Notes under the pieces: model-generated
The model's database searches: none
What the model was told of the DNA's origin: nothing
What the model saw: the letters and a program-made list of their open reading frames with translations, nothing else
Shown here: piece by piece, positions 1-64,000 of the stretch
Layout of the letters: the number at the start of each line of letters is the position of its first letter
How positions within the stretch are numbered: position 1 is the stretch's first letter
Source of the DNA: Callorhinchus milii
Taxonomy: Eukaryota
Assembly (NCBI RefSeq): GCF_018977255.1
Contig: NW_024704795.1
Span: 62,001 to 126,000 of the forward strand
DNA length: 64,000 bases
Reading direction: 5' to 3'
Position numbers and translations under genes: made by a program

Positions 1-705
1 GTTGGCTGAATAGGGCAGAGCTCTTCAATGTTCAAAAAGTAGCCAAATAATGCTTTGCTATTTGGTAACTCGGTGACATGGGGGAGCAAATATTTTTGCC
101 TTTCAAGGTGAACCCTCAGCGGTTAAGAGAGGATACTTGGAGATATTGTTTGTGCAAATTATGATTGTAGACATTTCTATGTTGGAAAAGAGAACAATAT
201 CCACAATGTAACAAAACAGTCTTTGGGAGATTTTTTTAAAAGATTTTATTTTTATATTGAGATATTCTTCAATACGACCATTGCTCTAAACTATAGAATC
301 ATGAAAAATGTGAACCATTGAAGGAGGCCTTTCACACAACTGTGCTTGTATTAAACACCTCCTTCAATGACTGTTGCAATGAGTTCCATCACATTCTCCA
401 GCTGCTTCCCCCACAGCCTTTTGTATTACTGTTGCAGATATTTATCAAATGCTCTCATTATGAAATTTGAAACCGCCTCAGCCATGGTTTCATATTGGGC
501 ATTCCATGTCCGAACAGATTTCTGTGTTAAATCTCCCATCATTTGTTTCTGTTTTGTGATTCATAGTATGTATGTTTGAATAGTTTTAAGATAGTGGATG
601 GCTTTCCACAATTGTCTGACATCTTTCTGACAAAAGTAAAATTATGCTATTTTGATCAGACACAAAATCTACAACCACAGTGATTTTATTATAATAATGA
701 TGACA

Positions 706-1012
706 ATAATAATAATAATAATCCTTGCATTTGATATAGCGCTTTTCATGTCTTCTCAATGTCTCAAAGCGCTTCACAGAATATGCTGTAAAGTGAATTA
801 ATTGTATATTTGTTGGCGAAACGCGGCAGCCAATTGACCACAGCAGCGTCCCACAAACAGTCATGGATTGAAAATGACCAATTATTGTTTTGTTTTTTGG
901 AGGGATTATTATTAGGTGTGTGGAGTAAGGAAACTTGCCCAAGGTTTCTCCCTGCCTGGATTTGAAGCCAGGGGCAAGGCGAGGGCAATAACCACTGAGC
1001 TACAGGACTACA
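706..1012 (-). mobile_element. tRNA-derived SINE, same family (copies at ~34802-35101 and ~54750-55052)
   Basis: Reverse complement of the 24567 element with an (AAT)n tail; head partly deleted. Confidence 0.85.
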
Positions 1013-1530
1013 GTTCATCATAACTTCAAAGTTTATCGACATGTATTAATTCACCTGGAATAAAGGTTTTATTTTCTCTGATTTCACATCAGTTAAATTA
1101 ATTTGCACAAATATTATCTGCCAGTTTCCTCTCTTGCAGGTTTACACCTGAGCTTTCACCCTGAGAGACAGAAATATCTGCTTCCCCTGTGGTCAGCCTC
1201 GGTATTGCAGCCCGGAGACTGGCTTCCTTATCTGATGGTAAGATCTTCCAAACCCCACAAGACAGCAGGGCTGTGGAGGACAGCAGGACAGCAGGTTGTG
1301 TTGCTTTGAGTTATATAGAGTTAACTCTCAAGTTAATGCTGTATTACTCAAAGCAACACAAAGGCCTGTGAGGATAAAGCACAATAGTGGAAACTTGTTG
1401 CATTTATTTACTAATAAATGCTAATGCCAATATATATTTAATGCAACAATGGTTACTGGGCTCATAATTAAGCAGAATAGTCCCAGTAAAGAGAAATCCA
1501 ATTCAAATACAGTTCAGAATGTCTGTCTTG

Positions 1531-1585
1531 TCTCTGTATAACAGGTCTGGTCTCGGTAAACTGGCCTGGTCTCCAGATAACTGTC
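1531..1585 (+). repeat. Three-monomer relic of the 20-bp satellite (also at ~55573-55627)
   Basis: TCTCTGTATAACAGGTCTGGTCTCGGTAAACTGGCCTGGTCTC. Confidence 0.7.
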
Positions 1586-1811
1586 TGTACCGTTTCAGGT
1601 AAATTTGATGTACACATAGCGGGCAAATAATATTTTGAGGTGAAAAGCAAAAGATGTTTAGTTGATATTTTTTATGGGGATATTTGCTCTTGACACACTT
1701 GGTCTTTGTCTGTTCCAAACAGTTTAGAAGCAGCGTTGGTTACTGGGCAAAGATATCATTGTTGTCTTTTACGAATGCTTGTTTGGTAACTAACACAGAG
1801 ACGAAAACGAC

Positions 1812-1883
1812 CTCCCTGTCGGCGATTTGAACCCCGGTCTCCCGCGTGACAGGCGGAGATACTAACCACTGGACTAACTCGGA
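1812..1883 (-). tRNA. tRNA-Asp(GTC)-like gene, probably a pseudogene (unit 1)
   Basis: TCCGAGTTAGTCCAGTGGTTAGTATCTCCGCCTGTCACGCGGGAGACCGGGGTTCAAATCGCCGACAGGGAG, 72 nt, aligns to vertebrate tRNA-Asp-GTC; 2 acceptor-stem mismatches and 1 T-stem mismatch; TTTT terminator follows. Confidence 0.8.
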
Positions 1884-2037
1884 TTCACACCGACTCAGGT
1901 GCCAAGATGCTGCCATGGACACACGCCAAAGGTCCCAGTACCTGCTGTTTATGTCTATGTTTCTGCTCTCCTGTGACAGACACTCTGCTCACCCCAGAAT
2001 CATTCGTTAGGTGCAGCTCGTTTGGGAGGGAATGGGT

Positions 2038-2053
2038 GGCTCTGAGAAGAGCC
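2038..2053 (-). terminator. Histone 3' stem-loop of H1 (also at 37028-37043 and 56076-56091)
   Basis: Minus strand reads CCCAAA-GGCTCT-TCTC-AGAGCC-ACCCA, followed by the HDE-like AAACGAGCTG. Confidence 0.92.
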
Positions 2054-2084
2054 TTTGGGGGTTAATATCAGCAGAGGGGAGAAG

Positions 2085-2735
2085 TTACTTCTTTTTGGCT
2101 GGTGTTTTCTTAGCCGCCGGCGCTTTGGGGAAACGTTTGGCGGTTTTGCCGCTTGGTCTCTTTGAGGCTGCGGGCTTCTTTACAGCTTTCTTTACCACCG
2201 CTTTCTTTACAGGTTTTTTGGCCGATTTGGGCTTCTTACTCACGGCAGCTTTCGGGGTCTTCTTGACAGCGGGAGACTTGGCTTTGTGGACTCTCTTGGG
2301 CACAGATGGTTTCTTGGGTGAACTTGGCTTTTTTGTTGCAAGTTTCTTCCGTGGAGAAGCTTTCTTGGCGGCCGCTGCCTTCTTCCCCCGCGGGGTCGGC
2401 TTCTTTGCCGCGTTGTCCTTGTTGAGTTTGAAGGAGCCGGTGGCGCCGATGCCCGTGGTCTGGATCAGGATACCTCTGTCTGTCAGTCTCTTCAGAGAAG
2501 CCCTGACCTGGTGTTTGTGAGTTTCCGGCTTGTAGCCTTTGGCGTCCAGAGTCTTCTTGATGGCGACCACGGACAAGCCCCTGCGATGCTCAGCGCTCGC
2601 CACCATCTGCTTGATCTCCTCCATCAGGTTGAAGCCGGGTTTCTGCTTCGGGGCAACGCGCTTCTTCTTGGCGGCTTTGGGCGAAGCGGTGGCGGCTGCA
2701 GGAGGCTGGACGGCGGCGGGAGCAGTTTCAGCCAT
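2085..2735 (-). CDS. H1: Linker histone H1, divergent, replication-dependent type (unit 1)
   Basis: 216-aa intronless ORF starting MAETAPAA, with a winged-helix end motif QTTGIGATGSFKLNK and a K/A/P-rich C-tail containing SPKK/TPK motifs; followed by a 3' stem-loop. Confidence 0.95.
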   Translation of the reverse strand: MAETAPAAVQPPAAATASPKAAKKKRVAPKQKPGFNLMEEIKQMVASAEHRRGLSVVAIKKTLDAKGYKPETHKHQVRASLKRLTDRGILIQTTGIGATGSFKLNKDNAAKKPTPRGKKAAAAKKASPRKKLATKKPSSPKKPSVPKRVHKAKSPAVKKTPKAAVSKKPKSAKKPVKKAVVKKAVKKPAASKRPSGKTAKRFPKAPAAKKTPAKKK

Positions 2736-2864
2736 AGTCCCTGTGAGAGGCTCAGTGTGTGGAGCTGCTCAGGATAGTGAAGCCAGGCGGCGCCACAGCC
2801 ACTTACAGCCTCCGAGCGGACGCGGCAGAGTCAGCCGCTGCTCAGCTTCCGGGTTTCAAATCTC

Positions 2865-2871
2865 TGTGTTT
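2865..2871 (-). promoter_or_regulatory. H1-box (AAACACA) of the H1 promoter
   Basis: Minus strand reads GAAACACAGA ~130 bp upstream of the H1 ATG; conserved in all three units. Confidence 0.75.
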
Positions 2872-3510
2872 CTGTCGTTTCCAAAACTGATCGTTTGTCT
2901 CTAAACTCGTTTGTGCTGAGAGTCAACAACAGCCTTTTGCTGAAGTGCACAATCCGCTCTTCACTGAGAGACACTGCACAACTGAACTAAAGGCAGCAGC
3001 TTCCAGTTAAAAACGTTTGAATGTGGGATTGCCCGCGGATCAGCGCTGAATCCTGGACATATTGACGGCGACTTGAATGATATTCTCAAACCAAACAGAA
3101 TCACAGCTTAAATTGTGGCTGTGATGTCAAGCAGAGGGTCGGGGCCATCCCGTCAACAGAAAATATTCTTACTTCTGGTGCTAGGGATTTGGAAATCCCG
3201 GGATGAAGCTGGACACACTAGCACAGTGACTGGAATCTGAGTCTGGCGCCTTTTTAACACAGAGCCGCTGACACTATCATTGAATCAGCGCCTTGAACTG
3301 GCAAACTATACCCCAGTCATTGAATTCTCAGGAGCGGATTTTCCTCTGTCCATGTTATGTGCTGCAGTCTCCCGGAGTTTGTGACTGTTTGGCAGCGCAG
3401 TGAGTGACAGGAGGCTCTGAGATAGGAGCTCGCCACAGTGTCAGTGTTCTCACAGATAGGACAAAGGAGAAAGGATTTCACTGGTTCTGTCTGTGTGCTC
3501 CACGGTTAAT

Positions 3511-3780
3511 AGTAATAATAATAATCCTTGCATTTGATATAGCGCTTTTCACGTCAGGAGGACGTCCCAAAGCGCTTCACAGAACACACTGTAAAGTGAA
3601 TTGACTGTATATTTGTGGGCGAACGCGGCAGCCAATTGCGCACAGCAATGTCCCACAAACAGTCCTGGATTGAAAATGACCAATTTATTATTGTGTTTGG
3701 TTTTGGAGGGATTATTATTAGGCTCTGTGTGGAGTAAGGAAACTTGCCCAAGGTTTCGCCCTCTGCCTGGAATTGAACTG
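3511..3780 (-). mobile_element. 5'-truncated SINE, same family (copies at ~38501-38779 and ~57547-57822)
   Basis: Matches the SINE from the B-box to the tail. Confidence 0.85.
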
Positions 3781-4540
3781 ATTGTTTAACTACAGAGATA
3801 TAGATAGCAATAAAAGGCTTACATGGCGATTGAGGTCAAAGGGGAATATTCGCAGGCACATGCCAATCCTCTCCAGCTAGCTGAACAAATCTCGAGCATG
3901 TTTCATGACATAAACAGCTGCCTGAAAATAACATGGAATGACTTTGGGCTGAGAGCCATTCATTCTCCGTTTCTCTGCCGAGCACTGAATGTGTTACAGT
4001 ATCAGCTGTGGCGGTGACTCCCTGTCAGGCCGTGTTACTGTGTGAATCTTTGGTTCACACTGAGACTCGCAGCAAATTCAAAAAGCCCGCCAGTTTCACT
4101 ACGGTGACTACATTCTCCTTCCCATCAATAGCTACAACAGCGGGAAATATACAGCGGTGGAATGGCAAAACACAGCGTTGATCATTCGGCGAAAAATAGA
4201 AAGAAACTGAGAAGTTTCCGAGCTCGAGATTCTGGCTAAAATCTGGCAGTGACACAGACACTGAGCCTCATCTTATACCTTCAACCTCTAATATTCCATG
4301 TCTGTGCCTGTAACATGCTGGGAATTAAGGAGCATTTGGGTTATTTTCAGGGAAGCCACATTAACAGTTAACAGTAACTCTTTCTGGTCAGTGAGGTTGA
4401 ATGGTATTTCCCGCGCACATTCCAGCTGGAGAGCTGCTTTAACATTACTGCTTGATGGGAAACCATGGGGTTTAGAGGTTCACATGGCATTTGAATTGGG
4501 GTTCTTTTGGTTTCCGGTTTGCTTTTGCGAAATTGTTTGA

Positions 4541-5050
<510 letters not shown>

Positions 5051-5083
5051 ACATCTCCTCAACGTCAAGACACAAAGAACAAA

Positions 5084-5099
5084 GGCTCTTATAAGAGCC
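5084..5099 (+). terminator. Histone 3' stem-loop of H4 (also at 40082-40097 and 59039-59054)
   Basis: ACAAA-GGCTCT-TATA-AGAGCC-GCCCA, followed by the HDE-like CAAAGGCTGT. Confidence 0.9.
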
Positions 5100-5351
5100 G
5101 CCCAAGTGCTCATATCAAAGGCTGTAACTTCCAAACGAAACTCGTCTGGCGTCAGGCGTTTGTCCTTCACTATATATAATGTGGTCGCTCCAGCGGGAGC
5201 CCGAATAAGATTGTCCACAGACAAACCACAGCTTAGTGTTTCTGTATCCAACTTGTCATGACTTCTGTTACTATGAATCTCACACGGACAGCCTCCATGT
5301 TCCCGAAGGTTATGTTGCTAAGGAGCTGGAGAATTGGAAACCTTGAGCCAC

Positions 5352-5810
5352 GTAGAATGAATAGAATAGTACGGCACAGAAGGAGGCCATTCGGCCCATT
5401 GTGTCTGCCGGCTGTTTGAAAAGAGCCACCCAAGTCAGTCCCCTGCTCTCTCCCCATCGCCCTGCAAACTGGTTCTCTCCAAATAATGATCGATTTCTCT
5501 CATAAAGTGGCCATCGGCGTCCACCAGCCTTTCACACAATGGATTCAAGATCCAAACAACTCCTTGTGTGAAAACATTTCTCCTCACCTCCCCTCTGTTT
5601 CTTTTAACTCGGTGTCCTCGGGTTACTGACCCACCCGTCAGTGGGAATAGTTTCTCCTTCTTTACTTTATCAAATCTGCTCCAAATTCTCCGCTTAACCG
5701 TCCCTGCTCCAAGGAGAATAATCCGAGCTTCTCAAGCCTCTCCTGATAACTGAAGTCCCTCATTCCTGGTACCATCCTGGTAAATCTCCTTCACTTCCTC
5801 TCCAGTATCT
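5352..5810 (-). mobile_element. CR1 LINE 3' end fragment (copies at ~40350-41020 and 59308-59608)
   Basis: Tail ACGGCACAGAAGGAGGCCATTCGGCCC; the unit 2 copy translates to GMRNFSYQERLEKLGLFSLEQGRL and TRGH motifs. Confidence 0.8.
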
Positions 5811-5908
5811 CGCAGGTTCCCATTGTTAGTGGGACCAAAGGATCTTGTGTCTCATGCCTCAGCTCTACAGCAACAACAAATGACACGGTCTTCAGACGGG
5901 AATTGAAG

Positions 5909-6240
5909 GAGGCAAGCTTGGGGGTGAAGTGGAGGGATTGTGGGGTAGAGTTCCAGACTGTGGGGGCAGGGATGCTGAATGCCTGACCACCAATGGGATA
6001 TGATGAAATTGTGTATTGGGGTCTCAATGGCCTGTGGTGAGAGGCAGTGGTGGAGATGGGCAATGTTGCAGAGGTGTGGAAAGATGGAACAGTTCATGGC
6101 ATGAATGAAGGGTTTGAAGGGTAGCTGAAGATCGAAAAGGACACCGAGGTTTCGGATTGGCTCCGTGAGGTGAAGAGTGCAGACATCAATGGTGGTGTCT
6201 GCATTACTGCCGATGTGTCAGCTCATCTTCCATGTTTTCA
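5909..6240 (-). mobile_element. L2-like LINE fragment (copy at ~41118-41450)
   Basis: Translates to GGQAFSIPAPTVWNSTPQSL, typical of the L2 ORF2 C-terminus. Confidence 0.55.
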
Positions 6241-6289
6241 GTTGTTTTCTGACTTTGTCCCGACAGATAGTCCTGATATATGTTCATTG

Positions 6290-6570
6290 GCACACATACA
6301 CACTGACTCACACACGTACATACCCATGCATACACACGTACACACATACTAACGCACTCACACACACATATATATATGCACATATATACCTACAAACGTA
6401 CATACACACACACACACATGCACACTTACAGACACACACACGAAAACATACACACACACACACATTCACACACACTCACATACACACACATATACACACA
6501 TGCACATACACACACATGCACACTCACACACACGTACGCACCCACACACATGCACGCTCACACACACACG
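6290..6570. repeat. Imperfect (CA)n microsatellite (also at ~41500-41790; inverted as (TG)n at ~32120-32225)
   Basis: CA/TA dinucleotide runs. Confidence 0.9.
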
Positions 6571-6963
6571 TACAGGCAAGCAGGGCAATGGGAGAGCAGC
6601 ACAGAGTGGGAGAAGCAAAGTGTGGGGTTGGGAGCAAGAACATTATCAGGCGTGGACGGCTCGGTTCGGGGCAACAGCCAAAATGTGCCCACAGAGGCCA
6701 GGAGCGAGCGATCAGTGGGACACGATCAGCACACGGTCTGTGGGTATATTCACACAACAGAGACACATAAATTTATCAAATCAAAACCCATTTAATATGC
6801 TGTTGAGTGATGCAGTATTGACAATTGTACATCTTACATTAAGTGCACATACTCCACACTCAAAAAATGAACACAAGGCAGAAAATCAGGATTCCTGTTT
6901 GCATATTATATTTCAGTTGCTGGAGACAGACACAGGGAACACTTCGGCAACAATCATACTCAC

Positions 6964-9900
6964 TCTGGATAACTGGCCTGGTCTCTGTATAACAGGCCTG
7001 GTCTCTGTATAACAGCGCTGGTCTCTGTATTAGTGGCCTGGTCTCTGTATAAGAGGCCTAGACTCTGTATAACAGCGCTGGTCTCTGTATAAGAGGTCTG
7101 GTCTCTGTATAAATGGCCTGGTCTCTGTATAACAGCGCTGGTCTCTGCATAATAGACCTGGTCTCTGTAAGGCTGCTCTGGTCTCTGTATTACTGGCCTG
7201 TTCTCTGTATAAGAGGTCTGGTCTCTGTATAACAGCGCTCGTCTCTGTATTAGAGGCCTGGACTCTGTATAAGAGGCCTAGACTCTGTATAACAGCCTTG
7301 GCCTCTGTATAAGAGGCCTGATCTCTGTATAAATGGCCTGGTCTCTGTATAACAGTGCTGGTCTCTGCATAATAGACCTGGTCTCTGTTAGGCTGCTCTG
7401 GTCTCTGTATTACTGGCCTGGTCTCTGTATAAGAGGTCGGGTCTCTGTATATCAGGCCTGGTCTTGGAATAACTGGCCTGTTCTCTGTAAAACTGGCCTG
7501 GTCTCTGTATAACAGCCCTGGTCTCTGTATAAGTGGCCTGGTCTCAGTGTAACAGGCCTGATCACTGCACAGCTGGCCTGGTCTCTGTATAACAGCTCTG
7601 GTCTCTGTAAAACTGACCTGGTCTCTGTATAACAGCCCAGGTCTCTGTATAACAGGCCTGGTCTCTGTTTAACAGGCCTGGTCTCTATAAAGCTTGCCTG
7701 GTCTCTGTATAACTGGTCTAGTCTATGTATAAACGGTCTGGTCTCTGTAAACTGGCCTCGTCTCTGTATAACAGCCCTTGTCTCTGTATATGTGGCCTGG
7801 TCTCTGTATAACAGGTCTGGTCTCTATATAACTGGCCTGGTCTCTGTGTAACAGGCCTCGTCGCTGTAAAACTGGCCTGGTTTCTGTAAAACTGGCCTGG
7901 TCTCTGTATAACAGCTCTGGTCTCTGTAAGGCTGGCCTGGTCTCTGTATTACTGCTCTGGTCTCGGTATGACTGGCCTTTTCTCTGTATTAGAGATCTGG
8001 TCTCTGTATAAGAGGACTGGTCTCTTTATAACAGCCCTGGTCTCTGTATAAGTGGCCTGGTCTCTGTATAAGATGCCGTCTCTGTGTAAGAGGCCTGGTC
8101 TCTGTGTAAGAGGCCTGGTCTCTGTGTTAATGCTCTAGTCTCTGCATAACTGGCCTGGTCTCTGCATAACAGCCCGGGTCTCTGTACAACAGCACTGGTC
8201 TCTGTATAAGAGGCCTGGTCTCTGTATAAGAGTCCTGGTATCTATATTAATGCTCTGGTCTGTGTATAACTGGCCTGGTCTCTGTATAACTCACCTGGTC
8301 TTTGTATAACTGGCCGGGTCTCTGTAACACTGGCCTGGTTTCTGTAAAACTGGCATGGTCTCTGCATTACCGCTCTGGTCTCTGTATTACTGGCCTGGTC
8401 TCTGTATTACTGGCCTGGTCTCTGTATAAGAGGTCTGGTCTCTGTATAAGAGGCCTGGTCTCTGTATTACTGCCCTGGTCTCTGTATAACAGCCCTGGTC
8501 TCTGTATAAGAGGCCTGGTCTCTGGATAAGAGCCCTGGTCTCTATATTAATGCTCTGGTCTCTGTATAACTGGGCTGGTCTCTGTATAACTCACCTGGTC
8601 TTTGTATTACTGGCCGGGTCTCTGTAAAACTGGCCTGGTTTCTGTAAAACTGGCATGGTCTCTGTACAACAGCTCTGGTCTCTGTATAACTGGCCTGGTC
8701 TCTGTATTACTGCTCCGGTCTCTGTATAACTCACCTGGTCTTTGTATTACTGGCCGGGTCTCTGTAAAACTGGCCTGGTTTCTGTAAAACTGGCATGGTC
8801 TCTGTATAACAGCTCTGGTCTCTGTATTACTGCCCTGGTCTCTGTATAACAGCCCTGGTCTCTGTATAACAGCCCTGGTCTCTATATAAGAGGTCTGGTC
8901 TCTGTATAACTGGCCGGGTTTCTGTATAACTGGCCTGGTCTCTGTATAACTCACCTGGTCTTTGTATAACTGGCTGGGTCACTGTAAAACTGGCCTGGTC
9001 TCTGTATAACTGGCCTGGTCTCTGTATTACTGCTCTGGTCTCTGTATAACTGGCCTGGTCTCTGTATAACTTACCTGTTCTCTGTATAACTGGCCTGGTC
9101 TCTGTATAACAGGCATGGTTTCTGTATAACTCGCCTGGTCTCTGTATAACTGGCCGGGTCTCTGTATAACTGGCCTGGTCTCTGTATAAAAGGCCTCGTC
9201 TCTGTATAACTAGCCTGGTCTCTGTATTATTGCCCTGGTCTCTGTATAACAGCCCTGGTCTCTGTATAACAGCCCTGGTCTCTATATAAGAGGTCTGGTC
9301 TCTGTATAACAGCCCTGGTCTCTGTATAGCATCCCTTGTGTCTGTATTACCGGCCTGGTTTCTGTATTACTGGACTGGCCTCTGTATAACAGCCCTGGTC
9401 TCTGTAAAGCTGGCCTGGTCTCTGTATCACCGCTCTGGTCTCTGTATTACTGGCCTGGTCTCTGTATTACTGGCCTGGTCTCTGTATAAGAGGTCTGGTC
9501 TCTGTATAAGAGGCCTGGTCTCTGTATTACTGCCCTGGTCTCTGTATAACAGCCCTGGTCTCTGTATAAGAGGCCTGGTCTCTGGATAAGAGCCGTGGTC
9601 TCTATATTAATGCTCTGGTTTCTGTATAACTGGCCTGGTCTCTGTATAACTCACCTGTTCTCTGTATAACTGGCCGGGTCTCTGTATAACTGGCCTGGTC
9701 TCTGTATAAATCACCTGGTCTTTGTATTACTGGCCGGGTCTCTGTAAAACTGGCCTGGTTTCTGTAAAACTGGCATGGTCTCTGTATAACTGGCCTGGTC
9801 TCTGTATTACTGCTCCGGTCTCTGAATAACTTGCCTGGTCTCTGTATAACTCACCTTTTCTCTGTATAACTGGCCTGGTCTCTGTATAGTTCACCTGTTC

Positions 9901-12900
9901 TCTGTATAACTGGCCGGGTCTCTGTATAACTGGCCTGGTCTCTGTATAACTCACCTGGTCTTTGTATAACTGGCCGGCTCTCTGTAAAACTGGCCTGGTC
10001 TCTGTATTACTGCCCTGGTCTCTATATAACAGCCCTGGTCTCTATATAAGAGGTCTGGTCTCTGTATAACAGCCCTGGTCTCTGTATAGCATCCCTTGTG
10101 TCTGTATTACCGGCCTGGTTTCTGTATTACTGGACTGGCCTCTGTATAACAGCCCTGGTTTCTGTAAAGCTGGCCTGGTCTCTGTATTACCGCTCTGGTC
10201 TCTGTATTACTGGCCTGGTCTCTTTATTACTGGCCTGGTCTCTGTATAAGAGGTCTGGTCTCTGTATAACTGGCCGGGTCTCTGTATAACTGGCCTGGTC
10301 TCTGTATAACTCACCTGGTCTTTGTATAACTGGCCGGGTCTCTGTAAAACTGGCCTGGTTTCTGTAAAACTGGCATGGTCTCTGTATAACAGCTCTGGTC
10401 TCTGTACAGCATCCCTTGTGTCTGTATTACCGGCCTGGTATTACTGGACTGGCCTCTGTATAACAGCCCTGGTCTCTGTAAAGCTGGCCTGGTCTCTGTA
10501 TCACCGCTCTGGTCTCTGTATTACTGGCCTGGTCTCTGTATTACTGCCCTGGTCTCTGTATAACAGCCCTGGTCTCTGTATAAGAGGCCTGGTCTCTGGA
10601 TAAGAGCCGTGGTCTCTATATTAATGCTCTGGTTTCTGTATAACTGGCCTGGTCTCTGTATAACTCACCTGTTCTCTGTATAACTGGCCGGGTCTCTGTA
10701 TAACTGGCCTGGTCTCTGTATAAATCACCTGGTCTTTGTATTACTCTGCCGGGTCTCTGTAAAACTGGCCTGGTTTCTGTAAAACTGGCATGGTCTCTGT
10801 ATAACAGCTCTGGTCTCTGTATAACTGGCCTGGTCTCTGTATTACTGCTCCGGTCTCTGAATAACTTGCCTGGTCTCTGTATAACTCACCTTTTCTCTGT
10901 ATAACTGGCCTGGTCTCTGTATAACTCACCTGTTCTCTGTATAACTGGCCGGGTCTCTGTATAACTGGCCTGGTCTCTGTATAACTCACCTGGTCTTTGT
11001 ATAACTCACCTGTTCTCTGTATAACTGGCCGGGTCTCTGTATAACTGGCCTGGTCTCTGTATAACTCACCTGGTCTTTGTATAACTGGCCGGGTCTCTGT
11101 AAAACTGGCCTGGTTTCTGTAAAACTGGCATGGTCTCTGTATAACAGCTCTGGTCTCTGTACAGCATCCCTTGTGTCTGTATTACCGGCCTGGTATTACT
11201 GGACTGGCCTCTGTATAACAGCCCTGGTCTCTGTAAAGCTGGCCTGGTCTCTGTATCACCGCTTTGGTCTCTGTATTACTGGCCTGGTCTCTGTATTACT
11301 GCCCTGGTCTCTGTATAACAGCCCTGGTCTCTGTATAAGAGGCCTGGTCTCTGGATAAGAGCCGTGGTCTCTATATTAATGCTCTGGTTTCTGTATAACA
11401 GGCCTGGTCTCTGTTTAACAGGCCTGGTCTCTATAAAGCTTGCCTGGTCTCTGTATAACTTGTCTAGTCTATGTATAAACGGTCTGGTCTCTGTAAACTG
11501 GCCTCGTCTCTGTATAACAGCCCTTGTCTCTGTATATGTGGCCTGGTCTCTGTATAACAGGTCTGGTCTCTATATAACTGGCCTGGTCTCTGTGTAACAG
11601 GCCTCGTCGCTGTAAAACTGGCCTGGTTTCTGTAAAACTGGCCTGGTCTCTGTATAACAGCTCTGGTCTCTGTAAGGCTGGCCTGGTCTCTGTATTACTG
11701 CTCTGGTCTCGGTATGACTGGCCTTTTCTCTGTATTAGAGATCTGGTCTCTGTATAAGAGGACTGGTCTCTTTATAACAGCCCTGGTCTCTGTATAAGTG
11801 GCCTGGTCTCTGTATAAGATGCCGTCTCTGTGTAAGAGGCCTGGTCTCTGTGTAAGAGGCCTGGTCTCTGTGTTAATGCTCTAGTCTCTGCATAACTGGC
11901 CTGGTCTCTGCATAACAGCCCGGGTCTCTGTACAACAGCACTGGTCTCTGTATAAGAGGCCTGGTCTCTGTATAAGAGTCCTGGTATCTATATTAATGCT
12001 CTGGTCTGTGTATAACTGGCCTGGTCTCTGTAACACTGGCCTGGTTTCTGTAAAACTGGCATGGTCTCTGCATTACCGCTCTGGTCTCTGTATTACTGGC
12101 CTGGTCTCTGTATTACTGGCCTGGTCTCTGTATAAGAGGTCTGGTCTCTGTATAAGAGGCCTGGTCTCTGTATTACTGCCCTGGTCTCTGTATAACAGCC
12201 CTGGTCTCTGTATAAGAGGCCTGGTCTCTGGATAAGAGCCCTGGTCTCTATATTAATGCTCTGGTCTCTGTATAACTGGGCTGGTCTCTGTATAACTCAC
12301 CTGGTCTTTGTATTACTGGCCGGGTCTCTGTAAAACTGGCCTGGTTTCTGTAAAACTGGCATGGTCTCTGTACAACAGCTCTGGTCTCTGTATAACTGGC
12401 CTGGTCTCTGTATTACTGCTCCGGTCTCTGTATAACTCACCTGGTCTTTGTATTACTGGCCGGGTCTCTGTAAAACTGGCCTGGTTTCTGTAAAACTGGC
12501 ATGGTCTCTGTATAACAGCTCTGGTCTCTGTATTACTGCCCTGGTCTCTGTATAACAGCCCTGGTCTCTGTATAACAGCCCTGGTCTCTATATAAGAGGT
12601 CTGGTCTCTGTATAACTGGCCGGGTTTCTGTATAACTGGCCTGGTCTCTGTATAACTCACCTGGTCTTTGTATAACTGGCTGGGTCACTGTAAAACTGGC
12701 CTGGTCTCTGTATAACTGGCCTGGTCTCTGTATTACTGCTCTGGTCTCTGTATAACTGGCCTGGTCTCTGTATAACTTACCTGTTCTCTGTATAACTGGC
12801 CTGGTCTCCGAATAACAGGCATGGTTTCTGTATAACTCGCCTGGTCTCTGTATAACTGGCCGGGTCTCTGTATAACTGGCCTGGTCTCTGTATAAAAGGC

Positions 12901-15900
12901 CTCGTCTCTGTATAACTAGCCTGGTCTCTGTATTATTGCCCTGGTCTCTGTATAACAGCCCTGGTCTCTGTATAACAGCCCTGGTCTCTATATAAGAGGT
13001 CTGGTCTCTGTATAACAGCCCTGGTCTCTGTATAGCATCCCTTGTGTCTGTATTACCGGCCTGATTTCTGTATTACTGGACTGGCCTCTGTATAACAGCC
13101 CTGGTCTCTGTAAAGCTGGCCTGGTCTCTGTATCACCGCTCTGGTCTCTGTATTACTGGCCTGGTCTCTGTATTACTGGCCTGGTCTCTGTATAAGAGGT
13201 CTGGTCTCTGTATAAGAGGCCTGGTCTCTGTATTACTGCCCTGGTCTCTGTATAACAGCCCTGGTCTCTGTATAAGAGGCCTGGTCTCTGGATAAGAGCC
13301 GTGGTCTCTATATTAATGCTCTGGTTTCTGTATAACTGGCCTGGTCTCTGTATAACTCACCTGTTCTCTGTATAACTGGCCGGGTCTCTGTATAACTGGC
13401 CTGGTCTCTGTATAAATCACCTGGTCTTTGTATTACTGGCCGGGTCTCTGTAAAACTGGCCTGGTTTCTGTAAAACTGGCCTGGTCTCTGTATTACTGCT
13501 CCGGTCTCTGAATAACTTGCCTGGTCTCTGTATAACTCACCTTTTCTCTGTATAACTGGCCTGGTCTCTGTATAGTTCACCTGTTCTCTGTATAACTGGC
13601 CGGGTCTCTGTATAACTGGCCTGGTCTCTGTATAACTCACCTGGTCTTTGTATAACTGGCCGGCTCTCTGTAAAACTGGCCTGGTCTCTGTATTACTGCC
13701 CTGGTCACTATATAACAGCCTTGGTCTCTATATAAGAGGTCTGGTCTCTGTATAACAGCCCTGGTCTCTGTATAGCATCCCTTGTGTCTGTATTACCGGC
13801 CTGGTTCCTGTATTACTGGACTGGCCTCTGTATAACAGCCCTGGTTTCTGTAAAGCTGGCCTGGTCTCTGTATTACCGCTCTGGTCTCTGTATTATTGGC
13901 CTGGTCTCTTTATTACTGGCCTGGTCTCTGTATAAGAGGTCTGGTCTCTGTATAACTGGCCGGGTCTCTGTATAACTGGCCTGGTCTCTGTATAACTCAC
14001 CTGGTCTTTGTATAACTGGCCGGGTCTCTGTAAAACTGGCCTGGTTTCTGTAAAACTGCCCTGGTCTCTATATAACAGCCCTGGTCTCTATATAAGAGGC
14101 ATGGTCTCTGTATAACAGCTCTGGTCTCTGTACAGCATCCCTTGTGTCTGTATTACCGGCCTGGTATTACTGGACTGGCCTCTGTATAACAGCCCTGGTC
14201 TCTGTAAAGCTGGCCTGGTCTCTGTATCACCGCTCTGGTCTCTGTATTACTGGCCTGGTCTCTGTATTACTGCCCTGGTCTCTGTATAACAGCCCTGGTC
14301 TCTGTATAAGAGGCCTGGTCTCTGTATAACTGGCCTGGTCTCTGTGTAACTCACCTGTTCTCTGTATAACTGGCCGGGTCTCTGTATAACTGGCCTGGTC
14401 TCTGTATAACTCACCTGGTCTTTGTATAACTGGCCGGGTCTCTGTATAACAGCTCTGGTCTCTGTACAGCATCCCTTGTGTCTGTATTACCGGCCTGGTA
14501 TTACTGGACTGGCCTCTGTATAACAGCCCTGGTCTCTGTAAAGCTGGCCTGGTCTCTGTATCACCGCTTTGGTCTCTGTATTACTGGCCTGGTCTCTGTA
14601 TTACTGCCCTGGTCTCTGTATAACAGCCCTGGTCTCTGTATAAGAGGCCTGGTCTCTGGATAAGAGCCGTGGTCTCTATATTAATGCTCTGGTTTCTGTA
14701 TAACAGGCCTGGTCTCTGTTTAACAGGCCTGGTCTCTATAAAGCTTGCCTGGTCTCTGTATAACTGGTCTAGTCTATGTATAAACGGTCTGGTCTCTGTA
14801 AACTGGCCTCGTCTCTGTATAACAGCCCTTGTCTCTGTATATGTGGCCTGGTCTCTGTATAACAGGTCTGGTCTCTATATAACTGGCCTGGTCTCTGTGT
14901 AACAGGCCTCGTCGCTGTAAAACTGGCCTGGTTTCTGTAAAACTGGCCTGGTCTCTGTATAACAGCTCTGGTCTCTGTAAGGCTGGCCTGGTCTCTGTAT
15001 TACTGCTCTGGTCTCGGTATGACTGGCCTTTTCTCTGTATTAGAGATCTGGTCTCTGTATAAGAGGACTGGTCTCTTTATAACAGCCCTGGTCTCTGTAT
15101 AAGTGGCCTGGTCTCTGTATAAGATGCCGTCTCTGTGTAAGAGGCCTGGTCTCTGTGTAAGAGGCCTGGTCTCTGTGTTAATGCTCTAGTCTCTGCATAA
15201 CTGGCCTGGTCTCTGCATAACAGCCCGGGTCTCTGTACAACAGCACTGGTCTCTGTATAAGAGGCCTGGTCTCTGTATAAGAGTCCTGGTATCTATATTA
15301 ATGCTCTGGTCTGTGTATAACTGGCCTGGTCTCTGTAACACTGGCCTGGTTTCTGTAAAACTGGCATGGTCTCTGCATTACCGCTCTGGTCTCTGTATTA
15401 CTGGCCTGGTCTCTGTATTACTGGCCTGGTCTCTGTATAAGAGGTCTGGTCTCTGTATAAGAGGCCTGGTCTCTGTATTACTGCCCTGGTCTCTGTATAA
15501 CAGCCCTGGTCTCTGTATAAGAGGCCTGGTCTCTGGATAAGAGCCCTGGTCTCTATATTAATGCTCTGGTCTCTGTATAACTGGGCTGGTCTCTGTATAA
15601 CTCACCTGGTCTTTGTATTACTGGCCGGGTCTCTGTAAAACTGGCCTGGTTTCTGTAAAACTGGCATGGTCTCTGTACAACAGCTCTGGTCTCTGTATAA
15701 CTGGCCTGGTCTCTGTATTACTGCTCCGGTCTCTGTATAACTCACCTGGTCTTTGTATTACTGGCCGGGTCTCTGTAAAACTGGCCTGGTTTCTGTAAAA
15801 CTGGCATGGTCTCTGTATAACAGCTCTGGTCTCTGTATTACTGCCCTGGTCTCTGTATAACAGCCCTGGTCTCTGTATAACAGCCCTGGTCTCTATATAA

Positions 15901-18900
15901 GAGGTCTGGTCTCTGTATAACTGGCCGGGTTTCTGTATAACTGGCCTGGTCTCTGTATAACTCACCTGGTCTTTGTATAACTGGCTGGGTCACTGTAAAA
16001 CTGGCCTGGTCTCTGTATAACTGGCCTGGTCTCTGTATTACTGCTCTGGTCTCTGTATAACTGGCCTGGTCTCTGTATAACTTACCTGTTCTCTGTATAA
16101 CTGGCCTGGTCTCTGTATAACAGGCATGGTTTCTGTATAACTCGCCTGGTCTCTGTATAACTGGCCGGGTCTCTGTATAACTGGCCTGGTCTCTGTATAA
16201 AAGGCCTCGTCTCTGTATAACTAGCCTGGTCTCTGTATTATTGCCCTGGTCTCTGTATAACAGCCCTGGTCTCTGTATAACAGCCCTGGTCTCTATATAA
16301 GAGGTCTGGTCTCTGTATAACAGCCCTGGTCTCTGTATAGCATCCCTTGTGTCTGTATTACCGGCCTGATTTCTGTATTACTGGACTGGCCTCTGTATAA
16401 CAGCCCTGGTCTCTGTAAAGCTGGCCTGGTCTCTGTATCACCGCTCTGGTCTCTGTATTACTGGCCTGGTCTCTGTATTACTGGCCTGGTCTCTGTATAA
16501 GAGGTCTGGTCTCTGTATAAGAGGCCTGGTCTCTGTATTACTGCCCTGGTCTCTGTATAACAGCCCTGGTCTCTGTATAAGAGGCCTGGTCTCTGGATAA
16601 GAGCCGTGGTCTCTATATTAATGCTCTGGTTTCTGTATAACTGGCCTGGTCTCTGTATAACTCACCTGTTCTCTGTATAACTGGCCGGGTCTCTGTATAA
16701 CTGGCCTGGTCTCTGTATAAATCACCTGGTCTTTGTATTACTGGCCGGGTCTGTGTAAAACTGGCCTGGTTTCTGTAAAACTGGCCTGGTCTCTGTATTA
16801 CTGCTCCGGTCTCTGAATAACTTGCCTGGTCTCTGTATAACTCACCTTTTCTCTGTATAACTGGCCTGGTCTCTGTATAGTTCACCTGTTCTCTGTATAA
16901 CTGGCCGGGTCTCTGTATAACTGGCCTGGTCTCTGTATAACTCACCTGGTCTTTGTATAACTGGCCGGCTCTCTGTAAAACTGGCCTGGTCTCTGTATTA
17001 CTGCCCTGGTCTCTATATAACAGCCCTGGTCTCTATATAAGAGGTCTGGTCTCTGTATAACAGCCCTGGTCTCTGTATAGCATCCCTTGTGTCTGTATTA
17101 CCGGCCTGGTTTCTGTATTACTGGACTGGCCTCTGTATAACAGCCCTGGTTTCTGTAAAGCTGGCCTGGTCTCTGTATTACCGCTCTGGTCTCTGTATTA
17201 TTGGCCTGGTCTCTTTATTACTGGCCTGGTCTCTGTATAAGAGGTCTGGTCTCTGTATAACTGGCCGGGTCTCTGTATAACTGGCCTGGTCTCTGTATAA
17301 CTCACCTGGTCTTTGTATAACTGGCCGGGTCTCTGTAAAACTGGCCTGGTTTCTGTAAAACTGGCATGGTCTCTGTATAACAGCTCTGGTCTCTGTACAG
17401 CATCCCTTGTGTCTGTATTACCGGCCTGGTATTACTGGACTGGCCTCTGTATAACAGCCCTGGTCTCTGTAAAGCTGGCCTGGTCTCTGTATCACCGCTC
17501 TGGTCTCTGTATTACTGGCCTGGTCTCTGTATTACTGCCCTGGTCTCTGTATAACAGCCCTGGTCTCTGTATAAGAGGCCTGGTCTCTGGATAAGAGCCG
17601 TGGTCTCTATATTAATGCTCTGGTTTCTGTATAACTGGCCTGGTCTCTGTGTAACTCACCTGTTCTCTGTATAACTGGCCGGGTCTCTGTATAACTGGCC
17701 TGGTCTCTGTATAAATCACCTGGTCTTTGTATTACTGGCCGGGTCTCTGTAAAACTGGCCTGGTTTCTGTAAAACTGGCATGGTCTCTGTATAACAGCTC
17801 TGGTCTCTGTATAACTGGCCTGGTCTCTCTATTACTGCTCCGGTCTCTGAATAACTTGCCTGGTCTCTGTATAACTCACCTTTTCTCTGTATAACTGGCC
17901 TGGTCTCTGTATAACTCACCTGTTCTCTGTATAACTGGCCGGGTCTCTGTATAACTGGCCTGGTCTCTGTATAACTCACCTGGTCTTTGTATAACTGGCC
18001 GGCTCTCTGTAAAACTGGCCTGGTCTCTGTATTACTGCCCTGGTCTCTGTATAACAGCCCTGGTCACTGTATAGCATCCCTTGTGTCTGTATTACCGGCC
18101 TGGTTTCTGTATTACTGGACTGGCCTCTGTATAACAGCCCTGGTTTCTGTAAAGCTGGCCTGGTCTCTGTATTACCGCTCTGGTCTCTGTATTACTGGCC
18201 TGGTCTCTTTATTCCTGGCCTGGTCTCTGTATAAGATGTCTGGTCTCTGTATAACTGGCCGGGTCTCTGTATAACTGGCCTGGTCTCTGTATAACTCACC
18301 TGGTCTTTGTATAACTGGCCTGGTTTCTGTAAAACTGGCATGGTCTCTGTATAACAGCTCTGGTCTCTGTATAGCATCCCTTGTGTCTGTATTACCGGCC
18401 TGGTTTCTGTATTACTGGACTGGCCTCTGTATAACAGCCCTGGTCTCTGTAAAGCTGGCCTGGTCTCTGTATCACCGCTCTGGTCTCTGTATTACTGGCC
18501 TGGTCTCTGTATCACCGCTCTGGTCTCTGTATTACTGGCCTGGTCTCTGTATTACTGGCCTGGTCTCTGTATAAGAGGTCTGGTCTCTCTATAAGAGGCC
18601 TGATCTCTGTATTACTGCCCTGGTCTCTGTATAACAGCCCTGGTCTCTGTATAAGAGGCCTGGTCTCTGGATAAGAGCCCTGGTCTCCATATTAATTCTC
18701 TGGTCTCTGTATAACTGGCCTGGTCTCTGTATAACTCACCTGTTCTCTGTATAACTGGCCGGGTCTCTGTATAACTGGCCTGGTCTCTGTATAACTCACC
18801 TGGTCTTTGTATTACTGGCCGGGTCTCCGTAAAACTGGCCTGGTTTCTGTAAAACTGGCATGGTCTCTGTATAACAGCTCTGGTCTCTGTATAACTGGCC

Positions 18901-21900
18901 TGGTCTCTGTATTACTGCTCCGGTCTCTGTATAACTCACCTGGTCTTTGTATAACTGGCCGGCTCTCTGTAAAACTGGCCTGGTCTCTGTATTACTGCCC
19001 TGGTCACTATATAACAGCCTTGGTCTCTATATAAGAGGTCTGGTCTCTGTATAACAGCCCTGGTCTCTGTATAGCATCCCTTGTGTCTGTATTACCGGCC
19101 TGGTTTCTGTATTACTGGACTGGCCTCTGTATAACAGCCCTGGTTTCTGTAAAGCTGGCCTGGTCTCTGTATTACCGCTCTGGTCTCTGTATTATTGGCC
19201 TGGTCTCTTTATTACTGGCCTGGTCTCTGTATAAGAGGTCTGGTCTCTGTATAACTGGCCGGGTCTCTGTATAACTGGCCTGGTCTCTGTATAACTCACC
19301 TGGTCTTTGTATAACTGGCCGGGTCTCTGTAAAACTGGCCTGGTTTCTGTAAAACTGGCATGGTCTCTGTATAACAGCTCTGGTCTCTGTACAGCATCCC
19401 TTGTGTCTGTATTACCGGCCTGGTATTACTGGACTGGCCTCTGTATAACAGCCCTGGTCTCTGTAAAGCTGGCCTGGTCTCTGTATCACCGCTCTGGTCT
19501 CTGTATTACTGGCCTGGTCTCTGTATTACTGCCCTGGTCTCTGTATAACAGCCCTGGTCTCTGTATAAGAGGCCTGGTCTCTGGATAAGAGCCGTGGTCT
19601 CTATATTAATGCTCTGGTTTCTGTATAACTGGCCTGGTCTCTGTGTAACTCACCTGTTCTCTGTATAACTGGCCGGGTCTCTGTATAACTGGCCTGGTCT
19701 CTGTATAAATCACCTGGTCTTTGTATTACTGGCCGGGTCTCTGTAAAACTGGCCTGGTTTCTGTAAAACTGGCATGGTCTCTGTATAACAGCTCTGGTCT
19801 CTGTATAACTGGCCTGGTCTCTGTATTACTGCTCCGGTCTCTGAATAACTTGCCTGGTCTCTGTATAACTCACCTTTTCTCTGTATAACTGGCCTGGTCT
19901 CTGTATAACTCACCTGTTCTCTGTATAACTGGCCGGGTCTCTGTATAACTGGCCTGGTCTCTGTATAACTCACCTGGTCTTTGTATAACTGGCCGGCTCT
20001 CTGTAAAACTGGCCTGGTCTCTGTATTACTGCCCTGGTCTCTGTATAACAGCCCTGGTCTCTGTATAGCATCCCTTGTGTCTGTATTACCGGCCTGGTTT
20101 CTGTATTACTGGACTGGCCTCTGTATAACAGCCCTGGTTTCTGTAAAGCTGGCCTGGTCTCTGTATTACCGCTCTGGTCTCTGTATTACTGGCCTGGTCT
20201 CTTTATTCCTGGCCTGGTCTCTGTATAAGATGTCTGGTCTCTGTATAACTGGCCGGGTCTCTGTATAACTGGCCTGGTCTCTGTATAACTCACCTGGTCT
20301 TTGTATAACTGGCCTGGTTTCTGTAAAACTGGCATGGTCTCTGTATAACAGCTCTGGTCTCTGTATAGCATCCCTTGTGTCTGTATTACCGGCCTGGTTT
20401 CTGTATTACTGGACTGGCCTCTGTATAACAGCCCTGGTCTCTGTAAAGCTGGCCTGGTCTCTGTATCACCGCTCTGGTCTCTGTATTACTGGCCTGGTCT
20501 CTGTATCACCGCTCTGGTCTCTGTATTACTGGCCTGGTCTCTGTATTACTGGCCTGGTCTCTGTATAAGAGGTCTGGTCTCTCTATAAGAGGCCTGATCT
20601 CTGTATTACTGCCCTGGTCTCTGTATAACAGCCCTGGTCTCTGTATAAGAGGCCTGGTCTCTGGATAAGAGCCCTGGTCTCCATATTAATTCTCTGGTCT
20701 CTGTATAACTGGCCTGGTCTCTGTATAACTCACCTGTTCTCTGTATAACTGGCCGGGTCTCTGTATAACTGGCCTGGTCTCTGTATAACTCACCTGGTCT
20801 TTGTATTACTGGCCGGGTCTCCGTAAAACTGGCCTGGTTTCTGTAAAACTGGCATGGTCTCTGTATAACAGCTCTGGTCTCTGTATAACTGGCCTGGTCT
20901 CTGTATTACTGCTCCGGTCTCTGTATAACTCACCTGGTCTTTGTATAACTGGCCGGCTCTCTGTAAAACTGGCCTGGTCTCTGTATTACTGCCCTGGTCT
21001 CTATATAACAGCCCTGGTCTCTATATAAGAGGTCTGGTCTCTGTATAACAGCCCTGGTCTCTGTATAGCATCCCTTGTGTCTCAGTATTACCGGCCTGGT
21101 TTCTGTATTACTGGACTGGCCTCTGTATAACAGCCCTGGTTTCTGTAAAGCTGGCCTGGTCTCTGTATTACCGCTCTGGTCTCTGTATTACTGGCCTGGT
21201 CTCTTTATTACTGGCCTGGTCTCTGTATAAGAGGTCTGGTCTCTGTATAACTGGCCGGGTCTCTGTATAACTGGCATGGTCTCTGTATAACTCACCTGGT
21301 CTTTGTATAACTGGCCGGGTCTCTGTAAAACTGGCCTGGTTTCTGTAAAACTGGCATGGTCTCTGTATAACAGCTCTGGTCTCTGTATAGCATCCCTTGT
21401 GTCTGTATTACCGGCCTGGTTTCTGTATTACTGGACTGGCCTCTGTATAACAGCCCTGGTCTCTGTAAAGCTGGCCTGGTCTCTGTATCACCGCTCTGGT
21501 CTCTGTATTACTGGCCTGGTCTCTGTATTACTGGCCTGGTCGCTGTATAAGAGGTCTGGTCTCTCTATAAGAGGCCTGATCTCTGTATTACTGCCCTGGT
21601 CTCTGTATAACAGCCCTGGTCTCTGTATAAGAGGCCTGGTCTCTGGATAAGAGCCCTGGTCTCCATATTAATTCTCTGGTCTCTGTATAACTGGCCTGGT
21701 CTCTGTGTAACTCACCTGTTCTCTGTATAACTGGCCGGGTCTCTGTATAACTGGCCTGGTCTCTGTATAACTCACCTGGTCTTTGTATTACTGGCCGGGT
21801 CTCTGTAAAACTGGCCTGGTTTCTGTAAAACTGGCATGGTCTCTGTATAACAGCTCTGGTCTCTGTATAACTGACCTGGTCTCTCTATTACTGCTCCGGT

Positions 21901-23305
21901 CTCTCTATAACTGGCCTGGTCTCTGTATAACTCACCTGTTCTCTGTATAACTGGCCTGGTCTCTGTGTAACTCACCTGTTCTCTGTATAACTGGCCGGGT
22001 CTCTGTATAACTGGCCTGGTCTCTGTATAACTCACCTGGTCTTTGTATAACTGGCGGGGTCTCTGTAAAACTGGCCTGTTCTCTGTATTACTGCCCTGGT
22101 CTCTGTATAACAGCCCTGGTCTCTGTATAATAGCCCTGGTCTCTATATAAGAGGTCTGGTCTCTGTATAACAGCCCTGGTCTCTGTATAGCATCCCTTGT
22201 GCCTGTATTACTGGCCTGGTTTCTGTATTACTGGACTGGCCTCTGTATAACAGCCCTGATCTCTTTAAAGCTGGCCTGGTCTCTGTATTACCGCTCTGGT
22301 CTCTGTATTACTGGCCTGGTCTCTGTATTACTGGCCTGGTCTCTGTATAAGAGGTCTGGTCTCTGTATAACTGGCCTGGTCTCTGTATAACTGGCCTGGT
22401 CTCTGTATAACTCACCTGGTCTTTGTATAACTGGCCGGGTCTCTGTAAAACTGGCCTGGTTTCTGTAAAACTGGCATGGTCTCTGTATAACAGCTCTGGT
22501 CTCTGTATAACTGGACTGGTCTCTGTATTACTGCTCTGGTCTCTGTATAACAGCTCTGGTCTCTGTATAACTGGCCTGGTCTCTGTATTACTGCTCTGGT
22601 CTCTGTATAACTGGCCTAGTCTCTGTATAACTCACCTGTTCTCTGTATAACTGGCCGAGTCCCTGTATAACTGGCCTGGTCTCTGTATAACTCACCTGGT
22701 CTTTGTATTACTGGCCGGGTCTCTGTAAAACTGGCCTGGTTTCTGTAAAACTGGCATGGTCTCTGTATGACAGCTCTGGTCTCTGTATAACTGGCCTGGT
22801 CTCTGTATTACTGCTCCGGTCTCTGTATAACTGGCCTGGTCTTTGTATTACTGCCCTGGTCTCAGTATAACAGCCCTGGTCTCTGTATAACAGCCCCGGT
22901 CTCTATATAAGAGGTCTGGTCTCTGTATAACAGCCGTGGTCTCTATATAGCAGCCCTTGTGTCTGTATTACTGGCCTGGTCTCTGTATAAGAAGCTTGTT
23001 CTCTGTATAAAAGGCCTGGTCTCTGTATAACTGGACTGTGCTCTGTATAACAGCCCTGGCCTCTATATAAGATGTCTGGTGTCTGTATAACAGCCCTGGT
23101 CTCTGTATAGCATCCCTTGTGTCTGTATTACCGGCTGTTTTCTGTATTACTGGAATGGCCTCTGTATAACAGCCCTGGTCTCTGCAAAGCTGGCCTGGTC
23201 TCTGTATTACCGCTCTGGTCTCTGTATTACTGGCCTGGTCTCTGTATTACTGGCCTGGTCTCTGTATAAGAGGCCTGGTCTCTGTATTACTGCCCTGGTC
23301 TCTGT
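6964..23305 (+). repeat. 20-bp satellite array (~815 monomers) with higher-order structure
   Basis: Consensus CTGGTCTCTGTATAACTGGC: a near-constant CTGGTCTCTGTA plus a variable 8-mer; block duplications of ~3.7, 3.3, 2.0 and 0.75 kb. Confidence 0.97.
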
Positions 23306-23306
23306 T

Positions 23307-23480
23307 TGAGATGGCATCTCAAAGCACTTCACAGAATATGCTGTTAAATGAATTGACTGTATATTTTGTTGGTGAAATCCGGCAGCCAATGGTGCACAGC
23401 AGTGTGCCACAAACAGGAGTGGATTGAGTGACCGGATTATTGTTCTTGAAAAGATTTCTTGGTCGGCAATAATACCTTCA
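23307..23480 (-). mobile_element. SINE 3' fragment abutting the right end of the satellite (copies at ~44213 and ~44875)
   Basis: AAGCACTTCACAGAATATGCTG...CGGCAGCCAATGGTGCACAGC. Confidence 0.75.
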
Positions 23481-24046
23481 AGCAGCAGCAAAACACACAG
23501 GCTTTTTCGGATGCACACACACAGCAATATCACTTAGACGTGGAGGGATTATCTATTTGATACTCACATATAGATAGCAAGACATGAACACGGAGTATTG
23601 ATTCCGTGTTTGTGTACAAGATTAGAGAGCCTCTGAAATGAATTCAAATTAATATGACACACAATCAGTATTCTCACAAATTATCAACTATAGAAACAAT
23701 CCACAGGCCCACACTTGCAGCAGATACACTGCCACCATCACAAGCAACTCACCTGCAAGCACCCAGTAGCATTCCTAGACATTGCAACACAATACCTTAC
23801 CAATCAGGATACATTGTTGAAAGGACGTGCACAACCTACAACACAGAGTGACATTTTGTCAGGAACACCAAATTTGAAAGTTTTTTTTTGAGGAGAGTTA
23901 TTGTTAAATAAAGCCTGTCAACCTGTGCTGTCAATAGGGTTGGACTGTAGAGTGTCACTAACTGATTGGGTATGTTTAAGGGAAAGCTGGAATCCTAGAA
24001 AAGTCCTGCATGTTGTGGGTAATGGAAATTTCCAACAGACAGTGTG

Positions 24047-24325
24047 TCCGGCCTGACTCAGTGGTTGGTCTCTCGCCGCTGGGTCAGAAGGTTGCTGGTT
24101 CAAGCCGTAGTTTGGGACATTGTCTCAACTGACTTTCCAATGCAGTGCTGGGGCAGTGTTGCACTATCGAAGGTGCCGTCCTTTGGATGAAAAGTTAAAC
24201 TGAGGTCCCGGCTGCTTGTTCAGTTGGAAGATAAAGATTGCATGGCACTAAACTACTTCCAATGTGGGGCATGAACCCGCAACCTACTGGCTCAGAGGTG
24301 AGGCTGCTAAAACTGAGCCACACTG
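24047..24325 (+). mobile_element. Old DeuSINE (SacSINE1/AmnSINE-like) head plus core, followed by an inverted head (unit 2 copy at ~45657-45935)
   Basis: Resembles the Deu-domain: TGCAGTGCTGGGGCAGTGTTGCACTATCGAAGGTGCCGTCCTTTGGATGAAAAGTTAAACTGAGG...CATGGCACTA; family assignment from memory. Confidence 0.65.
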
Positions 24326-24566
24326 ACAGACGTACACTTTATTGTCTTTCAGATTAAACTTCAGGACATGAGTAAGGAATGTTGTCCACAGCTGATGATG
24401 GATATTTCACTGTTTATCTACAGATTTGTGCTCAAGAGGAATATTTGAACTTTGGGCTTCGAGAGAAACAGATCTGAGTTCAACTCCACTCAACATGTTA
24501 AAAAGACAACTTACTCACAGGATAACAGGGAGCTCACATGATTTACCTGCAGATTCAGACAATCAG

Positions 24567-24888
24567 TGGAGTCCTGTAGCTCAGTGGTTAGAGCATTCGC
24601 TTTGCAAGCGAGAGACCTGAGTTCAATTCCAGGCAGAGGGCGAAACCTTGGGCAAATTTCCTTACTCCACACAGAGCCTAATAATAATCCCTCCAAAACA
24701 ATACAATAATAAATTGGTCACTTTCAATCTACGACTGTATGTGGGAAATTGCTGTGCGCAATTCGCTGCCGCGTTCGCCCACAAATACACAGCTAATTCA
24801 CTTTACAATATGTTCTGTGAAGCGCTTTGGGACGTCCTCCCGACGTGAAAAGCGCCAGATCAAATGCAAGGATTATTATTATTATAAT
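24567..24888 (+). mobile_element. Full-length tRNA-derived SINE (unit 2 copy at 46177-46495)
   Basis: tRNA-like head GTAGCTCAGTGGTTAGAGC...TTTGCAA...GAGTTCAATTCC; body GCTGTGCGCAATTnGCTGCCGCG; 3' end AAGCGCTTTGGGACGTCC...AAATGCAAG with (ATT)n tail. Confidence 0.9.
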
Positions 24889-25606
24889 CAGATGTTACCC
24901 ACATGAGAACCAAACACAATATCAGAGGCATAGACCATCTGGAAAAATTCAACATTCAGTAGTATTTATCTTGATGTTGAATATCCTGTTATTGAGTGTA
25001 GCCTCAGAGAATCAGTCAAACTTTGTAACAAAAGTCGATTTAAAATTAACACTGGATAAGGAGAAACATTATACCATAGTGTCATGTCTGAACTTTCAAT
25101 GTTCATATACTTACAGAATTTCAGATCGTGTAAAATTATCATATTGCAAGCAGTGACAGGATTATATGTGATTCCAAGAAAAAAAAGAGTTTGTTTGAGT
25201 CAATTAATGAGAAGTTCATTTTTGTCCACAATAAAGTCACAGGCTGTTTGTCCCTGTGTGTGTGCACACGGGTGCCCCCTGTCCTGCCCCAGTGTATCGG
25301 CCGCCTGCAGTCACCCGCCGTTCCACACCATTGGAAACCGCACCAAATTCACTCAGATAAAGAAAGGAGTAAATGAGATCCTTCTTCGGATTAAGATTAA
25401 ATCGGTTTCATTAAAGTGATTGATGTGCTCATGATTATCATTTTAATTGTGTGCATCACCAGGAGGCTTTCTAAGGAATGAATGTAACCTTCAACCGTGT
25501 GAAAGTGGGTCAGAGCCTCTGTCGCTTGGGGGGAAGCTGCCAAAGAGGTATCAAAGAGCAGGAAATGGGAAGACACTGTGTGGTGTTGTAACACGGTAGA
25601 AAATAA

Positions 25607-25991
25607 TAATAATAATAAGAATAATCCTTGCATTTGATATATCGCCTCATCATATCTTTGACATGACTCAAATCGCTTCACAGAGTACACTGTAAAGCCA
25701 CTTGACTGCATTTATTTGGTGAGGGAATCGCAGCAGTCAATTTCACACAGCAGTGTTCAACAAACAGTCTGGATTGAGTGACCAAATTCTTCTTTCCTTT
25801 TATTGACGGGATTATTACCACCGGAAAAGCGATGCGCCAATCGACTAACAAGCGGGTGCCTAGTTACTGTTCGGTAAACAGAGGCGGGAAGGGTAAGGAA
25901 ATTTTGCTAACATTTGGCCCCGTCCGGAAACCTGGCCCAGGTCCTCGCGCTTGCGAGGGTGAGTGTGCCAACCGTCCCACTGCAGGATTCC
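25607..25991 (-). mobile_element. Diverged full-length SINE upstream of H3 (copy at ~47209-47597)
   Basis: (AAT)n tail with CCTTGCATTTGATAT at the left end and a degenerate tRNA head at the right end. Confidence 0.7.
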
Positions 25992-26288
25992 TGAAGCTGT
26001 CTTCAGAATGTTTTCAGACAAACTCGGACACAGAGAAACCGTCAGCATTTCCGTAAATAGGCCTTATTTTTCTAAAAAACAAACAATGGGAGTCACAATG
26101 TTTTGATATCATTCTCACATCACTACTTATTTTCAATGTGATTCGTGAGGGTGATTCAGTCCCTGTCTGAAATGCTTGTTGAGAAGCTGGAGGTGGAGCT
26201 CGCAGCTCAGAGGCTGATCTCTCTTCCCTGTGTCAGTGACTCTCTCCTCCCCTGACTGCAGCCAATCGTTGCGCTGTGGCCTCTATAA

Positions 26289-26759
<471 letters not shown>

Positions 26760-26790
26760 ACCCTCCGTCTCCACACTGTGTAAGAACAAA

Positions 26791-26806
26791 GGCTCTTTTA
26801 AGAGCC
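26791..26806 (+). terminator. Histone 3' stem-loop of H3 (also at 48402-48417)
   Basis: ACAAA-GGCTCT-TTTA-AGAGCC-ACCAA, followed by the HDE GGAAAGAGC. Confidence 0.93.
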
Positions 26807-26959
26807 ACCAAATAGTCAAACGGAAAGAGCGGCCTCTCCAGCAAACTGTACACTTGACACTCCTCCTCAGCTTAACGCATCTACAGCCCAAACCACTGTT
26901 AAACCGAATGTACAGTAACGGCCGGTGCCGATACAGCGAGATCTGTCTTTCTGTGGAGA

Positions 26960-27125
26960 ACCATCCACATGCGTTCATTGTGGGAGGAAAGCGCGTCGAC
27001 GCTTCGGGTCCACGACCCTGCGTCAGCACGGACCCGAAACGTTGACTCGCTTTCCTTTCTCCATTGATGCTGCCCGACCTGCTGCTGTGCTTTGCTTTCA
27101 GATTTCCGGCACCGCAGTATTTTGC
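26960..27125. mobile_element. Penelope-type foldback repeat with a degenerate hammerhead-like motif (copy at ~48580-48745)
   Basis: Inverted arms around GACCCGAAACGTTGAC...GATGCTGCCCGACCTGCTG...CAGATTTCC...GCAGTATTTTGC, a repeat type I recall from cartilaginous fish. Confidence 0.6.
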
Positions 27126-27379
27126 AGCGGTGTGTGGCTCACATGCATGCGGCATTATTGCAGCGTCTTCGACGCGACGCACAAAGAGGAACTCTGAACT
27201 GCACCCGGACTCCCCAAGTCATCCCAAAGCCCGCAATTATTATATCCGCCCATTCAACTTGATGTGGCGTAAGAGATATGGCTGGTGCGGGCCCTGTCTC
27301 CGCAACTGCCGAGCGAGCTCCCTGCACTGGAGGTCGCTTTGCTGAAACGGCAAACGGCTCTTTCCTGGACCGTGTGGGT

Positions 27380-27395
27380 GGCTCTGAAAAGAGCC
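27380..27395 (-). terminator. Histone 3' stem-loop of H2A (also at 49286-49301)
   Basis: Minus strand reads CCAAA-GGCTCT-TTTC-AGAGCC-ACCCA, followed by the HDE GGAAAGAGCC. Confidence 0.93.
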
Positions 27396-27424
27396 TTTGG
27401 TTGGATAGGAAAACCTCGGATGAG

Positions 27425-28133
<709 letters not shown>

Positions 28134-28538
28134 ATGGCTGGTGAGGGCAAAACCGATGCCAAAGCCGCTAAATCCGAGGGCAAAGGAGCGCCCAAAAAAG
28201 GCAGCAAGAAAGCGATTCGCAAACCGCAGACTGCGGGCAAGAAGCGCAGGAGGTCGAGGAAGGAGAGTTACTCCATCTACGTGTACAAGGTGATGAAGCA
28301 GGTCCACCCGGACACCGGCATCTCCTCCAAGGCCATGAGCATCATGAACTCCTTTGTGAATGACATCTTCGAGCGCATCGCGTCCGAGGCTTNNNNNNNN
28401 NNNNNNNNNNNNNNNNNNNNNNNNNNNNNNNNNNNNNNNNNNNNNNNNNNNNNNNNNNNNNNNNNNNNNNNNNNNNNNNNNNNNNNNNNNNNNNNNNNNN
28501 NNNNNNNNNNNNNNNNNNNNNNNNNNNNNNNNNNNNNN
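28134..28538 (+). CDS. H2B: Histone H2B with an extended, divergent N-tail; 3' part N-masked and end coordinate predicted (unit 1)
   Basis: [26 protein letters not shown]...[45 protein letters not shown], then Ns at 28393-28554; a canonical remaining length would put the stop at ~28538. Confidence 0.9.
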
Positions 28539-28568
28539 NNNNNNNNNNNNNNNNCATCTACACACAAA

Positions 28569-28584
28569 GGCTCTTTTCAGAGCC
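28569..28584 (+). terminator. Histone 3' stem-loop of H2B (also at 50471-50486)
   Basis: ACAAA-GGCTCT-TTTC-AGAGCC-ACAC, followed by the HDE-like ACAGAGCTGT. Confidence 0.93.
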
Positions 28585-29629
28585 ACACACCACTTCTCCG
28601 ACAGAGCTGTAGCAAAAGCGCCTTAAACTTGTGTGTGCACTGACGATATCCAGCGCCTTGGCTCGTCGTCCCGACCTGAAAAGCACTGTACCAGTGTAAT
28701 CTGTAGCTCCACCGGTGCTCATTTCAGCTGCCCTCAGCGCCTAACCCTCTCTTGTCCTTCAATCCCAATGTCCTGAGGATGTCTTAAAGCAATGAGAGTA
28801 GTTGTGCGGGTACAAGATATCCCCATGTTTTATGTCAATTAATTTCGGAGGCTTGTGATTACTGGGGACAAAGGATTTGTTGGGTGGGGAAGAGAGATAT
28901 ATAAGATATTCTACTGAAATTACATCAATCCGTGTAACGAGACAGAGTTGATAATTCACCTGAAGGAGCTTCACATTTACTCTTCTTTGTCTCTGAATTT
29001 GGTGCGGTTTTCAATGGTATGGAAAGGCGGGTGTCTGCAGGCTGCAGAGACACTGGGGCAGGACACACACACACGCACACAGGGGACAAATGGCTGTCAC
29101 TGGCTGGTGGACACAAATGATTGTTTCTTCACATTAATATCTATGGCTTCCAATATTGTCATCTTTTGCTTGCGATCAAATATTCTCTGCTTGCAATATA
29201 ACAAATTTGCAAGTCACTGAAATTCTGTACATATGTGATTACTTGAGGCAGGCGTCACACTGGGAAAACTTTTATTCTTATTCGGTGTTAATTTAATTTA
29301 CAATGTAGTTTTGTTACCAATTCTGGTTGCTTCTGTGAACTGAGCCTGTTTGTATTGAAACAGCCAACGCATAAAGATCCTTAAATGTTTGAGGGTTTCT
29401 CATAGACCAGATGGAGAGGTATTATTTCCATTGGTTACTCAGGCACATGTGCCAGTAATGACTAATTTCAATATTTTCTGAGAATGAATGTTTGAAAATG
29501 AATTTGAGTATAACAAAGTATTTGGTGAGAACTGGTTTTACTGTAACAGAACAACCAGTGCATATTTTCTTCATCTCGATTACAAGCCCATAACGAGGCC
29601 AATGAGATTCCATGTATCGAGGCAACAGG

Positions 29630-30095
29630 CGGCATCTCAGAGCTTAACAATGCTGAAGCCCAAGGCCCGAGCGGGGGGGTAATGTGACTGTAGGCACGGT
29701 TGTAAAGGAAGGTCTTCAGGCCTGACCTGAAGGGGGCGAGGCAAAGGGTTTGAGGTAGGGAGGTTAGAGATGAGGCAGTAGCTGGAGTGGAGGGATGGAT
29801 CCAGGGAAAGTTTTTTCAAGATGAGGGTGATGATGGCTCTTTTTAGGGTGGTGCGAACAGAACCAATGGACAAGGAGAAGTTGATGACATCGTAAAGGAG
29901 AGGGGCCACAAGTTGGAGCTGGGAGACGAGGAGAGAGATGGGGATGGGATTGAGGGAGCAGGTGGTGAGTTTGAGTTTGTGGACAGTCGTGATGAGGGAG
30001 GAGGGAGAGATAGGGTTGAAGGAGTATAGGGGGGGATGTGTGAGGGTTGGGTGAGTCATGAGGGTGAGGTGATGTGGGGGTGCCTGTGGTCGGGG
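29630..30095 (-). mobile_element. L2 LINE ORF2 fragment (copy at ~51170-51590)
   Basis: Translates to TCSLNPIP...INFSLSIGSVRTTLKRAIITLILKKLSLDPS...YCLISNLP. Confidence 0.7.
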
Positions 30096-30105
30096 ATGGA
30101 GAATA

Positions 30106-31400
30106 CAGGCCCAAATTGGTAAGCCTATCCTCGAAACTCATCCCCTTCATCCCTCGTACTGACCTTGTAAATCTGTGCTGCACCCCCTCCAAGGCAAGTA
30201 CATCCTTCCTTAAATAAGGAGACCAAAGCTGGACACGTATTCCAGTTGTGGTCTCCCTGGGGCCCTATACAGTTGCAGCAAGACTTCCCTGCACTTATAC
30301 TCTAATCCTTTCATAATGAATGCTAACTAACTGTTCGTATTCATTATGAAAGAATTGACAATCCACCACTGTTTGTGGGACACTGCTGTGCGCAATTGGT
30401 TGCCACGTTTCGCCCACAAATATACGGTCAATTCACTTTATAGTCTATTCTGTGAAGCGCTTTGAGACGTCTAGAAAACGTGAAAATCGCTATATCAAAT
30501 GCAAGGATTATTATTATTATTACTCTAATCCTTTCATAATGAATGCTAACAAACCGTTTGCCTTCCTAATTGCTTGCTGCACCTACAGACTAACTTTCTG
30601 TGATTGGTGTATAAGGACACCGAAGGCCCTCTGGATGCTAACACATTCCAATCTCTCCCCTTCTAAAAAATAACCTGCTCTATTGTTTTTGCTACCTAGG
30701 TGAATGACTTTGCACTTCCATACATTATCGTTCATCTGCCACCTACCTGCCCAATCCCCTAGCCTATCTGTGTATCGCTGCATTTTTTGATGTCGTCCTC
30801 TGTGTTGACACTTCCTTCTAGTTTTGTGTCATCCGCAAATTTAGATATATTAACTTTGATGTCCTCATCTAGATTGTTGATGTAGATGGTAAATAGCTGA
30901 GGCCTAAGGACTGATCCTTGTGGCACTCCACTGGTCACATCACGCCAATCTGAAAAGGACCGTTTATCCCTACTCTTTGTTTCCTACCCGTTAACCATTC
31001 CCCAATCCACGTTCATATGCTCCCACCAATTCCATGGGGCCTTATCTTTTGGACCAAGCTTTTATGCGGCACCTTATCGAATGCCTTTTGGAAGTCCAAA
31101 TAGACCACATCCACTGATTCACCCCTATCTAGTTTACTGGAAATATCCTCAAAAAACTCAATGAGATTTGTCAAACATGACTTCCCTTTTGTAAAGCCAT
31201 GTTGACTTGGCCTAATTATGTTGTGCTCCCCTAAATATCGCACAACCACATCCATAATCAATGATTCTAAAATTTTTCCGATCACTGATGTGAGACTAAC
31301 TGGCCTTTAGATCCTCATCTTTTCCTCTCCACCTTTTTTAAATAGTGGGTGACATTTGCGATCTTCCAATCCATAGGGACTTTTCCAGAATCCAAGGAAT
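30106..31400 (-). mobile_element. CR1 LINE reverse-transcriptase fragment, degenerate (copy at ~51603-52810)
   Basis: SQHGFTKGKSCLTNLIEFFE, VYLDFQKAFDKVPH, SGVP.GS and FADDTKL motifs, with stops and frameshifts. Confidence 0.88.
30363..30520 (+). mobile_element. SINE 3' fragment inserted in a CR1 LINE with a 30-bp target duplication (copy at ~51860-52005)
   Basis: Flanked by TACTCTAATCCTTTCATAATGAATGCTAAC at 30298 and 30521. Confidence 0.8.
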
Positions 31401-32309
31401 CTCAGTGTCGCAAGACCATTATCTAAATGACATTGTCTTTTTCAATCTCTCCTATCTTTGCAAATAATATTAATGTTTGTTGATATTTGATCGTGTTTTT
31501 ATCAGTGGAATTGATGTTGTGCTGACCATGTCAGTATCTGTTATTGCACTTTGAATGTGTGGAAACATATAACTTGTGTCTCACAGAGTGAGTATGATTG
31601 TTGCCGACGTGTTCGCTGTGTCTGTCTCCAGCAACTGAAAGATAATATGCAAACAGGAATCCTGATTTTCTGTATTGCGTTTATTTTTTGAGTGTAGAGT
31701 ATGTGCACTTAATGTAAGGTGTACAGTTGTCAATACTGTATCACTCAATAGCGTGTTTAATGGGTTTTGATTCGATAAATTTATGTGTCTTTGTTGTGTG
31801 AGTGTACCCACACCAGGGAAATTTTACTATCCTTCTGCCACCTTGTCCTCCGTTCCCTCCCAGTCTCTGGCACCTAAGCCATGACCGACTGCTCTTCCCT
31901 ACCCACAGCCCCCACCACAACCCCGACACCACCCAGCGCTATCTCCCATAGCCCGTGTGCTGATCCTGTCCCACTGATCGCTCGCTCCCGGCCTCTGTGG
32001 GCACGTTTTGGCTGTCATTCCGATCCGAGAAGTCCACGCCTGAAAATGTTCCTGCCCCCACCCCCCACACCTTGCTACTCCCACTCTGTCCTGCTCTCCC
32101 ACTGCCCTGCTCGCTTGTGCATGTGTGTGAGTGTGCATGTGTGTGTGTAGGTGTGTGTGTGTATATGTGCGTGTGTGTGTATGTGCGTGCGTGTGCGTGT
32201 GTATGTATGTATGTGAGTGTATATGTGTTCCCTGATTCTGTCTCCAGCAACTGATATATAATATAATATGCAAATAGGAATCCAGATTTTTATTATTACG
32301 CAAAAATTG

Positions 32310-32585
32310 GCCAAGCCTGTTATATGGAGAACAGGTTTATTATAGAGAAACAAGTCCAGTTATACAGAGCACAGGACTGTTATATGGAAAACAGGTTTAT
32401 TGTAGAGACCAGACCTGTCACACAGAGACCAGACCTGTCACACAGAGACCAGACCTGTCACACAGAGACCAGACCTGTCACACAGAGACCAGACCTGTCA
32501 CACAGAGACCAGACCTGTCACACAGAGACCAGACCTGTCACACAGAGATCAGAGATGTCACACAGAGACCAGGCCTGTTATTGCC
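32310..32585 (-). repeat. Inverted short tract of the 20-bp satellite (unit 2 equivalent at ~53135-53665)
   Basis: Repeats of CACAGAGACCAGACCTGTCA, the reverse complement of a monomer variant. Confidence 0.85.
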
Positions 32586-32639
32586 GCAAATAAAACCAAT
32601 TGCACAATAACAATCTCTTTGGTCAACATTCATGTAAAG

Positions 32640-33790
32640 CGAGTGCCAGCTCATGAATAACTTGATAGCAGACAATGCATCCATCAGAACAGGAGGGACT
32701 GGGATGAAGCTCTAAAGAACACTGCTTGTGTATGTTTGGGAGCAGTAGGAGAAGCTGTTTGAAATGACAGAGGAGCAACTTTGCTGGAATAGGTAAGAGT
32801 GAAACGAGTATTGGACAGAATCTTGAAGGTGGAGCAGAGCTGAGAGAAGGATCTTGTGGATAAATGTGGGAGACAACAAAGAGGGTCTGAGAACAAGGTG
32901 GCAGAAGAGTCCTGGTTGCAGATAGAGGTCAATGGCAATTTGGACCAGGGCAGTCGGTGCTGCGTACTGAATAGCCATTGCAATGGAGAAGCTCAAGCAG
33001 CTTTATAAATGCCTGAAGTTATTTCATGGGGACATTGAACCTGAGTCAAAAGCACCTCACACCCCACACCCCCACCATCCCACTCTGGTTTTATTCTCAG
33101 TGAATCACTTTGATACAGACACAGTGCACAGGTGGGTCTTTCATCAAAAGTGAAATGATGTGAAACAAAGTTGATACTTTCAGACATGAAAGGGGCAATA
33201 TTAAAAGCAAGGTTGTATTTCAATGTGCACTGACTTGAGGGATGCCCTGCTTGGCTTCCTGAGAGGATAAGGAACACACACTGTTAATGCTAGACCAGCC
33301 AGCCGAGCTTGACAACAATATTTGGAGGGAACACCAGTCAGTGGGAACAAGGAATCTCCCATTCAGCTCCAGCAATGACCCACAACAAATCATGGATGTT
33401 ATGAGAAGGATTATTGTCCAGGAAAGCAGGAGTAACTGAGTGCTAATTTCCAATAGTGCTCTGGAATCTCCAAACTCCACCTGAACAGGCAAACAGCATA
33501 GTTCCTCCCCTTTCGATTGGTGATGGTGAATTCCCCCCCACCTTGTAGCAGGACAGATACCCCAGAGCTGTGGCAGCCACGGCCCCAGAACAAACTGAGG
33601 TTCAGTGGGGAGACCACCACTTGGACCAGACCCTGAAACTGCCACGTTGAGGGATTCCACACTGCTGCAGGAACAGGATGTCAGCCTTTACCCTGGACAG
33701 ATACTGCAGGGCTGAAATACAGCCCAATTTGTTGCAAATGCTGAACACATTCAGGGAACTAACTTTAATCAACATCGCTAAGCTTTAGAT
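32640..33790 (-). mobile_element. Tx1/L1-clade LINE endonuclease-region relic (partial copy at ~53710-54620)
   Basis: Minus-strand fragments IKVSSLNV, DILFLQQCGIP and SSGVSVLLQG resemble an APE endonuclease N-terminus. Confidence 0.5.
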
Positions 33791-33899
33791 TTTACACCAG
33801 GATTTCTCCAGGGTTGAAGGAAATGTGCCCAGTGTTTCGCTCTTCCAGGAATCCAAGCCAGGTTCTCTCACTTGCGAGGGGAGTGCTGTGGCCCTGGAT

Positions 33900-34085
33900 T
33901 ACGGTGGACCTGGAAGATGCAATGCAGATTTGTGTGTCATCTGAATTTATGTAGAAGTGTAACCCATAATTCCAGATGACATCCCCAAGAAGGGACCATA
34001 CTTAGGAAAAGAAGGGGGCCAAGGATGGAACCCTGGGGTACACCGCAGGTGAAGGCCCGGAGGTGGGAGGAGAAACCGTTTGCTG
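33900..34085 (-). mobile_element. L2-like RT fragment
   Basis: Degenerate GVPQGSILGPLLF and downstream YxDD-region motifs on the minus strand. Confidence 0.5.
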
Positions 34086-36004
34086 AGATGAAATGGAGGT
34101 AGTTGGCTGAATAGGGCAGAGCTCTTCATGGTTCAAAAAGTAGCCAAATAATACTTTGCTGTTTGGTAACTCGGTGACATGGGGGAGCAAATATTTTTGC
34201 CTTTCAAGGTGAAAGCTCAGCGTTTAAGAGAGGAAACTTGGAGATATTGTTGCAAATTATGATTGTAGACATTTCTATGTTGGAAAAGAGGAACAATATC
34301 CACAATGCAACAAAACAGTCTTTGGGAGATTTTTTAAAAAGATTTTATTTTTATATTGAGATATTCTTCAATCCGACCATTGCTCTAAACTATAGAATCA
34401 TGAAAAATGTAAACTGTTGAAGGAGGCCTTTCACACAACTGTTCTTGTATTAAACACCTCCTTCAATGACTGTTGCAATGAGTTCCATCACATTCTCCAG
34501 CTGCTTCCCCCACAGCCTTTTGTATTACTGTTGCAGATATTTATCAAATGCTCTCTTATTATGAAATTTGAAACCGCCTCAGCCATGGTTTCATATTGGG
34601 CATTCCATGTCCGAACAGATTTCTGTGTTAAATCTCCCATCATTTGTTTCTGTTTTGTGATTCATAGTATGTATGTTTGAATAGTTTTAAGATAGTGGAT
34701 GGCTTTCCACAATTGTCTGACATCTTTCTGACAAAAGTAAAATTATGCTATTTTGTTCAGACAAAATCTACAACCACAGTGATTATTATCATCATTGTTA
34801 TAATAATAATAATCCTTGCATTTGATATAGCACTTTTCATGTCTTCTCAACGTCTCAACGCGCTTCACAGAATATGCTGTAAAGTGAATTAATTGTATAT
34901 TTGTGGGCGAAAAGTGGCAGCCAACTGACCACAGCAGCGTCCCACAAACAGTCATGGATTGAAAATGACCAATTATTGTTTTGTTTTTTGGAGGGATTAT
35001 TATTAGGTGTGTGGAGTAAGGAAACTTGCCCAAGGTTTCTCCCTGCCTGGATTTGAAGCCAGGGGCAAGGCGAGGGCAATAACCACTGAGCTACAGGACT
35101 ACAGTTCATCATAACTTCAAAGTTTATCGACATGTATTAATTCACCTGGAATAAAGGTTTTATTTTCTCAGACTTCACGTCAGTTAAATTATTTGCACAA
35201 ATATTATCTGCCAGTTTCCTCTCTTGCAGGTTTACACCTGAGCTTTCACCCTGAGAGACAGAAATATCTGCTTCCCCTGTGGTCAGCCTCGGTATTGCAG
35301 CCCGGAGACTGGCTTCCTTATCTGATGGTAAGATCTTCCAAACCCTACAAGACAGCAGGGCTGTGGAGGACAGCAGGACAGCAGGTTGTGTTGCTTTGAG
35401 TTATGTAGAGTTAATAGTTAATGCTGTATTACTCAAAGCAACACAAAGGCCTGTGAGGATAAAGCACAATAGTGGAAACTTGTTATCATTGTTGTCTTTT
35501 ACGAAGGCTTATAATAGAAACAATGGACATTACAGTTACCCTCCCACAGAGACACAACGTTACAGGAACAGAGATCTAACATTCTAAAAGAATTCTGCCT
35601 TCTAGAAACCCCTTCTGTGTCTCAACCTTTCCATCCCCCAGGCTGATTGACATAGTTTCTCTCACCTTTCCTCTCCCCACCATCACCGGCTGCTCCCACC
35701 CAGAGCTCTAATGGATGCAACAAACATAATGCTGCAGATTTGGACACATTTTGTCCGTTTTATGTTCCTCGCCATTGGCAAGCGAGCCTTCAGCCACTCT
35801 GCCCCCACCCTCTGCTACTCAGTGCCACAGTCCCTCCACCTTGACCGCTCCCTTGTCTCTTTCAAGACCTGTGCCTTCAATCACGCTCCTTCCCCCTTCC
35901 CTCCACCCTCCTCAGTCCTGATCCCCAGATCATTGATTGTCCAGCACTTCCCAAGCTGAACAGTGCTATACAAATGTAGATCTGTTGTTGTTGTTGTTTA
36001 ACAT

Positions 36005-36720
36005 TTACAATATCAGATTCTGTTGAGGACAATGTTTGCTCTCATGATTTACTACGATCCCTAAATTAATTGTTTCTAACAGTGCAGAAGGGGAGGAGCC
36101 ACTGTTAACCACCATGAAAAAGCAGTGGTCCATCTCACCCAAAGCATTATTTTCATAGTGAACGAAGCCTCGAAGAGAGAGTTTAGCCTCGTTGCAAAAC
36201 ATGGGGTCTATCCAGCAGACTGATAGAGCCGGGGACATGGGACAACCCGCCTGACTCCAGACGTGATGGGAATGCCTGAGTCTCAAGTCCATTCGCTGTG
36301 ACTGCGCTACAGATGTCTCTGTACAGCAATCGGAACCAGTTCAAAATTCCCTCCCCAAAGCCCATTATGGAAACCGCCTCAAACATATGGTTGTGCGATA
36401 ATCTGCCGAAGGCTTTGTCCTGGTATCTCTGAGTAGCGCGAGGCTATCAGGGATCCTTCAGCCTGGAACCGTGCAGGTTTGGTCAGGGTGCATCACCCGC
36501 TCGATTAGTCTTGATCCGCACAGAGATCACATTGGCCACGTAACTCTGCGTTCATCGCCGCTTCAGGAGAGCCCTGGACGAGCTGTCCAGTGCCCCGTCA
36601 GCCCTGGACGATTGTCCACCTGCCTCAATGATGCAGTTGAAATCCCCTCCCAAGATGACAGCCTGGATGTGACCAGTAGCTGTGGGAGCAGCTGAAACAT
36701 ATCCCTGCGCTGGGCTCGGT
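36005..36720 (-). mobile_element. Tx1-like RT fragment inside the unit-2-specific insertion
   Basis: DKAFGRLSHNHMFEAVSIMGFGEGILNWFRLLY...SAVTANG resembles the Tx1 KAFDR...MGFG motif. Confidence 0.6.
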
Positions 36721-36801
36721 TTTTGGGGCTGTAACCACCGAGCTACAGGACTCCACTCTCGGTGAATGTTGTTTGGTAACTAACACAGAGACTAAAACGA
36801 C

Positions 36802-36873
36802 CTCCCTGTCGGCGATTTGAACCCCGGTCTCCCGCGTGACAGGCGGAGATACTAACCACTGGACTAACTCGGA
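36802..36873 (-). tRNA. tRNA-Asp(GTC)-like gene, probably a pseudogene (unit 2)
   Basis: Identical to the copy at 1812-1883; TTTT terminator present. Confidence 0.8.
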
Positions 36874-37074
36874 TTCACACCGACTCAGGTGCCAAGATGC
36901 TGCCATGGACACACGCCAAAGGTCCCAGTACCTGCTGTTTATGTCTATGTTTCTGCTCTCCTGTGACAGACACTCTGCTCACCCCAGAATCATTCGTTAG
37001 GTGCAGCTCGTTTGGGAGGGAATGGGTGGCTCTGAGAAGAGCCTTTGGGGGTTAATATCAGCAGAGGGGAGAAG

Positions 37075-37725
37075 TTACTTCTTTTTGGCTGGTGTTTTCT
37101 TAGCCGCCGGCGCTTTGGGGAAACGTTTGGCGGTTTTGCCGCTTGGTCTCTTTGAGGCTGCGGGCTTCTTTACAGCTTTCTTTACCACCGCTTTCTTTAC
37201 AGGTTTTTTGGCCGATTTGGGCTTCTTACTCACGGCAGCTTTCGGGGTCTTCTTGACAGCGGGAGACTTGGCTTTGTGGACTCTCTTGGGCACAGATGGT
37301 TTCTTGGGTGAACTTGGCTTTTTTGTTGCAAGTTTCTTCCGTGGAGAAGCTTTCTTGGCGGCCGCTGCCTTCTTCCCCCGCGGGGTCGGCTTCTTTGCCG
37401 CGTTGTCCTTGTTGAGTTTGAAGGAGCCGGTGGCGCCGATGCCCGTGGTCTGGATCAGGATACCTCTGTCTGCCAGTCTCTTCAGAGAAGCCCTGACCTG
37501 GTGTTTGTGAGTTTCCGGCTTGTAGCCTTTGGCGTCCAGAGTCTTCTTGATGGCGACCACGGACAAGCCCCTGCGATGCTCAGCGCTCGCCACCATCTGC
37601 TTGATCTCCTCCATCAGGTTGAAGCCGGGTTTCTGCTTCGGGGCAACGCGCTTCTTCTTGGCGGCTTTGGGCGAAGCGGTGGCGGCTGCAGGAGGCTGGA
37701 CGGCGGCGGGAGCAGTTTCAGCCAT
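37075..37725 (-). CDS. H1: Linker histone H1 (unit 2)
   Basis: 216 aa; differs from unit 1 by one residue (LADR vs LTDR). Confidence 0.95.
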   Translation of the reverse strand: MAETAPAAVQPPAAATASPKAAKKKRVAPKQKPGFNLMEEIKQMVASAEHRRGLSVVAIKKTLDAKGYKPETHKHQVRASLKRLADRGILIQTTGIGATGSFKLNKDNAAKKPTPRGKKAAAAKKASPRKKLATKKPSSPKKPSVPKRVHKAKSPAVKKTPKAAVSKKPKSAKKPVKKAVVKKAVKKPAASKRPSGKTAKRFPKAPAAKKTPAKKK

Positions 37726-39538
37726 AGTCCCTGTGAGAGGCTCAGTGTGTGGAGCTGCTCAGGATAGTGAAGCCAGGCGGCGCCACAGCCACTTACAGCC
37801 TCCGAGCGGACGCGGCAGAGTCAGCCGCTGCTCAGCTTCCGGGTTTCAAATCTCTGTGTTTCTGTCGTTTCCAAAACTGATCGTTTGTCTCTAAACTCGT
37901 TTGTGCTGAGAGTCAACAACAGCCTTTCGCTGAAGTGCACAATCCGCTCTTCACTGAGAGACACTGCACAACTGAACTAAAGGCAGCAGCTTCCAGTTAA
38001 AAACGTTTGAATGTGGGATTGCCCGCGGTTCAGCGCTGAATCCTGGACATATTGACGGCGACTTGAATGATATTCTCAAACCAAACAGAATCACAGCTTA
38101 AATTGTGGCTGTGATGTCAAGCAGAGGGTCGGGGCCATCCCGTCAACAGAAAATATTCTTACTTCTGGTGCTAGGGATTTGGAAATCCCGGGATGAAGCT
38201 GGACACACTAGCACAGTGACTGGAATCTGAGTCTGGCGCCTTTTTAACACAGAGCCGCTGACACTATCATTGAATCAGCGCCTTGAACTGGCAAACTATA
38301 CCCCAGTCATTGAATTCTCAGGAGCGGATTTTCCTCTGTCCATGTTATGTGCTGCAGTCTCCCGGAGTTTGTGACTGTTTGGCAGCGCAGTGAGTGACAG
38401 GAGGCTCTGAGATAGGAGCTCGCCACAGTGTCAGTGTTCTCACAGATAGGACAAAGGAGAAAGGATTTCACTGGTTCTGTCTGTGTGCTCCACGGTTAAT
38501 AGTAATAATAATAATAGTAATAATCCTTGCATTTGATATAGCGCTTTTCACGTCAGGAGGACGTCCCAAAGCGCTTCACAGAACACACTGTAAAGTGAAT
38601 TGACTGTATATTTGTGGGCGAACGCGGCAGCCAATTGCGCACAGCAATGTCCCACAAACAGTCCTGGATTGAAAATGACCAATTTATTATTGTGTTTGGT
38701 TTTGGAGGGATTATTATTAGGCTCTGTGTGGAGTAAGGAAACTTGCCCAAGGTTTCGCCCTCTGCCTGGAATTGAACTGATTGTTTAACTACAGAGATAT
38801 AGATAGCAATAAAAGGCTTACATGGCGATTGAGGTCAAAGGGGAATATTCGCAGGCACATGCCAATCCTCTCCAGCTAGCTGAACAAATCTCGAGCATGT
38901 TTCATGACACAAACAGCTGCCTGAAAATAACATGGAATGACTTTGAGCTGAGAGCCATTCATTCTCCGTTTCTCTGCCGAGCACTGAATGTGTTACAGTA
39001 TCAGCTGTGGCGGTGACTCCCTGTCAGGCCGTGTTACTGTGTGAATCTTTGGTTCACACTGAGACTCGCAGCAAATTCAAAAAGCCCACCAGTTTCACTA
39101 CGGTGACTACATTCTCCTTCCCATCAATAGCTACAACAGCGGGAAATATACAGCGGTGGAATGGCAAAACACAGCGTTGATCATTCGGCGAAAAATAGAA
39201 AGAAACTGAGAAGTTTCCGAGCTCGAGATTCTGGCTAAAATCTGGCAGTGACACAGACACTGAGCCTCATCTTATACCTTCAACCTCTAATATTCCATGT
39301 CTGTGCCTGTAACATGCTGGGAATTCAGGAGCATTTGGTTTATTTTGAGGGAAGCCACATTAACAGTTAACAGTAACTCCTTCTGGTCAGTGAGGTTGAA
39401 TGGTATTTCCCGCGCACATTCCAGCTGGAGAGCTGCTTTAACATTACTGCTTGATGGGAAACCATGGGGTTGGAGGTTCACATGGCATTTGAATTGGGGT
39501 TCTTTTGGTTTCCGGTTTGCTTTTGCGAAATTGTTTGA

Positions 39539-40048
<510 letters not shown>

Positions 40049-40703
40049 ACATCTCCTGAACGTCAAGACACAAAGAACAAAGGCTCTTATAAGAGCCGCC
40101 CAAGTGCTCATATCAAAGGCTGTAACTTCCAAACGAAACTCGTCTGCCGTCAGGCGTTTGTCCTTCACTATATATAATGTGGTCGCTCCAGCGGGAGCCC
40201 GAATAAGATTGTCCACAGACAAACCACAGCTTAGTGTTTCTGTATCCAACTTGTCATGACTTCTGTTACTATGAATCTCAGACGGACAGCCTCCATGTTC
40301 CCGAAGGTTATGTTGCTAAGGAACTGGAGAATTGGAAACCTTGAGCCACGTAGAATGAATAGAATAGTACGGCACAGAAGGAGGCCATTCGGCCCATTGT
40401 GTCTGCCGGCTGTTTGAAAAGAGCCACCCAAGTCAGTCCCCTGCTCTCTCCCCATCGCCCTGCAAACTGGTTCTCTCCAAATAATGATCGATTTCTCTCA
40501 TAAAGTGGCCATCGGCGTCCACCAGCCTTTCACACAATGGATTCAAGATCCAAACAACTCCTTGTGTGAAAACATTTCTCCTCACTTCCCCTCTGTTTCT
40601 TTTAACTCGGTGTCCTCGGGTTACTGACCCACCCGCCAGTGGGAATAGTTTCTCCTTTGTCACTCTTATCGAATCCGCACCAAATTCTGAAAACTCTTTT
40701 GAA

Positions 40704-40892
40704 AAAACCCAATAATAAATTGGTCATTTTCAATCCATGACTTTGTGGAACACTGCTGTGCGCAATTGGCTGCCGCGTTCAGTCACAAATGTAGAGTCAA
40801 TACGCTTTGCAGTATATTCTGTGAAGTGCTTTGGGAAGGCTAGGGATGTGAAAAGCGCTGTATCAAATGCAAGGATTATTATTAGTATTATT
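40704..40892 (+). mobile_element. SINE 3' half inside a CR1 fragment, unit 2 only
   Basis: SINE body plus tail; absent at the equivalent position ~5688 in unit 1. Confidence 0.8.
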
Positions 40893-42190
40893 AAATCTCC
40901 GCTTAACCGTCCCTGCTCCAAGGAGAATAATCCGAGCTTCTCAAGCCTCTCCTGATAACTGAAGTTCCTCATTCCTGGTACCATCCTGGTAAATCTCCTT
41001 CACATCCTCTCCAGTATCTCGCAGGTTCCCATTGTTAGTGGGACCAAAGGATCTTGTGTCTCATGCCTCAGCTCTACAGCAACAACAAATGACACGGTCT
41101 TCAGACGGGAATTGAAGGAGGCAAGCTTGGGGGTGAAGTGGAGGGATTGTGGGGTAGAGTTCCAGACTGTGGGGGCAGGGATGCTGAATGCCTGACCACC
41201 AATGGGATATGATGAAATTGTGTATTGTGGTCTCAATGGCCTGTGGTGAGAGGCAGTGGTGGAGATGGGCAATGTTGCAGAGGTGTGGAAAGACGGAACA
41301 GTTCATGGCATGAATGAAGGGTTTGAAGGGTAGCTGAAGATCGAAAAGGACACCGAGGTTTCGGATTGGCTCCGTGAGGTGAAGAGTGCAGCCATGAATG
41401 GTGGTGTCTGCATTACTGCCGAAGTGTCAGCTCATCTTCCATGTTTTCAGTTGTTTTGTAACTTTGTCCCAACATAAAGTCCTGATATACGATCACTGGC
41501 ACAAACACACACAAACACTCACACACGTACATACATATGCATACACACGCATACATACACACACACACATGTACATACATGCACACTCACGCACATACAC
41601 ACACACTTGCACACTTACANNNNNNNNNNNNNNNNNNNNNNNNNNNNNNNNNNNNNNNNNNNNNNNNNNNNNNNNNNNNNNNNNNNNNNNNNNNNNNNNN
41701 NNNNNNNNNNNNNNNNNNNNNNNNNNNNNNNNNNNNNNNNNNNNNNNNNNNNNNNNNCGCACCCACACACATGCACACTCACACACACACGTACGGGCAA
41801 TGGGAAAGCAGGACAGTGTGGGAGAAACAAAGTGTGGGGTTGGGAGCAAGAACATTATCAGGCGTGGATGGCTCGGGTCGGGGCGACAGCCAAAATGTGC
41901 CCACAGAGGCCAGGAGCGAGCGATCAGTGGGACACGATCAGCACACGGTCTATGGGTATACTCACACAACAGAGACACATAAATTTATCGAATCAAAACC
42001 CATTTAATATGCTGTTGAGTGATGCAGTATTGACAATTGTACATCTAAGTGCACATTAGATTAGAATTAAGTGCACATACTCCACACTCNAAAAATGAAC
42101 ACAAGGCAGAAAATCAGGATTCCTGTTTGCATATTATATTTCATTTGCTGGAGACAGACACAGGGAACACTTCGGCAACAATCATTCTCA

Positions 42191-44870
42191 CTCTGGATAA
42201 CTAGCCTGGTCTCTGTATAACAGGCCTGGTCTCTGTATAACAGCGCTGGTCTCTGCATAATAGACCTGGTCTCTGTAAGGCTGCTCTGGTCTCTGCATTA
42301 CTGGCCTGTTCTCTGTATAAGAGGTCTGGTCTCTGAATAACAGGCCTGGTCTTGGAATAATTGGCCTGGTCTCTGTAAAACTGGCCTGGTCTCTGTATAA
42401 CAGGTCTGGTCTCTGTATAACAGGCCTGGTCTCTGTGTAACAGGCCTGATCACTGTACAGCTGGCCTGGTCTCTGTATAACAGCTCTGGTCTCTGTAAAA
42501 CTGACCTGCTCTCTGTATAACAGCTCTGGTCTCTGTAAGGCTGGCCTGGTCTCTGTATTACTGCTCTGGTCTCTGTATGACTGGCCTTGTCTCTGTATTA
42601 GAGGTCTGGTCTCTGAATAAGAGGCCTGGTCTCCGAATAACTGGCCTGGTCTCTGAAAAACTGGCCTGGTCTCTGTATAACAGGCCTGGTCTCCGAATAA
42701 CTGGCCTGGTCTCTGTATAACAGCTCTGGTCTCTGTAAAACTGACCTGGTCTCTGTATAACTGGCCTGGTCTCTGTATAACAGGCCTGGTCTCTGTTTAA
42801 CAGGCCTGGTCTCTGTATAACTCGCCTGGTCTCTGTATAACTGGTCTGGTCTCTGTATAAACGGCCTGGTCTCTGTATAAGTGGCCTGGTCTCTGTATAA
42901 CAGGTCTGGTCTCTGTATAACTGGCCTGGTTTCTGAGTAGCAGGCCTCGTCGCTGTAAAACTGGCCTGGTTTCTGTAAAACTGGCCTGGTCTCTGTATAA
43001 CAGCTCTGGTCTCTGTAAGGCTGGCCTGGTCTCTGTATTACTGCTCTGGTCTCGGTATGACTGGCCTTGTCTCTGTATTGGAGGTCTGGTCTCTGTATAA
43101 GAGGCCTGGTCTCTGTATAACAGCCCTGGTCTCTGTATAAGTGGCCTGGTCTCTGTATAAGACGCCGTCTCTGTGTAAGACGCCTGGTCTCTGTATTAAT
43201 GCTCGGGTCCCTGTATAACTGGCCTGGTCTCTGCGTAACAGCCCGGGTCTCTGTACAACAGCTCTGGTCTCTGTATAAGAGGCCTGGTCTCTGTATAAGA
43301 GTCCTGGTCTCTATATTAATGCTCTGGTCTCTGTATAACTGGCCTGGTCTCTGTTTAACAGGCCTGGTCTCTGTCTAACAGGCCTGGTCTCTGTATAACT
43401 CACCTGTTCTCTGTATAACTGGCCGGGTCTCTGTATAACTGGCCTGGTCTCTGTATAACTGGCCTGGTCTCTGTTTAACAGGCCTGGTCTCTGTCTAACA
43501 GGCCTGGTCTCTGTACAACTCGCCTGGTCTATGTCTAACAGGCCTGGGCTCTGTATAACTCACCTGTTCTCTGTATAACTGGCCGGGTCTCTGTATAACT
43601 GGCCTGGTCTCTGTATAACTCGCCTGGTCTCTGTATAACTGGCAGGGTCTCTGTATAACTGGCCTGGTCTCTGTATAAAAGGCCTTGTCTCTGTATAACT
43701 GGCCTGGTCTCTGTATAACTGGCCTGGTCTCTGTATAAAAGGCCTGGTCTCTGTATAACTGGCCTGGGCTCTGTATAACAGCCCTGGTCTCTATATAAGA
43801 GGTCTGGTCTCTGTATAACAGCCCTGGTCTCTGTATAGCATCCCTTGTGTCTGTATTACTGGCCTGGTTTCTGTATTACTGGACTGGCGTCTGTATAACA
43901 GCCCTGGTCTCTGTAAAGCTGGCCTGGTCTCTGTATTACCGCTCTGGTCTCTGTATTACTGGCCTGGTCTCTGTATTACTGGCCTGGTCTCTGTATAAGA
44001 GGTCTGGTCGCTGTATAAGAGGCCTGGTCTCTGTATTACTGCCCTGGTCTCTGTATAACAGCCGTGGTCTCTATATAAGAGGTCTGGTCTCTGCATAACA
44101 GCCCTGGTCTCTGTATAGCAGCCCTTGTGTCTGTATTACTGGCCTGGTCTCTGTACAAGAAGCTTGTTCTCTGTATAAGAGGCATGGTCTCTAGAGGTCT
44201 GGTGTATCAAGCTATAATAATAATCCTTGCATTTAATATGTGGTGCACTGTCATGACTTGATGGCATCTCAAAGCGCTTCACAGAATATGCTGTTAAATG
44301 AATTGACTGTATATTTTGTTGGTGAAATCCGGCAGCCAATGGTGCACAGCAGTGTGCCACAAACAGGAGTGGAGTGAGTAACCGGATTATTGTTCTTGAA
44401 AAGATTTCTTGGTCGGCAATAATACCTTCAAGAAGCAGCAAAATACACAGGCTTTTTCGGATGCACACACACAGCAATATCACTTAGACGTGGAGGTCTC
44501 TGGTCTCTGTATAACTCACCTGTTCTCTGTATAACTGGCCGGGTCTCTGTATAACTGGTCTGGTCTCTGTATAACTCGCGTGGTCTCTGTATAACTGGCC
44601 GGGTCTCTGTATAACTGGCCTGGTCTCTGTATAAAAGGCCTGGTCTCTGTATAACTGGCCTGGTCTCTGTATAAAAGGCCTGGTCTCTGTATAACTGGCC
44701 TGGGCTCTGTATAACAGCCCTGGTCTCTATATAAGAGGTCTGGTCTCTGTATAACAGCCCTGGTCTCTGTATAGCAGCCCTTGTGTCTGTATTACTGGCC
44801 TGGTCTCTGTATAAGAAGCTTGTTCTCTGTATAAGAGGCCTGGTCTCTGTATAAGAGGTCTGGTGTATCA
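42191..44870 (+). repeat. Same 20-bp satellite, short version in unit 2, interrupted by a duplicated SINE fragment at ~44213-44495
   Basis: Same monomer and same left flank as the array starting at 6964. Confidence 0.95.
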
Positions 44871-47800
44871 AGCTATAATAATAATAATCCTTGCATTTAA
44901 TATGTAGTGCACTGTCATGACTTGATGGCATCTCAAAGCACTTCACAGAATATGCTGTTAAATGAATTGACTGTATATTTTTTGGTGAAATCCGGCAGCC
45001 AATGATGCACAGCAGTGTGTCACAAACAGGAGTGGATTGAGTGACTGGATTATTGTTCTTGAAAAGATTTCTTGGTCGGCAATAATACCTTCAAGCAGCA
45101 GCAAAACACACAGGCTTTTTCGGATGCACACACAGCAATATCACTTAGACGTGGAGGGATTATCTATTTGATACTCACATATAGATAGCAAGACATGAAC
45201 ACGGAGTATTGATTCCGTGTTTGTGTACAAGATTAGAGAGCCTCTGAAATGAATTCAAATTAATATGACACACAATCAGTATTCTCACAAATTATCAACA
45301 TAGAAACAATCCACAGGCCCACACTTACAGCAGATACACTGCCACCATCACAAGCAACTCACCTGCAAGCACCCAGTAGCATTCCTAGACATTGCAACAC
45401 AATACCTTACCAATCAGGATACATTGTTGAAAGGACGTGCACAACCTACAACACAGAGTGACATTTTGTCAGGAACACCAAATTTGAAAGTTTTTTTTTG
45501 AGGAGAGTTATTGTTAAATAAAGCCTGTCAACCTTTGCTGTCAATAGGGTTGGACTGTAGAGTGTCACTAACTGATTGGGTATGTTTAAGGGAAAGCTGG
45601 AATCCTAGAAAAGTCCTGCATGTTGTGGGTAATGGAAATTTCCAACAGACAGTGTGTCCGGCCTGACTCAGTGGTTGGTCTCTCGCCGCTGGGTCAGAAG
45701 GTTGCTGGTTCAAGCCGTAGTTTGGGACAATATCTCAACTGACTTTCCAATGCAGTGCTGGGGCAGTGTTGCACTGTCGAAGGTGCCGTCCTTTGGATGA
45801 AAAGTTAAACTGAGGTCCCGGCTGCTTGTTCAGTTGGAAGATAAAGATTGCATGGCACTAAACTACTTCCAATGTGGGGCATGAACCCACAACCTACTGG
45901 CTCAGAGGTGAGGCTGCTAAAACTGAGCCACACTGACAGACGTACACTTTATTGTCTTTCAGATTAAACTTCAGGACATGAGTAAGGAATGTTGTCCACA
46001 GCTAATGATGGATATTTCACTGTTTATCTACAGATTTGTGCTCAAGAGGAATATTTGAACTTTGGGCTTCGAGAGAAACAGATCTGAGTTCAACTCCACT
46101 CAACATGTTAAAAAGACAACTTACTCACAGGATAACAGGGAGCTCACATGATTTACCTGCAGATTCAGACAATCAGTGGAGTCCTGTAGCTCAGTGGTTA
46201 GAGCACTCGCTTTGCAAGCGAGAGACCTGAGTTCAATTCCAGGCAGAGGGCGAAACCTTGGGCAAATTTCCTTACTCCACACAGAGCCTAATAATAATCC
46301 CTCCAAAACAATACAATAATAAATTGGTCATTTTCAATCTACGACTGTTTGTGGGACATTGCTGTGCGCAATTGGCTGCCGCGTTCGCCCACAAATACAC
46401 AGCTAATTCACTTTACAATATGTTCTGTGAAGAGCTTTGGGACGTCCTCCCGACGTGAAAAGTGCTATATCAAATGCAAGGATTATTATTATAATCAGAT
46501 GTTACCCACATGAGAACCAAACACAATATCAGAGGCATAGACCATCTGGAAAAATTCAACATTCAGTAGTATTTATCTTGATGTTGAATATCCTGTTATT
46601 GAGTGTAGCCTCAGAGAATCAGTCAAACTTTGTAACAAAAGTCGATTTAAAATTAACACTGGATAAGGAGAAACATTATACCATAGTGTCATGTCTGAAC
46701 TTTCAATGTTCATATACTTACAGAATTTCAGATCGTGTAAAATTATCATATTGCAAGCAGTGACAGGATTATATGTGATTCCAAGAAAAAAAGAGTTTGT
46801 TTGAGTCAATTAATGAGAAGTTCATTTTTGTCCACAATAAAGTCACAGGCTGTTTGTCCCTGTGTGTGTGCACACGGGTGCCCCCTGTCCTGCCCCAGTG
46901 TATCGGCCGCCTGCAGTCACCCGCCGTTCCACACCATTGGAAACCGCACCAAATTCACTCAGATAAAGAAAGGAGTAAATGAGATCCTTCTTCGGGTTAA
47001 GATTAAATCGGTTTCATTAAAGTGATTGATGTGCTCATGATTATCATTTTAATTATGTGCATCACCAGGAGGCTTTCTAAGAAATGAATGTAACCTTCAA
47101 CCGTGTGAAAGTGGGTCAGAGCCTCTGTCGCTTGGGGGGAAGCTGCCAAAGAGGCATCAAAGAGCAGGAAATGGGAAGACACTGTGTGGTGTTGTAACAC
47201 GGTAGAAAATAATAATAATAATAAGAATAATCCTTGCATTTGATATATCGCCTCATCATATCTTTGACACGACTCAAATCGCTTCACAGAGTACACTGTA
47301 AAGCCACTTGACTGCATTTATTTGGTGAGGGAATCGCAGCAGTCAATTTCACACAGCAGTGTTCAACAAACAGTCTGGATTGAGTGACCAAATTCTTCTT
47401 TCCTTTTATTGACGGGATTATTACCACCGGAAAAGCGATGCGCCAATCGACTAACAAGCGGGTGCCTAGTTACTGCTCGGTAAACAGAGGCGGGAAGGGT
47501 AAGGAAATTTTGCTAACATTTGGCCCCGTCCGGAAACCTGGCCCAGGTCCTCGCGCTTGCGAGGGTGAGTGTGCCAACCGTCCCACTGCAGGATTCCTGA
47601 AGCTGTCGAACGTCTTCAGAATGTTTTCAGACAAACTCGGACACAGAGAAACCGTCAGCATTTCCGTAAATAGGCCTTATTTTTCTAAAAAACAAACAAT
47701 GGGAGTCACAATGTTTTGATATCATTCTCACATCACTACTTATTTTCAATGTGATTCGTGAGGGTGATTCAGTCCCTGTCTGAAATGCTTGTTGAGAAGC

Positions 47801-47901
47801 TGGAGGTGGAGCTCGCAGCTCAGAGGCTGATCTCTCTTCCCTGTGTCAGTGACTCTCTCCTCCCCTGACTGCAGCCAATCGTTGCGCTGTGGCCTCTATA
47901 A

Positions 47902-48372
<471 letters not shown>

Positions 48373-48898
48373 ACCCTCCGTCTCCACACTGTGTGAACAA
48401 AGGCTCTTTTAAGAGCCACCAAATAGTCAAACGGAAAGAGCGGCCTCTCCAGCAAACTGTACACTTGACACTCCTCCTCAGCTTAACGCATCTACAGCCC
48501 AAACCACTGTTAAACCGAATGTACAGTAACGGCCGGTGCCGATACAGCGAGATCTGTCTTTCTGTGGATCGTGTCTTGAACCATCCACATGCGTTCATTG
48601 TGGGAGGAAAGCGCGTCGACGCTTCGGGTCCACGACCCTGCGTCAGCACGGACCCGAAACGTTGACTCGCTTTCCTTTCTCCATTGATGCTGCCCGACCT
48701 GCTGCTGTGCTTTGCTTTCAGATTTCCGGCACCGCAGTATTTTGCCAGCGGTGTGTGGCTCACATGCATGCGGCATGATTGCAGCGTCTTCGACGCGACG
48801 CACAAAGAGGAACTCTGAACTGCACCCGGACTCCCCAAGTCATCCCAAAGCCCGCAATTATTATATCCGCCCATTCAACTTGATGTGGCGTAAGAGAT

Positions 48899-49222
48899 AT
48901 ATAATAATAATAATAATCCTGCATTTGATATAGCACTTTTCACGTCGGGAGGACGTCCCAAAGCGCTTCACAGAACACACTGTAAAGTGAATTGACTGTA
49001 TATTTGTGGGCGAACGCAGCAGCCAATTGCGCACAGCAATGTCCACAAACAGTCGTAGATTGAAAATGACCAATTTAATTTTTGTTTTGGTTTTTGGAGG
49101 GTCATTATTAGGCTCTGTGTGGAGTAAGGAAACTTGCCCAAGGTTTCGCCTCTGCCTGGAATTGAACTCCGGTCTCTCACTTGCAAAGCGAGTGCTCTAA
49201 CCACTGAGCTACAGGACTCCAC
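48899..49222 (-). mobile_element. Young full-length SINE present only in unit 2, downstream of H2A
   Basis: Complete head-to-tail copy; the site in unit 1 (~27277) is empty. Confidence 0.9.
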
Positions 49223-49330
49223 ATGGCTGGTGCGGGCCCTGTCTTTGCTGAAATGGCAAACGGCTCTTTCCTGGACAGTGTGGGTGGCTCTGAAAAGAGC
49301 CTTTGGTTGGATAGGAAAACCTCCGATGAT

Positions 49331-49834
<504 letters not shown>

Positions 49835-50037
49835 CTACGTCACATCGGGCTCTCAGCCAATCACAGCACAGAGGCTGGGAGGCTGGGGATTGGTTGCCAA
49901 CCCCCGGGGTCCCATTGGGGAACCGATTATGCTAAAGAGGGATGAACGGACTGCTTTGTTGGGATTGGATGGCGATAATATATAAGAAGACGTTCAGCCA
50001 CTGCCCGACACTGTGTCGGTGGTATCAAGAGAGCAGA

Positions 50038-50442
50038 ATGGCTGGTGAGGGCAAAACCGATGCCAAAGCCGCTAAATCCGAGGGCAAAGGAGCGCCCAAA
50101 AAAGGCAGCAAGAAAGCGATTCGCAAACCGCAGACTGCGGGCAAGAAGCGCAGGAGGTCGAGGAAGGAGAGTTACTCCATCTACGTGTACAAGGTGATGA
50201 AGCAGGTCCACCCGGACACCGGCATCTCCTCCAAGGCCATGAGCATCATGAACTCCTTTGTGAATGACATCTTCGAGCGCATCGCGTCCGAGGCTTCCCG
50301 CNNNNNNNNNNNNNNNNNNNNNNNNNNNNNNNNNNNNNNNNNNNNNNNNNNNNNNNNNNNNNNNNNNNNNNNNNNNNNNNNNNNNNNNNNNNNNNNNNNN
50401 NNNNNNNNNNNNNNNNNNNNNNNNNNNNNNNNNNNNNNNNNN
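50038..50442 (+). CDS. H2B: Histone H2B with extended N-tail; 3' part N-masked and end predicted (unit 2)
   Basis: Same N-terminal sequence as unit 1 up to IASEASR, then Ns at 50302-50456. Confidence 0.9.
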
Positions 50443-53400
50443 NNNNNNNNNNNNNNCATCTACACACAAAGGCTCTTTTCAGAGCCACACACCACTTCTC
50501 CGACAGAGCTGTAGCAAAAGCGCCTTAAACTTGTGTGTGCACTGACGATATCCAGCGCCTTGGCTCGTCGTCCCGACCTGAAAGGCACTGTACACCAATG
50601 TAATCTGTAGCTCCACCGGTGCTCATTTCAGCTGCCCTCTGCTTGCAATATAACAAATATATCAAATCTTCTCTCTGCTTGCAATATAACAAATATATCA
50701 AATCTTCTCTCTGCTTGCAATATAACAAATTTGCAAGTCACTGAAATTCTGTACATATGTGATTACTTGAGGCAGGCGTGACACTGTGTGAAAACTTATT
50801 CTTATTCGGTATTAATTTAATTTACAATGTAGTTTTGTTGCCAATTCTGGTTGATTCTGTGAACTGAGCCTGTTTGTATTGAAACAGCCAACGCATAAAG
50901 ATCCTTAAATGTTTGATGTTTTCTCATAGACCAGATGGAGAGGTATTATTTCCATTGGTTACTCAGGCACATGGGCCAGTAATGACTAATTTCAATATTT
51001 TCTGAGAATGAATGTTTGAAAAGGAAGTTGAGTATAACAAAGTATTTGGTGAGAACTGGTTTTACTGAACAGAACAACCAGTGCATATTTTCTTCATCTC
51101 GATTACAAGCCCATAACGAGGCCAATGAGATTCCATGTATTGAGGCAACAGGCGGCATCTCAGAGCTTAACAATGCTGGAGCCCAAGGCCCGAGCGGGGG
51201 GGAATGTGACTGTAGGCGCGGTTGTAAAGGAAGGTCTTCAGGCCTGACCTAAAGGGGGCGAGGCAAAGGGTTTGAGGTAGGGAGTTTAGAGATGAGGCAG
51301 TAGCTGGAGAGGAGGGACGGATCCAGGGATAGTTTTTTCAAGATGAGGGTGATGATGGCTGTTTTTAGGGTGGTGCGAACTGAACCAATGGACAAGGAGA
51401 AGTTGATGACATCGGACAGGAGAGGAGCTAGAATTTGGAGCTGGGAGACGGGGATGGGATTGAGGGAGCAGGTGGTGAATTTGAGTTTGTGGACAGTCGT
51501 GATGAGGGAGAAGGGAGAGATAGGGTCGTAGGAGTACAGGCGGTGATGTGTGGGGGTTGGGTGTGTCATGCGGGTGAGGTGATGTGGGGGCTGGAGATAT
51601 ATAGGCCCAAATTGGTAAGCCTATCCTCGAAACTCATCCCCTTCATCCCTCGTACTGACCTTGTAAATCTGCGCTGCTCTCCCTCCAAGGCAAGTACATC
51701 CTTCCTTAAATAATGAGACCAAAACTGGACACGTATTCCAGGTGTGGTCTCACTGGGGCCCTATACAGTTGCAGCAAGACTTCCCTGCACTTGTACTCTA
51801 ATCCTTTCATGATGAATGCTAACCTACTGTACGCATTCATTATGAAAGTATTAACAATCCACCACTGTTTGTGGAACAATTGGTTGCCGCTTCGCCCACA
51901 AATATACGGTCAAATCACTTTAAACTCTATTCTGTGAAGTGCTTTGAGACTTCCAGAAGATGTGAAAAGCGCTATACCAAATGCCAAGATTATTATTATT
52001 ATTATTACTCTAATCCTTTCATAATGAATGCTAACATACCGTTCGCCTTCCTAATTGCTGTTGCACCTGCAAACTAACTTTCTGCGATTGGTGTGTAAGG
52101 ACACCAAAGTCCCTCTGGACGCTAACACATTCCAATCTCTCCCCTTCTAACAAATAACCCGCTCTACTGTTTTTGCTACCTAGGTGGATACATTATACTT
52201 CATCTGCCACCTCACCTATCTGTGTATCGCTGCATTTTTTGATGTCATCCTCTGTGTTGACACTTCCTCCTAGTTTTGTGTCATCTGCAAATTTAGACAT
52301 ATTAACTTTGATGTCCTCATCTAGATTGTTGATGTAGATGGTAAATAGCTGAGGCCTATGGACTGAGCCATGTGGCACTCCACTAGTCACATCACGCCAA
52401 TCTGAACAAGACCGTTTATCCTTACTCTTTGTTTCCTACCCGTTAACCATTCCCCATTCCAAGTTCATATGCTCCCCCCTATTCCATGGGTCCTTATCTT
52501 TTGGACTAACCTTTTATGCGGCACCTTATCAAATGCCTTTTGGAAGTCCAAACAGACCACATCCACTGATTCATCCTTATCTAGTTTACTAGAAATATCC
52601 TCAAAAAACTCGACTTGGCCTAATTATGTTGTGCTCCCCTAAATATCGCACAACCACATCCTTAATCAATGATTCTAAAATTTTTCCGATCACTGATGTG
52701 AGACTAACTGGCCTTTAGATCCTCATCTTTTCCTTTCCACCTTTTTTAAATAGTAGGTGACATTTGCGATCTTCCAATCCATGGGGACTGTTCCAGAATC
52801 CAAGGAATCGCAGCATCGCAAGACCATTATCGAAATGACATTGTCTTTTTCAATGTCGTCCAATGAGTTTGAATGGTTCCTTTCTCTAAGCATCAGTGCA
52901 GAATTGATTCTTACCTAGCCCTCTCCTCTCTTTGCAAATAATATAAATGTTTGTGGATATTTGGTCCTTCTTTTATCAGTGGAATCGATGTTGTACTGGC
53001 CATGTCAGTATGTGTTATTGCACTTTGAATGGGTGGAAACATATAACATGTTGCCGACGTGTTCCCTGAGTCTGTCTCCAGCAACTGATATATAATATGC
53101 AAACAGGAATCCTGATTTTTATTGTTACACAAAAATTAGCCAGGCCGGTTACATGGAGAACAGGTTTATTATTGAGTGACTAGTCCAGTTATGCAGAGCC
53201 CAGGCCGTTATATGGAAAACAGATGTATTGTAGAGACCAGGCCAGCTATACAGAAACCAGGCCAGTTATACAGAGACAAGGACTGTATTATAGAGAGCAG
53301 GCCTGTTATATGGAGAACAGGTTTATTACAGAGGAACAAGTCCAGTTATACAGAGCCCAGGCCGTTATATGGAAAACAGGTTTATTGTAGAGACCAGGCC

Positions 53401-55849
53401 AGCTATACAGAAACCAGGCCAGTTACACAGATACCAGGCCTTTCATAAAGAGTCCAGGCCTGTAATACAGAGACCAGGCCTATTATATGGAGAACAGGTT
53501 TATTGTAGAGAGACCAGTCCAGTTATACAGAGACCAGGCCTGACATACAGAGACAAGGCCTGACATACAGAGACCAGGCCTGTCATACAGAGACCAGGCC
53601 TGTCATACAGAGACCAGGCCTATCATACAGAGACCAGGCCTGACATACAGAGACCAGGCCTGTTATTGCCGCAAACAAAATCAATTGCACAATAACAATC
53701 TCTTTGGTCAATATTCATGTGAAGCGATTTCCTGCTCATGAATAACTTGATAGCTGACAATGCGTCCATCAGAACAGCAGGAACTGGGATGAAGCTCTAA
53801 AGAACACTGCTTGTGAATGTTTGGGAGCAGGAGGAAAAGCTGTTTGAAATGACAGAGGAGCAACTTTGCTGGAATAGGTAAGAGTGAAACTAGTATTGGA
53901 CAGAATCTTGAAGGTGGAGCAGAGCTGAGAGAAGGATTGTGTGGATAAATGGGAGACAACAAAGAGGTTCTGAGAACAAGGTGGCAGAAGAGTCCTGGTT
54001 GCAGATCGAGGTCATTGGCCACTTGGACCAGGGCAGTCGGTGCTGTGTATTGAATAGCCATTGCAATGGAGCAGCTCAATCAGCTTTATAAATGCCTGAG
54101 GTTATTTCATGGAGATATTGAACCTGAGTCACATATCCCCCACACCCCACTCTGATTTTATTCTCAGTGAATCACTTCGATACAGACACAGTGCACAGGT
54201 GGGTCTTTCATCAAAAGTGAAATGATGTGAAACAAAGTTGATACTTTCAGACATGAAAGGGGCAATATTAAAAGCAAGGTTGTATTTCAATGTGCACTGA
54301 CTTGAGGGATGCCCTGCTTGGCTTCCTGAGAGGATAAGGAACACACACTGTTAATGCTAGACCAGCCAGCCAAGCTTGACAACAACATTTGGATGTAACA
54401 CCAGTCACTGGGAACAAGGAATCTCCCATTCAGCTCCAGCAATGACCCACAACAAATCATGGATGTTATGAGAAGGATTATTGTCCAGGAAACCAGGAGT
54501 AACTGAGTGCTGATTTCCAATAGTGCCCTGGAATCTCCAAACTCCACCTGAAAGGGCAAACAGCATAGTCTTCCACCTTTCGATCGTTGATGGTGAATTC
54601 CCCCCCACCTTGTAGCAGGAATAGTTTGAATAGTTTTAAGATAATGGATGGCTTTCCACAATTGTCTGACATCTTTCTGACAAAAGTAAAATTATGCTAT
54701 TTTGTTCGTAGACAAAATCTACAAACACAGTGATTATTATCATCATTATTATAATAATAATAATCCTTGCATTTGATATAGCGCTTTTCATGTCATCTCC
54801 ACATCTCAATGCACTTCACAGAATATGCTGTTAAGTGAATTGACTGTATATTTGTGGGCGAAACCGGGCAGCCAATTGCACACAGCAGCGTCCCACAAAC
54901 AGTCGTGGATTGAAAATGACCAATTATTGTTTTGTTTTTTGGAGGGATTATTATTAGGTGTGTGGAGTGAGGAAACTTGCCCAAGGTGTCTCCCTGCCTG
55001 GATTTGAAGCCAGGGGCAAGGCGAGGGCAATAACCACTGAGCTACAGGACTACAGTTCATCATAACTTCAAAGTTTATCGACATGTATTAATTCACCTGG
55101 AATGAAGGTTTTATTTTCTCAGACTTCACGTCAGTTAAATTAATTTGCACAAATATTATCTGCCAGTTTCCTCTCTTGCAGGTTTACACCTGAGCTTTCA
55201 CCCTGAGAGACAGAAATATCTGCTTCCCCTGTGGTCAGCCTCGGTATTGCAGCCCGGAGACTGGCTTCCTTATCTGATGGTAAGATCTTCCAAACCCCAC
55301 AAGACAGCAGGGCTGTGGAGGACAGCAGGACAGCAGGTTGTGTTGCTTTGAGTTATATAGAGTTAACTCTCAAGTTAATGCTGTATTACTCAAAGCAACA
55401 CAAAGGCCTGTGAGGATAAAGCACAATAGTGGAAACTTGTTGCATTTATTTACTAATAAATGCTAATGCCAATATATATTTAATGCAACAATGGTTACTG
55501 GGCTCATAATTAAGCAGAATAGTCCCAGTAAAGAGAAATCCAATTCAAATACAGTTCAGAATGTCTGTCTTGTCTCTGTATAACAGGTCTGGTCTCGGTA
55601 AACTGGCCTGGTCTCTGTATAACTGTCTGTACCGTTTCAGGTAAATTTGATGTACACATAGCGGGCAAATAATATTTTGAGGTGAAAAGCAAAAGATGTT
55701 TAGTTGATGTTTTGTGGGGATATTTGCTCTTGACACACTTGGTCTCAGTGTGTTCCAAACCGTTCAGAAGCAGCGTTGGTTACTGGGCACAGATATCATT
55801 GTTGTCTTTTACGAATGCTTGTTTGGTAACTAACAGAGACTAAAGCGAC

Positions 55850-55921
55850 CTCCCTGTCGGCGATTTGAACCCCGGTCTCCCGCGTGACAGGCGGAGATAC
55901 TAACCACTGGACTAACTCGGA
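55850..55921 (-). tRNA. tRNA-Asp(GTC)-like gene, probably a pseudogene (unit 3)
   Basis: Identical body; downstream T-run reduced to TTT. Confidence 0.78.
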
Positions 55922-56122
55922 TTCATACCGACTCAGGTGCCAAGATGCTGCCATGGACACACGCCAAAGGTCCCAGTACCTGCTGTTTATGTCTATGTTT
56001 CTGCTCTCCTGTGACAGACACTCTGCTCACCCCAGAATCATTCGTTAGGTGCAGCTCGTTTGGGAGGGAATGGGTGGCTCTGAGAAGAGCCTTTGGGGGT
56101 TAATATCAGCAGAGGGGAGAAG

Positions 56123-56773
56123 TTACTTCTTTTTGGCTGGTGTTTTCTTAGCCGCCGGCGCTTTGGGGAAACGTTTGGCGGTTTTGCCGCTTGGTCTCTT
56201 TGAGGCTGCGGGCTTCTTTACAGCTTTCTTTACCACCGCTTTCTTTACAGGTTTTTTGGCCGATTTGGGCTTCTTACTCACGGCAGCTTTCGGGGTCTTC
56301 TTGACAGCGGGAGACTTGGCTTTGTGGACTCTCTTGGGCACAGATGGTTTCTTGGGTGAACTTGGCTTTTTTGTTGCAAGTTTCTTCCGTGGAGAAGCTT
56401 TCTTGGCGGCCGCTGCCTTCTTCCCCCGCGGGGTCGGCTTCTTTGCCGCGTTGTCCTTGTTGAGTTTGAAGGAGCCGGTGGCGCCGATGCCCGTGGTCTG
56501 GATCAGGATACCTCTGTCTGCCAGTCTCTTCAGAGAAGCCCTGACCTGGTGTTTGTGAGTTTCCGGCTTGTAGCCTTTGGCGTCCAGAGTCTTCTTGATG
56601 GCGACCACGGACAAGCCCCTGCGATGCTCAGCGCTCGCCACCATCTGCTTGATCTCCTCCATCAGGTTGAAGCCGGGTTTCTGCTTCGGGGCAACGCGCT
56701 TCTTCTTGGCGGCTTTGGGCGAAGCGGTGGCGGCTGCAGGAGGCTGGACGGCGGCGGGAGCAGTTTCAGCCAT
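56123..56773 (-). CDS. H1: Linker histone H1 (unit 3)
   Basis: 216 aa, protein identical to unit 2. Confidence 0.95.
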   Translation of the reverse strand: MAETAPAAVQPPAAATASPKAAKKKRVAPKQKPGFNLMEEIKQMVASAEHRRGLSVVAIKKTLDAKGYKPETHKHQVRASLKRLADRGILIQTTGIGATGSFKLNKDNAAKKPTPRGKKAAAAKKASPRKKLATKKPSSPKKPSVPKRVHKAKSPAVKKTPKAAVSKKPKSAKKPVKKAVVKKAVKKPAASKRPSGKTAKRFPKAPAAKKTPAKKK

Positions 56774-58250
56774 AGTCCCTGTGAGAGGCTCAGTGTGTGG
56801 AGCTGCTCAGGATAGTGAAGCCAGGCGGCGCCACAGCCACTTACAGCCTCCGAGCGGACGCGGCAGAGTCAGCCGCTGCTCAGCTTCCGGGTTTCAAATC
56901 TCTGTGTTTCTGTCGTTTCCAAAACTGATCGTTTGTCTCTAAACTCGTTTGTGCTGAGAGTCAACAACAGCCTTTCGCTGAAGTGCACAATCCGCTCTTC
57001 ACTGAGAGACACTGCACAACTGAACTAAAGGCAGCAGCTTCCAGTTAAAAACGTTTGAATGTGGGATTGCCCGCGGATCAGCGCTGAATCCTGGACATAT
57101 TGACGGCGACTTGAATGATATTCTCAAACCAAACAGAATCACAGCTTAAATTGTGGCTGTGATGTCAAGCAGAGGGTCGGGGCCATCCCGTCAACAGAAA
57201 ATATTCTTACGTCTGGTGCTAGGGATTTGGAAATCCCGGGATGAAGCTGGACACACTAGCACAGTGACTGGAATCTGAGTCTGGCGCCTTTTTAACACAG
57301 AGCCGCTGACACTATCATTGAATCAGCGCCTTGAACTGGCAAACTATACCCCAGTCATTGAATTCTCAGGAGCGGATTTTCCTCTGTCCATGTTATGTGC
57401 TGCAGTCTCCCGGAGTTTGTGACTGTTTGGCAGCGCAGTGAGTGACAGGAGGCTCTGAGATAGGAGCTCGCCACAGTGTCAGTGTTCTCACAGATAGGAC
57501 AAAGGAGAAAGGATTTCACTGGTTCTGTCTGTGTGCTCCACGGTTAATAGTAATAATAATAATAGTAATCCTTGCATTTGATATAGCGCTTTTCACGTCA
57601 GGAGGACGGGACCAAAGCGCTTCACAGAACACACTGTAAAGTGAATTGACTGTATATTTGTGGGCGAACGCGGCAGCCAATTGCGCACAGCAATGTCCCA
57701 CAAACAGTCCTGGATTGAAAATGACCAATTTATTATTGTGTTTGGTTTTGGAGGGATTATTATTAGGCCTGTGTGGAGTAAGGAAACTTGCCCAAGGTTT
57801 CGCCCTCTGCCTGGAATTGAACTGATTGTTTAACTACAGAGATATAGATAGCAATAAAAGGCTTACATGGCGATTGAGGTCAAAGGGAATATTCGCAGGC
57901 ACATGCCAATCCTCTCCAGCTAGCTGACAAATCTCGAGCATGTTTCATGACACAAACAGCTGCCTGAAAATAACATGGAATGACTTTGGGCTGAGAGCCA
58001 TTCATTCTCCGTTCTCTGCCGAGCACTGAATGTGTTACAGTATCAGCTGTGGCGGTGACTCCCTGTCAGGCCATGTTACTGTGTGAATCTTTGGTTCACA
58101 CTGAGACTCGCAGCAAATTCAAAAAGCCCACCAGTTTCACTACGGTGACTACATTCTCCTTCCCATCAATAGCTACAACAGCGGGAATATACAGCGGTGG
58201 AATGGCAAAACACAGCGTTGATCATTCGGCGAAAAATAGAAAGAAACTGA

Positions 58251-59006
<756 letters not shown>

Positions 59007-59731
59007 ACATCTCCTAACGTCAAGACACAAAGAACAAAGGCTCTTATAAGAGCCGCCCAAGTGCTCATATCAAAGGCTGTAACTTCCAAACGAAACTCGT
59101 CTGGCGTCAGGCGTTTGTCCTTCACTATATATAATGTGGTCGCTCCAGCGGGAGCCCGAATAAGATTGTCCACAGACAAACCACAGCTTAGTGTTTCTGT
59201 ATCCAACTTGTCATGACTTCTGTTACTATGAATCTCACACGGACAGCCTCCATGTTCCCGAAGGTTATGTTGCTAAGGAGCTGGAGAATTGGAAACCTTG
59301 AGCCACGTAGAATGAATAGAATAGTACGGCACAGAAGGAGGCCATTCGGCCCATTGTGTCTGCCGGCTGTTTGAAAAGAGCCACCCAAGTCAGTCCCCTG
59401 CTCTCTCCCCATCGCCCTGCAAACTGGTTCTCTCCAAATAATGATCGATTTCTCTCATAAAGTGGCCATCGGCGTCCACCAGCCTTTCACACAATGGATT
59501 CAAGATCCAAACAACTCCTTGTGTGAAAACATTTCTCCTCACTTCCCCTCTTGTTTCTTTTAACTCGGTGTCCTCGGGTTACTGACCCACCCGTCAGTGG
59601 GAATAGTTGCCGATGTCATCAGCAGTGAGGGCCCTGGAATACTGCGGCCCCTCCTGGCTCAGGAGCTTTACCACAGGGGAAGAGGGGGGTGGTTTATCAG
59701 GAGTTGGTGTGACCAGACTGCTCTGTTGCAG

Positions 59732-59841
59732 ACCTGGTTCGATCACTACCTGCGCTGGAATGAGTCGGAGTTTCCGGGGGTCAAGAACGTGCGATTCCGT
59801 GCGGATCAGGTCTGGACACCTGACATCCTGCTCTATAACAG
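59732..59841 (+). CDS. Nicotinic acetylcholine receptor alpha7-subfamily subunit (CHRNA7/8/11-like), exon equivalent to CHRNA7 exon 4
   Basis: Boundaries ttgcag|ACC and AG|gtaggg, 110 bp; encodes [36 protein letters not shown] (loop A, WxPDILLYN). Confidence 0.92.
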
Positions 59842-59849
59842 GTAGGGTT

Positions 59850-60350
59850 CCACAACAGAACAGACAGGGAGCAGCTCAGACTCCTCTGGAACAGGCAACA
59901 GCTTCTCTAGAACATGCAATAACTTCTGCTGAACAGATAGTGGCCCCCCCTCACCCTGAGAACAGACAAAATCTACTCTAGAACAGACCCGGCCTACTCA
60001 AGAGCAGACAATATCTACCTTAGACCACCGACATGTAATATTTTCTAGAACAGATAAGATCTGCTCTGGAATAAGCAGAGTCTACCCTGGAGGATGGTCT
60101 GTCTAAGAACATGTAATATCTACTCTAGAACCGATGTTTACTCCAGAACAGGCAGCATCTACTTCAGAACAGACAGGGTCTCCCCCAGAATAGACAGTAT
60201 CTCCTGAAGAAAAAGAACAACAACAACAAAATTACACTTGTACAGCACCTTTCAAGTCGGGAGGACGTCCCAAGGTGCTGGACAGGCAGAGTTTCGGACA
60301 TGTAATAACTACTCTAGAACAGGCAACATCTACTCCAGAATAAGCAACAG
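59850..60350 (+). repeat. Degenerate ~21-22-bp intronic minisatellite
   Basis: Recurrent TCTACTCTAGAACAG-like motif. Confidence 0.55.
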
Positions 60351-60516
60351 CCAGGGACCAGAGTGATGGGGGTGTTGATAGGAACAAGAGATGCTGTGTA
60401 ACTCAGGGGTTAGAGCGCTCGGCTCACAAGCGAGAGGAAACGGTTAGATTCCAGGCAGTTTAGGGCAAAACGTTAGGCGAGTTTCCTTACTCCACATTTC
60501 TCTGTTTATCTAATAA

Positions 60517-60650
60517 GGTACAGATCAGCCATGTTGAGGTACAGATCAGCCATGTTGAGGTACAGATCAGCCATGACCTTATAGAATGGTGGAACAGGCT
60601 TGAGGGGCTGAATGGCCTCCTCCTGTTCCCATGTTTCTATATTCCTACGT
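60517..60650 (+). mobile_element. CR1 3' UTR fragment with an internal 21-bp triplication
   Basis: AGGTACAGATCAGCCATG(TTG) x3, followed by GAGGGGCTGAATGGCCTCCTCCTGTTCC. Confidence 0.7.
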
Positions 60651-60857
60651 CTGGCAAGTTTTCAAGCTTTGGCTTGTCCAGCTAAGACCACCCTACCCGA
60701 CTTTGGCTGCAGAGTTAACAGAAGCTGAGTGGGATGACTCCCTGCCCACAGTGACTGGTCTGCCCTACGATGAACCAGGCTGGCTGTGGGGGTATTGAGA
60801 GAGACAGGAGAGAGAGAACGTAAAAGAGAGAGAGTGACGGAATCTATTCTGTTACAG

Positions 60858-60937
60858 CGCTGATGATGACTTTGACTCAACATATAAACCCCATGTTCTC
60901 GTTAACTCCACCGGTTACTGTACGTTTATGCCTCCAG
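60858..60937 (+). CDS. nAChR alpha7-subfamily exon equivalent to CHRNA7 exon 5
   Basis: Boundaries ttacag|C and CCAG|gtaaga, 80 bp, in phase with the previous exon; encodes (S)ADDDFDSTYKPHVLVNSTGYCTFMPP(G). Confidence 0.9.
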
Positions 60938-61129
60938 GTAAGATCTTTCTCTTATGCACTCTCGCAGACTGTCTCTCAAACACACTGTCTCTCACACTCA
61001 CACACAGTCACTCTCATACCCACTCTTACATTCTCTCATTCTCTCACATTCACACACTCACACTCTCTCACAAACTCATATTCCCTCTCTCATTCTCTCT
61101 CACCCACAGACTCTCTGTCTCTCACACAG

Positions 61130-61297
61130 GTATATTCCGAAGCTCGTGCCAGGTTGATGTGAGGTGGTTTCCCTTTGACACACAGGAATGTGAGCTAAAG
61201 TTCGGATCCTGGACCTATGATGGCTGGCTCCTCGATCTGCGAATGTCACCCGCTGATTTATCTGGGTTCATCCCAAACGGGGAGTGGGACCTGCTGG
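61130..61297 (+). CDS. nAChR alpha7-subfamily exon equivalent to CHRNA7 exon 6 (Cys-loop)
   Basis: Boundaries cacag|GT and CTGG|gtgaga, 168 bp; encodes GIFRSSCQVDVRWFPFDTQECELKFGSWTYDGWLLDLRMSPADLSGFIPNGEWDLL, containing the C-x13-C loop and loop B. Confidence 0.94.
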
Positions 61298-61299
61298 GT

Positions 61300-62830
61300 G
61301 AGAGAGAGGGAGTATGTGAGAAAAAGAGTGTGAGGGAGAGAGTGTGTGTGCAAGAGAGTATGTGAGAGGGAGAGCGTGTGTGTAAGAGAGGGTTGTGAGA
61401 GTGTGCGGTAGAGAGTGAGAGGGGGAAAGAGATGGGGAGAGAGAGAGAGAGAGTGAGTGAGAGAGAGGGAAGTGGAACCTTCTGGGTGAGTATCCTGTTG
61501 CTCAGTGGTTAGAGCACCCGCTTTGCAAGCGAGAGGACCTGGGTTCAATTCCCGGGCGGGGGCGAAGAGAGAGCGTGTGAGGGACTCATTTAACCAGGTT
61601 CAACGGGGAGTGGGACCTGATGGGTGAGAGAGGGACGGTGTGAGAGAGAGAGAGAGAGAGGGGGGTGGGGTGAGGGTGAGAGAGAGAATGTGAGAGAGAG
61701 GGGAGAGAGAGTGTGAGAGAGAATGAGAGAGAGAGAGAGGAAATAGAGTGTTTGAGAGAGGGAGAGAGTGTGCTTGAGAGAGAGGGAGTCGGAGGGGGAG
61801 ATGGATAGAGAGTGTGAGACAGAGGAGTGGGACATTCTGGATGAGAGATGGAGTGTGAGGGAGAGAGAAATACTGCGTGAAGTTAGAGAGAGAGTATCTG
61901 AGAGGGAGGGGAGGGAGAGAGTATGTGTGTGAGAGAAGGGGGGGGGGGGGTGGAGAGAGTGTGTGAGAGAGAGTGTGTGAGACATGCTGGATGAGAGAGG
62001 GAGGGTAAAAGGAGAGGGAGAGTGTGTGAGATGAGAGTGTAAGAGAGTGAGGGATAGGGGGGAGTGGGACCTGCCGGGTGCATGTGAGAGAGAGGGAGCC
62101 ATGGGAGAGTGATTCTCTCTGTCTATATGTGTGTCTCTCCCCATCTCTCTTTCACTCTCTCTCTCTCCCCCACCACCCCACCTCCCTCTATTTTTCTCTC
62201 GCTCTCTCACACACATTCACACTCTTATTCCCTACCCCTCTCTCTAACACTCTCTCATACTTGGCCTCTCTCCCCGCCCCCTCTCTGTGTCACTCTCTCA
62301 GTGTTTTTCTCTCTCTCTCTCTCTCACACATACACATGCTCTCTCTCGGTCTCACTATGTGTAAGACTCCAGGACAGAGCAAGGTGGTGGTGTTGTTGTT
62401 TAGATATCCAGTCTAAAAAACAACCATCACACACACTCTCCTCGCACACACTTATTCTCCCTAACACACTCGCTCACTATGCCTATTATCTCTGTCATTC
62501 ATTCTCTCTGTGTCTCACTCTCTCTCTCACTCCCAGCACAGAGAAACAAGGTGTTCTATGTATGTGTGTCTCTCTTTCTGTGTGTCACTCTCTCTCCCGC
62601 CCTCTCTCACTCTGTCTCTCTTCCACACTCCCTCTTTATGTCACTGTATGTGTCTAACCCTCTCTCGCTCACATTCTCTCTGAGTCAGAGAAACAAGGTG
62701 TTCTATGATTCTGTGTATGTGTCTCTGTGTCACACTCTCACTCTCTCTGTCTCTTTCTCTGTCACTCTCTCTGAGTCTCTCTCTCACTGTGTGTCACGCA
62801 CTCACTCTGTTGTCGCTCTCTCTCACACAC
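61300..62830. repeat. GA-rich then CT-rich low-complexity intron sequence
   Basis: (GA)n/(GT)n switches to (CT)n/(CA)n at ~62110. Confidence 0.85.
61485..61567 (+). mobile_element. SINE tRNA-like head fragment (another at ~60390-60495)
   Basis: GCTCAGTGGTTAGAGCACCCGCTTTGCAAGCGAGAGGACCTGGGTTCAATTCCC. Confidence 0.75.
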
Positions 62831-62841
62831 TCATAAAATCG

Positions 62842-63500
62842 TAGAATATTACAGCACAGAAGGAGGCCATTCAGCCCATTGTGCCTGCTCTTTGGAAGAG
62901 CTTCCAATCAGTCCCCCTTCCCCGCTTTTCCCCATATCCCTGCAATGTTCTTCCTCTTCAAGAACCTAATGAATTCCCTTTTAAAAGTTGTTATTGAATC
63001 TGTTCCACCAGCCTTTCAGGAGTGCATTCCAGACTGTAACAACTTTCTGTATAAAATAAATTCTCCTCATCTCCCTCCTGGTTCTTTTACCAATTATCTT
63101 AAATCTATGTCTCCTGGTTACTGACCCACCTGCCAATGGAAACAGTTTTTCTCTATTTACTCTATCAAACCCCCTAATAATTTTGAAGACTTATATTAAA
63201 TCTCACCTTAACCTTCTCTGCTCTAAGAACAACAATCCAAGCCTCTCTAGTCTCTCCACATATCTAAAGTCCCTCATCCCTGGTACAAATCTGGTAAATC
63301 TCCTCTGCACCCTCTCCAAAGCCTTAATATCCTTCCTAAAGTGTAGTGCCCAGAATTGGACACAATATTCCAGCTGAGGCCTAACCAATGACCTATAAAG
63401 CTTAGCAGAACTTCCTTGCTTTTGTACTCTATTCCTCTATTATAAAGCCAAGGATCCCATATGCTTTTTTAACAGCTCAATCAACCTGTTCTGCCACCTA
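62842..63500 (-). mobile_element. CR1 LINE 3' end
   Basis: Translates to [12 protein letters not shown]...[28 protein letters not shown]; CR1 tail present. Confidence 0.88.
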
Positions 63501-63850
63501 CATACAGCAACAACAAAATGACATGTGTTTAGCGCCTTTCACATCTGGAGGATGTCCCAAGGCACTAGAGATTCAGTGTTTCGGACCCAAGCTGGGGTTT
63601 GGGATCGGGGAAGGTGGAGGATGGGGTGGGGGGGGGAGCAGGAAGATTGAAAGCATGGTCGAAGAGGAGGGTCTTGAGACAGGTCTTGAAGGTGGCGAGG
63701 GAGGGGGCAAGGTGGAGGGAATGTGGGTTGGAGTTCCAGAGGGTGGCGGCAGAGTTGCAGAAGGCCCGCCCACCAACCGTGGGGCAGGCGAGGCAGGGAC
63801 GTGAAGTAGGTCGGAGCACGCTGAGCGGAGGGAGCGAACAGGAGGAAGGG
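63500..63850 (-). mobile_element. L2 LINE 3' end
   Basis: Translates to GGRAFCNSAATLWNSNPHSL...FKTCLKTLLF. Confidence 0.7.
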
Positions 63851-64000
63851 AGGAGCAAGATCATGGAGGTCTTTGAAGGTGTCTCTCGCTCTGTGTGTGT
63901 CAGTGTGTCTCCCTCACTCTCTCTCGCTGTCTCTCTCTCACTCTCTGAGTCTCTCTCTCTGTCTCTGTCTCTCACTCTCTCTCTCCCTCACTCTGTGTCT

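Follow-up and report, generated by a model that had tools for sequence, protein, structure and literature searches.

Histone units and receptor exons in the window

The window, that is the whole stretch of DNA analysed (64,000 nucleotides), corresponds to positions 62,001-126,000 of contig C54 (G000:C54:62001-126000; 367,113 bases in total) of Callorhinchus milii. It contains 12 histone genes (three H1, three H4, two H3, two H2A and two H2B), followed by three exons of a nicotinic receptor gene. A sequence-only reading had described an array of 12 or more histone genes in front of the receptor exons, with sense-strand stem-loops of H4, H3 and H2B, and this description holds: the stem-loops are present for H3 (two), H2B (two) and H4 (three). 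On C54 as a whole, 29 histone matches lie upstream of the point where histone and receptor sequence meet. The units of the array occur in both orientations and together with long satellites. A 20-bp minisatellite separates H4 and H3 of successive units (window 6963-23305, 819 copies; 42191-44192, 100 copies). Each H1 is followed on the same strand, at a distance of about 200 bp, by a tRNA-Asp(GTC) (1812-1883, 36802-36873 and 55850-55921 (-)); predicted tRNA-Ala genes at 24571, 46181 and 61492 are possibly the heads of SINEs. The H4 stem-loops (5084, 40082 and 59039) are followed by GCCCAA; the other histone genes here have an ACCCA-type flank.

The third unit (H3, H2A, H2B, H1, H4; window 44499..59608), which includes H1 at 56123..56773 on the minus strand and H4 at 58695..59006 on the plus strand with its stem-loop at 59039, has an excess of private indels. 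Its H2A copy (49331-49714, minus strand) is frameshifted, with five single-base indels relative to an intact copy, and reflects either sequencing error or a pseudogene. In 3.8 kb, unit 3 has eight private indel events (ten before one split deletion of ~82 bp was merged) versus zero to three in four other copies; in the H3-H2A-H2B block the count is five versus zero to two. This excess suggests that few reads support the unit. Its divergence could also come from real decay, which would fit the eight private substitutions in the H3-H2B block (zero to three elsewhere). The closest relative of unit 3 is an inverted unit at C54 28-45 kb (99.1-99.6%).

The receptor exons lie on the plus strand at 59732-59841 (exon 4, 110 bp), 60858-60937 (exon 5, 80 bp) and 61130-61297 (exon 6, 168 bp, with the Cys-loop). 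All three are bounded by AG and GT and share a single reading frame, as the sequence-only reading had it. Exons 4 and 6 match the Pfam domain Neur_chan_LBD (PF02931; E = 6.8e-9 and 8.2e-15) and are therefore not chance open frames. The ligand-binding domain and Cys-loop of the alpha7/8/11 subfamily are in place, and the vicinal cysteine pair is present in the database protein P0122. The assignment to exons 4-6 of an alpha7-type subunit was correct, and the gene can be named more exactly as CHRNA11. A Callorhinchus milii protein matches exon 6 at 100% identity; apart from this, the exon is nearest to fish alpha 11. Phylogeny, which had been proposed for choosing between alpha7, 8 and 11, places the gene with alpha 11 proteins in a clade of 12 rows (support 98/92; 33 proteins). 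In the same tree a paralogue on contig C26 falls among the alpha7 rows with its fork open, and one on contig C1 falls in a separate clade (99/100) that we take to be alpha8. The receptor exons in the window belong to CHRNA11, a gene already known and annotated in this species. Exons 7-10 follow exon 6 beyond the window, from C54 126027 to ~131.8 kb. In intron 6, the 3' end of exon 6 and its donor recur as short, decayed copies (window 61602-61626 and ~62058-62080), possible alternative donors.

Complete CHRNA11 on contig C175 and its histone neighbour

The sequence-only reading had found no receptor exons earlier in the window. This is borne out and extends further: none of exons 1-3 occurs anywhere in the 367,113 bases of C54. 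They are found on the minus strand of contig C175, where exon 3 (45 bp) lies at 50193-50149, exon 2 (140 bp) at 57916-57777 and a candidate exon 1 (52 bp) at 59419-59368. The latter contains an ATG and a hydrophobic stretch and is in the right phase, though its donor is weak; this candidate signal-peptide exon is used by neither database model (P0003, P0122). Exon 2 has three matches genome-wide, one of 100% on C175 and the paralogues on C26 (61%) and C1 (63%). The ten exons on C175 measure 52 (candidate), 140, 45, 110, 80, 168, 195, 87, 110 and 408 bp and encode 464 amino acids with zero internal stops. Human alpha7-type exon sizes served for comparison. Ten exons and nine introns, with exons 4-6 of 110, 80 and 168 bp, are what the alpha7/8/11 subfamily has. 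Intron 3 is 857 bp long on C175 and contains no histone gene.

Histone-unit sequence begins on C175 at 98.8 kb, behind a long repeat tract and ~39 kb upstream of CHRNA11. Among 40 scored candidates, the spacer between H1 and H4 matches only C54, C175 and, more diverged, C104; its confinement to these contigs makes the histone cluster and CHRNA11 neighbours. The histone cluster is the upstream neighbour of CHRNA11 on both C54 and C175. The diverged spacer copy on C104 (~79-82 kb, 76-92%) is probably a second histone locus. No account of CHRNA11 next to a histone cluster was found in the literature searched, and so this neighbourhood may be unreported in print. It is a minor point; together with the candidate exon 1 missing from the database models, it is a small but real addition to the description of the gene.

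We had assumed that CHRNA11 would neighbour OTUD7B and the human 1q21 HIST2 region. This synteny was not supported, with zero of six OTU matches on C54 or C175, a count that a multi-exon gene can escape. Downstream fragments at C54 ~142-270 kb match nesprin-3/spectrin, PMT (POMT2-like), PHM7_cyt (TMEM63-like) and DHHC; of the 68 fragments searched, which were picked by hand, nearly all came from the first 450 of 796 candidates. This set is reminiscent of human 14q24 and not of the expected 1q21-type region.

The join at 59608/59609 and the overlap between the two contigs

The likeness of unit 3 to its sister units ends at 59608, and the acceptor of exon 4 follows 123 bp further on, which agrees with the earlier description of a unit stopping shortly before an intact acceptor. 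The intervening 59609..59731 (plus strand) is the final 123 bp of the 857-bp intron 3 of CHRNA11. The join at 59608..59609 is blunt and contains no N. On its left it cuts a dispersed-repeat relic (59317..59608; labelled CR1-like in the sequence-only reading) that runs on in all four other unit copies checked. On its right it cuts another repeat, which has thousands of candidates genome-wide; this high-copy repeat, whole on C175, is left as a stump in the first ~55 bp. The 28-base pattern across the join occurs once in the genome. Microhomology is 0 bp on both sides, which rules against repeat-mediated recombination, and with no GATC within 50 bp a proximity-ligation scar was rejected as well. 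The part of intron 3 upstream of the join matches at 100% in a single place among 40 scored matches, so that no reciprocal join was seen.

From the join onwards (window 59609..64000 and beyond, plus strand), C54 121609-171027 corresponds to C175 49414-1 over 49.4 kb at 99.88% identity, the boundary of the match being window position 59609 itself. The two contigs carry identical, intact exons 4-10, and the Pfam search scores two exons on C175 identically to those of C54. The second copy continues, near-identical, for ~39 kb downstream; a nesprin exon region likewise has a duplicate on C175. Because C175 ends within the shared segment, no second, distal breakpoint is visible. Of 35 substitutions between the contigs, 34 fall into one 1.5-kb repeat block (C54 158091-159566), for which mis-polishing and gene conversion are possible causes, and one falls into the remaining 47,938 bp. 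Outside the block there are 16 indel columns, all of them G or C and located within or next to G/C runs.

NCBI annotates both copies under the name 'alpha-7-like', with 483 amino acids on C175 (107,363 bp) and 397 on C54 (XP_042201412.1; 367,113 bp). Residues 13-397 of P0121 and 99-483 of P0122 are identical. The first exon of XP_042201412.1 (window 59228..59263, plus strand) is 36 bp of H4 3' spacer situated past the H4 stem-loop, and its 12 codons occur in five places on C54. A short-protein search with the start formed by the H4 spacer and exon 4, or with the native start, returned four matches at 73-79% identity, none of them CHRNA11 of this species. The shark alpha11-like models P0093, P0124 and P0125 begin near exon 3/4, which we read as incomplete annotation. 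XP_042201412.1 is probably a false gene gain and should be left out of surveys of the receptor family.

Origin of the headless copy and comparison with known systems

We favour, with some reserve, the view that the headless CHRNA11 copy in the window is a false duplication with an aberrant join. The assembly would branch at 59608/59609: the C175 branch would be the ordinary CHRNA11, the C54 branch would jump from the histone array into intron 3, and both would run into one shared trunk, so that one locus would have been emitted twice. The C54 copy would have been joined onto a thinly supported histone unit 3. In favour of this view are the overlap with its one substitution outside the repeat block, the indels confined to G/C runs or their vicinity, the lack of a visible second breakpoint and, among the scored matches, of a reciprocal join, the indel excess of unit 3 and, as a weak hint, the depth and the unbroken pieces of the DNA runs described below. 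Since the join has no shared sequence, an ordinary overlap misjoin fails to explain it. Moreover, the sequences it connects are genuine neighbours. A random chimeric read would seldom link such neighbours (~1e-4 by our own estimate, 100 kb in 1 Gb), which makes a real local molecule or a scaffolding step the better candidate. The locality of the join would be accounted for by scaffolding or gap filling, and equally by one haplotype having a real deletion or inversion. It is this locality without shared sequence that keeps our preference for an artefact modest and leaves a rearrangement private to the animal some weight. As a matter of sequence, near-identity cannot separate the possibilities: it fits an artefact, haplotypes merged by correction or a very young duplicate alike.

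The most serious competitor, which we consider a good deal less likely, is a private or rare rearrangement. A deletion or inversion would lead from the histone array into intron 3 of CHRNA11 on one chromosome of the assembled animal; the result would be a null allele, and C54 and C175 would be the assemblies of the two haplotypes. A blunt join between true neighbours, free of homology and of N, is what end-joining produces, and an array that has long satellites and units of either orientation fits as well. Unit 3 resembles the inverted C54 unit (28-45 kb) as an allele might. Two haplotypes should, however, differ more than the shared segment does: it has one difference in 47.9 kb outside the repeat block, whereas sequencing run X2 differs from the segment at 1 of 387 bases. 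The indel excess on the histone side and the missing reciprocal join among the scored matches also speak against it.

A fixed and very young segmental duplication, with a 5'-truncated CHRNA11 behind H4 in the manner of human CHRFAM7A, appears improbable. Here, a transcript reading through from H4 might be spliced to exon 4 via the donor at 59264; the intact and identical exons 4-10 on both contigs and the 397-residue protein modelled at this site would suit it. Against it stand the lack of a second breakpoint and a modelled first exon that is ordinary H4 spacer, found in five places and past the stem-loop. Sequencing depth argues in the same direction, weakly, as it comes from one study. Four DNA runs (X1-X4; 74-87% of sampled words present) were compared with C175 across the join point. 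Exon 4 gave one unique contig per run, at a depth of 10.3 (X1), 7.84 (X2), 11.5 (X3) and 9.5 (X4); these are contig depths, not copy numbers. Relative to the median of other copies of the repeat, the ratios were 1.30, 0.91, 1.17 and 1.07, with medians from 9, 8, 11 and 8 contigs (15 of 24 joint rows listed). A piece present only on C175 had a depth of 11.9 versus 11.5 for exon 4 in X3 and of 7.5 versus 9.5 in X4. Exon 4 is at about single-copy depth in four of four runs, which weakly contradicts a fixed second copy; the ratio of 1.30 in X1 and the 9.5 versus 7.5 in X4 are compatible with one extra copy. Depth in these runs cannot probe a private rearrangement. In two of the four runs (X1 and X4) a listed piece spans the join point unbroken in the C175 form, with 36 and 37 letters on either side; such pieces may stem from other copies, because the repeat is high-copy and the 31 letters at their start do not match. 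There are 341 loose ends, and none of the 24 listed falls at the join point.

There is a slight chance, smaller still, that the join is real and segregating. A young CHRNA11 without exons 1-3, lying 600 bp behind H4, could then be read through via 59264 into exon 4 and give a subunit without signal peptide, an independent and possibly S-phase-driven parallel to CHRFAM7A.

The first idea of the sequence-only reading, a histone array nested in a receptor intron 3 of more than 59 kb, finds support only in how the features are ordered along the window and is refuted, since exons 1-3 are missing across 367 kb of C54, the only exon 2 of this gene lies on C175, where exon 3 is 857 bp from exon 4 with no histone gene between them, and host exons do not flank the histone genes on both sides on C54. 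As for its remaining options, we prefer a misjoin or false duplication, though unproven, to a true 5'-truncated duplicate. Most likely, the nested or fused arrangement is not a biological feature at all. Transcription of CHRNA11 would start at its own exon 1 and pass through none of the histone 3'-processing signals; as the ordinary gene meets no histone stem-loop, the proposed coupling of receptor expression to the cell cycle via stem-loop/U7 sites has no basis, be the copy an artefact or a private rearrangement.

In passages of PMC13525598, nothing was found on sharks or on nesting. Three known systems are close to the present case. The alpha7/alpha8/alpha11 subfamily has nine introns, and CHRNA11 of the Australian ghostshark is strongly diverged (Pedersen et al. 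2019, PMC6354393). Our gene has nine introns, groups with fish alpha 11 and has a long branch that matches the reported divergence; on C175 it shows no difference from the gene in that description. The false gene gains of Ko et al. (2022, PMC9516828) resemble the copy in the window in that more than 50% of a coding sequence is present twice, near-identical, and annotated as two '-like' genes. The diagnostics given there are source-read depth, which should not exceed the haploid level on either copy, k-mer multiplicity and read-pair discordance, whereas the case made here builds on indirect signs in the sequence and concerns a gapless join. Human CHRFAM7A (PMC8998457) is likewise an alpha7-type copy that is truncated at the 5' end, lacks a signal peptide and follows foreign sequence. 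It comprises exons 5-10 in an in-frame fusion to FAM7A exons and is expressed, whereas the copy in the window comprises CHRNA11 exons 4-10 and is known from the assembly and an automatic model. If the join were real and expressed, the chimaera would offer a natural parallel of CHRFAM7A.
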